The position numbers were made by a program, and so were the translations under genes. DNA of 64,000 bases, taken from assembly GCF_963921235.1 (NCBI RefSeq), contig NC_086110.1, positions 37,944,001-38,008,000 on the forward strand, written 5' to 3'. This DNA comes from Mobula hypostoma (Eukaryota). A model generated the notes under the pieces. It worked only from the letters and a program-made list of their open reading frames with translations, had not been told where the DNA came from and did not search any database. Below are positions 1 to 64,000 of the stretch, piece by piece (position 1 is the stretch's first letter; the number at the start of each line of letters is the position of its first letter).

Positions 1-810
1 TTGTACCACTAAACAGACCTTTACCTCCCCCTCCCCCACACTCTCTTGCTTTCTGCAGGGAATGCTCCCTTGTCCATTCGTCCCTCCCTGCTTATCTCCG
101 TCTAGGTACATACCCTGCAAGTGACACAAATGCTACACCTCCCGTTCACTTCCTCCCTTCCCTCCATTCAGGGCTCCAGGCAGGCCTCCCAGGTGAGGCA
201 ACACTTCACCTGCTAGTGCTCCTGATGCGGCCTCCTCTACATAGGTAAGATCTGACGTTAGCTAGGGGCTGCTTTGTCGTGCACCTCCGCTCCATCCACC
301 AAAAGTGGAATTTCCCAGTGGCCAACCATTTTAATCCCTCTGTCCATTCCCGTTTCAACATGTTATTCAATGAGGGTGGAGGAGCAACACCTCATATTCC
401 ATCTGGGTAGCCTCCAACCCAATGGCATGAATATAGATTTCTCCTTCCAGTAATTTCCCCCTCCCCCTTTCCTCTTCTATTCCCACTCTGGCCTCTTATC
501 TGTTCTTTTCACCTGCCTGTCATCTCCCTCGATGCCCCTTCTTCCCTTTCACCCACGGTCTACTCTCCTTTCCCATCAGATTCCTCCGTCTCCACTCCAT
601 TACCTTCCCCACTCACCTGACTTCATCTATCGCCTTCTCACCAGTCTTCCTTCTCCCCTCCTCCCTGCACCCACCTTTTCATTCTGGCATCTTCCCCCTT
701 CCTTTCCAAGTCCCAAAGAGGGATCTCTGCCTGAAACATCGACTGTTTATTAATTTCTATAGATGCTGCCTGACTTGCTGAGTTACTTCAGCATTTTTGT
801 TGTGTTACTA
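1..810 (+). mobile_element. Degenerate Penelope-like element, 3' part (GIY-YIG remnant, pyrimidine-rich UTR, terminal repeat)
   Basis: Collinear with the reverse complement of 17800-18700 (CAGGTGAGGCAACACTTCACCTG, CTGGGTAGCCTCCAACC, GAAACATCGACTG...TAGATGCTGCCTG). Confidence 0.8.
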
Positions 811-2159
811 TGGTTCTATGCTCGTAATTCTTTGCTGAATTTTAAAATCATCTATTTTGGAATAACTTTGACATTTCAGTCATTAGAATGACCAAATAGC
901 ATTTAACCTTAAGCCTCACTTGACTCCTTTTGATAGTGTTGAAAGAGGAAGTATTTTAATGATTAACTATTATTTGGTACATCAATAAATGGACAGATGT
1001 TACTGATAAATTGTCTTCAAAATGTTTTGAAATTTGCAAGTCTGAAATTAAACACACAGGTTTGTAGTACATACACTGCAATTTGTTTCAATTGCTCACA
1101 GGTGTCTGCCATAAGGTAACCACAGCAAATGAATCCTGTCAAACCTGTTATTTTGTACTCTATAACAAATGAAAAAGTGTTTTTGTTTTAAAAGAAGTAA
1201 ATTACAGCATGCAATATGGGTTGACTAAATGAAGTATCACGGTAACATTGATTATTTCTTTTCAAACTGAACAACTCCATTACAACACGTGGACTAATGT
1301 TGGTAAGATGATCACCATGCATTTGTACAATTGCATGAATCTGATTCAGTAATAATTGGTATGATAAAGTTTGAGAGAGATCTTCACAAATTTCTGTACA
1401 TACTACTGTGCCTGACTCTATGCAGAATAACTTTGATTAGTTACTCATAAGTTCACTGCTTACAGTAGCGGTCATTAGAGTCACTGAAAGAGTACAGAAA
1501 CAGCCCTTCAGCCCGTCAAATCCATGCTAACTGTCAATCAGCAAGTTTACACTAATCATGAACCTGTTATTTTATTCTCCCCACATTTGGCTTCTTATGT
1601 ATACATTATGGACAGTTTATAGCGGCCAGCTCAATCTATGAACCTACATGTTTTTGAGATGTGGAAGCAAACTAGAGTACTCAGGAAGTTCAAGTTTGTT
1701 TATTGTCATTTAACTGTACATGTATACAACCAAACGAAACAATGTTTCTCCAAGCCTCATGCACCTCTAATACATATATCAAACACAACATATAAAAATT
1801 CAAAATGCATGTGAAGTGCATAGAGTAGGTAAACAATAAATAGTAAACTGTCTTAGTGACAAGATCCCAATGGTGGCAGGGCATGCATCAATGTCACAAC
1901 CAAGAGGAAGAAGCTGTTGTCCAGTCTGGAAGTGCCAGTCCTGATGCTCCTGTATTGCCTTCCTGAAGGTAGTAGGTCAAAGGGCTAGGTGGTAGGGTTC
2001 CTTAACAGTGCTTTAAGTCCTTCATATACAAAGCATTAGAAATCTGCACAATCACAGGGAAATGTGCAAATTCTATACAGAGAGCACCAAAGGTCTGTAC
2101 TGAACCCAGGTCAACCCATGCAAGTGCAGTGCTGTATTTGCTGACGACACCACTATCAT

Positions 2160-3115
2160 TAGTCAAAACAACAATAGTTGGTGACGTATCAGCACGTCGT
2201 AAGGATATTGAAAATCTGGTTGAGTGGCGCTACAATGACAACCTTTCATTCAATGTTAGCAAAACCAAGGAGCTGATTATCAACTAAGGGAGGAAAAAGC
2301 CAGAGGTTTACGAGCCAGTCCTCATTAGGGTATCGGAAGTGGAGAGGGTAAGTGGCTTTAAATTCCTTGGACCAGCATACAAGTCTCATCACAAAGAAGG
2401 AACAACAGTTCTACTTTCTTAGAATTTCCTGTAGATTCAGCCAATCACCAATAACTTTGGCTAACTTCTACAGATGCAGAGTTGAGAGTAATCCTACTGG
2501 TTGCATCATGGCTGGTATGGATACATCAATGCCCGGGAATGGAAAATACTACAAAAGGTGATGTATATAGCCCCATCCATCACAGGGAAAGCCCTTTCCA
2601 CTATTGAATACAGTTACATGGAGCACTGCCAAAAGAAAGCAGCATCCATCATCAAGATGCTGCTTGGCCTGCTGCGTTCACCAGCAACTTTGATGTGTGT
2701 TGCTTGAATTTCCAGCATCTGCAGAATTCCTGTTGTTTCCATCATCAATAGCCTTCTTGTTACTACCATTGGGCAGGAGGTACAGACGCCTTAGATCCTA
2801 CACCACCAGGTTCACTAACAGTTATTACCCTATAATCATCAGGCTCCTGAAACAGCATGGATTACACCACTCACCACAGCTCTGAACTGATTCTATGACC
2901 CACAGACTCACTTCCAAGGACTCTTTTACAACTTGTTCTCAGCATTATTTCTTTCTATTTTCACAGTTGGTGTTCTTTTGCACATTGGTTGTTTGTCAGT
3001 CTTTGTGTAGAGTTTTCCATAAATTTTGTTATTATTTTTCCCTGTAAATGTGTGCAAAAAAATGAATCTCAAGGTAGTATATGGTAACACGTATGTACTT
3101 TGATAAGAAATATAC
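2160..3115 (+). mobile_element. Rex/Babar-type LINE 3' fragment interrupted by a Penelope terminus (~2655-2740)
   Basis: Frames encode LANFYRCRVES..TGCI, WYG....EWKILQKV and LLPLGRRYRRLRSYTTRFTNSYYP, typical of the C-terminus of Rex1/Babar RT ORFs. Confidence 0.75.
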
Positions 3116-3319
3116 CTTGATCCTTGAGTTCCCAGCTGTTGTGAGGCAGTATTTCCACTGTGACACCCAAGAAGTATTCCAAGCATTTCCTTAAAGTTGT
3201 GCTTACCTTTCACAATCTCAGTACAACCTCTGTTAAAGATAAAGACATCCAGCATTTTCCATAGTTATGCTGATAAGAACAGCTTGGCGTGTTGCAGGGT
3301 GGGAATTCCAGGATGGTAT

Positions 3320-3810
3320 ACAAGGCCATAAAGCACATGAGCAGAATTAAGTTATTAGGCCCATCAACTCTGCTCCACCATTAACCCATGGCTGATTTAT
3401 TATCCTTCTTAACCTCTATTCTCCTGCCTTCTCTTTGTAACCTATCTCACCCTGCCTAATCAAGAACCCATCAACCTCCACTTTAAGTATACCCAATGAC
3501 TTGGCCTCCACAGCCACCTGTGGCAATGAATTCCACAGGTTCACCACCCTCTGGCTAAAGAAATTCCTCCTTATCTCTGTTCTAAGGCTGTCCCCTCTTG
3601 TCCTAGACATGCCCACAATTTCCTCCCCACATCCACGTTTTCAATATTCACCAGGTTTCAATGAGATTCCCCCTCATTCCTCTAAACTCCAATGAGTTCA
3701 GGCCCAGAGCCATCAAACACTCCTCATACATTAACCTTTTCATTGCTGAAATCATTCTTGTGAAAATCCACTCCAATGCAAGCACATCTTTTCTTAGATA
3801 AGGGGTCTAA
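3320..3810 (-). mobile_element. CR1 LINE 3' fragment
   Basis: ORF 3416-3616 RTRGDSL..RRNFFSQRVVNLWNSLPQ is the CR1 ORF2 C-terminus. Confidence 0.85.
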
Positions 3811-5933
3811 AACAATGAGCTGCTACTTTCCAATGGGTACCTCACTTAGCTGAAGTGTTTGAATTGGGAAATACATCATCATGTTAACAGTGAACAACTT
3901 CTGCTGGTACGTCTAAGACCATAACTACAGTCAGGCGACCAGACCTCACTCGCAGGTGATTGAATGGCCACCTTCTCAGTGACCAAATCCTGCATCCTGA
4001 CAAAAGTAGCACACACATGGATACATCATTATCTGCAGTTTCCTCTAAGTCCCATACCACCCAAATGATGGATCTGATGTTGTCCAGAGGTTTCTTCAGA
4101 AATCAAGTGAAAGGCGCAAACCCAATGCCTACAGCCATATCATATTAGACGTTTCGTCATAATACAAGACGAGCAGCCTGAATCAGCAAGCAGGGCAAGA
4201 AGTAACTAAGGAATATGAGCATGTCCTTTCTTTTTATACAGCAAACTGATCTGAACTGCTGTAGTTACATACTGACTTGAGTCACACTTCAACTTTGCAG
4301 TAAAAGAAATATAAAACCTAATATAGGACAAGTTACTAAATATTTACAAACAGGTGATTTTACTAACATATAAACAAGCATAATGGAAGGTAAAGTTACA
4401 CAATAAAATCAACAAGCTGGACCAGAATCCAACACTGACTAGGAAATGCAGCGACGTTCCTGCAGTGTTGGGCAATATTCTGGATTAAACATCCATCAGA
4501 AGGAAGCACCTTCATTTAAAACAAATCTTTGCATATCCTTGCATAGATGATAATTGGATAGGACTTCTGTAGACATTTTTAGGTGCCGATCATTTGGGAT
4601 TATTTTGCTCTACCTGGTATTGTACAAAAGCATGATAAGATGCGCAACCATGAATAGACATGATTGGTCGTATGCACACTGAGGTGCTATGTTATAATTT
4701 TGTTATTGCTACAATGACTGGGTATCTTCAGAGTTTAAGTCAGCTTGGCAGTATCTTTCTCCAGTTACAACAGAGCAAGCACACAGTCATCGAGTAGCGG
4801 GTTGCATCTTTGAAGGAACTTCCCCCTCAGGCCAGCTGTGCCACTTGAGAATGCAAAACAAATCTCATTCTATGGCCATCATAGTTTTTATCATCCTAAT
4901 TTCTGGCACAGCCTGGCCTTCCTTATTCAATGTCATCTGTAAAAATCGATTTGTATGCAGCTTTAATTCTTCATTACAAATTTGGTCTCCATGCCAGCAT
5001 GAAATTGAATCTAAGACAGTGAATAATTGTGAAGATGGTGGCACTTCAATTTCAGCTATGAACTCACCACTCTTAGCTGTTCATAGCCAATTAGAACTAA
5101 TCTTCATCAGTTATTAAATTTGCCTTTTTGTATAGACCATGAAAATCAATGCAAGTTTTCTTTTAAATAGGATTCTGGATATACATTTAAATTCACTGAA
5201 AACAAAATGTATCCATTAAAAACCATTTCATGTGGAAGAATCAAGTAAAGAGAGTAAGTTACCAGGTGAACCATTAAAGGTGGCTGTTAGGGGTATGTTT
5301 TCAAGTGCAAATGGGATATTGTCAAATATTGGAATGCTCAAGAGATGAGTGTTTCCATTATGCAATGGCAAGTACTTAATTATGCAAGATTTAGCTTTCA
5401 GTTCTTTCAAACTATGTTAATATAAGACAATCAGATTGATCATGAAAGATGAGATGACTTCTAAATGTTTGTGGCGTTGCTTTTAATCTGATATATTAAT
5501 GTGTGCATTACAAAATGTTTTGATCAGAGCATATTTTCAGCAAGTCTATATTATGACAATGGTCCACAGATCTACAAGTATAGTCACAGTGGTGATTCCT
5601 GTTGTGTAATGTGGACATCCATTAACACTGAATATTGACAGGCTCTACCACTTTCCCTTGCAATATACCTCCACTTCTCACTGTTAAGAGTACACACACA
5701 ATTTGTGCTGAAGCTTATTAAAGACCCAGCATTTATTAGTGTTACTTCACATTGTTCTCAAGCCTTATCGTTTGCCAGATGAACCTTAATTTTACTTTAG
5801 GCATTCAGAACCATACTTATTTCTAAAATACAAAAGAAGGCTAATCAGCCCATTAGGCTGTCCTGGCTCACAATAGAGAAATCCCATCCACCTTCGCTCT
5901 ATCTCCTACCTTATTCTTTTCTTCTCTCGCATA

Positions 5934-7440
5934 CAGTGGCTATAAAAAGTATTCACCATCTTTGTAAGTTTTATGTTTTATTGTTTTACAACACTGAATC
6001 ACAGTGGATTTAATTTGGCTTTTTTAACACTGATCAACAGAAAAAGACACTTTTGTGTTAAGGTGAAAACAGTTCTCTACAAAGTGATCTAAATTAATTT
6101 CAAACATAAACACAGAATAATTGATTGTATAAGTATTCACCCCCTTCAAGTCATTATTTAGTAGATGCACCTTTGGCAGCAATTACAGCCTTGAGCCTGT
6201 GTGGATAGGTCTCTATCAGCTTTGCACAGCTGGACACTGCAATTTTTTCCCTATTTTTCTTTATAAACCTGCTCAAGCTCCATCAGATTGCATGGGGATT
6301 GTGAGTGAGCAGCCCTTTTCAAGTCCATCCACAAATTCTCAATTGGATTGAGAACTGGCCTCTAACTTGGCCACTCCAGGACATTAACTGTTGTTTTTAA
6401 GCCATTCCTGTGTAGCTTTGGCTTGATGCTTGGGGTCATTGTATTTCTGGAAAACAAATCTCCCAAGTTGCAATTCTCTTGCAGACTGCATCAGGTTTTC
6501 CTCCAGGATTTCCCTGTATCTTGCTGCATTCAATTTACCCTCTACCTTCACAAGCCTTCCAGGGCCTGCTGCAGTGAAGCATCCCCACAGCATGATACAG
6601 CCACCACCGTGCTTCACGGTAGGGATAGTGTGTTTTTGATGATGTGCGAAGTTCGGCTTATGCCAAACATAGCATTTAGTCTGATGGCCAAAGAGCTCAA
6701 TTTTGGTTTCATCAGACCATAGAACCTTCTTCCACATGCCTTCTGGCAAACTCTGGCTGAGATTTCATGTTTTTTTTTAAACAGAGGCTTTCTTTTTGCC
6801 ATTCTCCTATAAATCTGCGGCAACAGTTGTTATAAGCTCACTCTCTCCCATCTCAGCCACTGAAGCTTGTATGTCCTCCAGAGTTGTCCTGGTGGTGGTC
6901 TCTCTCACTAGTCCCCTTCTTGCATGGTCACTCAGTCTTTGAGGATGGCCTGCTCCAGGAAGATATACAGCAGTGCCATATTCTTTCCATTTCTTGATGA
7001 TTGACTTAACTTGTACTAAGGATATTCTCTGACTTGGGAATTTTCTTGTATCCATCTCCTGACTTGTGCTTTTCAATAACCGTGGAGTTCTTTTGTCTTC
7101 ATGGTGTAGTTTTTGCCAGGATACCGACTCACCAGCATTTGGATCTTCCAGATACAGGTGTATTTTTACTACAGTCAGTTGAAACTCCTTGACTGCACAT
7201 AGGTCAACAAAAGCAGATCTCCATCTAACTAATTATGTGACTTCTAAAACCAGCTGGCTGCACCAATGATGATTTGACGTGTCATGTTAAGGGGGGGGTG
7301 TGAATACTTATGCAATCAATTATCATGTGTTTTATATTTGTAATTAATTTTGGTCACCTTGTAGAGATGTTTTCACTTTGACATGAAAGAGTCTTTTTCT
7401 GTTGATCAGTGTCAAAAAAACCAAATAAATCCACTGTGGA
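5934..7440 (-). mobile_element. Tc1/mariner transposon (IR/DR type), degenerate
   Basis: TA|CAGTGG left end; ~200-bp inverted repeats with an internal AAGTATTCACC direct repeat (right one truncated). Transposase fragments WKKVLWSDETKIELFG, PTVKHGGGCIMLWGCF, FQKYNDPKH. Confidence 0.9.
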
Positions 7441-8018
7441 TTTACATGCCTACCAACATACTTTTGAGATGTGGGAGGAAACTGGAACTGATAGACAAGA
7501 ACATATGAAACACACACACACACACAAAGACCTGAGGTCAGGATCAAATCGAGACACCTAGTGTTGAGGCCACACTGACCTGCAGTGGGTGATCAGAACA
7601 TTTTTTTATTAGCATCTCTACTTAAAGTAACTCACCGTTAGTTAACTGTCAGATCTTAGAAAGCCAATTTTTGTTGTTTGCTCAGACCTTCTTCAAGATG
7701 ATTGAGTGGGCACCCCTGGCTGTGTATGCAACACTAGGAGTTGTCTCTTGGATGCAGCAGTCTCAGCATTACAAGTTACAAATTGCGACTGTATTAAATT
7801 ATAACATTGTGATTGTTTTGCAATTGAAATGAGGTAAGCTTGTTTAGAGAACATTTGTGGAATGTGGTTAAGTAGATATTTTTTCAGTAATTGTACAAGC
7901 GCTGTATTGCGATGAGCACACAAGTCTAGTTCTTCAAATTTTTAAGTCAGCTGTTGACTGCTGGAGTGGGGACAGGTGGTTTCTTTGGCCTCTGTGCTTC
8001 ATAAAATAAAACATACTC

Positions 8019-8340
8019 ATGAATTCTAATTCCAATAAGGATGGCAATCTGGTTCCAACGGAGGCACGTTCCAAGAAAGGATATATGGCTGTGATAGCGA
8101 GTCTGAGTCAAAATGTGGTCGAAAAGTTGAAGAGCCGAAGAAAAGATTTAAGATCCCGTCAAAGAGAAGATTTAAACTTCTTCAGTGTAGGCATCACCGG
8201 AAGAGGCTTCGCAGTAGTGAATTTAAAAACGCAAACACGAGGAGTTCTGCAGATGCTGGAAATTCAAGCAACACACATCAAAGTTGCTGGTGAACGCAGC
8301 AGGCCAGGCAGCAACTTTGATGTGTGTTGCTTGAATCTCC
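8019..8340 (-). mobile_element. Penelope-like element end with inverted terminal-repeat hairpin
   Basis: Shares the GCAACACACATCAAAGTTGCTGGTGAACGCAGCAGGCCAGGCAGCA terminus with 17800 and 23180; 32-bp arms 8258-8289 and 8309-8340. Confidence 0.65.
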
Positions 8341-8344
8341 AAGA

Positions 8345-9780
8345 GAGCCTTTTCTGGTTGGCTGCCGGTGAATAGTGGTGTTCTATGGGGGTCTGTACTG
8401 GGACTGATTCTCTTTACATTATATGTCAATGATTTGGATGATGAAATTGATTGCTTTGTTGCAAAGTTTGCAAACGATACGAAGATAGGTGGAGGGCCAG
8501 GGAGTTTTGAGGAAATAGAGGCTATAGAATACAGTGTCAGGAAGTGTATGGTCATGCACTTTGGTAGAAGAAATCAAAGGGTTGACTATATTCTAAATGG
8601 AGAGAAAATACAAAAAACTAAGGCACCAAGGGATTTGGGAGTACTCGTACAGGATTCTCTGAAGGTTAACTTGCAGGTTGTGTTGAGGAAAGCAAGTGCA
8701 ATGTTAGCCTTCATTTCAAGAAGACTAGAATATAAAAGCAACAATGTAATGCTGAAACTTTATAGAGCACTGGTGAACCTTCACTTGGGGTATAGTGAGC
8801 AGTTTCGGCCCCCCTATCCGAGAAATGATGTGCTGAAATTGGAGTGGGTTCAAAGGAGGTTTGAGAAAATTATTCTAGGATTAAATGCTTTCATACGGCA
8901 GGATACTTGGTAGTGTGGAGGAGCAGAGGGATCTGGGGGTACATGTCTACAGATCCCTGAAAGTTGCCTCACAGGTAGATAGGGTAGTTAAGAAAGCTTA
9001 TGGGGTGTAAGCTTTCATAAGTCGAGGGATAGAGTTTAGGAATCGCGGGGTAATGATGCAGCTCTATAAAACTCTGGTTAGGCCACACTTGGAGTACTGT
9101 GTCCATTTCTGGTTGCCTCACTACAGGAAGGATGTGGAAGCTTTGTAAAGGGTACAGAGGAGATTTACCGGGATGCTGCCTGGTTTAGAGAGTATGCATT
9201 ATGATCAGAAATTAAGGGAGTTAGGGCTCTACTCTTTGGAGAGAAGGATGAGAGGAGACATGATAGAGGTATACAAGATATTAAGAGGCATAGATAGAGT
9301 GGACAGCCAGTGCCTCTTCCCCAGGGCTCCACTGCTCAGTACAAGAGGACATGGCTTTAAGATAAGGGGTAGGAAGTTCAAGGGGGATATTAGAAGAAGG
9401 TTTTTTACTCAGAGAGTGGTTGGTGCGTGGAATGCACTGCCTGAGTCAGTGGTGGAGGCAGATACACTAGTGAAATTTAAGAGACTACTAGACAGGTATA
9501 TAGAGGAATTTAAGGTTGGTCGGGGTTATATGGGAGGTAAGGTTTAAGGGTCGGCCCAACATTGTGGGCTGAAGGGCCTGTATTGTGCTGTACTATTCTA
9601 TATTCTATGTTCTATATGAAGAGCGTTTAATGGCTCTGGGCCTGTATTCTGGTCTTCAGAAGAATGATTGGTGACTAACTGAAACCTATCGAATAGTGGA
9701 AGGCCTATGGTGGGAGTGTCTACAACCAAAGGACACAGCCTCAGAATAGAGGGGTGTCCTTTTAAAACCAAGATGAGATA
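8345..9780 (+). mobile_element. Two nested CR1 LINE fragments (inner element ~8895-9615)
   Basis: RT motifs GVLWGSVLGLILFTLYVNDL, KFANDTKIG, HLGYSEQF. The inner copy (ORF 9173-9547) ends in a (TATTC/TATGTTC)n tail, after which the outer copy resumes at TATGAAGAGCG. Confidence 0.85.
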
Positions 9781-9784
9781 GAAT

Positions 9785-10340
9785 ACTGTACTGTAGGCAG
9801 CCGTTGATCTCAGGGGATTATAGGTTTGCGCCTCAGTGGACTGGGTGGGAAGATTTGAAGAACCAGCTGTTGCCCATGCAGCAGGTTTCCCCTCTCCACG
9901 TCACTGATGTAGTCCAAGGGAAGGGCAAGCGCTGATACAGCTTGGCACCGGTGTTATCGCAGAGGTTGTCAGAGGGAAGTTGTAAACAACAACAAACTGC
10001 CATAGGGACCCTGGCTCCGGATTTCTTCTTCAGGATTTACTCCTGATGCCTTTCCCATGCTTGGGTATGGCCACAAGGCAGTGGAGGTTTAAAGTTAGAG
10101 TTTTCCTTCTCCTAAGTGGGCTGCCATCCGAGGCTGATGAGCCCCACCTGCCGGTAGCAACTGGTTTTGAGGTGGCAGTGGACCTTTGCTCCTCGTCCGT
10201 AGAAACAGTTCCACCGGGCCTAGTAGCTAAGTTACACATGGCCAAGAGGTGGACTTGATTGTCAGAGGCTGTTAGTGACACGTCATTTGGAGCACTTTAT
10301 AGGTAGTGGGAGCTTATCCCCACTACCACCCCTGGCTATG
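9785..10340 (-). mobile_element. Non-autonomous RTE-like element (5'UTR-like body with short 3' tail)
   Basis: GGATGGCAGCCCACTTAGGAGAAGGAAAACTCT...AAACC motif resembles RTE 5'UTRs; the 3' half is shared with the SINE at 25888-26202; no ORF. Confidence 0.5.
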
Positions 10341-10344
10341 ACAA

Positions 10345-10720
10345 CCCTAGGAACCTAGATATCTGTAGAAATTTGTAAATGTTTTTGGTGACATACCAAG
10401 TCTTCTCAAATTCCAAATGAAATATAGTCACTGTCATGCTTTTATTTATAATTGCATCAATATAATTGACATGCAGGAACTTGAAACTGCTCACCTGTTC
10501 CACTGCTGATCCCTCGATGAGCATGTGTTCCTCAACTTCCCTTTCTGAAGTCCACAAGCATTTCCTTGATGTTCCAGACACAGAGTGCAAGATTTTTGTT
10601 GCAACACCACTCAAACAGCTGATCTATCTGATTCCCGTATGGCTCCTCGTCACTATCTGAAGTTCTGCCAGCAACGTCGTTGGCAACTAGTTGTATCATA
10701 GAATGGAGATGCCTATCATA
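10345..10720 (-). mobile_element. Rex/Babar-type LINE fragment
   Basis: Frames encode WCCNKNLAL.V..IKEMLVDFRK and IEGSAVEQVSSFKFL. Confidence 0.7.
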
Positions 10721-10844
10721 TTCTAAAGCTAATTTCAACCGATATGCATGTATATGTTGTTAAGGTATCAATCTCAGAAATCCAGACCTTTTCCCCTAAA
10801 TTTTCAAAGTAACAGACTGTATTTCAATTATTTTTCTTTTAGAA

Positions 10845-10850
10845 TTTATT
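10845..10850 (-). promoter_or_regulatory. Candidate poly(A) signal (AATAAA) of the BtpA-family gene
   Basis: TTTATT on the + strand about 220 nt downstream of the stop codon, in AT-rich non-repeat sequence. Confidence 0.45.
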
Positions 10851-11071
10851 AGTAACATTTTACAATCAAAAGCTGTGTAAGTGTGACTGAAACTGCAGTT
10901 AAATACATTAAAATTAATACAGACCATAAAAATGCACAACATATAAACAGAAAAGGATAGAAAAACAAATCAAAGAATAGTGAATGCGGGTGCAACAGAA
11001 TTAATTTAGTTTGCTTGATGTACAGGTTTCTTTCAATAAACAGTTGTAGATTTATCTTGCAGTTTTACATT

Positions 11072-14000
11072 TCATTTCCTCAGCTGATGCATTTTTGACA
11101 TAAATTTCTTAATCCGTTCGGGGTCAAGTTCATTGGCCCAGTATCCTGCTCTTTTAAAATGTGAGCCAATAATGAAGGCATCAGCGTCCATGTACTGCTC
11201 CATGTTTTCATAGGTCACACCAGAGCCGATGAGGACAGGAATTTTTAAAGCCTGTTTAACCTCTGCAAAGAATGCCAGAGATGCAATTAAAACAAATAAC
11301 CCGTATCCCTTGAGGACTGATAATCCAGATGTTATAGTGCAGTATTAAATTGTTTTATGCTGCAGAACACAAAATGGAATCCATGTAGAAAAAGGCAGAG
11401 CATATGAATTCAGAACTTTTATTTCATGAAATTTAATTAGTTTACCTGTGGAGTGGTAGAAGGGAGAAAACTGAAAGCTTCAAGGAACAACTATAGAAAA
11501 GCAAAGCTCAAAGAATAATGGTAAAAAAAGGATTCTCAACAAGAGGATTAAATAATCAGATGCTATGGTAGCGTAGGGGTTAGTGTGACACTATTAAAGC
11601 TCAGGGGTGTCAAAGTTTGGAGTTCAAATCTGACGTCATCTGAAAGGAGTCTGTACATCCTCCCTATGGAATACATGGGTCTTCTCCGCACCCTCCAGTT
11701 TGCTCCCAGTGTCCAAAGACATACTGGTTAGTGGGTTAACTGTCATTGTAAACTGCCCCATGATTAGGCTAGGGTTAAACTGTGGTTGCTGGGCAACGTG
11801 GCTCAAAGGACCGGAAGGGCCTATTCTGCACTGCATTTCTAAGTAAATAAAATAATGGATCTTTTGAATTGAAATCTAGAATCAAATTGTCAAGGACAGA
11901 AAGTTAGGAAAGAAGCAGAATGCAGAACAGATGCCTCGGAACGTTTTGACCTTCAAGCTTCCAAATAATGTTTGATTCACTGGGGATGATCAGAATAATA
12001 ATGATAAACCTAATAATTTTTACCCGACTAAACATATTGTTTTAGTTAGGATTACCAATGTAAGGCGGCCAAATGAAGGTAAATAGTATCTTTGGTGGGA
12101 AAGGATACATACTATGCAAGCTCTTTGACCATACCTTTTATCAACTTAGTACTCTGGGACAATTTCCCATCTGAGAGAACTGTATGACAGATTCATGCAA
12201 CCGTAACCCTATCAGTTAACACCAATAGTAGGAAACAGGATAAAAACATAAAATGCTGGAAACACTTAGTGGGTCAGCAACTGTGAAAAGAAACAACTAT
12301 TAATGTTTCAAATTGAAGAGCCTTCACCAGACAAGCACAGGATATCTCACCGACGTTAAATAAAATCAAAAGATTAGCTGTATGCATATTAACGGTATTT
12401 TCTGATCAGACACAGAACAGTGTGCTCACAATTTTAAGATAAAGAAAGTCAGCCCTAGGTTCAGAGACGGCGGGAACTACTTGGAGACAGTATTCCAGCA
12501 GACAATCAGCTATATTAGGTTAACTATCTCTTAACTGACATAGGGAGAGGGGTAGGATGATGTGACTGCAAGCAGGCAATAGAAGGATCCAAAGAAGCCT
12601 CAGCCCTGGTACTGTTCAACAGGTTTGAACTTTAACTGGGATATGAGTAGAAACTTTTTCACACAAAGGAGAGTGGATATATGTAACTATATACCAAAGG
12701 AAGTTCTAGAGGCAGGTACAATTACAATGTTTAAAAGACATCTGGATATAAATAGCTTAGAGAGGTATGGGCTAAACACAGGTAAATGGGATTAGCTTGG
12801 AAAGACGTATTTGGCATGGACAAGATGGGCTGAAGGGCCTGTTTTCATGCTGTATGTCTCTGTGGACCCATTGGCTGAAAATTTTCAAAACTAATTAAAT
12901 TTTGCAAGAGTACCAGATGATTGGAAAACAGCCAATGTAACTCTCTTATTCAAAAACAGAGGAAGAAAGGCAGTGAACTATAGGCCAGTTAGTTAACGCC
13001 TAATGTTGGCTACGTGCGAGAGTCAATAATCAAAAGAGGAAATAACTAATCATTTAGAAAAGCGAGTTCTTAAATCAAGTTTGACAAATTAGCTCAAATT
13101 CTTTTGGCGATGTGACATGGAGAGCTAATAGATGGGAGAGCTGTAAAACATAGTTAAAAAGTATTTGACAAGGTGCCACAAAGTAGTCTGCTGCATAAAT
13201 TAAGAGTCCAAGGTATTGGCGGAAGTTTGTTGGCGTAGACTGAAAATGGGCTGTCACATCAAAGAATTACAATGCATTCATCCTTTTCAGGCTAGAGTAC
13301 TGCAGGTAAAGATTCTTGACCAACAATTGTTTCCTGCTTATTATTAAATCAGCAGGAGGAGGGGAAAAATTGTGAGCTTTCCATGTTTGGCATTGACAAG
13401 AAAACGGGTACAGTAGATGAGAACTTTGTGATTTTACAATGGGATACATGTGGACAAAAATCTGACAAATGCAGGTTAATATGGGAAGGTATGAGGTCAG
13501 GCATTTTGACAAGAGGAATGAAAAGGCAGATTATTATCTAAATAGAGGAAGGTTGCAAGAAAGTGACGTTTAGAGAAATCTGAATGTTGTTGTGCATGAA
13601 TAACAAAAGGTTAGCAGGAAGGTCCACCAAGCAGTTAAGAAGGGGCATATTGAGTTTCTCAACTGCTTTGAAGGGGTTGGAATTGAGAACAGACAGGCTT
13701 TGTTATCATAGTACAGGACTTTGGTGAGGCCACATCTGGAATACTGGCTCTCTTAATTAAAACAAATAAGCTTGGCATCAATACAAAGGAGATTTATCAG
13801 GCTAATTCTTGAGATGAGAAGGTTGTCCTACCAATAAAGGCTAGACAATTTAGGATTCATATTTCTTATAGTTTAGAAGAATAACTGGCGTTGTTATTCA
13901 AACATGTAAAATCCTAAGAAGCGCTTGACAAATTAATCCTGAGATGTTTTCACGAATGAGAGTCACAAGCAAAGGGCATACCTACAAAATAAGAGGCCAA

Positions 14001-17000
14001 TCATTTAAAATCGAGAAACCTAGGAATTTCTGGAATTTATGGAATCCTCTGCCCCTAATATAGCAGATTCTAGATTATTTGATATTTCTAAGGTAGAAAT
14101 AGATACATTAGTGTGCAAAAGTCTTAAGCACATATATATAGCTAGGGTGCCAAACACTTTTTTCACAACACTGTAGTAATTTTATGTACAGCACTGTACT
14201 GCTGCCACCAAAGAAAAGTTCACCACTTATGTGAGTGATGATAAACCAGATTCTGATGTGGGTCGCTATTATGGACTGAGAGTGGGAAGGGGGCAGGGAA
14301 AGGTTGGGGAAATGGGGGAGGAGAGAGGGGAGGGAGCAGGAAGCACCAGAGAGACATTCTGTAATGATCATTAAACCAACTGTTTGGAATTAAGTTACCT
14401 TGCCTGGGTGTCTCAGGGCTGGGTGTGTCTGTACCCGCAACAACTCCTGTCCCACATCCCTCCTGCAGTGCTCCATCCTCAGCATTTCCAACATATTTTA
14501 CTCCAGCCAGATTTAGAGATTTATCTCTGCTCCACACTGACAAATGCAGTACTGTCCCAAAGTCTTAGGCACCCTAGCTACTGTATATATTTGTGCTCAA
14601 GACCCTTTACACAGTACTGTACATATTTAAAATATCAAGGAATTGAGGGTTATGGTAAAGGCCAGGAGTTGAAACCAGCATGGATAAGTCATAATTATAT
14701 GGAATGGTGGAGCAGGCCCAAGGTGCCTTGTGGCCTACTCCTGCTCCAGTTTTCCTATGTTTCTGATGTCAGGAAATGGCTTTTTTCTCAGAAGTACAGA
14801 TCTCTTGAATAATCTGCTTGGTCATGGTGGACTCCAATTTCATCAAATTCTTTTATATATGAGTGGATTAGCTTCACCCCAGGGTAGTGATCTTTTCTTA
14901 CAAAATAAAGCTACTTCATAGAATAATCGTGGCAGAAGTAATTTCCTGGATCAGTTCTGATAATCTAGATAAATGCTGAGATAGGGTGAAGACTTGGATG
15001 GTCAGATCATGAGGAAATCCCTTTCCCCAAAACAGACCTGGGGCTTTCTCCGTGGGTTGGATTGGGCAGAAAGTGCATTCATTATAAATGTATCACAATG
15101 AGGTGAAAAGGTTAATTTGGCCAAAAAAATCGATCTGCTCATCATTGTTTGCATGTTTCATGCAATTTTCATTTGCATGAAAACTACTGAAAGCTGAAGG
15201 ATATAAGCAAGACAAAGAAGATTCCACACACCTTTCAGTTCTGCAGGATTTGCCTCCATCCCAGTGGCTACCCCAGTTAGTATGACACCGTCAGAGAGGA
15301 AGAATTCTGCAGCCCTGCCGGTCTCTGATACACTGATATCTGATGTCACAGCATGTGAGCTGAAAAGAAACCAGTGAACAACAGGCAAATTATTATTTCA
15401 AACAGCAGAGTAGTTTTAAAACCGACATGCTAAGGAATCAGTGCTGGCAAACTAATGAGGAATGAAGCCTGTAAAGCTGATAAGGCTAAATTACACAGTA
15501 TGCTCAGGAAGCATCAAAGTGATATATTTCAGTCATCCATTAGTTCCCTAATAATTGCTTAATCTTTTTCAGACTATTCAGTTCCGTGGTCTCCTTCAGC
15601 AACCCATTCCAACCTATAATTGTTCCCTAAGTAGTGAAACATTAATTCTCCATACAAATTCCTCTGTCTAAGGTCTTTGTGTGTAATTTGTATTTTAATT
15701 GGCATAATTTTATTTATTCCATTTTGATTACTGCGGGAGTCAACTAAATTCTTGTCTTTTTTTTCTACGGGCTGTTGCTGATTCCATATCTGTACTGTTT
15801 TAGTCTCCTTATTCAATGAGGGATATGCTTGCATTGAACAAAGTTCACAAAATGTTGTCAAGGCCGATTCCTGTGATGAAGGGATTAGCCTCTGAGGAGA
15901 GATCCAGCACATTGGGTCTATTGTGAACGGAAGTTAAAAGAGAGGAAGTTTGATGGAATAAAATCTGAGAGGTTGTTTCATCTCATAGAGGAACCTAAAG
16001 CTTGGGAACGTGGTGACTGTATCTCTTTCACCAATCAACCTCTCAGGTCTTTACTCCACCCTTCCCCCCTTCTCCCGGTTTCTCCTATCACATTGTGTTT
16101 CTTCTCCCCTCCCCCACCTTCTAACTCTTGACTCCTCTTTTTTTCCTCTCCAGGCCTGATGAAGGGCTTCGGCACAAAATGTTGATTAGACTCTTTCCCG
16201 TAGATGCTGCCTGGTCTCCTGACTTCTTCCAGCGTTTTGTGTGCGATGCTCGGATTTTCAGCATCTGCAGATTTTCTTTTGTTTGTGATAGCTGCAGGAT
16301 AATGGGTTGTCTGTTTAAGATGACGATCAGGAAGATGTTTGTTGAATCTTTGGCATTCTCTACCGCGAGGAACTATGGAAAGCAAGTCACTGAACATACT
16401 CAAGGCTGAGACAGATTTTTAAACTATAGAGGAGTCAAAATTGATGAGAAAGGGGAGGAAATATAGAGTAGAAGCCAAGATCTGATAAACCACGATACTG
16501 AACTGGCTTGAAGAACCATGTCCTCCACTTCATCTCCTATTCTTATAGTTGTGATTATTTTATAATATCTACATAACCTATGAAATCCTGAGTTGCAGCC
16601 ACTCCTTGTGGATCGTTTCTTCTTAGATATTAGCTTAGCTTTTCTTCTTTTGTACAATACATTCAATGCTTTTGTAAACAAACAACCAGAATCACAACCA
16701 GTTCTTCAAACTGGGTACTGAAACCATTTGTAGACACATTTCCTCTTGGAAAGCGTATCAAGGTCTGGTTAGCTTTCTTTCTAGGAACTGGTGATGATTT
16801 CAATTGGCTAACCCTCAATACATCTCTTGTCATTTCACACAACCAACAGAAATATTTGTATTTATGGTGTGCCTGTTCTTAAGTGCAACATAGTCAGTAA
16901 AAACACTTCAGAAATGTAATTTTGATTATAACAGAGCCAAACGTGGCAGCAAATTTGGACTCTGCGAGGACTTACAAATGTCAATGGGCGAATGATCATA

Positions 17001-18120
17001 TAATCCGTTTCAATGCTGTTGACTGCGAGTTCAGAATACTGAAAGAAACCTATTTTTCTTCTTGCACTTGAGCTGGCAGTTTGGACCCAGTTTTTTGATC
17101 ATAAATGAAGGATGGCACTTCTGACAAGACAGAACTATCAGCCTAAATTATTTGTTGAACACTCCGGAGTGAAGAATGAATCCATGGTCATTTGATTCAA
17201 GGCAGGAATTCTAATCCAGTGGATTCCAGTTAACTGGGACACATTGGGACTAATACACTTGGCCCAATTAAGCAGCTACACCAATAGCCAAAGTTTCATG
17301 GAAATAGTTGAAAAGGTATAAAAAAAAGAAAAACTACCATTTAACTAAGTAAAAAATTATGTATTTAAATGAAATACAGAACAAATGAGAACACGAGCAA
17401 AACTACCGCTGTACTATAAAACTGTGCATTAGTTCCCAATAGTTATTGGTGGAAGAATTCATCCAGTTTATGCTGATATGTTCTTCTGATTGACTGTAAA
17501 TAAAGTGGGTGCAGTTACTATTACAAGAGAGAATACAAGTGCTCAAAAAGCTAAAAGATCTTATGGTCTAAAATCAGCGGAAACTTGGTGCAGGTAATGG
17601 ACTGCCTTCCTACAATGCTTTCAACAATTGTATCCTCTAAATCTTCATTTTCATTATAACGTTCAAGATGATTGTTGATACCTTTAAACTCTTCATAGTT
17701 CCTAACTTGTTGAAGTGGTGAAATTGTTTCCTTTTCACTCCCAGCCTTTTCTGGCACCACCAAGCCTGAATGCTTTAAACCACATTGAACAAAACAGCAA
17801 CACATGTAAAAATTGCTGGCGAACGCAGCAGGCCAGGCAGCATCTATAGGAAGAGGTACAGTTGACGTTCCAGGCCGAGACCCTTCGTCAGGACTAACTG
17901 AAAGAAGAGATAGTAAGAGATTTGAAAGTGGGAGGGGGAGGGGGAGATCCGAAATGATAGGAGAAGACAGGAGGGGGAGGGATGGAGCTAAGAGCTGGAA
18001 AGTTGATTGGCAAAAGGGATATGTGAGGATCATGGGAGAAAGAAAGGGAGAAAGAAAGGGGGAGGGGGAAGCCCAGAGGATGGGCAAGGAGTATAGTGAG
18101 AGGGACAGAGGAAGAAAAAG

Positions 18121-18152
<32 letters not shown>

Positions 18153-21100
18153 AAAAAAAAAATAATGGATGGGGTACGAGGGGGAGGTGGGGCATTAATG
18201 GAAGTTTGAGAAGTCAATGTTCATGCCATCAGGTTGGAGGCTACCCAGACAGAATATAAGGAGTTGTTCCTCCAACCTGAGTGTGGCTTCATCTTGACAG
18301 TAGAGGAGGCCGTGGATGGACGTATCAGAATGGGAATGGGACGTGGAATTAAAATGTGTGGCCACTGGGAGATCCTGCTTTCTCTGGTGGACAGAGCGTA
18401 GGTGTTCAGCGAAATGGTCTCCCAGCCTGTGTCGGGTCTCACCAATATATAGAAGGCTGCATCGGGAGCACCGGACGCAGTATATCACCCCAGCCGACTC
18501 ACAGGTGAAGTGATGCCTCACCTGGAAGGACTGTTTGGGGCCCTGAATGGTGGTGAGGGAGGAAGTGTGAGGGCATGTGTAACACTTGTCCACTTACAAG
18601 GATAAGTGCCGGGAGGGAGATCGGTGGGAAGGGATGAGGGGACGAATGGACAAGGCAGTCACGTACGGAGCGATCCCTACGGAAAGCGGGGGGGGGGAGG
18701 GAAAGATGTGCTTAGTGGTGGGATCCTGTTGGAGGTGGCGGAAGTTACGGAGGATTATATGTTGGACCCAGAGGCTGGTGGGGTGGTAGGAGAGGACAAG
18801 GGGAACCCTATTCCTAGTGGGGTGGCGGGAGGATGGGGTGAGAGCAGATGTGCGTGAAATGGGAGAGATGCGTTTGAGAGCAGAGTTGATGGTGGAGGAA
18901 GGGAAGCCCCTTTCTTTAAAAAAGGAGGACATCTCCTTCGTCCTGGAATGAAAAGCCTCATTCTGAGAGCAGATGCGGCAGAGACGGAGGAATTGCGAGA
19001 AGGGGATGGCATTTTTGACGGAGGAATTGTGAGAAACAAAACAGTTCTTAATTGCCTTACTATTTATTTGTCACCAACTATCATTGACAAAAATCTCTAC
19101 TTTTTGGACACAAACACTTGGCAACTGACACTATTTAAAAACTGTTAGCTCTAAGCATGGTGTAGTATCTAACGACCACAGAAGTGCACACAACTGTCTG
19201 GCAACTGTCAACTGTCCCCTGTCCCAATTAAGCAGTATAGTGTCCCAAATAAATTAAAGAAATCCCAGCAGTTTTGTTCTTTGAGAGTTGCCCCAAATAA
19301 ATAGCTACCCTGATCAACCAATGGCCAGTTAAACATAATTCACTGTACGACCATGGCTGACATCTTACATGATTTAATGTATACTCTTGTTAATCATTTC
19401 CCTCACAGGCTCATTGTCTAGTGTGATATAACAGTGGTGGATGATGGCATTCACACTTAAGTTAGGCAGTAACAACACCAAGCCACTCTCCAGTACTGAA
19501 CACATAATTGAAGTTGGCATTATGGAACTGAGCAAATGTTGCTTTGTCAGGGATTCCAGCTCTTAGATGCCGCACCATCTGACAGCTTTTATTGTACAAA
19601 TGAATAAGATAATGTGGTAACCGTTTATAGAAAGACTGAAGCTCTCCACGTGTTAAAACCTCCCATCCCCAAAACAACCATCCCACTTCCATTGCTCTGT
19701 GAACACCCACAAAAAGTTGAGAGGTCTTCCTGTTACTTAAGGCTTGGAAATTAGCTACTGCATCTGAGCACATAATGATGAGATTTCCTCGGTGGAGAAT
19801 GGGAAAGTTGACATACAAAAACTAATTCCTTATTTAATTCATTTCAAATGCTAATGAAAATACCATCTTACCATTTCACAGCTGCTCTTCTACTGTTCCG
19901 ATACATCTTGCAGAGTGAGCTTCCAAGCTTCTATCTTCTCTATGTCAAAAGACTTCTATGTTAGAATGAATCAATATTCCTATACTGAGCTTATCATTTC
20001 TAAAATTCAGCAAATCTGAAAATATGCCTCGATAATATGCCCAAGAAAAATCACTATCCTTAATACCTATTACCTATCCTTGTTAACCTACTTTTTAATT
20101 TATTTGATGTGAGTGTTGCTGGCAAATCTAATCTGTATCAACTAACCTCAACTGCCCTTGGAACGACGACAATAAACCATTATTATAAATCAGTGAGGTA
20201 CTTGTTGCTGTGATTTCACATCACCAATTTTGGATACAACCAATTTGTTTGCTAGGCCATTTCAGAGGACAGTTAACTGCACTGCTGTGGGCTGGAGAAA
20301 GACAACCATAGAAACCGTAGAAACCATAGAAACTACAGCACAGAAACAGGCCTTTTGGCCCTTCTTGGCTGTGCTGAACCATTTTCTGCCTAGTCCCACT
20401 GACCTGCACACGGACCATATCCCTCCATACACCTCCCATCCATGAGAGGCAGTAGATTTCTTTCCTGGAGTAAAAATCAGTGAACCAGATGGGTTTTTAC
20501 AATAATCCATTAACTTCATATTCATCATTGCTGAGACCAGAATTTTTTTAAACTCCATATTGCTGAGAAACTGGATTGAAATTACTACAGATGTCGAGAA
20601 TATAGACTATTTTTTCAAATTATTGGTTTAAAATCCCAATAACAATCAATACACCACAATTTTCTTGGGATTGTTATATAATTCTCAGAATCAGGTTTAT
20701 TATCACTTATATAAGAGTATGCCATGAAACTGGTTGTTCTGTGGCAATAGGTCAGTGCAAAACTTTAAAAAAAATAGAGCAAAAGGGGAATAGTGAGAAG
20801 AATTCGAAGATGGCGACAGCACAGGAGACCATTTAGCCTATTAAGTCCAGACTGGAACTCAGCCAGGGCAATAAATAGCTTCTCAATTTCCATCTAGGTG
20901 GCCTTCTAATGTAGTTTTGCAAACATTTTCTCCACCGTATATTTATCACCATATATTTACCAATGAAACCTGTCTGGAGAAGGAATCTCCAGGAACTATA
21001 AGAAAATGTGGAGAGTCTGTAAAATGGCTAACCTAAGTCCCTTATTTACTAGAAAAAGGATTGTGGGAAATTAAACCAAGCTGGTGTAGTTAGTTGGAAG

Positions 21101-24100
21101 GTCATTTGGTACAGTCAATAGACTAAAGAAATGTTTAGCCTGCAAGGCAGAGTTAATTGAAATAATGAGAGTTAGAATGTACGTCTTGAACAGAAAAGCA
21201 AGGTCACAGGATGTGATAAAGAAAGACAAACAAGGCCACAAATAATTCTGTACACACTGATGGTCAGAGGCCAAATCATTATCTACAAGTAGAATGGGAT
21301 AACCACATTCAACAGAAATCAATAATTGATGAGCACAATCCACAAAGCAAAACAGGCTTTTGATAATTTATTGTGAAACTGTAAAATTCTACACCTAACC
21401 ATTTAATGCAAATACAATAAAGCACTGGAAGTTTCTTGGTCAATAGAGTATTTGTGAACTCTCATTTGCAGAGGCTTTCCAGCATTCATTGATAACGGAA
21501 TAAGCTGGCCACTGATCCACAGTACAAACATTTGTGAATCATAATAAAAAATTTAAAAAGATGAAAGTGAGAGGTTACAATCCAGAGGCTCCTCTTGCTG
21601 AAGCAAAAGGCTTGATGGGAAGGGCAAGAAAGTGACTAATATAAAAAAGGAGCAGCCATAGCAAAGAAGCAACATGAACAAAATGAAACAGCATCAGTAA
21701 AGTACGCAAAGTACAAGGAACATGAGAAACCATGTGGGAGAACAGTAGTGGCTGTGAGCCCTACATTCCCATAAAGTAGACTGAAGTGACATCGACTGGG
21801 GATGTTTAGATATAAAAACTTCTATGCACCTAATGAATACTATGAAGTACCTACCCCCATCCTATGACGAGGATGTAAAAAAAGCAGTCCCAGCACTTTT
21901 AAAATGAATGGTTACAAAAATGATGGGGGACGGGTACCAGAAATCTTTGATAGCCTTAGAGAAAAGATAAATTGCCTGTCTTAAAAAAGAATGATGGCAG
22001 TCAGGTGTTTTGGGACGTGAGCAGAGTTAAAGGAGGCTCACAGATTTACCAACAATGATATTCAATTGATAGTGAAGTTAATGGTGCAGCAATCTCTGCT
22101 GCATCATTACCAAGATAGACCATGGGTCATGCATTTGGGACCTCCTAATGACCTGAAGTTTAATAGTTTTGAAACAGTTATAATACATGAATTTGGGAGG
22201 GGCACACCAAATTCACCAGAATAATCAGATGCTCTGGCAGTACAAGGGTAACAGAGATCCAAAATTAGATGCTTTATTATTACTTAGGTTGGCACACAGA
22301 TCCCAACTCAGTTTCCTGCCATTATAAATTGGCTGAGAAGCTTACTGTACTGAGTTGTAATAATGGTAGTCTGTACCACACATATAGAATGTCACCTCCA
22401 CATTGAAATTACTCCAATATATTTTAATGCCATGGTTCATGGGAAAAGAGGTAAAGACATGTAGGGTCAGATGAGGACTAGCAGAGATAGTGAGAGCAGG
22501 ATACGAAGTGCAGATGAACACAATTAACAGGACTTAGCGAGCAGACAGTGGGATTTAGGGTGGCAGAACACAGAAACACAGAAATCTACAGAACATTACA
22601 GGACCTTCAGTCACAATGTTGTGCCGACCATGTAACCTACTCTAGAAACTGCCTAGAATTCCCCTAGCGCATAGCCCTCTAAGCTCCATATATCTATCTA
22701 AGACCCTATTGTATCCGCCTCTACCATCATCACTGGCAGTGCATTCCACACACCCACCACTCTCTGTGTGAAAAACTTACCTCTGACATCCCCCTTGTAC
22801 CCACTTCCAAGCATCTTAAAACTAGGCCCCTCTTGTTAGCCATTCCAGCCTTGGGAAAAAGCCTCTAGCAATCCACATGATCAATGCTTCTCACCATCTT
22901 ATACACCTCTATCAGGTCACCTCTCATCCTCCGTTGCTCCAAAGAAAAAACGGCCAAGTTCACTCAACCTGTTCTCATAAGACATGCTCTCCAAACCAGG
23001 CAACATCCTTGTAAGTCTCCTCTGCGCTCTCTCTATAGTAACATTCAGAAAGACAGTGGAGGAAGCAGCATAAGTACTCCTTAAGGAATTTAAATTTTAC
23101 ATGAGGGAACAATTAATGGAATCAAAGACAGAGTGAGTAATATTTCTCAAGAAGAAAATAGGGAACAGGAATGTAATCAACACACATCAAAGCTGCTGGT
23201 GAACGCAGCAGGCCAGGCAGCATCTCTAGGAAGATGTACAGTCGACGTTTCAGGCCCAGACCCTTCGTCAGGACTAACTGAAAGAAGAGCTAGTAAGAGA
23301 TTTGAAAGTTGGAGGGGGAGGGGGAGATCCAAAATGATAGGAGAAGACAGGAGGGAGAGGGATGGAGCCAAGAGCTGGATAGGTGATTGGCAAAAGGGAT
23401 ATGAGAGAATCATGGGAAAGGAGGCCTAGGCAGAAAGAAAAGGGGGAGGGGAGAAAAACCCAGATGATGGGCAAGGGGTATAGTGAGAGGGACAGAGGGA
23501 GAAAAAGGAGAGAGTGAAAAAGAATGTGTGTATATAAATAAATAACGGATGGGGTACGAGGGGGAGGTGGGGCATTAGCGGAAGTTAGAGAAGTCAATGT
23601 ACATGCCATCAGGTTGGAGGCTACCCAGACGGAATATAAGGTGTTGTTCCTCCAGTCTGAGTGTGGCTTCATCTTTACAGTAGAGGAGGCCGTGGATAGA
23701 CATATCAGAGTGAGAATGGGACGTGGAATTAAAATGTGTGGCCACTGGGAGATCCCGCTTTCTCTGGCGGACAGAGCGTAGGTGTTCAGCAAAACGATCT
23801 CCCAGTCTGCGTTGGGTCTTGCCAATACACAGAAGGCCACATCGGGAGCACCAGACGCAGTGTATCACCCCAACCGACTCACAGGTAAAGTGTCGCCTCA
23901 CCTGGAAGGACTGTCATGTCATTAAAATAGGAATGTAATGTCTGTTCCTACTAGCTGTTGTCCTAGGTACATGGTGGTGTTCTTCAGTTAGCAAACTACT
24001 GGGTCCCCAGTTGAGTATCACTGCAACAGCTGGGATACACAACCAGCTATCTGCAGCCATTGACTATAACCAGTCAAGTGGACAAGGCATAGAATAGAAT

Positions 24101-27100
24101 TAATGCTTTCACCATACAAATTTGAAGCCTTCAAAACAACGCTTGTAAGTAAATATCTGAAACTGCAATTAGTTCAAATACTATTGAAACAAATACAATA
24201 TCATCTTGAATTTAAGAAAGTAATGCCTCAAAACATATTATTGGGAGTGTTAAACAAGAGAAAATCTGTAGAAGCTGGAAATCCGAGCAACACACACAAC
24301 ATGCTGGAGGAACTCAGCGGGCTAAGCAGTATCTATGGAAAAAAGTACAGTCGATATTTCACCCCGAAAGGTCGACTGTACTTTTTTTCCATAGACACTG
24401 CCTGGCCTGCTGAGTTCCTCCAGCATTTATTGCAAAAATATAAGCAATATTTTTGCAGCTTATTGAATGCTGGTAGAAATTATCAGCAATTTTAGAAATA
24501 CCTGTGTTTTTTCTTAATGTCAGTGAAGATTTGAATGTTCTCAGCTCCTATTTGTCTGCGATATCTGAGAAGGTCACCAGCACATGCATCCAGAAATCCT
24601 TCATCTGAAACTTGTGAGAATACAAATCCTTCCACTCGAATAAAATCAGCATCTAAGAGATAAATGTATAAGAACTTTGATCATGTTTATTCTGAGCATG
24701 GCCACACTCTTGACCAGAAATGAAACTGTAAGGAAAAGTAGCTGGATGCAGATATCATTATGCTTCAGAGTGTTTCATTGCCTATTGAATTCAAGCTGTC
24801 CTTTTATAGGTCACAGGGAGTCACATGCATTTTTAATATTGGAATTGGTGACATAGAAGAGAAATGTGTGGTTGTTAGAGAACAGAGAAGTCACTTCATG
24901 TTTGGATAACAGAACAGAACTGCTTACATGAAACTCTGGCACACAAGTCTAATAATAACTTAAGGTTAGACATGTGAACATTTATATTTATATGCAGAAG
25001 ACCATAAGACATAGGAACAGAATTAGTCCACACAGCCCATCGCGTCTACTCCATCATTTCATCGTGGCTGATTTACTATCCCTCTCAACCTCATTTCTCT
25101 GCCTTCTCCCCATAACATTTGACACCCTGACTAACCAAGAACATATCAACCTCTGCTTTAGGTATATTCAATGACTTAGCCTCTGCAGCTGTCCTTGGCA
25201 ATGAATTCCACAGATTCACCATTCTCTGGCTAAAGAAGTACCTTCTTCTCTCTGTCCTAAATGGACATCCCCCTATTCTAAGGCTGTACCAACTGGTCCC
25301 AGACTCATCCACTGTAGGAAACGTCCCCTCCACATCCATTCTGTCTGGGCTTTTTAACAGTCACAACCAGAACAACCTGAAGTTTCCTACAACACACCAA
25401 AAACAATTTTTGGTACTTTCTCTTTTATCTGCCACAGTCAGCTCTAGTTTATACAATTGAAATGAGATACCAGACGGTAAACAGATTTCTCCTTCTGCTT
25501 TTATACAATATCCAAGTTATGGCTTTGGATATTAATAATTGTTCTCACCCAAGAATAAATTTTGACATTTTGGAGATGTTTTTCCACTGATTTTGCTGGA
25601 ATCTTATCAAGAGCAAGATCTTGCGGCATATTCAAAAAATGTTTAATTTCTATTGATTCTGACTTCTATTTCTTAAACAATCCGAACACACTTCATCAAG
25701 AATGAGTTATAACAAGACATTTAACAATGTACAGAATAGGTCTGAACATTACACACTGCATGTGTCTTAGCTTCCAGTGAAGACTATCCAAATAGCTAGC
25801 TTCTAATATCTTGAAATGTTGTGTCATAATTAGAATTTCAAGAATTAGTTAATATCGTGACTATAATTTCAAGCATTAGTTAATATCGTGTGGGCACGCG
25901 GCCAAGTGGTTAAGGCATTCGATTAGCGATCTGAAGGACGTAAGTTCGAGCCCCAGCCCAGGCAGCGTGCTATGTCCTTGAGCACGGCACTTAATCACAC
26001 AGTGCTCTGCGATGACACCGGTGCCAAGCTGTATGGGTTCTAATGCCCTTCCCTTGGACAACATTGGTGTTGTGGAGAGGGGAGACTTGCAGCATGGGCA
26101 ACTGCTGGTCTTCCATACAACCTTGCCCAGGCCTGCGCCCTGGAGAGTGAAGACTTTCCAAGCGCAGATCCATGGTCTCGCAAGACTAACGGATGCCTTA
26201 AAAGTTAATATCAAAGTAATGTATTGAATCCTTATTAAGGTGGGATAACTAATATGGAATATTATTGCTATTACATATTAAAGATATGCATCAACTTCTA
26301 AAAGTAAGAACTATTTTTGTGTGTGATCGAGGACTGCAACACAATTTTTACTGACATACAGACCTGCTGCAAGTGCAACTGCCAATGCTTGTGGATTGGC
26401 TGCAGAAAGAATCTGAACCCCCAGAGGAATTCTGGGATGAGACTGTCTGACAGCAGCACATATAGTCGCCATGACAGCAGTCACTTCTGGACCAACACTT
26501 GAAGTGTATGGAATATCGTGCATATTTTCCACAATCAATCCATCCTTCGGAGAATCAGATAAATCCAGACAAAATTAGTCGGATGGATATGTAAATAAAT
26601 ACAGTTCAATTTAAAATGATGACCTTTTTATATCAACTAATTTCAACCTCTAACCTAATCAAAGTACTTCCAAAGTCAAAGGCATTTCAAACAGGAGATT
26701 ACAAATGTAATGATGGTTGAAAGTACATTTAACTTTTTTAGTTAATCTGTTTGATTTGAACATGTTAGATTATATTTTGCTCAATACCATTGATTTGAAG
26801 AATATCACTGAAGTTACAAACAGTTTCTTAAAATTTCATCTATTAGTTCCTTTTACTATTGTAGTTCTTTATTGGACAAAAAGTTATTGCTGTCTGGTCT
26901 GGAAAACTGATCCGCAAGTAAAAAAAACAATGAACATTTTTCATCTAAACCTTGTTTTTAATGGGATCGTCCGTTAGATTTTAGGGTGCATAAGCAAAAA
27001 GATCTCAGAATAAGAGGAATTTACATTGAAACTTCTTAAAACACTTGATGGGCTAGATGCAGAGACATAATTTCCTCTAGCTGAAGGGTAAATAAGAGAT

Positions 27101-29282
27101 CACGATCTCAGAATAAGGGGTAGGTTGTTTTGAACTGAAATGAAGAGAAATTTTTCAAGCAAAAGGTAATGACTCTTGGAATTTGCAACCCTGAAGCAAT
27201 ATGGATGAGCACCTTTTGAGTTCCTTCAAAACCCATCTGAATAGATTACTGAATATGAAAGGAATGAGGGAACATGGAGATAATGCAGGGAATTGGAAGT
27301 GAAAAGGGTCAGTAACTTTAATATTCTTGGCATTATTATACTAGATAACCAGCACCCGAGTGCCATTACAATGAAGACATGACAGTACCTTTACTTTCTT
27401 AGTTTGAACAGATTTGACATGACATCTAAAGCTTTGACAAACTTCTATAGATGCACAGTGGAGAGTATTCTGACTAGATGCATCATGGCCTGGTATGGAA
27501 GTGCCAATGCTCAAGAATGGAAAAGCCTACAAAAAGTGGTGAATACAGCCCAGTCCACCATTGGCAAAGCCCTCTCCACCACTGAGCACATCTTCAAGGA
27601 GCACTGCCACAAGACAGCAGCATCCATCCAGGACCCCTAGTACCCAGACCATGCTCTCTTCCCGCTGCTGCCACTGGAAAGAAAATACAGGACCCGTGGG
27701 TCCCACATCAAATTCAGAAATAGTTGTCACTCTTGAACTGTCAGGTTCTTGAACCTGCATAGATAACTTGACTCACCTTAACTCTGAAGTGATTCCACAA
27801 CATATGACCCTCACTTTCAAACACTCTACAACTCGTGCTCTCAGTATTATTTATTTATTTATTTATTTATTGTATGTGCACAGTTTGTATGCAAGTTGAA
27901 CTGACCAACATTGATCTACTTAATGGAGGTGAAGACACAGAGAGTGGCAGGAATGTTGATGGCATCAGATAGAGTGGTAGCAAGTTTGTAAGGAATCTGA
28001 ACACCATGCAATTTGCTGACATCAGTGTCCTGATTCTACTACAAGGCTACATCAAGGTGGGCATTTTCTAAACTTTTTATTTTTCAGGGCTAATAGCAAA
28101 CAGCTCGTGATTTTGAGCTAAGTGGGTGTCATCAAAGAATCAATGTAAAGGCTGCACTATCATCCCTCAATCCAGCTTCCCGCGACGGTACTTGTAAACT
28201 ACAATCAACTTCCATTATTCAACGGATTTCATATCTGAATGAAACCTGCTATTTCAATGGTTCAATGAAGCTGATCTAATGAACAGTTCTGTTTTTATTT
28301 TTTTTTCTACATGTCATCATACCTAGCTGGTAACACAAATATTATTACCCATTCCTCCATGTCCCTTAGCAGATTGGCTTGTTAAGACTATTTTCTGCTC
28401 TTGAGTCCAGGATCATATACACAGCATACAGGGTAGGATGAGTTATACTCTCCCGTTAGATACATTACTGAACCAGATGGGGATTCCAATATCAATCTGA
28501 TGGTTTTGTTGTTTTTGTTCCAGAGTATTAACTGAACTTAAATTCCAAGGACACCATTGCGATAGTAATTTAACCTCTGGCCCAATGCCTTGCCTATGAG
28601 CTAGATAAAATAACCCTTAATGTTTGATCAATAAACAAATCTGATTAGTCATCATTAAATCTGGAGATTTACCCTCTTTCAATACTGGAAACACTCAGCA
28701 TTGTTGACCGGGAGACCGGGAGTCAGAGTTAGAGTCTCTATCTGAAATTTTATAACACATTATTCCAGGAAATACGCAAATCAAGGAACTCTGGGAACGA
28801 GTGGTATTTTGTTTACAAGTGTCACATACCCTCAACTCTGAACAGTGCCGCTTCACTGATGCTAGATGTGGCAATAACTTTCACATCCTTAGATTCTAAC
28901 CACGGACATTTGCAAATGAAATGGAAGATGATACAATTGAAAGTTAGGCAATTGACAATTTAGCCAACCACTACGGATCCTGTTAGCCCTTTGCTCCAAT
29001 CTATGCAGATAATAGGTGCGCACAGGAGCTGGAGTGATTTAATACTCACGATCCCGGCATCGACGTAGGTGGCCGCTTCCTCGCACGCCTTCTCCATTAT
29101 CTGAGCCAAGGAGAACCGGTGCAGAGGAGCTCCTGACGGGAGAAGGCAGAGAATGAGACGGGGACCACTAGCGGAAAGGAGGCCGCCGGCACCTCGGGAT
29201 CGGGCTCACCTGGCAGCGCTTGCAGATGCACCATTCCCAGTACCGCACAGCGCACCGAACCCCACAGCTGCCGGAGCCGCAT
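11072..29282 (-). CDS. BtpA/SgcQ-family TIM-barrel protein (F13E9.13-like), 6 coding exons, 268 aa
   Basis: complement(join 29210-29282, 29050-29132, 26364-26544, 24502-24652, 15232-15359, 11072-11262) = 807 nt; all introns GT-AG with consistent phases. The translation MRLRQLWGSVRCAVLGMVHLQALPGAP...GIDGLIVENMHDIPY...PLGVQIL...DFIRVEGF...TDIKKKHSSH...SDGVILTGVATG...IPVLIGSGVTYEN...DAFIIGSHFKRAGYWANELDPERIKKFM...RK* carries the BtpA family motifs in order. Confidence 0.92.
11565..11855 (+). mobile_element. tRNA-derived V-type SINE with CR1-like tail
   Basis: A box (GGTAGCGTAGGGGTTAG), B box (GGAGTTCAAATC), V-domain-like CTCCCAGTGTCCAAAGACATAC, tail GGACCGGAAGGGCCTATTCTG followed by an A-rich end. 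Confidence 0.75.
12600..14765 (+). mobile_element. Cluster of old CR1 fragments
   Basis: Degenerate CR1 landmarks GATTGGAAAACAGCCAATGTAAC, GTGAGGCCACATCTGGAATACTG and tail GGCCTACTCCTGCTCC; interrupted by the MITE below. Confidence 0.7.
14106..14619. mobile_element. Tc1-derived MITE-like element
   Basis: Ends resembling CAGTACTGTGCAAAAGTCTTAGGCAC in inverted orientation, with inner inverted copies (TAGCTAGGGTGCC / GGCACCCTAGCTA); TA flanks. Confidence 0.55.
16035..16290 (+). mobile_element. Penelope-like 3' terminus inside an old CR1 (15820-16550)
   Basis: CCTGATGAAGGGCTTCGG...TAGATGCTGCCTGG...AGCATCTGCAG terminal motif; CR1 sequence on both sides. Confidence 0.65.
17217..19345. mobile_element. 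Tigger/pogo-like DNA transposon remnant hosting a Penelope insertion
   Basis: Imperfect TIRs CAGTGGATTCCAGTTAACTGG and CCAGTTAAACATAATTCACTG; acidic transposase-like tail YEEFKGINNHLERYNENEDLEDTIVESI on the minus strand. Confidence 0.55.
17798..19034 (-). mobile_element. Penelope-like element, 5'-truncated (RT thumb + GIY-YIG endonuclease)
   Basis: ORFs 18594-18932 (FKERGFP..RVPLVLSYHP) and 18195-18593 ([43 protein letters not shown]); 10-bp target duplication AACAAAACAG at 17788-17797 and 19035-19044. Confidence 0.92.
22565..23040 (-). mobile_element. CR1 LINE 3' fragment
   Basis: Standard CR1 3' end (CTCTATCAGGTCACCTCTCATCCTCC, CACCACTCTCTGTGTGAAAAACTTACC) and (AACACAGA)n tail. Confidence 0.8.
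23176..23913 (-). mobile_element. Penelope-like element fragment (GIY-YIG + 3' terminal repeat)
   Basis: ORF 23575-23901 [36 protein letters not shown]; near-identical to 18195-18530. Confidence 0.9.
23240..23275 (-). ncRNA. Minimal type I hammerhead ribozyme motif in the Penelope terminus
   Basis: Minus strand AGTC-CTGACGA-AGG(GTCTGGG)CCT-GAAA-CG-TC-GACT: stem I AGUC/GACU, core CUGACGA, stem II AGG/CCU, GAAA, loopless palindromic stem III, GUC cleavage triplet. Confidence 0.7.
25000..25355 (-). mobile_element. CR1 LINE 3' fragment
   Basis: ORF 25091-25339 FRTERRRYFFSQRMVNLWNSLP. Confidence 0.85.
25888..26202 (+). mobile_element. tRNA-derived SINE with RTE-like tail and target-site duplication
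   Basis: A box GGCCAAGTGGTTAAGG, B box GTTCGAGCC, core TGTCCTTGAGCACGGCACTTAA; TSD AGTTAATATC at 25878-25887 and 26203-26212. Confidence 0.85.
27310..27890 (+). mobile_element. Rex/Babar-type LINE 3' fragment
   Basis: ORF 27404-27640 LTNFYRCTVESILTRCIMAWYG..LQKVVNTAQ; (TTAT)n tract. Confidence 0.8.
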
Positions 29283-29929
29283 AGTGGCCCGGCTCCGGGA
29301 TACAGACCCCAGCCGGCGGCACCCCCGCTAACCGGGAAGTGAATTAGGTGAGCCGCTAAGGAGGCGGAGCCTAGAGTGCGCGGAGGGGGTGGGGCTTGGG
29401 GAGTGGAGGGGCGGGGCCTAATGATCATTTCCTCCGGTGGACAGCGCGCGCTCCTCTCTCCCGCCAGCGATTTAAAGGGATCGGCGCATGCGCACTGAAG
29501 CATATCTGCCGGGATTTTTTTTCCGCGGTAGCAGCCGGCGAAGGTGGAGGAGTCCCGGCCAGGGGGGGTCACTGGTATATAGTACGGACAGTGGCCGTCG
29601 GCAGCAGCATCGGTCACTGAGCTGGCTGTCGGATTGCCGCTTCGTCAGCTGCAGCTGGCCCCGTCTGTTCCCGGTACGTTAGTGAGGGGGGATGCGGTGG
29701 GAGAGGTGAGGGTGCCGGTAGCCATCTTCGGATGTGTGGCCAGAGCGGCCCCTTCTCCCGATATCAGTAGTGTGACTGGGCTGGGTGGTGGAGCCCATCC
29801 CCACCCCGCGCCTCCCATCTCCATTTCAAGCCCCTAAACTGCGGCCAAGTTAATGAGCAACATAACTCACTGTGGCCCTGTTCTCTCCCAATTACAGGAT
29901 AACTTTCACCCACACATCCCGCTCCGAAG
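29283..29929. promoter_or_regulatory. CpG-island bidirectional promoter shared by the BtpA-family gene and CCNE1, including the CCNE1 non-coding first exon
   Basis: CpG-rich island in an otherwise CpG-poor window. GC box GGGGCGGGGC 29408-29417; NRF1-type GCGCATGCGCA 29484-29494; E2F-like TCTCCCGCC (~29457) and TTTTCCGCGG (~29519); likely exon 1 donor CCG|GTACGT at ~29673; exon 2 acceptor TTACAG|G at 29898. Confidence 0.8.
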
Positions 29930-32900
29930 ATGCCCAAGAAAAGGTACCTTTTAATCTGCCTGCGTGTCCTAAATGATTGCCATGCCTATCGTCAGAGGCC
30001 TAATCTGTGATGTTACTCGCCACGTTTAAGTCTTTTTTCTTTCCCTCCTCTCAGTGATAGAATAGAAGAACATTCAACAAAGACCGAAAAAACAAGTGAA
30101 GTTCTGCGATCCAGAAAGCGAAAAGCAGATGTTGCTATTGTGAGTTTGACCGCACGTAAATGTGCTATTGTGTTAACACGTTGCCTAAAACTAGATTTGG
30201 TAATCATTTTTTTAAAATCGTAGTGTTTACAAGATTTTGATGAAGTTACCGAAGAACTGGCAACGAACACGTTTAAAGATAAGGTAATGGCATATTGGAT
30301 TCGGTCTCTCTACGCTGAATTACCAATTTCTCTCGGTGGAAATGCTAAAGTTTCATTAAACCCCTCTCATAAGGAGGGAGAAGGCAGTATCGGAATATTA
30401 TTGTAGTATTTAGCCTAACTTTCATGTGCATGTGAGTACAGATTCAATAGGATCTTTATTCTAGAGTTGGTTGCATTTTATAGTTGCTTGTGGGCCCACT
30501 GACAAAATGATCCACCATTATCCCATATCTAATGTAAAATTCTATTTAAAGTATTCCATACAAAGTTAAATCTCATTCGCAGTTCTTTCATTTTTCAACC
30601 TTTATGGTTCATAAATGTTCCAATCTTTAATTATACATTGGCTTTCCTTTGACCAGTCCAAAATGAGGCTTCCTTTTAGCAAATTCTGCAACTTGACATC
30701 TTAAAGGCCCTTCAAGCCATCCACTGTTTACTGTTGCTGCCATCTAGTGAGAATAAGTATAATTGCGCTATACTCTATTTGCTAGTTTATCCTACCAGAC
30801 CTCTAGGTCGCAGTAACTGGTCAAACACCAACCCTTCCGCCTTGATTATATAATTTTGGTCTGTCTAAATATTGTGCTGAATTTCTAGATCATCTTCTTT
30901 TCCTTTGTTTGCAGCACCGATTAACTTCTGATTTGAACCTTCACCTGGTCACCAAGCTAACTGCAAACCCTTGAAAACCATGTTCTTCACAACTCACTGG
31001 GTTTTATATCACTTGAACTTAAATCAATAAACAGTCTATTTTTGAGCAATTTCTGTTTGGATTGTAGCCACTTCTGAGACCCAACTCGAGTTCAGCTTGG
31101 CTTTTCAGAAGCCAGTGTCAGCTGACATTGCTGACTGGATCTTTAGTTTTAATTTCGACTTTCGAATCGACCATGATATAACTGTAAATTCCTATCCTGC
31201 TTTAAGTCTCTTGCCCATCCAAAATTAAATCTGGCTCTTGCCAATTTTATTTATTTAGTGAGAGAGCACGAACAGACCCTTCTGGCCCACAAGCCCAGCA
31301 ACTAACCTATTTAACACTGGCCATATTTCTGGACAATTTACAATGACTAGCCTCTACCTCTTTGGTCTGTGAGAGGAAACTCACAGGGAGAATTCTTTGC
31401 TTGCTACAGTCTAACACCATCAAAGTATCAAAATGGCAGTTCTCAGACATGAACGTGATTCTTTCTTCCCTTTTGTCTGTGATAAATATTTTAAAAATTT
31501 ATCTACACACAGCCTTCAATGCAGTTGATCAGTTCAGCATGTGAAGTTGTGATCAGAAAATCACCTGCAGTAGTTTCACTTCCTCTGGGTATCTAATCTT
31601 ATTTCTACCACATGGTTGATTATAGCATTTGAAAAAGCATTGGGTTTCATATGTATGCAGCTGACATTTCTTTTATTCCTACTCTGCAGTCTTTCAGCCC
31701 AACCTTCCAGATTGTCTTGCACATTTTTTTTGATTTTCTACAATTTCTAAAGGACTGGTCACCAGGATTTTGTGGTGTGTGCTGCTTTAGAGACCCTTGT
31801 GTAACTAGTAAGATGTATTTTTCCCCTCCAGATATGTGTCTCAATCAGTATCCTGGTGTTTAGTTTTACTTTTGTGCATTTTGGATTACACAAAGCTTAG
31901 TTTGCAGTGCAGACCAGCTATTTTCTGACCTGTAACAAAATTTAAACATTGAATCAACATTTTGTAATGACAATGACCAAAGTACCTTTCCATTTGTAGA
32001 AATCGTGGATCAAATACAGCTTAATCTCTTTATCATGTAGTGCCTTGCCTATTTAAGTGTAATTTTAACATCTTTTCTCTCATTTTCTTGAGGGCATTGC
32101 TTAAAGAATATAGGTTAGCGATCAGTTTGTTATTAGAGTGCTCATGCATATTTGCAGGATGATCTCTCAATTTGAGTATTGTAATATAATAAGTTTGATT
32201 CAATGCTATCCTTTTCCTGCTACAGATACTGATTGTAGGAACATCATTACCTATTCTCTTCACATTTTAGATGCCAGAAACAGTTCTGACTTGGTGAAAA
32301 TAGGCATCATTAGTAAGGCCAACTAATGCCCATCCTTAATTGCCCTAAGGTAAAGGTTCCTAACCTGGTGTCCATGGACCACTCTATTAATGGTAGGGGT
32401 CTAAGGCATTAAAGTTTAAAATCCCTTCCATAAGGTGATAGTGAAATGCTGCTGTCCATAAAGTGGCATTTTCAAGATTTGGAAGGATTGTTCCAAGTCA
32501 AGGTTGTACATGATTTGGGAGAGCAAACTTGGTGCTGGGGATTTCATAGCATTTTTTTTCATTACTCTCCTCCTGTGAAGTTTTTAATGTTTTAGCTATG
32601 GTGTGCTTAAAACTGAGGGATTACAGAAATATTTCTGTGGCAGATGGTGTACAATCCAGCAGGGTATTTTGAGTTTGTAATGGCACTGCAAACTACTGTG
32701 CCATGCAGGTGGCAGAAAGACTAGTTGGACAGAACACGAAAAATGTGATTGCTGGCCCGCTCTTCTCCCCATACATTGGTGTCTCCCAGTTGGGATGGCT
32801 TAATAATGGTTACTTGTACAAGTTCCCCTGATACTTGAGTAATTCAGTTCACCTATAATGTGCTAGTGGTGAAGATGACTCTGGGTATACCTCCAAATGT

Positions 32901-35900
32901 TTGAAGATGATTTTTGACAGGTGATTGAACTATTGAAGTTTAGTACCTAGATATTTGTTTGGTGGTGTTGTCTTACAGCCATTTGACTTCAGACATTGGA
33001 GTAACAAATTTGAGTAAGAGTTTATTCTGCTACTTGGCAAAATCATGACTGATCTTGGATCTTGATCCACACTAGCCTTTTCTCCATATTCATTTAACAT
33101 TTTTTAAAAGCAAAGCTCCTTTACCAAATAACAAAGTGGTTGTGCTTTAATGACAATACAACAGTTTGATGGTCCCCTTTTGTTGATATTAGTAGTTTAT
33201 TAAATTTGGAAGAAGTTAAGTTCTTCAGTTGCCATGGTGGAATCTGAACACTCGAGTGACTTTTTTTTCCAGAATTGCAATTCATCACAATTAATCAATC
33301 CAGTAATCAGGTGCATTTTGTCAGTGCAGTTTGAGAAGCTGTCAAAACTCTCTATTATTATCAGAATGGAAGCTTGTAAAATCACTTAACCATTTCAATC
33401 CCATGACAGGAACAGGTGTAGTATCCAGAATGATGTATGGGGGAAGGTGATATTAAAATTTGGGGAAGACGATCCAAGCAACATTGCTATGCTAGCTCTA
33501 GACTTTGCCATCATGAGCTAAGTACATGCTAAATCTTGGAAAGTGTTATGCATCTGTAAAATTCACTTTAATTGCAGGATTGCTGGAATATTAAAACCAA
33601 CTGTGCAAGTCCTTCCAGATTCACTTCATTGTCACACAAAAATTCAGATGGCATGATAACATCATATTCCACAAGTAATATACAGTGCAAGTTCAAAAAT
33701 GTCTTAGCCACCCCAACTAGAGCTTCACCATTACCTGTCTTCTGGTAAGTTTATTCACTTGTACCATAGATTTGTGTACCTTAAATTCTCATTCCAATGA
33801 GACTGGCAACTTGAATAATGGCCAGATAATGTATTTACACAATCTTATTTTTAAAAATGTTAACAGCTGGGCAAATAGAGATGAGGTATGGAATATTCTT
33901 CTGAAAAAAGAACAGATGTATTTGAGAGACAAAGATGTTTTACAAAAACATCCTCTCTTGCAACCGAAGATGAGGGCTATTCTTTTGGACTGGTTAATGG
34001 AGGTAAGGCACCACTTGGAGCATTAATTATTCTGGTTAGACTTAATTATTAAACCAATAAGTGATTTTTAAAAAATTCAAAATCTAAAACCATTGTTTAT
34101 TAATTCTGAGTACTGGCAAAGTTATCAATGAGTTGCTCCACTCCTTATTACAGCATTTGGTCATCAGGATTTTGAACCACAGGGAATGGGTCCAAGTCAA
34201 AGTGTTTGAATAATCTATGAAGTACAGTTGCAACATTAATTAAAGAACTAGTTCAATCTGCCAAACAAGATGCTGCAAGAGGCAAGAAATCTGGAAAAGG
34301 ATGAATACTGAGAAATGTGGAGAGTTAATGTTTTTGGTTGATAATCTAGTGATAACTGTATAAGTGTGCAGCAATTGTGCACTGCAGGAATGGTATTTAT
34401 GTTCTTTGCAATGATAATTGTACAAATATTACAAATAGGAATTTGTCATTGAAAAACTTGCTATCTATTAATTTTGAATTTTTAAACTATTGTAAAGGTT
34501 TGCGAAGCCTACAAGCTACACAGAGAAACATTTTATTTAGCCCAGGACTACTTTGATAGATTTATGGCAACACAGAACAACATTGTAAAGACACGATTGC
34601 AGCTTATTGGTATTTCATCTTTATTTATTGCTGCAAAGCTGGAGGTATGGTAACATTTACAAACAATCTAAGAATTGAGTATTTTTTCCATTTAGCAACA
34701 GGACACTTAATTCTCTAACATTTTGCAGGAAATATACCCACCAAAGTTGCATCAGTTTGCCTTTGTTACTGATGGGGCTTGCACAGAAGAAGAAATTCTC
34801 AATATGGAACTTGTTATTTTGAAGGTACTTTAATTTTAAGTATTTCCAATAATGGCTAATATACACGATGGCTATATTAAAATAAGCCATTTTTGCTCCA
34901 CCTTGAATGGAATAACATCTGAAACATATCACCATTGTTCTGAAATATTTGCAAATGCTATTAATTCAGCTCAATTCTATGTAGCAAATTATCCACTATT
35001 TTTAAATTATTCTAGGCTCTGAAATGGAGTTTGTGTCCTGTAACCATTGTGTCTTGGCTCAATATCTACATGCAAGTTGCTTATTTCAAAGAAAAGTACG
35101 AAGTACTGATTCCACAATACCCCCAGGAAATATTTGTTCAAGTAATGGAGGTAAACCCATTTTTAATCAATTATTTTAGCTGCTATTAACAAATCAGGAT
35201 GGTAATTATGCTTTTAAATGTCCCTCAGTTTGATATCTGTGCTTAATATATTACAGTGCAACTTCAACATTTTTGGGGTTATGATATGACAAGTTGAAGG
35301 AAATTGCTGTTTAACTGTCTGGCTCAAGCTCTGTTTTGAACACTGAACAGCTTTGCTCCAAATATACAAATGAAAACTGACCAATCTCCAATCCACTGCT
35401 ACCAACCTCCACCCCTCCATTGGTTTCTACCTCCTACCAAGATTTATATACCTAACTTCCCCATACGGGTATTGTTTCTGCCCGGTCCTACGCTACTGAA
35501 CTCATGTCCACATTGTTCGACTTAATTTTGCTTTCTGCACCCCCCCCCCCCCGCCGCAAGGTTTAGCTCCTGACAACCTACATCTGACTTCACATGTTCT
35601 CTCACTTCGATCACCCTCAGGTGACGCAACCCTTCACCTGTGAGTCAGTCGGGCTCATCTATTGCATCCAGTGCTCCTACAGCAGCCTGTACATCAGTGA
35701 GCTGAACACACTTTTGTTTGTCAAGCACCTTAGCTGTCTGCTGCAAAAGGCACAATCTCACAATGGCCACCCATTTCAATTTGACTTCCCATACTGATGT
35801 GTAAACATGGTCTCCTTTACTACCATGCCAACTTCAAACTTGGAATGGCAAGCAAAACCTCATTCCATCTGGGTAGCCTCCAACCTGACGGCAGGAACAT

Positions 35901-38900
35901 TAAATCCTTTAACCTATAATAATTTCTCCTCCCTCCCTCCCCTTTTTCCATTCCCTATTCTGTTTATCTCCTCACCAGTTCACTTCTCCTTGTCTTCCCA
36001 TAACCTCCCTCCTGTTTCTCCTCCCCATTTCCTTTCATAGTCTGCTATCCTCGATCAGATTCCTTCCTCAGCCCCCTAGCCCCTCCCAGCTTATTTCATT
36101 CTCGCTCCCCCACCCACCTTCCCCCTCAACCTGATTTTTACCCATCACAAACCCACTTGTCTTCCTTCCCCTACCCTTTCGTTATTCTGGCTCTTACCTT
36201 TTTTTCTGAAGTGTTTGGCACAAAACACCAACTATTTCCCTCCATAGATGCTGCCTGACTTGCTGAGTTGCTCCAGCATTATATGTTAGTGAAGGTTTCC
36301 AGTATCTGCAGAATCTCGTGTTAATGACAATACTATTCTCAATATACATTTAAAAATATAATCAGATGCTGGCTTTCTCCAGAATTGGAGAAACGGTTGG
36401 GGGGGGGGGTGGGGAGCATCATTCAAAGTTGTTCCTGATTACAGAAAATACTAAGTCAAATATGCATGTTGATTCTATGGACAAGAACAATTTGATTAAA
36501 CTCTTCAATATACTAGATGTATGGGAGTCAGGGTAGAAGGATGAATACAAAATAGTCAACCTCTACTGCTTTAAGTTTGTGTAATGGTAAAATGGTGGCA
36601 CACTTTTATTTACGATCACAAGACATTCAGAATGTAAATAGTGTGGGTCTACTCCATCAGTGAGTTGCTCCTTGTCAGAGGAACTTAAGGTGCGGATTGT
36701 GCTGCTGCCTGCATCAGAGGCATTGGAGAGGATGTGCAATCTAACTGCGGGTGATCATCCTAGTTGCTTTTCTTGTGATGCAAGACCCTGTTGGACACTT
36801 ATTAATGTGAAATGCTGCACATCAATTCACTGGTTTATTGGCAAATGGCTGGGGAGCTGTGGCCTCAGTCTTAGATACACTGTCACCTGTTTGCAGCTGG
36901 CCAAGACAGAGGCTTTGAAGTTGGTGCGCTCCACCAGCGGCAGTGTGACATACACGTTGGAGTCCATGCTGTCCTGTGCTCACTTAGCAGAGGGCAGGAT
37001 GTAGTTTGTCTGCACATTACAACATTCATGGACTCAGGGATTTGGACTGACTGTATTTTACAGCTGTCTTATGTGCTGTGTGTGACTCTGTTTTGTTTGA
37101 CTCTATTCATAGGTATTCATGTATGCTTGAACTTGATAACAGCCAAACTTTTTGCTCTCTCAATAGCTATTGGATCTCTGTATTTTGGATCTCAAATGTT
37201 TGGAGTTCACGTATGGAGTTGTAGCAGCTTCAGCTTTGTATTACTTTTCTTCCTGTGACCTAGTTCACAAAGCATCAGGTACAGTGACATTTCTGGTTGT
37301 GTACACGGTGGTCCGATGGTCCACATGTAAACTTAATTATTAACAACCATTTAATGCATAGGTTTTGAGTGGAGTGAAATAGAAGGATGTGTAAGATGGA
37401 TGATTCCATTCACCATGGCCTTGAGGGAAGCAGGAAACATAACAATGAAGAACTTGAAAGGTGTCTGTTCTGAGGATATGCACAACATACAGATACACTC
37501 CAACAATTTATCGTTATTGGTAAGTTTTATTTTGTATGCACAGGACCAGGCATTTTGACTTTGATCTGTACCATTAGTACACTGTGGTGGGGGGAGAAGG
37601 AATAGTGCATTCACAATTGCAAGAAAATTGTAAACCCTTTGCAATTACCTGGTTTTCTGCATTAATTACACTTAAAATGTGATCTGGCCTTCATCTAAGT
37701 CACAGTAAGACACACAATCTCATTCAAACTAATGAAACAAAACAATTGTACTTTCCATATCCTTACTGAACACTGTTTCATCATTCGGTCTGGGCTGGAA
37801 AAATTGTGAACCCTTGTATTTAAAACTGGTAGAACCTCCTTTAGCAGCAATAACCTCCACCAAACATTTCATGTAGCTTCTGCTCAGACTTGCACAATGG
37901 CAAGGAGAAAGTTCAGACCATTGCTCCATACAAAATTGTTTTGGTCATCAATATTTCTGGGATACCTTGCATGAACAGCCCTCTTCAGGTCAAGCCACAG
38001 CATTTCATTTGGGTTAAGGTCTGGACTCTGACTTGGCCATTTCAAAACGCACTTTCTTTTTAAACCATTGTTTAAACTGTCGTTGATTTACTCGTGTTTC
38101 AGATCATCTTCTTGTTGCATCATCCAACTTCAGGTGACAGACTACTACCCTGACATTCTCCTGAAATGTCTTGTTACAATTTTGAATTCATTTTTTTCCC
38201 CTCAATGACAGTAAGTTGTCCAGACCCTGAGGCAGCAAAGCAGTCCCAAACAATGATGCTCCTTCCACCATGCTTCACAGTCAGGATGAGATTTTGGTGT
38301 TAGTGTGCGGTGCCCTTTTCCCTCCAAACATGGTGGTGTGCATTTCAGCCAAAAAGTTCAACTTTTATCTTATCTGCCCATAAAATATTGTCCCAGAAGC
38401 ATTGTAGAACATCTAGGTAGTCTTTTGCAAACATGAGATGTGCAGCAATTTATTTTTGGAGAGCAGTGGTTTCCTCCATGGTGTCCTTCCATGAACACCA
38501 TTCTTGTTCAGTGTTTTTCTTGTAGTGAACACATGAATGAGGTTAACATAGTGCACTCTTAACATAGTGGTGTGCACTACTGCCAAAAAGTTTCAAGTTT
38601 GTAAAAGTTTAACAAGCAGCAATATTTGTTCGTTGTTTTTTTTGAGAACAATCGTTTCCTCCATGGTGTCATTCCATATCATTCTTGTTCAGTGTTTCTC
38701 TTACAGTGGACACATGAACAGAGACTGTAGCAACTTCTAGAGATTTCTACAGGCCCTTTGCTGTTACCCTTGGGTTCTTTTTCACCTCCATCAACATTGC
38801 ACGTTGTGCTCTTGATGTGATCTTTGCAGGATGCCCACTCCTAGGGAGAGAAGCAACAGGACTGAATTTTCTCCATTTGTAGACAATTTATCTTTAGTGT

Positions 38901-39973
38901 AGACAGAACACTCTGGTCTTAGAAATGCCTTTGGAGCCTGTTCCAGCTTCATGCATCTCTTCAGTTCTAAGGTCCTCCTGAAGGTTGTTTTGAATGAGGC
39001 TTGGTGCACATAAATGGATCTCTTGAGAAGAGCAGGCTCTGTCAGTAATCTGACTTTCGTCAATAGGGCAGCAGACCGCTACAACCCACACCTCAAATCT
39101 CATCTCATTGACTGGAACACACAGATCACTTTTGTAGAAGGCATTATCCCAGAGGTTCACATACTTCTTTGAACTTAAGCAATTGTACCTTGCCAATACT
39201 GAGTACACCATTTAAGCAATCAGTCTGAGTGTTAGTTTAGACATATTGTTTGTCAATTATTGTGACTTGGATGAAGATCAGACCACTGAGTGAGTAATGC
39301 AGAAAACAGGTCATTGCAAAGGGTTCACAAAGTTTTTCTTGGAACTCTATTTGCTTGTCCTGTAATTTTCAATTAACTAGATCTTTAATTCTGTTCTGAA
39401 CAAATGTGTAATTCAAATGTTGAGATAAGTGTTGGGTAATTCCTGTCTAGGTTTTGTTCTGAAGTGAGCCAAGAATAAAAGCCAGTCAGTAACTAAAATG
39501 GTAGCCTGGAAGAACTTTTCAGTGAGCTTGGCCGAAATGATACATGTACTCATGGATGTTTAAACCACCATTACGTTGAAGAGAAGATGTGTGATAGATC
39601 TGAATATCACAAATTTACCTGTAAATTTTGGATCCTACTATTTGCTAATGAGTTGTTTGTTGCTTGCATTACAATACTGACTACATTGAGTATTTCTAAA
39701 GTATTATCAAAAGCAGGGAGTTGTTGAACACCTGACATGTACCCATTTCGGCAGGCCATCAAATGCAATAAATTTAGATCTTTAAAGTAAACTTTCCTTC
39801 AGGCAACACTGTTTTTGTTGCATTTTTATCATTTTTTTTGTTGCCTTTTTTTTAAGGATAAAGCTCACTCTAAACAAGCACTGCTATTGGAACAAAGCTC
39901 ACCTCTACCTTCTGGAATTTTAACTCCACCACAAAGCAGCAAGAAACAAAACAACTGGTGTGAGTCCTTGTGA
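29930..39973 (+). CDS. CCNE1: G1/S-specific cyclin E1, 11 coding exons, 408 aa
   Basis: join 29930-29943, 30055-30139, 30224-30283, 33578-33744, 33867-34002, 34498-34644, 34729-34824, 35016-35150, 37167-37278, 37362-37519, 39857-39973 = 1227 nt, all GT-AG. Contains the [18 protein letters not shown], cyclin box [47 protein letters not shown] and C-terminal [15 protein letters not shown]. Adjacency to URI1 supports E1 rather than E2. Confidence 0.96.
35440..36320 (+). mobile_element. Degenerate Penelope-like element in a CCNE1 intron
   Basis: [14 protein letters not shown] peptide, CTGGGTAGCCTCCAACCTGA, terminal TAGATGCTGCCTGACTTGCTGAG. Confidence 0.75.
37614..39347 (-). mobile_element. Degenerate Tc1-like transposon filling the last CCNE1 intron
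   Basis: Inverted ends GCAAGAAAATTGTAAACCCTTTGCAATTACCTG and CAGGTCATTGCAAAGGGTTCACAAAGTTTTTCTTG; internal CCACCATGCTTCACAG (VKHGG) and other Tc1 landmarks. Confidence 0.8.
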
Positions 39974-40350
39974 AATCAAATTGCAACTATGGTTTAGTGG
40001 GTGAATTTTTCCTTGCTGGAAATCTGAATACAGCTTGATGCAGAGAAGATGGGACTTGATTTGTGTAATATTGAATGCTGACGACAGCCAGGAATTTTAC
40101 TTGCATTCTTCTGATGGCATTGTCACTTAATTCTGGATGTTAAAAGTATCTACTTGTTTTTAATACACATTTTTATACCTGTTATAGCCAAAAACTCCAA
40201 CCAAATAAGGAGTACTTTGAGTAATCCTGAATGCTGCTAAGGAGGGTGGCTCTCTAAAATAAACAGTGAGGTCATAGATTGATTTATGAAATGTTTATGA
40301 ACTTTAAGCTGCTATGTTTATTTTAAATAAAGGTACATCTACATTATTTG
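39974..40350 (+). promoter_or_regulatory. CCNE1 3'UTR with miR-15/16 seed sites and two AATAAA signals
   Basis: TGCTGCTA 40232-40239, GCTGCTA 40308-40314, AATAAA 40258-40263 and 40326-40331. Confidence 0.65.
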
Positions 40351-42229
40351 CCCTGTCCCATGTGTAATGTTAAAAAAGGTGACTAGCTATGCAGAAGATG
40401 GAACAAGCAGGAAGCAGTAGCTCTTGATGATCTTCATGCAACAGAGGGATAGCAAATGCTGAAATTCGGATGCTGAAGTCTTTTCCTTAAATCCAGATGG
40501 CATGTGGTCATATACAGGTTTCTAAGAGTAACTGTGTAGGACAGTATAAAATTATGGAAGTTTGTTAGAAAGGTGTGGTATTAATCAGTGGATAGTTTCA
40601 ATCTCAAGATTAAAAATGAGCAAAGGTATCTGGATGGTGTTTGATTCTTGATATTTTATTAGAACAGCATATGTCACAGCTAATTAAAGGAAATACTAAG
40701 ACCTGTAAGATTAAATAGCCTCATTTGAATGTTGTCTTTGAGGGAGAAGAATAGGTTTAAGATTAGTATTTTAGACTTGAGGGCAATTGTAAGAGTGTGA
40801 AAATGGAGCTAAAGGGAGATGCAGCATGCAAGGGGATTCTTTAAATGCTGGATGGAAAGGAGGGGCTAAACGGAATAACCAGCAAAAACTGCATGAAAGA
40901 CTTTTTGACTATATTTATCTTGTACTCCAGTTTTTTGGAGTTGGAGCCAGGAAAGCTATGATTAGAAAAAGTTGGCAGAATGAATTGAGCATTTTGCTTT
41001 GGTTTTCAAAGATAAGATGTGGGATGCGGAAGGACTGAAAATTACAATCATCTTACCAAAGTATTGAAACTGGGGGCCTGGTGAGTCACTGCTGAGGCCC
41101 TTCATCCCTGGGGACTTAAGTGAATAGTGAGACAGTTGATGCATCAGTTTTAAAACTCTAGATGTAAGGAAGGTTCTATTACATTATAAAATCACTCATG
41201 CTTTATTTGCATAAAGCACTTCTGAGGGAAGGAGAAACTAGAGGTGTAGTCCATACTGGATATGGAGGAAACACAATCTATGTGCTCCTGTATTTTTAAA
41301 ACAATGTTCAACTAAGTGGCATTTTTTGGTGGGGGAAGAGAGGGTATCTTTAAGGAAGTTGGCTCAAAGGCAGTGTAGGTGCAGCTACTGGCTATTCTTA
41401 AGGCAGAAGCCTACAAAATCCAGGGACTGAATGGTGGTATTAGTTGCAAAACCCAACTCGGGTTCCTGATTTGTATGCTTCAGAATCAGACTTGATTATC
41501 ACTGACATAGGTTGTGAAATTTGCTATTCTTTCAGCTACCTAAACCTCTAACTCAGTCACCACCAAAAATTCCTTTCTTAGAAACATTGTTCATCTCTCC
41601 TTTCCTCAATTCCTTTAATGTATTAATCTTTAATTTTCAACCACCTTCAAATCACTTTACATGCCTGTTTTGCTTTCTCAAACACTAATCTTCCTTGCTG
41701 ATTTAAATCAATGTTTATCCTCGGGTTCTAATTCTAATAGCTTTGATAGTTTTTACAAAATATTACCCAAATCTTAATTGAATTATACCCACCTATTTAT
41801 TAACACTAGCCTAATCACAGGATAATTGGTCATTGTAAATTGTCCTAACTGGACTGGAGGAGAAAACTAAAACGGCTAAAGGAAACTGGCGTGGTCACAG
41901 GGAGAATATATATAAACTCCTTCAAAATGGTTTTGGAACTGAGCTGCGCTGTACCATGGTGTCCCTGACCAAAGTTAATACACCTAATCTGATCATCATA
42001 GTCACTACCTCTCATTGAATTGTCTTCAGTTTTAAATTGACCACAGCATTCTCCAACACCCTCTATGATCTGCTTATTCAATTTCAGTTGGATTTCAGGA
42101 TCACTAGGTTCTGGCACCCTGGTCCAAGGATTTTGTTAAAATTAGAACTAGAGCATAGTCGTTTTTGAATAGTTTCAATTTTGCAGAGTTCCTACCAGAT
42201 GGACTTGACAGCACACTAGGTCCAAACGC

Positions 42230-42795
42230 AAAAATGCTCAAGACATTTCAATTAGACACTAGTTAAATGTAGACATACACAAATTCACACATTGATGCAT
42301 TTTGAACAAATAAACTCATTGATTTTCCCATGCTTTAGCTTTCCCTCAGTCTCTAAATGCACTTTTAGAGCCTGACGCACACCTCTCCCAAAATGTAACT
42401 CACACGTCGCAGCAACACAGACCGCAACAGCTGTGATTGGTCTGCTTGGTAGCATCGCATTTCCTCCTGCGCTGCAATAGCTTCCTATTGGCCAACTGAA
42501 GGGCAGGGAAGGAACTCTGGCTGCAATGCTTTCCATAAAGCTTTACAGACCTCCGAAATTATGGAGGGCACATTTCACTTTTATGAATAAAGATACTCGC
42601 TTTAAACTTGTTTACCCTGAGAAAGAGTACCATGACCATGAAGCCTTGCGTGGGCAGGTGTGTGCACATGCGTGACGCGCCCGAATTGCAGAGCAATGCA
42701 GACACACCAATGCACACGTATAAATGCTCACAACGCACGCAAGCCATTTGCGTAGGCTACGGTGTCCATTTGACGCACAAGTATAAATCAGCCTT
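42230..42795. mobile_element. Possible Harbinger-type non-autonomous DNA transposon fragment
   Basis: Right end TGACGCACAAGTATAAATCAGCCTT resembles fish Harbinger-N termini; CpG-retaining body; left end not found. Confidence 0.4.
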
Positions 42796-43789
42796 TAGTC
42801 CTAATGCAGATCAGGGTACTGAATTTCAGACAAGTACCTGTAACATCAGGCACACTACTTTGTGTAACACCAATGAATGAAATAGTTGATAATTGGAGTA
42901 ATACTCTACACAGAGAGAGATGATTTGAGATGGTTAGAGTCAATCATTCCAGCCTTAGGACAGCACTGCACGATTTGTTCATGAGCTTCCATCCATTTTA
43001 GTCACTCATGATTGCATTATATTCTATTCTCAAAATATACCAGCATATGAAGGAAGACCTAAATAATATCCAGACACAGACTGATAAGTGGCAAGTAACA
43101 TGTCTCCTATCAAAGTGCTAAATGTTAATGATCTTCAACTGTGTGAACATTTACTAATTTTTACATCAATATCATCATTCATCTGCCCAATCATCAACAT
43201 TCTGTGATTCACCACTGAGCAGGAACTCAACTATCTCAGGCCAAATAAATACTATTCCTACAAATGTAAAGCAGGCTTCACTTCTGCAGTAAGTGACTTA
43301 TTTTCAATAAGGAATTTAGAAAACTTAGCAGTTTTGTAAGCTCTCTGAGATATTGCATGTGTCTAGGCAGGTTATGGACATAATGTACTTCACTTTTTTT
43401 TGGAAAAGAAATGATCGATGCTTCAAATTCTAGATTAAAAAAAGAACATTTCCTTGACATTGACATCAATGCCCATTTCTCTATCATAACAACATTATTC
43501 AAATTCTGAAAGTTGACTTCCCCGACACCCTTTTTCCCACAACAAACCCTAAAATACACATTTTGTTTGGCATTATGGATTTTTATTATGTTAATATATA
43601 CAGTAATAGGTGCTGACTGTGTTAATTTGTCTGCATTGAGCCTTACCTGCAAGCAGTCTACTTGCAGCAACCAGGTCTAGAAGGCTGGGGAAAAAGTGAG
43701 TGAAGGGATAGTTTAGTTCAAAAATTTGAGATAGTGAAACAAATCTGTCTTTTCATTCTAACCATTTTATGCTTGAACCAATTCCACGA

Positions 43790-44030
43790 TACAAGAGAAA
43801 ACATTGTGGCCAGTGAGTCCATGCTGATCATAGTGCTCACCCAGGTAGCTACAATTTCCCACATTCAGTCCCACCCCACCATGTACCTATCCAAATGCTT
43901 CTTGCATGTTACTATAGTACCTGCCTCAACCACTTCTTTTGGCAGCTCATTCCACATAATCACCACCCTCTGTGAAATAGTTGCCCTTCAGGTGCCTTTT
44001 AAATCCATGCCCTCCAGTTTTGAACTCTCT
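43790..44030 (-). mobile_element. CR1 3' fragment
   Basis: CATGTACCTATCCAAATGC...GGCAGCTCATTCC...CACCACCCTCTGTG motif. Confidence 0.7.
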
Positions 44031-45344
44031 TGGGGGGGGAATGCTGCTACCATTCACCTGCAGTCATCTTGAAATTAATTGTAGCAATCACAGTGGGGCA
44101 CATTTTGTGAATTTACAGTGGGCTTGACAGCCAAACAACTGTCATTTATACAGTTTGAGATTGATAATGCAGAGATTAATATTAAAATTCTGATATGCTA
44201 TTGTAATTGAGTCATAAAAAATGTTAGCAGGGCTTTTTTGCCATATTAAAGAACAAATAAAGAAATATTACACTGGACAACTTCTCCCTGAGAAAAGCCA
44301 GCATGGATTAATGCAGGAACTTGCCTGAGGAACTAAAATTAATAATGATAGCAACAACAGGCATATTGTTATGCAACAAATGTTATTTATATGGACATCA
44401 ATAAAGTTCAGCATATCTGAAGCAAAACTTGGGGAATTTAAAGCAATTTATAACTCTGATCAGGAAACTTTCTGAGACAGGAGAAAAAGGAATAATAAGT
44501 AGATAGGTAATCGATTCAGCAAGTTCCGTTCTGCATTAGGAATAAATATTCGGTTATTCAACCATATTTCTCGACAACTTAGATCTTATAATAGCCTCAC
44601 AACGCTCTAGCCCGAAACGTCAGCGAGATTAACGAGCTGGTTGTTGACCTAACGAAACGGGGCGGGGCGGGGCGTCTGTCTCCTCTTTAATGGAAATGCT
44701 ATCCTTAAGTTCTTGGTAACTATACAACCAGCAACCTCATCCGGTCCCTCTTTTTATTCTACAATCATTTTCCCTTCAGAATCATACAAATAAAACTGCA
44801 TGCATACAAATTTGTATAGGGCATCACAGCCTTTTGAACAAGGACGTCAAGTTCTTTCCTTGATTGGGAGTGATATAGGTATTAACAATTTAAATAAAAA
44901 TATCTATTACTTTTCCCGTGTTGTGTCTTTATGCTTCTTACAGAAGTGGGTATGCCCCCCCCACCCTACAGTCTAGTTTTTACTCCCCTTGCAAGGGAAA
45001 AAAACAAGACATTGATCGAAGATCACGGGCAGAAAAATCCGACAAAGCTGCTGCAAAGAATAAATTAGAACATTTAACGCAAATTATTCCTCGGCGAACG
45101 CGACAGGAGACGGGCAACAGGATGGCGGAGCTGTCCGAGCTCGTTGACAATAAACTGCTTGCAGCAGCAACTGGACCTGTGCAGCAATGCGGGACTACAA
45201 ATGCCGGAATCTGGAATAACACGCAAAGCACTGGAGTAACTCAGCATCTATGGAATGAAGTGGACACTCCAGATGATGAATCTTGAGATGTCGACTACTT
45301 CCATCCATAGATGCTGCGAGTTCCTCCAACGCTTTTGTGTGCTG

Positions 45345-45793
45345 CCCCTTAAAACATAAGCCCCACTACAGAGGTCCCGCCCCCTTCCAACCGATGCCAC
45401 CTCCAAGGCTGATCCATCGTCTCGCACTCCAAACCTTAGCCTCAATTCTAAAGGCTTTTACCTTGGCGTGCTCTTTGTGCTGTGAGCAAGACAGCTTGTG
45501 GGCAGGCGGTGCTGCGAGTCCGCCATTTCCTTTAGGCCAGGCCTAGCAGCCGATGCACAAACACTCACCGACTGGGAGTCCTAAAGACATGTCTGTGTAT
45601 GGGAAAACTGTGGCCGCGGAAATCCTCACATACATAGAGAGAGCAGACGTTTTCATCCGCACATTAACACATTTCACACTTGCATTATGATCCCACCGGC
45701 TCCAGCCCAGCTCTGACAAGGAATCCCTGGGTCTCAGCAACGCCCGCAACTCTGCGCCATGTTCCTCGCCCGGTGAATGCCGGGAGCACACGC
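45345..45793 (-). pseudogene. Inverted partial duplicate of URI1 promoter/5' leader/exon 1/intron start (frameshifted)
   Basis: The reverse complement aligns to 51682-~52168, with a 40-nt identical block GCGTGTGCTCCCGGCATTCACCGGGCGAGGAACATGGCGC. ATGGCGGACTCGCAG is retained at 45526 and the donor AGAGCACGCCAAG|GTAAA at 45462. The ATG-to-donor distance is 65 nt versus 81 nt, so it is out of frame. Confidence 0.9.
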
Positions 45794-45814
45794 GCAATCC
45801 GTTTCCCCGCTGTT

Positions 45815-48800
45815 CCATCCACCTCCCTCCTCTCCGCTGCTCCGTCCACCTCCCGCCTCTCCGCTGCTCCGTCCACCTCCCGCCTCTCCGCTGCTCCGTC
45901 CACCTCCCGCCTCTCCGCTGCTCCGTCCACCTCCCGCCTCTCCGCACTCCTCTCCATCCACCTCCCTCATTTCCATCCACCTTCCGCCTCCCTGCACTCC
46001 TCCATCCACCTTCCGCCTCTCTGCACACCTCCATCAACCTCCTTCCTGTCTGCACTCCTCCATCCACTTCCCGCCTCCCTGCACTCCTCCATCCACCTCC
46101 CTCCTCTCTGCACTCCTCCATCCACCTCCTTCCTGTCTGCACTCCTCCATCCACTTCCCGCCTCCCTGCACTCCTCCATCCACCTCCCTCCTCTCCATCC
46201 ACCTCCCTCATTTCCATCCACCTCCCTCCTCTCTGCACTCCTCCATCCACCTCCTTCCTGTCTGCACTCCTCCATCCACTTCCCGCCTCCCTGCACTCCT
46301 CCATCCACCTCCCTCCTCTCCATCCACCTCCCTCATTTCCATCCACCTCCCTCCTCTCTGCACTCCTCCATCCACCTCCTTCCTGTCTGCACTCCTCCAT
46401 CCACTTCCCGCCTCCCTGCACTCCTCCATCCACCTCCCTCCTCTCCATCCACCTCCCTCATTTCCATCCACCTCCCGCCTCTCCGCACTCCTCTCCATCC
46501 ACCTCCCTCCTCTCCGCACTCCTCCATCCACCTCCTTCCTGACTGCACTCCTCCATCCACTTCCCGCCTCCCTGCACTCCTCCATCCACCTCCCTCCTCT
46601 CCATCCACCTCCCTCATTTCCATCCACCTCCCGCCTCTCCGCACTCCTCTCCATCCACCTCCCTCCTCTCCGCACTCCTCTCCATCCACCTCCCTCCTCT
46701 CCGCACTCCTCTCCATCCACCTCCCTCCTCTCTGCACTCCTCCATCCACCTCCCGCCTCTCTGAACTCCTCTCCATCCACCTCCTGCCTCACTGCACTCC
46801 TCCATCTACCTCCCTCCTCTCTGCACTCCTCCATCCACCTCCCTCCTCTCTGCACTCCTCCATCCACCTCCCTCCTCCCTGCACTCCTCTCCATCCACCT
46901 CCCTCCTCTCTGCACTCCTCTCCATCCACCTCCCACCTCTCTGCACTCCTCCATCCACCTCCCTCCTCTCTGCACTCCTCTCTATCCACCTCCCTCCTCT
47001 CTGAACTCCTCTCCATCCACCTCCCGCCTCTGCACTCCTCCCTCCACCTCCCTCCTCTCCATCCATCTCCCATCTCTCTGCACTCCTCCATCCACTTCCC
47101 TCCTCTCCACACTCCTCTCCATCCACCTCCCGCCTCTCTGCACTCCTCCATCCACTCTCTGCACTCCTCCATCCACTCTCTGCACTCCTCTCCATCCACC
47201 TCCCTCCTCTCCGCACTCCTCCATCCACCTCCCTCCTCCCTGCACTCCTCTCCATCCACCTCCCTCCTCTCTGCACTCCTGCATCCACTTCCCTCCTCTC
47301 TGCACTCCTCCATCCACCTCCCTCCTCCCTGCACTCCTCCATCCACCTCCCTCCTCCCTGCACTCCTCTCCTTCCACCTCCCGCCTCCCTGCACTCCTCC
47401 ATCACCTCCCTCCTCTCCGCACTCCTCCATCCACCTCCCGCCTCTCTGCACTCCTCCATCCACCTCCCGCCTCTCTGCACTCCTCCATCCACCTCCCTCC
47501 TCTCCGCACTCCTCCATCCACCTCCCTCCTCTCTGCACTCCTCCATCCACCTCCCTCCTCTCTGCACTCCTCCATCCACCTCCCGCCTCTCTGCACTCCT
47601 CCATCCACCTCCCTCCTCTCCGCACTCCTCCATCCACCTCCCGCCTCTCTGCACTCCTCCATCCACCTCCCGCCTCCCTGCACTCCTCCATCACCTCCCT
47701 CCTCTCCGCACTCCTCCATCCACCTCCCGCCTCTCTGCACTCCTCCATCCACCTCCCGCCTCTCTGCACTCCTCCATCCACCTCCCTCCTCTCTGCACTC
47801 CTCCATCCACCTCCCTCCTCTCCGCACTCCTCTCCATCCACTTCCCTCCTCTCTGCACTCCTCCATCCACCTCCCTCCTCTCCGCACTCCTCCATCCACC
47901 TCCCGCCTCTCTGCACTCCTCCATCCACCTCCCGCCTCTCTGCACTCCTCCATCCACCTCCCTCCTCTCCGCACTCCTCCATCCACCTCCTCTCTGCACT
48001 CCTCCATCCACCTCCCTCCTCTCTGCACTCCTCCATCAACCTCCCGCCTCTCTGCACTCCTCCATCCACCTCCCTCCTCTCCGCACTCCTCCATCCACCT
48101 CCCGCCTCTCTGCACTCCTCCATCCACCTCCCGCCTCCCTGCACTCCTCCATCACCTCCCTCCTCTCCGCACTCCTCCATCCACCTCCCGCCTCTCTGCA
48201 CTCCTCCATCCACCTCCCTCCTCTCTGCACTCCTCCATCCACCTCCCTCCTCTCTGCACTCCTCTCCATCCACTTCCCTCCTCTCTGCACTCCTCCATCA
48301 CCTCCCTCCTCTCCGCACTCCTCCATCCACCTCCCTCTTCTCTGCACTCCTCCATCAACCTCCCGCCTCTCTGCACTCCTCCATCCACCTCCCTCCTCTC
48401 CATCCACCTCCCGCCTCTCTGCACTCCTCCATCCACCTCCCTCCTCTCCGCACTCCTCCATCCACCTCCCGCCTCTCTGCACTCCTCTCTATCCACCTCC
48501 CGCCTCTCTGCACTCCTCCATCCACCTCCCGCCTCTCTGCACTCCTCCATCACCTCCCTCCTCTCCGCACTCCTCCATCCACCTCCCGCCTCTCCGCACT
48601 CCTCCATCCACCTCCCGCCTCTCCGCACTCCTCCATCCACCTCCCTCCTCTCCATCCACCTCCCGCCTCTCTGCACTCCTCCATCCACCTCCCTCCTCTC
48701 CGCACTCCTCCATCCACCTCCCGCCTCTCTGCACTCCTCTCTATCCACCTCCCGCCTCTCTGCACTCCTCCATCCACCTCCCGCCTCTCTGCACTCCTCC

Positions 48801-49850
48801 ATCACCTCCCTCCTCTCCGCACTCCTCCATCCACCTCCCGCCTCTCCGCACTCCTCCATCCACCTCCCGCCTCTCCGCACTCCTCCATCCACCTCCCGCC
48901 TCTCTGCACTCCTCCATCCACCTCCCGCCTCTCTGCACTCCTCCATCCACCTCCCGCCTCTCTGCACTCCTCCCTCCTCCCTGCACTCCTCTCCTTCCAC
49001 CTCCCGCCTCCCTGCACTCCTCCATCACCTCCCTCCTCTCCGCACTCCTCCATCCACCTCCCTCCTCTCCGCACTCCTCCATCCACCTCCCGCCTCTCCG
49101 CACTCCTCCATCCGCTTCCCTCCTCTCTGCACTCCTCTCTATCCACCTCCCTCCTCTCTGCGCTCCGCCATCCACCTCCCGCCTCTCTGCACTCCTCCAT
49201 CCACTCTCTGCACTCCTCTCCATCCACTTCCCTCCTCTCTGCACTCCTCCATCCACCTCCCTCCTCTCCATCCACCTCCCTTCTCTCTGCACCTCCTCTC
49301 CATCCACCTCCCTCCTCTCTGCACTCCTCTCCATCCACCTCCCTCCTCTCTGCACTCCTCCATCCACCTCCCTCCTCTCCACACTCCTACATCCACCTCC
49401 CGCCTCTCCGCACTCCTCCATCCACCTCCCTCCTCTCTGCACTCCTCTCCATCCACCTCCCGCCTCTCTGCACTCCTCCATCCACCTCCCTCCTCTCTGC
49501 ACTCCTCTCCATCCACCTCCCGCCTCTCTGCACTCCTCCATCCACCTCCCTCCTCTCTGCACTCCTCTCTATCCACCTCCCGCCTCTCTGCACTCCTCTC
49601 TATCCACCTCCCTCCTCTCTGCACTCCTCTCCATCCACCTCCCGCCTCCCTGCACTCCTCTCCATCCACCTCCTTCCTCCCTGCACTCCACCTCCCTCCT
49701 CTCTGCACTCCTCCATCCACCTCCCTCCTCCCTGCACTCCTCTCCATCCACCTCCTTCCTCCCTGCACTCCACCTCCCTCCTCTCTGCACTCCTCCATCC
49801 ACCTCCCTCCTCCCTGCACTCCTCTCCATCCACCTCCCTTCTCTCTGCAC
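45815..49850. repeat. ~4-kb minisatellite, ~29-bp unit CCATCCACCTCCC(T/G)CCTCTC(T/C)GCACTCCT
   Basis: Direct tandem repetition of roughly 140 units with 19/27/28/31-bp variants; 125-bp higher-order period at 46209/46334/46459; extreme C/T versus G/A strand skew. Confidence 0.98.
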
Positions 49851-51293
49851 TAGCCTGCGCTGCTCCCTCCACCTCCTGCTGCTCCCAACTACCTGCCTCA
49901 TTCACCTTGTGCAGCCCCGTTGACTTCTGGGGCTCCCCAGTGTCGTGGCAGCTTCATTGACTCCTGTTGCTCCCTAATTACCCAGCTCTCCATTAATATT
50001 CTGCTGCTTCTCCTTTTTTCCTCTCTCTCGAGGCACTGCCCAGTGCACCTTGTTGCCTGTCTCCATGTGTGACGTGGTGCTCCCTAACTCTTGCTTCTTA
50101 CTAGATGCAACACCCCGTGCCATGAACTGCTCTATGTGTCTAACCACCTGAGGAGATTTCTGTAGTGGGTGTCGCTGCTTCCTCAGTACCCCGTGCTACC
50201 TCTCTCCCTGTTCGTGTGCAATGTGCACCAATGACCATAAATGGCACCTCTACCAGTGCTCTATGCTGCTCTGTAATACTTTGTGTGTTGCCTCACTGAA
50301 TTTTGTCACTGCCCATTTCCTTGTTCTGCCTCTCCCCCATCGTCCAGAACTTTGTGCTATGCAGTACCTTGCCTGCTCTCTGGGATTATACACTACCAAT
50401 TTCTCTGTGTTACTGTGCAGAACCATTCTGCCCAGGGAACCCTGTATTGCTGTCTTGTACCACGTACTCTCTATCCCCAATATTATGCATCATCTCTCCC
50501 CCTATGCCCTGTACTGGCCCTATCTCTGTGCCAGGAGCTTCCCACTTCCCCATGCTGTTTTTTGATTTCAGGACACAATCTCCTTCCCACAGCTTATGCT
50601 GCTTCCTCCCCGGTACTGGGAAGCAAATAAAACTGTGGATGCTGGAACCTGAAACAAAACCATAATTCTGAAAAAAAACCTTCACCCTCAGAATTTGTGG
50701 AAAGAGAAACCAGATGTTTCAGGTTGAAGGTCCTTCAGCAGAACTGAGAGAGATAACGCTGATCTAAGTAGCAGAGAAGCAGGGAAAAGGAAATAGGTGG
50801 AATAAAATGAATATCACACCTTTTTGCTCAGCATCATGTATCACCCTGTTTGCTCAGCACTACATTTATATGTTCATTAACTCCATTAATTGTGCTCCTG
50901 TTCCTCTGGCCGGCAGTCACTCCATATCAGCACTAGGTACTCCTTTGCCGATACGGTACAGCTCTTTGTCCAGTTATATGTGTTTCTCTCTCCCAGGCCT
51001 TGAGCTCTCCCTCCCATGTCCCACAGGTTGCTGCTCCGAGCACACCCTTCTCCAGCAACAGCTGCTGCCACCCCGAGTGCTGCCCCAGTAGGACCTGCTG
51101 ACACTTTCCACTCGCCCAGGGATCACATGCTACTACTCCGTGCTGCCCCAGTACTGTACCATCAGTTACCACAAGCTATTACTCTCTCCTTCAGTACCAC
51201 ATGCTGCTGTACAGTATTGTCTCCTGCCACTCTTGAAAGCTCCCCCAGCATCAGGTGCTACCATTCTCAGCTTTCTCCCCTACCACCTGGTGC

Positions 51294-51629
51294 CCCAGTA
51301 CCAGTTACTGCTGCTCTGAACCAGCCCCAGTACTAGTTAGTGCCACTTGGCCTGACCAGTACTGGTTACTGCCACTCTCAGCCAGCCCCAGTAAGTGCCA
51401 CTCACAATCTGTCCTAGTACTAGTTAGTACCACTCTCGGCCTGACCAGTACTAGTTAGTGCCACTTACAGCCTACCCCAGTACTAGTTAGTGGCACTCTC
51501 GGCCTGACCAGTACTAGTTAGTGCCACTCTCGGCCTGACCAGTACTAGTTAGTGCCACTCACAGCCTACCCCAGTACTAGTTAGTGCCACTCTCGGCCTG
51601 ACCAGTACTAGTTAGTGCCACTCGGCCTG
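51294..51629. repeat. ~31-bp tandem array CCAGTACTAGTTAGTGCCACTCTCGGCCTGA (~11 units)
   Basis: Units at ~51327, 51356, 51414, 51445, 51477, 51508, 51539, 51571, 51602, with two tail variants (TCTCGGCCTGA and T(C/T)ACAGCCTACC). Confidence 0.92.
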
Positions 51630-51963
51630 CCCCTCCCCCGGCCACGTGCTGCCCACTTCCCCTCCCGCCGCTTGTTTTGGTGCGTGTGCTCCCGGCATTC
51701 ACCGGGCGAGGAACATGGCGCGGAGCTGGAGGTGCTGCTGAGTCCCAGGGATTCCTCGTCAGAGCTGGGCTGGAGCCTGTGGGATAATAATGCGAGTGTG
51801 AAATGTTTTCTGCTGCTAGTTTGTGGATGAAAACGCCTGCTCTCTCTATGTGTGCGAGAAGTGAGGAGCTCCGCGGCCACAGTTTTCACATACATAAACA
51901 TTTTTTTAGGACTCCCTGTTGTTGAGTGTCTGTGCATCAGCCGCTCGGCCCGGCCTGAAGGAG
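51630..51963 (+). promoter_or_regulatory. URI1 CpG-island promoter / 5' leader
   Basis: CpG-rich; E-box CACGTG ~51643-51648; YY1/Kozak-like AACATGGCG at ~51712 and GAGATGGCGG at the start codon. Confidence 0.7.
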
Positions 51964-54900
51964 ATGGCGGACTCGCAGCCCTGTTCCGCCGTCAAGCTGC
52001 CCCCCTCGCAGCCACTTTCACGACTCAGAGAAGAGCACGCCAAGGTAAAGGCCTTTAAATAGAGCCTAAGGCAGCAGGTTTGGAGAGCAAGGCGACGGAG
52101 CAGTTGGAGTGGCGGCCTCGGTCAGAAGGGGGCGGGGGCCCTGGAGCCTGGCTTGTGTTTAAAGGGGCCGCCTGCATAAATCCCAGGTTTTGCTGCAGAC
52201 GGTGAATTGGCACCTCTGGCTACGGTACTTTTATTTGTACCTGTTTAGCCTTTTTTATGGTTGGTTAGAAATGTCGATCGATGTCGCTTGACATTTTATT
52301 AAAGCTTACGCTTCTCTCTCCCTCTAAACGACACAGAAATTTAATAGATCCCAGTTGAAACTGTAACTAGAAGGTACCAACTCAATCGACACATTCTATT
52401 TTACTTTCAGTTTATTTCCTTTTATTTTGTTTCATCGGCCGAGATTACGAGGAACGTGACCACTTTCAATCATTAAACTGCCGATGAGCATGGAAAACTA
52501 ATTGAAAGAATCATATTAGCGTTTAACTGTGTACGTGGATAGTTTTAATGACGTTTGAGCGTTTTAGTTGTTGTATATTTTAGGGATTTTTCGTTTCTTT
52601 AACTTTTTTTTCCTGTCCACTTTACTTTGCAAATATTTTGTTTGTTTAAAACCACTGCTCGGCATTTTATTGAGGGGCTCCAGTACTTTAGTGATACTCG
52701 TAACGAACCTTGCTGGCAGCCAGATAGAACAGCGCCTTCTGCAGGGCTACGGCGACCTACGACTCCAAGCGGTAAAATTTAACCGTGTATTCTCTTAACC
52801 AACCAGAATAAAGCATCACGGCATCGGAACCAGGAAATATCAAGTTCATGTAGTTAGTTCAAGGCGGAGTCGGGAATAGAGGGGGAAGGATATATAGGCC
52901 TGGTTTTGCTTTCAGTGATAAAGAGCAAGCACCGAAACAAAAGTGTCCAACAAGATCGGTGACTTCTTTTACCGGTATGGATCTCAGCAAGTGGTCTCAC
53001 CAGTAAATTATATTGAAGCAAAGACAAACAAATGTAGATGCTAAAGATTTGGATTAAAATAGGGAATGCTGGCATTTCAGGTGAAGAGAACCATATAACA
53101 CCTCAATCCTATTAGTGGTGCCTTGATTTAAAATATTTTTAAAGAACTTCTGCAGGGGAATAACCCTGATAAAGATGAAATTTGCAACAGCTAGAAATTT
53201 TTAAAAACATCCCATTTGTGGAGATTTTAACATCACCCTGTTATTAATGACAGCTTCTGACTACTCATTCTTGTAGAAAACATGTTTTTGTTTCACAGAA
53301 GTTCAACAGAACCAATGTAATAATTTTGGTTATCCTAGACACTAATGTTATAGGTGTTTCTGTGCTGCCTATGCAGCAGAGCTTGGTCTGTCATCATCTT
53401 GTTCCCAGTAAAATTAGGATAGGTACCTAACGTGCATAGCCATCCCACGTTAAAAGAAATAATGCACAAGTATCTTCAGGTCCTCAGTAAGCCATCCCTA
53501 ACTGTAAGGGATTGCGTTTATCAAAGAAGCTGACAGTTCCATATGTAATGATGAATGCTGATAATTTCATTATAATTGCAATACAAATTTCAGGTCCTTT
53601 GTGATAAGTGGGAAGTCAATACAAAAGAAATGGAAGATTGGAACTGCCACCAATCTTTAAAGTAGTTAATACAAGTGAAACTTAGTTTTACTTTGGCACT
53701 GAAAACTATCTCATAGAAACATTGAAAATTTATAATGCAAGATTATTCAGTCTGTCGTGTCAGTACCGGTTGAACAAGAATACTTCAGCCTAAATCCAAG
53801 TCATAGCTCTTCAATCATAGATCAAATACTTCAAGGGGTTTGTGCACCTAACATTTTTTCAGATGGCCAGTTCCAGAATCCCGCCACATGCTGAATGGGA
53901 AAAAGTCTTTCTTTGTCACCCCTTTAAACGTTAAACCTTTATCCTTTTTGATGGCCCCTCTAGTAAAGGAAGTATATTTTTCTTATTTGTTCCCTTCTGG
54001 GCCTGTCATAATTTTATTCATCTCATTTAAATAATCTCTGTTCCAAAGAAATTTTCCCATATTTTTCATAGCTATGTTTTCCAGTCTGACATTTCCTGCA
54101 TTCCCTCCCTATTCTTGTCATGGAATGACCAGGACTGTATTCAGCTGTGGCTGAACTAGTGTTGTGTTGAATTCTGCCATAACCACCCAGCTGCTTTATG
54201 ATGCAATTGGCTGATAAAAGATAGCATCACAATAGCTTTCCAAATACATTATCTCACAGTTTTCTGGATTAAATGTACCATTTCACTGTCCAACTTTCTG
54301 AACCATCTCTACTTGGAGTTTAAAGCCAATTTTTGTATTCTTACAAAAATTTTAAATTATAGTCCAAGTCATTGATATACTTCATTAAAAATAAATTATT
54401 CTGTACTGACTCCTGTGGAGGTCTGCGGTATCAGTCAATGAGCCATAGAAACAATTATTAATCATTGTGTGGCATATATCCATCCACGTGGAGGTCCGCT
54501 GGTGATAAATGCCCAGCTACAGGAACACCCATCAGTAAGTAACTGCCACTGGATCAATGTTGGATCCAATATGCCACTCTCCTTTAGATCCCATAGATTT
54601 TTCCAGTTTGACCAACCTGCCATGTGGAAACTTGGTACAAGCCTTGGCAAAAATCCATGTAATTAACCATGATTAAACTTTGACTTTTTAAATAATGGTT
54701 TATACAGAGAAAGTTGAAACAAATTGGTCTGTAATAACTGTGTTTAATCTACTTCCTTTATAGATGTGTATGTTAGCAGACCTCAGTCCCTTGACACTGT
54801 TTGGTAGGCAAAAAGGACTAAAGGATTGTCAGCTTCTGCAATTTCCAGCTTTGTTTTAACATCCTGGGATATTTTCAACTAGGCCTGTTGATTTGCCCAT

Positions 54901-57900
54901 TAAAATGTTCAACTTAATATAACTGCTCTTAATGTTTGTTCCATTCAATATTCCATAATTATCTGCCTTAGCTATAAAAATGTATCTTTTCTCATATTTT
55001 TGAGGAGGTTTGCAAAAAAATTTGTTTCGAACCTTGCTCATGTCATCCACCTTCATGCTTTTCAATACATTTGAATGGGGAGTTAGATTGCAAAATGGAG
55101 TTTTTGGGCAGCTTGCAGCAGGTTGTTGCATTTAATTTTCTGGCAATTAACTGTGCCTGTACAGTCAGTGCAAGTTGCCATTTGATTTTCACATGCTTTA
55201 AGGAGAGCTTTATTGGTCTTACTGTTACTAACATTGGGAAATTTAGACCATAGAGCCATAGGTTCCAAAGTTTTCCTTGAGGTAATTTTCTAACAACCTG
55301 ACTGAAAGTGGAGTTAAGGGAATGTAATAGAAATCAAAATTGGTGCCTTACTTAATTATAAGATGGTGACTACAACATATTATGTTCTAGGGCCCATATC
55401 TCAGAAAAGAAAAAAAAGCATGAATTTTGTATAACCTTAATGCTTTGTGACTATTGTTGAATGCTGTGATAGAGCTTAGAGAAATAGAAAACTGATTTTT
55501 AAGGGATTGCTGATGTGTATCTAAGGGAGTTAATGTGCAATGTTAACAACTGAAACAATTATAGTAATGAGTGACAATAAGTTTATTAATGTTTGTGAGT
55601 AGGTTAATTTTAAATTGTTAGAAAAATGTCATTTTATGGTTTAAAAATAAAAGCAACTGAATTGTAATTCACTTGCATAAATAAGGTAGTCCCACTCTGT
55701 CAATTCTGTTCCCAGAAGACTGTAACACAACACATACAAAATGCTGGAGGAACTCAACAGGTCAGGTAGCATTTATGGAAAGGAATAAACAGTCAATATT
55801 TCTGGCTGAGACTGACTGTAACACATGCTATATTGTATCCAGTTTAACAGGTTAACTATGTAAAAGTAAAACTGTGGTCAAATTTGCAGGGTCTGGAAAT
55901 CTGAAACAAAAATAATAGAAGTACTGGAAGCAGTGAGTAAGCAGGTTAGCTGATTCACACTTTGGGTCAAGGATACTTCATCTTCAGGGAAAAATTGAAA
56001 GACAACCTTGATTTGCGTTGCAGAGAGGGGAGGGATGGAGAGAATGTGATAGAGTGCAGACTAAATTTGTTGTGTGTTTTCTTCACCCTTCTCTCTCTGT
56101 GGCTTAAAATACACCCGTCTTCTCACTTACCAATTCTGTGATGTGAGGATCTTCACGTGAAAAATACATCTTGTACTGCCTGCCTTGTTGAGTTGCTCCA
56201 TTTAAGTTTAGAATATTCTGCATTCAAACTTGATAGGTTATCAAAGTTATCAATTTATTGTGGCATGCAAATAACACAGTTAACAGTTGTTTACTTCCCT
56301 TTGTTGTATAGCTAAACTCTACTAGGATTGTGTATCTTGTTTATAATGACACAAGTTAAATTTAGCATCTGATTTTAAGAAGGCCTTTTGCTCTTCATGG
56401 CTTACTGTGGAATATCTTGTTATTCACTTGTATATTAATTATGTATGGACTTAGTACTGAACATTTAATTATTTCAATCTGACAATTTCATGTAACTACA
56501 GCAATATGCATCAGTATGAGTAAGTTACTTGTATATGTTTATCTGTGCAGTATCTTGGAATTATTTAAGTGATATTAAGCTTCAAAATATTGATTTGAGC
56601 AAAAAAAACACACCTACGGTTTGGCAAATGTTTTAACTGTATTACAAGTAACATCTGATGAAGCTGTTGGTGTTGAAGTTAAATTTATTTTGTGAAGGTT
56701 ATCTCAATGAATATTTAAAGAAATGCCTGAGTTTTGGTTTATCATTATTTAAAATGCAGATTTGATTTATTTACAGTCAAAAACTAAGTACATAGTATAG
56801 AAGACAGCTGGATTTGATCTGGTGTTCGTGACATGTATACCTAGAAGTTGTATATTTATTTAATAGTAGCGTAGGTAAAATTACAATATAACTGACTAAT
56901 GATCACCAATACATTATTTTAGCTAAATGAACAGGGCATTATATCAGACATCTCCATAATTTGTATTGATATACATAAGCTGTATGCTGGAGTGAGGCTG
57001 AAACCCATTCAGAAATGAGAATGCTGCAAGCTGCGCCAAGACAGTTGCATTGAGCTGAAGTAATGCCATATTCCTAAAGAGCTTGGTGAGCTTAATTGAT
57101 AAGTAATGGACACATGCAGAACACAGAAGTCGCTGTGTTACTCCTTGATCTGTTTCTACAAGTGTGTTGTTAGAATTGCTTCATTTTTTTTGTCACATGG
57201 GCAATTTTGGAATAATAGGCAGACATGCACACCCCTCGTAATTCAGTAATCTGAAAGTACATCAAATGACTTTCAAGATGTATATTGTACACATTTCTCC
57301 AACAGTAAATGTACCAATTGAAACCTTTTGAAAAGAATGATAACTGAGGTATGGTGCTGGGATTCATCAGCATCTACTGAACTAGCCTTTAGGGTCAAGA
57401 TACATTAAATCCATAAGGTATTTAAATAAATAAACTTAAATATTAACTGCAATAGGTAAAGTAATTTTACCTGGTTTGGCATATCCAGGAGTTGACGGAT
57501 TGACTTGGTGTTCAGATTTTCTTGTCATTGCCAGGGTTTGGTTTTGCATATTTCTTCTTCCGAATGAAAATTTGGTGCTAGAATTTTCTAAGAATTATTG
57601 TTTTTTTGACTTTATAAATGTACCATATGATCAGAGCTGGCTATTAATGTGTAAATAAAGTCAGAAAAGCTAAATCAAAAGATTTTTCCTAATTTACATT
57701 GTATAGTAAGCTGTCACTGATTGTAGCAAAATTCCCTTACAAACATTGACATTCCAATTTCAAAGTATATTCTGAAGGTAGTATTGAACATGATAAATAA
57801 TAGTTGACTTGCTAGTAGTTTTACATGTACTGTATACTGCTTTATACTGCCTTCATTTAAATTTCTGTAGTGGTTTCTAACAACAAGAAAATATATTATT

Positions 57901-60900
57901 AAACAATATTTCAAATATTCTTCACTGATTGTGCTTAGAGGCAGAAGATAGAATACCTAATAATCAGAAATGGGAAGGAAATTCATATTTATGCCAGTAA
58001 TACAATGCTGCAATAACCAAATGTCAGAGATAAGCAGAAAGTGAGTGAGAAAATAGTTGCAATTAACTTGTGAATTATTAGAAGTGCTGATAAATTGCAT
58101 ACTTCCTCCCTCCATTCTTCTGACAACAAATGATAATGTTTTATCTCAGATTCCATTATAATTGAAATAATAACAGTATATATATCCCATCTTTCACAAT
58201 CTCATAATTATCCCCCCAGCTATTTCATAGGATAATTATGATTTTTGAGATATCACAGTCCTTGTTACCTGCACAGGATGGGGACACAGGTATGAAAGAA
58301 AATGCAGATGACAGGTCTCTCCTATGTAACTGATAAACTCCCAAATAAAGGTAAAAATTATCCTCTAAGTGCTAATGCTTATAATAAACATGCTAAAACA
58401 ATTAAATTGTATTTTAGTTGCATTATCAATTGGAACAGCACCTTAGATGTAACATGTCTTTTGTTGTTCTGTGATGCCAAACACCTTAACTGTAAAGGAC
58501 TTGGTGGGTTTAGAGTAGATTGTAAATTACAGGGGAGGGGTTAATAGTTCCTTCTAGATTAAGGGTTTAAATCTGAAACATCAACTGTTCATTTCCATCC
58601 TTAGATGCTGCTGACCCATTGAATTCCTCCAACATTTTTATGTTCCACATTCCAGCTACTGCAGTCTCTAACTCTAAAATGTCTAGTTGTTCTAATGCAT
58701 AGCTCATTCATTCACCTATTGTGTGCCTCTATCTCAGCCAACTGGCATATTTCACATCTCTTCAAACCTCTCTGCATCTTGCCTGTATAAATAGTGGTCA
58801 GTTTCCAGACTACATTTGTCAAGTGTCTGTCTGCAGTCTTGGTTTACACTTTTGCAGCTTGTGATTTCAAAACCCACATCACTGCAGGTGGTTATCAATA
58901 TATCCATGAGAAATAGATTGAGAGCAAGACAGACTTAATAAGTTTATAGACCCAGAGTTTGTGGATAGCAAATCCATAAATAACAAAGCTGTGTGTAATG
59001 CTTAACTTTTGACTGTTTTCCTTTTCCAGACTACGACTTGTATTGAGTTATTTTGAACTGACGATGGAAAACTGAGTTGACTAATTCTCAGACACACCTT
59101 AGCAGCATTGTGCTTCTACAAATGCATACATATAAAGACTGTGTTAAATAGATTTGCATAGTTCTTGTGTTAACTAGGCATTGTGTTTCTGCAAAGGGAT
59201 TCGGAGTAATGACTGTATTAGAAACATAGAAAACTTACAGCACTTCGGCCCACAAAGTTCTGCCGAACATGTCTCTACCTTAGAAATTTTTAGGCTTACC
59301 TATAGCCCTCTATTTCTCTAAGCTCCATGTACCTATCCAAAAGTCTCTTAAAAGACCCTATCGTATCCACCTCCACCACCGTTGCCAGCAGCCCATTCCA
59401 CTCACTCACCCCTTTCTGCGTAAAAAAAAAACTTACCCCTGACATCTCCTCTGTACCTACTCCCCAGCACCTTAAACCTGTGCCGTCTTGTGGCAACCAT
59501 TTCAGCTCTGGGAAAAAGCCACAAGATCAAAGCCTCTCATCATCTTAAACACCTCTATCAGGTCACCTCTCATCCTCTGTCGCTCCAAGGAGAAACGGCT
59601 GAGTTCACTCAACCTGTTTTCATACGGCAATCTCCCCAATCCAGGCAACATCCTTGTAAATCCCTTTCTATGGCTTCCACATCCTTTCTGTAGTGAGGCG
59701 ACCAGAACTGAGCACAGTACTCCAAGTGTGGTCTGACCAGGGTCCTATATAGCTGCAACAAAGTAGACTGGTGGCCAGAAAAGAGTGAATCTTGACAGAT
59801 GAGGGAAAAATAATAGCATAGTAGGGTGAGGAGGAAGGTGGGAGATTTCTTGGTGTAAGTGTATACTTCTATATAACTCAGGTTTATAGCTAGAAGTTAA
59901 TTATAGTCTTCCCTTGAGAAGCTGGAGGTAAGATTAGTACACTTGTGTGTTAATAGCGTGTATCATTTTTCTCCCTCCTAAGGTTGTTCTTGTAGTCCCA
60001 CAGATGCCTGTGCCCTGTTCAGAGCAATTTTCAGGGCTGTATTCAAGTAGCGAATGTTCACACAAGTCCAGACAGTGATGTAGGCTGTTTAATCACAGAA
60101 GGCATTGAAGCTGAACCAATCCTGTCATAACTTGATATCTATATATGCAGTAAGTTTCTTAGACATTGATTAAAACTGCAGTTAATTTTTATTTTACCAA
60201 AGTTTGAGGCCACTTACAGCTTTATTCCTTTGGCTAGTTCATTTACATTATAACAAAATCAGCAATTGGTTAAGATATTATTCAGTGGAATATTTTAGAA
60301 AAATCATAAATATGGTTTATATCTAGTTGATATGCTTTATAACCAGCACATCCTATATCATTTGAAGAAGGATCTAATTAACGGATGAGAAAGCTTTTTG
60401 ATGGTGGTCTGAAATCTTCTGGTTGAAGGACTTAATATGGAGGTGATGGTTATCAAATAATTTGAAGCATATACAGCTTTTGTTTGGCTCTGTTATAGGA
60501 GGATCTGCTGCTGCTTTCCCCTGACATGTATCTCAGTCTGAAATTCTTGGTTCATACACAACCTTTTTGGTTTGATTTTTTTTCTCTAGAAGTTGATATT
60601 CTTTCATTTCTTTCTGTACAGGATGTATGATTAATATAAATTGTTCGAAGTGGCACTTGTGCAAACCTATTATGACTTGTATAGAATTCCTTTTGCTAAT
60701 ACATGTAGGTACTTTTTAAAAATATGTATGTCAAAATATATTTCTAATCTATTCTTTTGTCAGATATGCACACTGGGTATCACCGTGCTTATGCTAACAC
60801 CTAGTTGGTATTTTCTTTCTCTATCTGGATTTCTTATCAAATGCACAATCAACAAAAATGTAGGCTTTCAATTATCAAGGGGTGAATCGATTTATAAATT

Positions 60901-61342
60901 GTGTAGTTTTAATATGTCCTAAACACCAGGTTGAGCTTATTATGCCAATCAACAATAATGTGATTGTTGTCTGAAATCTCATTTAAATGAAGTGGTGTCA
61001 ACAGTTGTATGTGAATTGTAAGGATTAACCGTTTGTAAAATGAAGGGGAAATGGAGAAAAGGCATTGTTTCAATACAAAATTGCAGTGCCTCAGTAAAAT
61101 GGAGACATTTCTGTACCAGTTTTGCTGAGGTTTGCTAAATCAATGAAATTAAGGATTTCAGCAGAATAATTTACATTTTTTAAGATTACCTTAAAATAAT
61201 CTTAAATTATATTAATTTTTAAGTTATTTTCTTTTGTGTTTACTGTATGAGCAGTTTCAGAATTCTTAATTTTGCTTTTCATGAGCAGTTGTCTATTTTA
61301 ATAACAGGTAGTCTCAAACTGCAAGGAAAAAATCGAGCACTG
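51964..61342 (+). CDS. URI1: Unconventional prefoldin RPB5 interactor 1, exons 1-2 (gene continues beyond the window)
   Basis: Exon 1 51964-52044 MADSQPCSAVKLPPSQPLSRLREEHAK|GTAAAG, with an in-frame stop upstream at 51907. Exon 2 61308-61342 (ACAG|VVSNCKEKIEHW|GTAAGT, 35 nt). Matches the URI1 N-terminus RLREEQEK-VVTNCQERIQHW and the known CCNE1-URI1 gene order. Confidence 0.9.
53710..54665 (-). mobile_element. Old CR1 fragment in URI1 intron 1
   Basis: Degenerate CR1 landmarks (GGCCAGTTCCAGAATCCCGCCAC, CAAGCCTTGGCAAAAATCCATGTA). Confidence 0.5.
59215..59760 (-). mobile_element. CR1 LINE 3' fragment
   Basis: ORF 59296-59496 FFFTQKGVSEWNGLLATVVE..GSFKRLLDRYM; similar to 22565-23040. Confidence 0.85.
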
Positions 61343-62534
61343 GTAAGTCCAAACATTCCTTGGTGTTTTTGCTGATGATTTTGTTTGCAGGTACAAATAA
61401 ATGATATGATTTTCTCAGTAAACTGCTTTTTTTGAGTAAAAGTAAAATGGAAATGATTGCGTACTCTTTGTAGATCAAGTTGTGTACATTGCTGTTTCCT
61501 CACATTTAATGACAATAATCTCCTCTTTGCTTTACAGTAAATAGATACCAGTAAATAAATTGTATAAGTCAAAATTAGTATGAATAATAACGCACCTCAG
61601 TTTCTTGTCATACTTAATGTCATATGCTTTGCAAATTGCATACAAGTTTCAAATCAATTAGCCAAGAACATTGAGTACTGATTTTGAATGCTCTATAGGT
61701 ATTAGAAATAAACATACACAATTAAAAAACACTTATTTGCTACATTAACTTATTCATCTTGATATTGAAAGCAGAAATGTATGTTTTTTTCTGATAAAAC
61801 TTCTGAGATCTTTAATTGGTCTTTCTAATAACAAGCTGTTTTAATGGATTTTACATTGTATTCTACATCTAAGCCGTCTAAGTAGGGAATGAGGACTTTA
61901 CAATATCTTACTAAATATTTTTAAAAAATAAACTAAAGGACTGAAAACAGAACATGGTAATGATTGGCATTAATAAAAGTGAGTATAGCCACTCTGCTCA
62001 ACAAATGAGACCAAAAATCTGAAAAGACACCTTGCTTGACTGATATTTACAAACTAACTGTTTATGAGTCACTGATATCATTTCCCTGGTCCGCTTCATT
62101 TATAATAACTTAATATATTGTTTTTGATAGAACTTCACCTGCATAATACTAACACTTCAAAAAAAAAACCAGGTTCTTGGAAAGATGCATTATAGTACTG
62201 GTCTACTTAATGGCTACTTTGCCAGTATTCAAAGATCTAATGAGGTGATTAACACATTTATAGAACAATATTACATCTAAGGAGTTGTGAGTCATCCAAA
62301 TCTGGATACATTACTCTTGGTCCATTTATAAGAGTATCACTTTTAAATAGCTGATGCTACTACCTTGATTCTTGTGATGTCCTTTGTAAGTATTACCATT
62401 TTCTGTGATTATTTCTCTAACCATGCTGATGTATTAGTCAAACCTTGCCTTTTATGTGAGACTTCTATAAAATATTTAAAATTTTTTTTATCCAATTATC
62501 ACTCCTCAAAATAAACTTACTTTTCAAATCCTTC

Positions 62535-62660
62535 ACAAACAAAGTAAAATCTGCAGTTGCTGGAAATCCAAGCAACATACTCAAAATGCTGGAGGAACTC
62601 AGCAGGCCAGGCAGCATCTATAGAAAAAAAAATACAGTTGACGTTTTGGGCCAAAATCCT
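62535..62660 (-). mobile_element. Solo Penelope terminus
   Basis: AAATGCTGGAGGAACTCAGCAGGCCAGGCAGCATCTAT...CAGTTGACGTTTTGGGCC; related copies at ~12240, 50620, 55725 and 58560. Confidence 0.65.
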
Positions 62661-64000
62661 TCTACCCTTTTATGAAATCATATCGTTTCTGCAAAATAGT
62701 GATCTTCTGGATGGTTTCTTACTTGTCATCTTTCAAGAAATTCTGGCATTCTCCTGATGTCTGCATATGCATATTAGTACCTTCTAGACCACTGAAGCTG
62801 TTCCAGAACTTAGGGAATTTTGAATCATTGCAATAAACACATCCATTCTCAGTGCAACCGTCTCTTTCAGAACACTAGTCCAAAGGATTGGACCATTATT
62901 TTGTACTTAATTTTATCAATAATTAAGTCTCTCGCTCTCCCTCTCGTGTACTCACACACCTTGGTTCCTCACAACTTCTGCTATGATTGGCATCTTTTAC
63001 TGAGAAGATGGATTATTAATTTCTCCTATCTGTCTATAAAGGTCACATGATTGCATTTTCTATTTGTGTATTAGAAGTTCCTATAAATTTCTTGCTAACT
63101 TTCAAATCTATTTTCTCCCTCCATCAGTTATTTGTTAGTGTTTTGTATTTGTCAGTCTTGCTTCTGGCAATATTACAAGACTTCTAATGTCCTATCATTG
63201 TAGCTTTAGTTAGCCATAGATTAATTATTTTCCCAAGTACCTAAAGACAGTAATTCATGAATTAGTATCTTTGTCTCCCACAACACTCCTCTACCCACAA
63301 GCACAAAGCCGATCAGGTTAGCACTATGCATTTTGCTCAGGTAGTTATGCATGGATATTTGTTATTTTGTACATACAGATAATCACAACTATTCTCATTT
63401 GGTCCTACGTGCCTCAATCTGCAGATGATGTTCATTCCTGTTTTATAAGATGTCCTTTCTTGTTCATTCCCATATTACTGGAATTTATATTTAATACTCT
63501 TTACATTTCAATTGTGAGGCAACATTTTTTAATTCAAGCACTGGACAGGCAAGGTGTCCTTTGAGAGATTCCTGGCTCTATTTGCTGTGGGAGAGTGTCT
63601 GTACTCTTTGTATTAATGCCAACCATTACGGCATTCTTTTTCAGTCTTTTATTTATTTTTTTAAATATTTAGTAAGATATTGGAGAAATCCTCATTCCCT
63701 ACTTAGAGGGCTTAGTTGTAGAAGTCTCACCAAGTAACTTTTTTGGAGCCCCTTTGTGGGTTTTGGAAGGTCATTTTGGCTGAATCATTTGGAAGATCAT
63801 TTAGATTGAGTGTACATTTCAGTGTAGTTGGAGAGTACTACAATTATAAGGTCGCATTTTAAACTCCATCATTAAACCTAGGTATTCTACTAGCTTGCGT
63901 TAGCAGAAATAAGCAATTAGTAAAAGTAGTATTATAAAGCAGCCTGATACAAAGTTATTTCCCAATGTCCTGGGCAACACTTATCCGTCAACAATGTAAT

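Follow-up and report, generated by a model that had tools for sequence, protein, structure and literature searches.

Within the 64,000-nucleotide stretch of DNA analysed here, which we call the window, a BtpA/SgcQ-family gene lies on the minus strand (11072-29282), and beyond it is CCNE1 on the plus strand (approximately 29500-40742), whose plus-strand exons were identified by a cyclin E1 match with E = 2e-24. Further along are two inverted copies of a single sequence, arm A on the minus strand (45341-45793) and arm B on the plus strand (51682-52171). Most of the spacer between them is filled by a minisatellite of about 4 kb (45794-49851) that begins directly upstream of the start of arm A. 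It has a 27/29-nt unit and a plus strand that is 85% C+T, and contains 52 CCCGCC motifs with a CpG observed/expected ratio of 0.8.

Arm B, the parental copy, contains the leader, the coding part of exon 1 (ATG at 51966, donor after 52046) and the start of intron 1 of a gene that we take to be URI1. This assignment rests on the place of arm B, which follows CCNE1, and on an RLREE..K motif like that of human URI1. The words of arm B occur in RNA-like sequencing runs at a share of 0.57-0.69, which fits an exon of about 51690-52046. No candidate for URI1 exon 2 was found among the open frames and motifs of the plus strand from 52.2 to 64 kb, that exon lying outside the window, and the 27-aa exon 1 peptide of arm B gave no match in the PDB with E up to 10. 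The identity of arm B as URI1 exon 1 is therefore one that we infer. Words of copy A were found only in the organisms labeled A, B and C, and words of copy B reach those labeled E to H.

Comparison of the two arms

The arms align with E = 8e-110 (blastn), and are identical at 86% of aligned bases, or 78% with gaps counted. Arm A (453 nt, compared with 490 nt for arm B) reproduces the presumed URI1 transcription start region together with exon 1 and ~120 nt from the beginning of intron 1. No further copy of the arms is present in the window, nor is there any homology within it outside the arms; the ends of the spacer and the downstream flanks are unrelated.

The 40 nt at the start of the arms are 100% identical (45754-45793 and 51682-51721), a run for which permutation gives p = 0.002-0.09, and the first 128 nt of the leader differ by 11 mismatches and 4 gap columns. 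Gap-free identity of the leader is 87%, that of the coding part 86% and that of the intron 81%. The difference in divergence between exon and intron has p = 0.13, and that between the first 128 nt and the rest of the arm has p = 0.037. It is indels that distinguish the coding part from the other segments, occupying 18 of its 82 columns versus 15 of 284 in the leader. As a result of these the coding part is 65 nt in arm A and 81 nt in arm B. Both arms have the ATG context, the AAG|GTAAA donor and an intronic GGGCGG box, and they share 14 CpG dinucleotides (from 22 in arm A and 28 in arm B). Arm A retains the nucleotides that encode the ...EEHAK of arm B, but out of frame, which gives the direction of copying as B to A.

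A first-pass annotation of this DNA had described inverted paralogous arms with an identical 40-nt block, about 12 mismatches in the first ~127 nt, a coding part in A that is 16 nt shorter and frameshifted, and survival of the ATG context, donor, GC box and CpGs. All of this agrees with our alignment, including the peptides given for both arms. It had also proposed that similarity is graded, which these comparisons support weakly, and that non-coding sequence is better kept than coding, which holds for indels but not for substitutions.

Promoter features of copy A

The CpG observed/expected ratio is 0.66-0.68 in the two arms, compared with 0.30 for the window. Arm A has a GC content of 0.55 and a ratio of 0.66. 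If a CpG island is taken to be at least 200 bp with GC above 0.5 and a ratio higher than 0.6, then one is present around copy A. On extension it runs beyond the duplicated arm, from 44600 to 46200 with a ratio of 0.7-1.0, and is flanked by CpG-poor sequence.

The 40-nt identical block contains an Inr-like GGCATT and a YY1-like ACATGGCG. Both motifs are kept in the two arms, as is the intronic GC box. The block is likely to be the core promoter and start site. An RNA contig of run X5 ends at 45778, which is the A of GGCATT, although where a contig ends says little about where transcription starts.

Spliced RNA from copy A

We have used contigs of public sequencing runs placed over 39900-45830. 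The library types of these runs are unrecorded and the label RNA is a guess made by software; run X13, from a second species, is flagged as probably DNA. The contigs carry neither strand information nor true 5' ends.

Contigs in X5, X6 and X13, which are three runs from three samples and two species, contain a joint between 43684 and 45462. Its borders read CT..AC on the plus strand and thus GT..AG on the minus strand, and the joint is absent from the DNA run X9. It defines a new first exon, A1 (45462-45778, minus strand), of at least 317 nt, covered by contigs of 45778-45462 and 45766-45462 and containing the URI1-derived ATG (45526-45524). The donor used (GT at 45460-45461, AAG|GTAAAA) is that inherited from URI1 exon 1. 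An alternative donor upstream of the ATG (GT at 45567-45568, TCG|GTGAGT) is specific to copy A, since arm B reads TTGAGT; its use, as the joint 43684/45569, is seen only in X13. Both donors are joined to a new internal exon of 38 nt, A2 (43647-43684, minus strand), which is unique in the window and is flanked by a pyrimidine tract with an AG acceptor on one side and a CAG|GTAAGG donor on the other. A2 shares with the preceding BtpA exon a terminal CTTGCAG ahead of the donor, and we considered whether A2 is a copy of that exon, but their alignment is not significant.

In X5 the word depth of the spliced contig is 128 versus 7 for the contig that is unspliced across the donor, where depth is a crude measure. 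Runs X5 and X6 have gaps in coverage at 40890-41483 and 42870-43463, as expected of RNA, and the DNA run X9 covers 42774-45784. The words of copy A are found at a share of 0.80-0.88 in four RNA-like runs from four other samples, and at 0.51-0.53 in DNA of the second species. The minus-strand splicing that the first-pass annotation had predicted from the donor at 45462 thus occurs, and the joint in three RNA-like runs bears out its claim of an active promoter at copy A.

Splicing into the BtpA-family gene

Beyond 43647 the spliced contigs continue with 26 letters that are identical in X5 and X13. These have a single match in the window, 26/26 at 24627-24652, where 0 would be expected by chance. 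One exon of the BtpA-family gene (24502-24652, minus strand) has its 5' edge exactly at position 24652, with an AG acceptor just upstream; this exon matches PF03437 with E = 2.7e-11, over profile positions of about 100-152. The link from A2 to the BtpA-family gene rests on these 26 letters in each contig, beyond which the RNA is predicted to continue through the later exons to a poly(A) site. A1 and A2 are spliced into the exon at 24652, and we therefore conclude, with a probability of about 0.75, that copy A serves the BtpA-family gene as a distal alternative promoter and first exon. Neither this locus nor the biology of BtpA in vertebrates came up in a search of the literature.

The intron between A2 and the BtpA exon is 18,994 nt in length and encloses the whole of CCNE1 on the opposite strand. 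Since the two sides of the joint flank CCNE1, the primary transcript must traverse that gene antisense. In the portion of CCNE1 covered by the contigs (39900-40742) no antisense exon was seen, the contigs being strandless.

The reading frame

The ATG at 45526, described as frameshifted relative to URI1, opens a frame of 190 aa that matches the frame of the BtpA exons. It is free of stops up to the BtpA gene's own stop at 11072, being completed by the later exons at 15232-15359 and 11072-11262 (minus strand). The predicted product would have 35 new residues followed by ~155 residues from the C-terminal part of the BtpA fold. Only five residues of the parental URI1 protein survive in it, MADSQ, and no parental segment is retained beyond these; the rest of the exon 1 peptide is lost because of the net 16-nt deletion and the change of frame. 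Junction peptides of the predicted product are STPSLLDLVAASR and LLADADFIR.

An RNA that has no coding role has nearly an even chance of being the right description. In this case the duplicated promoter would fire and the splicing machinery would take whichever usable acceptors come next. Such an RNA could be neutral noise, or could act only through its transcription, for example by interference head-on with CCNE1 or with the CpG-island promoter shared by CCNE1 and the BtpA-family gene; the passage of the primary transcript across all of CCNE1 fits with this. The predicted protein would begin at about position 100 of the 254 of the BtpA profile. About 40% of the TIM barrel is then absent, and the truncated product may not fold as a consequence. 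Eight ATGs precede the main one in A1, which argues against efficient translation, but the parental URI1 leader in arm B has five upstream ATGs and is presumably translated. The isoform of the second species that uses the donor at 45569 removes the ATG, and with it the 190-aa frame. Against a non-coding role are the frame that stays open for 190 aa into that of BtpA, the conservation of the joint in two species, and the depth of the contigs, which by that crude measure is not low relative to the 3' end of CCNE1 in the same runs. We estimate that an open in-frame reading would arise by luck roughly 1 time in 10. That the protein isoform is both made and useful we regard as a tentative proposal, and rather unlikely.

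The first-pass annotation had proposed a stand-alone lncRNA or micropeptide gene running toward the 3' end of CCNE1. The spliced minus-strand RNA that it called for is present, but this joins a BtpA exon beyond CCNE1. A transcription unit with its end somewhere between copy A and the 3' end of CCNE1, where the CCNE1 contig stops at 40742, 4.7 kb from the copy A donor, might be suspected from an AATAAA that follows the A2 donor by about 65 nt on the minus strand and from RNA contigs of low depth that are unspliced over 44047-45491. Yet in both species the contig of A1 and A2 runs into the exon at 24652, and X5 and X6 lack coverage at 42870-43463. We also considered a short polyadenylated isoform of two exons using that AATAAA, and rejected it as the depth around A2 needs no source other than the junction contig. 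A stand-alone gene is thus improbable. Over 43-53 kb there was no match to Rfam at gathering thresholds, and a plus-strand frame of 130 aa at 44894-45283 matches no Pfam family.

It is very improbable that copy A is an inert relic in the form of a decaying pseudo-promoter, an error of assembly or an artefact of the contig graph, despite its indel-filled coding part and the 4-kb minisatellite between the arms that is hard to assemble, because the 14-22% divergence of the arms excludes a fold-back, a DNA contig of the second species (43925-45784, ~98% identity) joins arm A to its unique flank in agreement with the first-pass view that the duplication is genuine, the same GT..AG joints occur in three runs and samples of two species at an inherited donor, and no 31-mer occurs on both sides of the joint to lead an assembler astray.

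A proposed origin of the alternative first exon

The explanation that we favor, again at about 0.75, is that a copied start serves as an alternative first exon of the BtpA-family gene. A piece of ~450 bp from the gene downstream of CCNE1, presumed to be URI1, was duplicated in inverted orientation about 5.9 kb upstream, taking with it the start site, all of exon 1 and ~120 nt of intron 1. Copy A retained the core promoter block, the ATG context and the splice donor, and is transcriptionally active. Minus-strand RNA, which would start near 45.78 kb, is spliced from 45462 to the new 38-nt exon at 43684-43647, and then a second time to 24652, over an intron containing the first BtpA exons and, in antisense, CCNE1. 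The same indels that frameshifted the URI1 reading frame (65 versus 81 nt) put its ATG into the BtpA frame. In this scheme the RNA would go on to the final BtpA exons, may be translated and might affect CCNE1; otherwise it would be a regulatory or neutral by-product of the captured promoter.

A stronger form of this proposal is that the copied start has been domesticated, with selection keeping the promoter, ATG and donor and favoring the net loss of 16 nt by which the ATG came into the BtpA frame, so that a new half-barrel isoform of 190 aa is made and polymerase runs head-on through CCNE1 and the CCNE1/BtpA promoter. This seems unlikely. If it were so, URI1-like regulation would be coupled to the output of cyclin E1.

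Cyclin E1 lies entirely within the antisense intron of a unit driven by a copy of a neighbor's promoter, which makes interference testable in cartilaginous fish. The alternative first exon also flags a previously unannounced isoform of a vertebrate BtpA-family gene.

Comparison with known systems

Transposon-derived alternative promoters create chimeric first exons in transcripts initiated in LTR and LINE elements (for example PMC12587700, PMC12129452). In these, a new promoter-bearing insert far upstream splices into an exon of a host gene to give an alternative 5' end, as at copy A. The difference is that here a core promoter of the housekeeping, CpG-island type has been copied from a neighbor, and is not a mobile element.

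Bidirectional CpG-island pairs, such as that of CCNE1 and the BtpA-family gene at 29-30 kb, similarly have divergent starts that are CpG-rich and TATA-less. The starts of arms A and B differ from these in being paralogous and 5.9 kb apart. Because the minisatellite and ~1.8 kb of CpG-poor DNA intervene, they are probably two separate islands and not one shared promoter.

With CCNE1 wholly in an opposite-strand intron of the new unit, the locus also resembles nested genes and natural antisense arrangements. It differs in that, over the part of CCNE1 covered by the contigs, overlap between the exons of the new RNA and those of CCNE1 was not seen. An influence on CCNE1, if there is one, would therefore be exerted by the act of transcription and would not involve RNA duplexes.

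Chimeric genes formed by partial duplication include jingwei of Drosophila and CHRFAM7A of human. As in these, a duplicated 5' piece gives a promoter, 5' UTR and start codon to the exons of another gene. In the present case a promoter and a start codon have been captured with only MADSQ kept, and no domains have been shuffled. The recipient is two genes away on the opposite strand, has not been duplicated, and is reached across an intervening gene. The steps are visible in the sequence, as the inverted copy of a neighbor's start, the recruited 38-nt exon and the frame-restoring indels, and the locus provides a clean and datable example of a gene gaining a new promoter and start codon.

The duplicated arms

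Arm A (45341–45793, minus strand) aligns to arm B (51682–52171, plus strand) with E = 8e-110 by blastn against the whole window. The arms lie head to head, 5.9 kb apart. The inverted paralogy, proposed in a first-pass annotation, was agreed on by reading both stretches, a repeat search, gapped local alignment and whole-window blastn. The gapped alignment has 384 identities in 494 columns, or 86% identity without gap columns. Within the window the repeat search and blastn found no third copy of the arm, and no similarity past either arm end was seen.

The first 40 nt of the two arms are identical. Gap-free identity is 91% over the first 128 nt, 87% over the whole leader, 86% in the coding part (where 18 of 82 columns are gaps) and 81% at the start of the intron. 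The gradient claimed in the annotation is statistically weak, with p = 0.13 for exon versus intron, p = 0.037 when the first 128 nt are set against the remainder, and p = 0.002–0.09 for the identical run, varying with gap treatment. The annotation's other particulars are all borne out. Over the first 127 nt there are about 12 mismatches, the coding part of A is shorter than that of B by 16 nt, the two exon-1 peptides read as given, and the ATG context, AAG/GTAAA donor and GC box are kept in both arms.

We infer that arm B is URI1 exon 1 from its position just downstream of CCNE1 (cyclin E1), its matching orientation and its peptide end ...RLREEHAK, which resembles the end of human URI1 exon 1. 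URI1 exon 2 was not found within the window, and the 27-aa arm B peptide had no match in the PDB. Since A still carries the nucleotides encoding ...EEHAK of B, in another frame, copying went from B to A.

Copy A is not an assembly fold-back, because the arms differ far more than two species do (~19% in the intron part vs ~1.7%). The duplication therefore long predates the split of those species. A DNA contig of the second species (1876 nt, covering 43925–45784) contains arm A joined to the unique sequence beside it and differs at 32 letters (~98% identity). Of the sampled words of copy A, a fraction of 0.80–0.88 was present in four runs, each from a different further sample of the same species, 0.51–0.53 in second-species DNA runs and 0.31 in a third species.

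Genomic setting

On the plus strand, CCNE1 has its exons between ~30 and 40 kb; one of them matches human cyclin E1 chains with E = 2e-24. The minus strand carries a BtpA/SgcQ-family gene (PF03437; 29282–11072), confirmed exon by exon, which forms a head-to-head pair with CCNE1 across a CpG island. This island (29000–30000; GC 0.61, observed/expected 0.76) is shared by the two genes.

Between the arms is a 4 kb minisatellite of 27/29-nt units (45794–49851), whose plus strand is 85% pyrimidine and has a GC skew near −0.85. The spacer also contains ~1.8 kb of CpG-poor DNA. The minisatellite is directly upstream of the new start site and holds 52 CCCGCC and 139 CCTCCC motifs. It could serve as a GC-box array or adopt unusual DNA structures, and its presence may have helped the inverted duplication to arise. 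The presumed URI1 start is immediately preceded by a CpG-poor stretch with a 31-nt tandem array of ~10 copies (51292–51623), followed by a CACGTG box (51645–51650).

At its distal end, arm A borders on a palindromic element (45225–45335, arms 45242–45261 and 45297–45316). Just beside this element is a 'GGAGGAACTC...' motif (about 45290–45325) that is found again near 24.4 kb; open frames at about 16.2 and 62.5 kb contain it as the peptide WRNSAGQ. The motif is therefore probably a dispersed repeat, marking or hiding the duplication boundary. Related open frames (FTCESVG...IGET/KT...RLGD...EHLRSV) occur within BtpA-family and CCNE1 introns at 18198–18593 and 23578–23913 (minus) and 35588–35794 (plus); one of them matches GIY-YIG weakly (E = 0.004, short of the Pfam cut-off), so they may be remnants of a Penelope-like retroelement. 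At 41682–41879 and 42276–42869, which lie between the CCNE1 3' end and exon A2, all runs, whether DNA or RNA-like, have contig depths in the thousands; these segments are high-copy repeats. Rfam at gathering thresholds gave no known RNA family over 43–53 kb.

Promoter features of copy A

The identical 40-nt block contains an Inr-like GGCATT, whose A is 45778, where a contig of run X5 ends, and 17 nt beyond it a YY1-like ACATGGCG; matching used the general Inr, YY1 and GC-box consensus motifs. The main ATG bears a second YY1-like core, and the intron holds a GGGCGG box; all four elements are kept in both arms. The upstream sequence differs, B having the CACGTG box and GC-rich motifs and A the minisatellite. 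The CpG observed/expected ratios of the two arms are 0.66 (A) and 0.68 (B), vs 0.30 for the window. The CpG-rich zone around A (44600–46200) extends past the duplicated arm and is bordered by CpG-poor DNA, the pattern that would be expected of a long-standing unmethylated promoter.

Transcription and splicing from copy A

We placed contigs of public sequencing runs on 39900–45830, with the CCNE1 3' end as internal control; library types are a guess for all runs (X13, from the second species, was flagged 'probably DNA'), and contigs give neither strand nor true ends. X5 and X6 are empty at 40890–41483 and 42870–43463, whereas DNA run X9 covers 42774–45784, and a 2339-nt X6 contig over the CCNE1 3' end stops at 40742. 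X5 and X6 were therefore taken as RNA.

Exon A1 is represented by contigs 45778–45462 (X5) and 45766–45462 (X6). From 45462 a joint to 43684 skips 1777 nt, the ends of which read CT..AC on the plus strand, that is GT..AG on the minus strand; the copy-A RNA is assigned to the minus strand on this polarity. The joint is present in X5, X6 and X13 and absent from X9. In X5 the word depth, a crude measure, is 128 for the spliced contig vs 7 for that unspliced across the donor. X13 has a second joint, from donor 45569 (TCG/GTGAGT), a site only in copy A (B reads TTGAGT). Public RNA data from two species thus support the active promoter that the annotation proposed, with splicing at the exact donor predicted. 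At 44047–45491 the RNA-like runs X5, X6 and X13 also have low-depth contigs that span much of the A1–A2 intron and continue past the donor without splicing. Candidate sources are pre-mRNA, a form that retains the intron, carried-over DNA and a plus-strand transcript.

Splicing into the BtpA-family gene

Exon A2 (43684–43647, minus, 38 nt) has a good acceptor and a CAG/GTAAGG donor. Past 43647 the X5 and X13 contigs continue with the same 26 letters, absent from 39900–45830. These have a single match in the window, 26/26 at 24627–24652, where zero are expected by chance. On the minus strand an AG acceptor immediately precedes 24652, which opens a BtpA-family exon (24652–24502, minus; PF03437 positions about 100–152, E = 2.7e-11). 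The copy-A RNA therefore enters the BtpA-family gene in its middle, by a splice that skips 18,994 nt. Within this stretch are the whole of CCNE1, in antisense, the first BtpA exons and the shared CpG island, through which the transcription unit must read. That the junction contig ends 26 nt into the exon is the behaviour of a k = 31 assembly graph where two isoforms merge. The stand-alone lncRNA or micropeptide suggested earlier is not borne out by this tail. Instead, the product gives the BtpA-family gene an alternative 5' end, with CCNE1 engulfed in antisense.

From the URI1-derived ATG (45526), A1 gives 65 nt and A2 38 nt, leaving one base that joins the AT opening the BtpA exon in exactly the phase needed. 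The frame is then stop-free through 15359–15232 and 11262–11072 to the gene's own stop. The predicted ORF has 190 aa, 35 new residues and about 155 of the BtpA fold. The frameshift in copy A makes the frame fit, since the parental 81-nt coding part would not. The open reading is suggestive, not proof; by our estimate luck might give it about 1 time in 10. Against translation count the upstream ATGs, of which A1 has eight (and the parental leader five), the loss of the first ~100 barrel positions and the 45569 isoform, which lacks the ATG. One 8-codon upstream ORF, starting on a YY1-like motif, is open and of equal length in both arms (A, 45760–45734, minus, MAQSCGRC-stop; B, 51715–51741, plus, MARSWRCC-stop).

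Relation to known systems

We found no literature report on this locus. The 190-aa isoform is a predicted product, and transcription through CCNE1 may have consequences. Copy A adds a new example to a known class of events, the capture of a promoter and first exon via partial duplication, which is analogous to transposon-derived alternative promoters.
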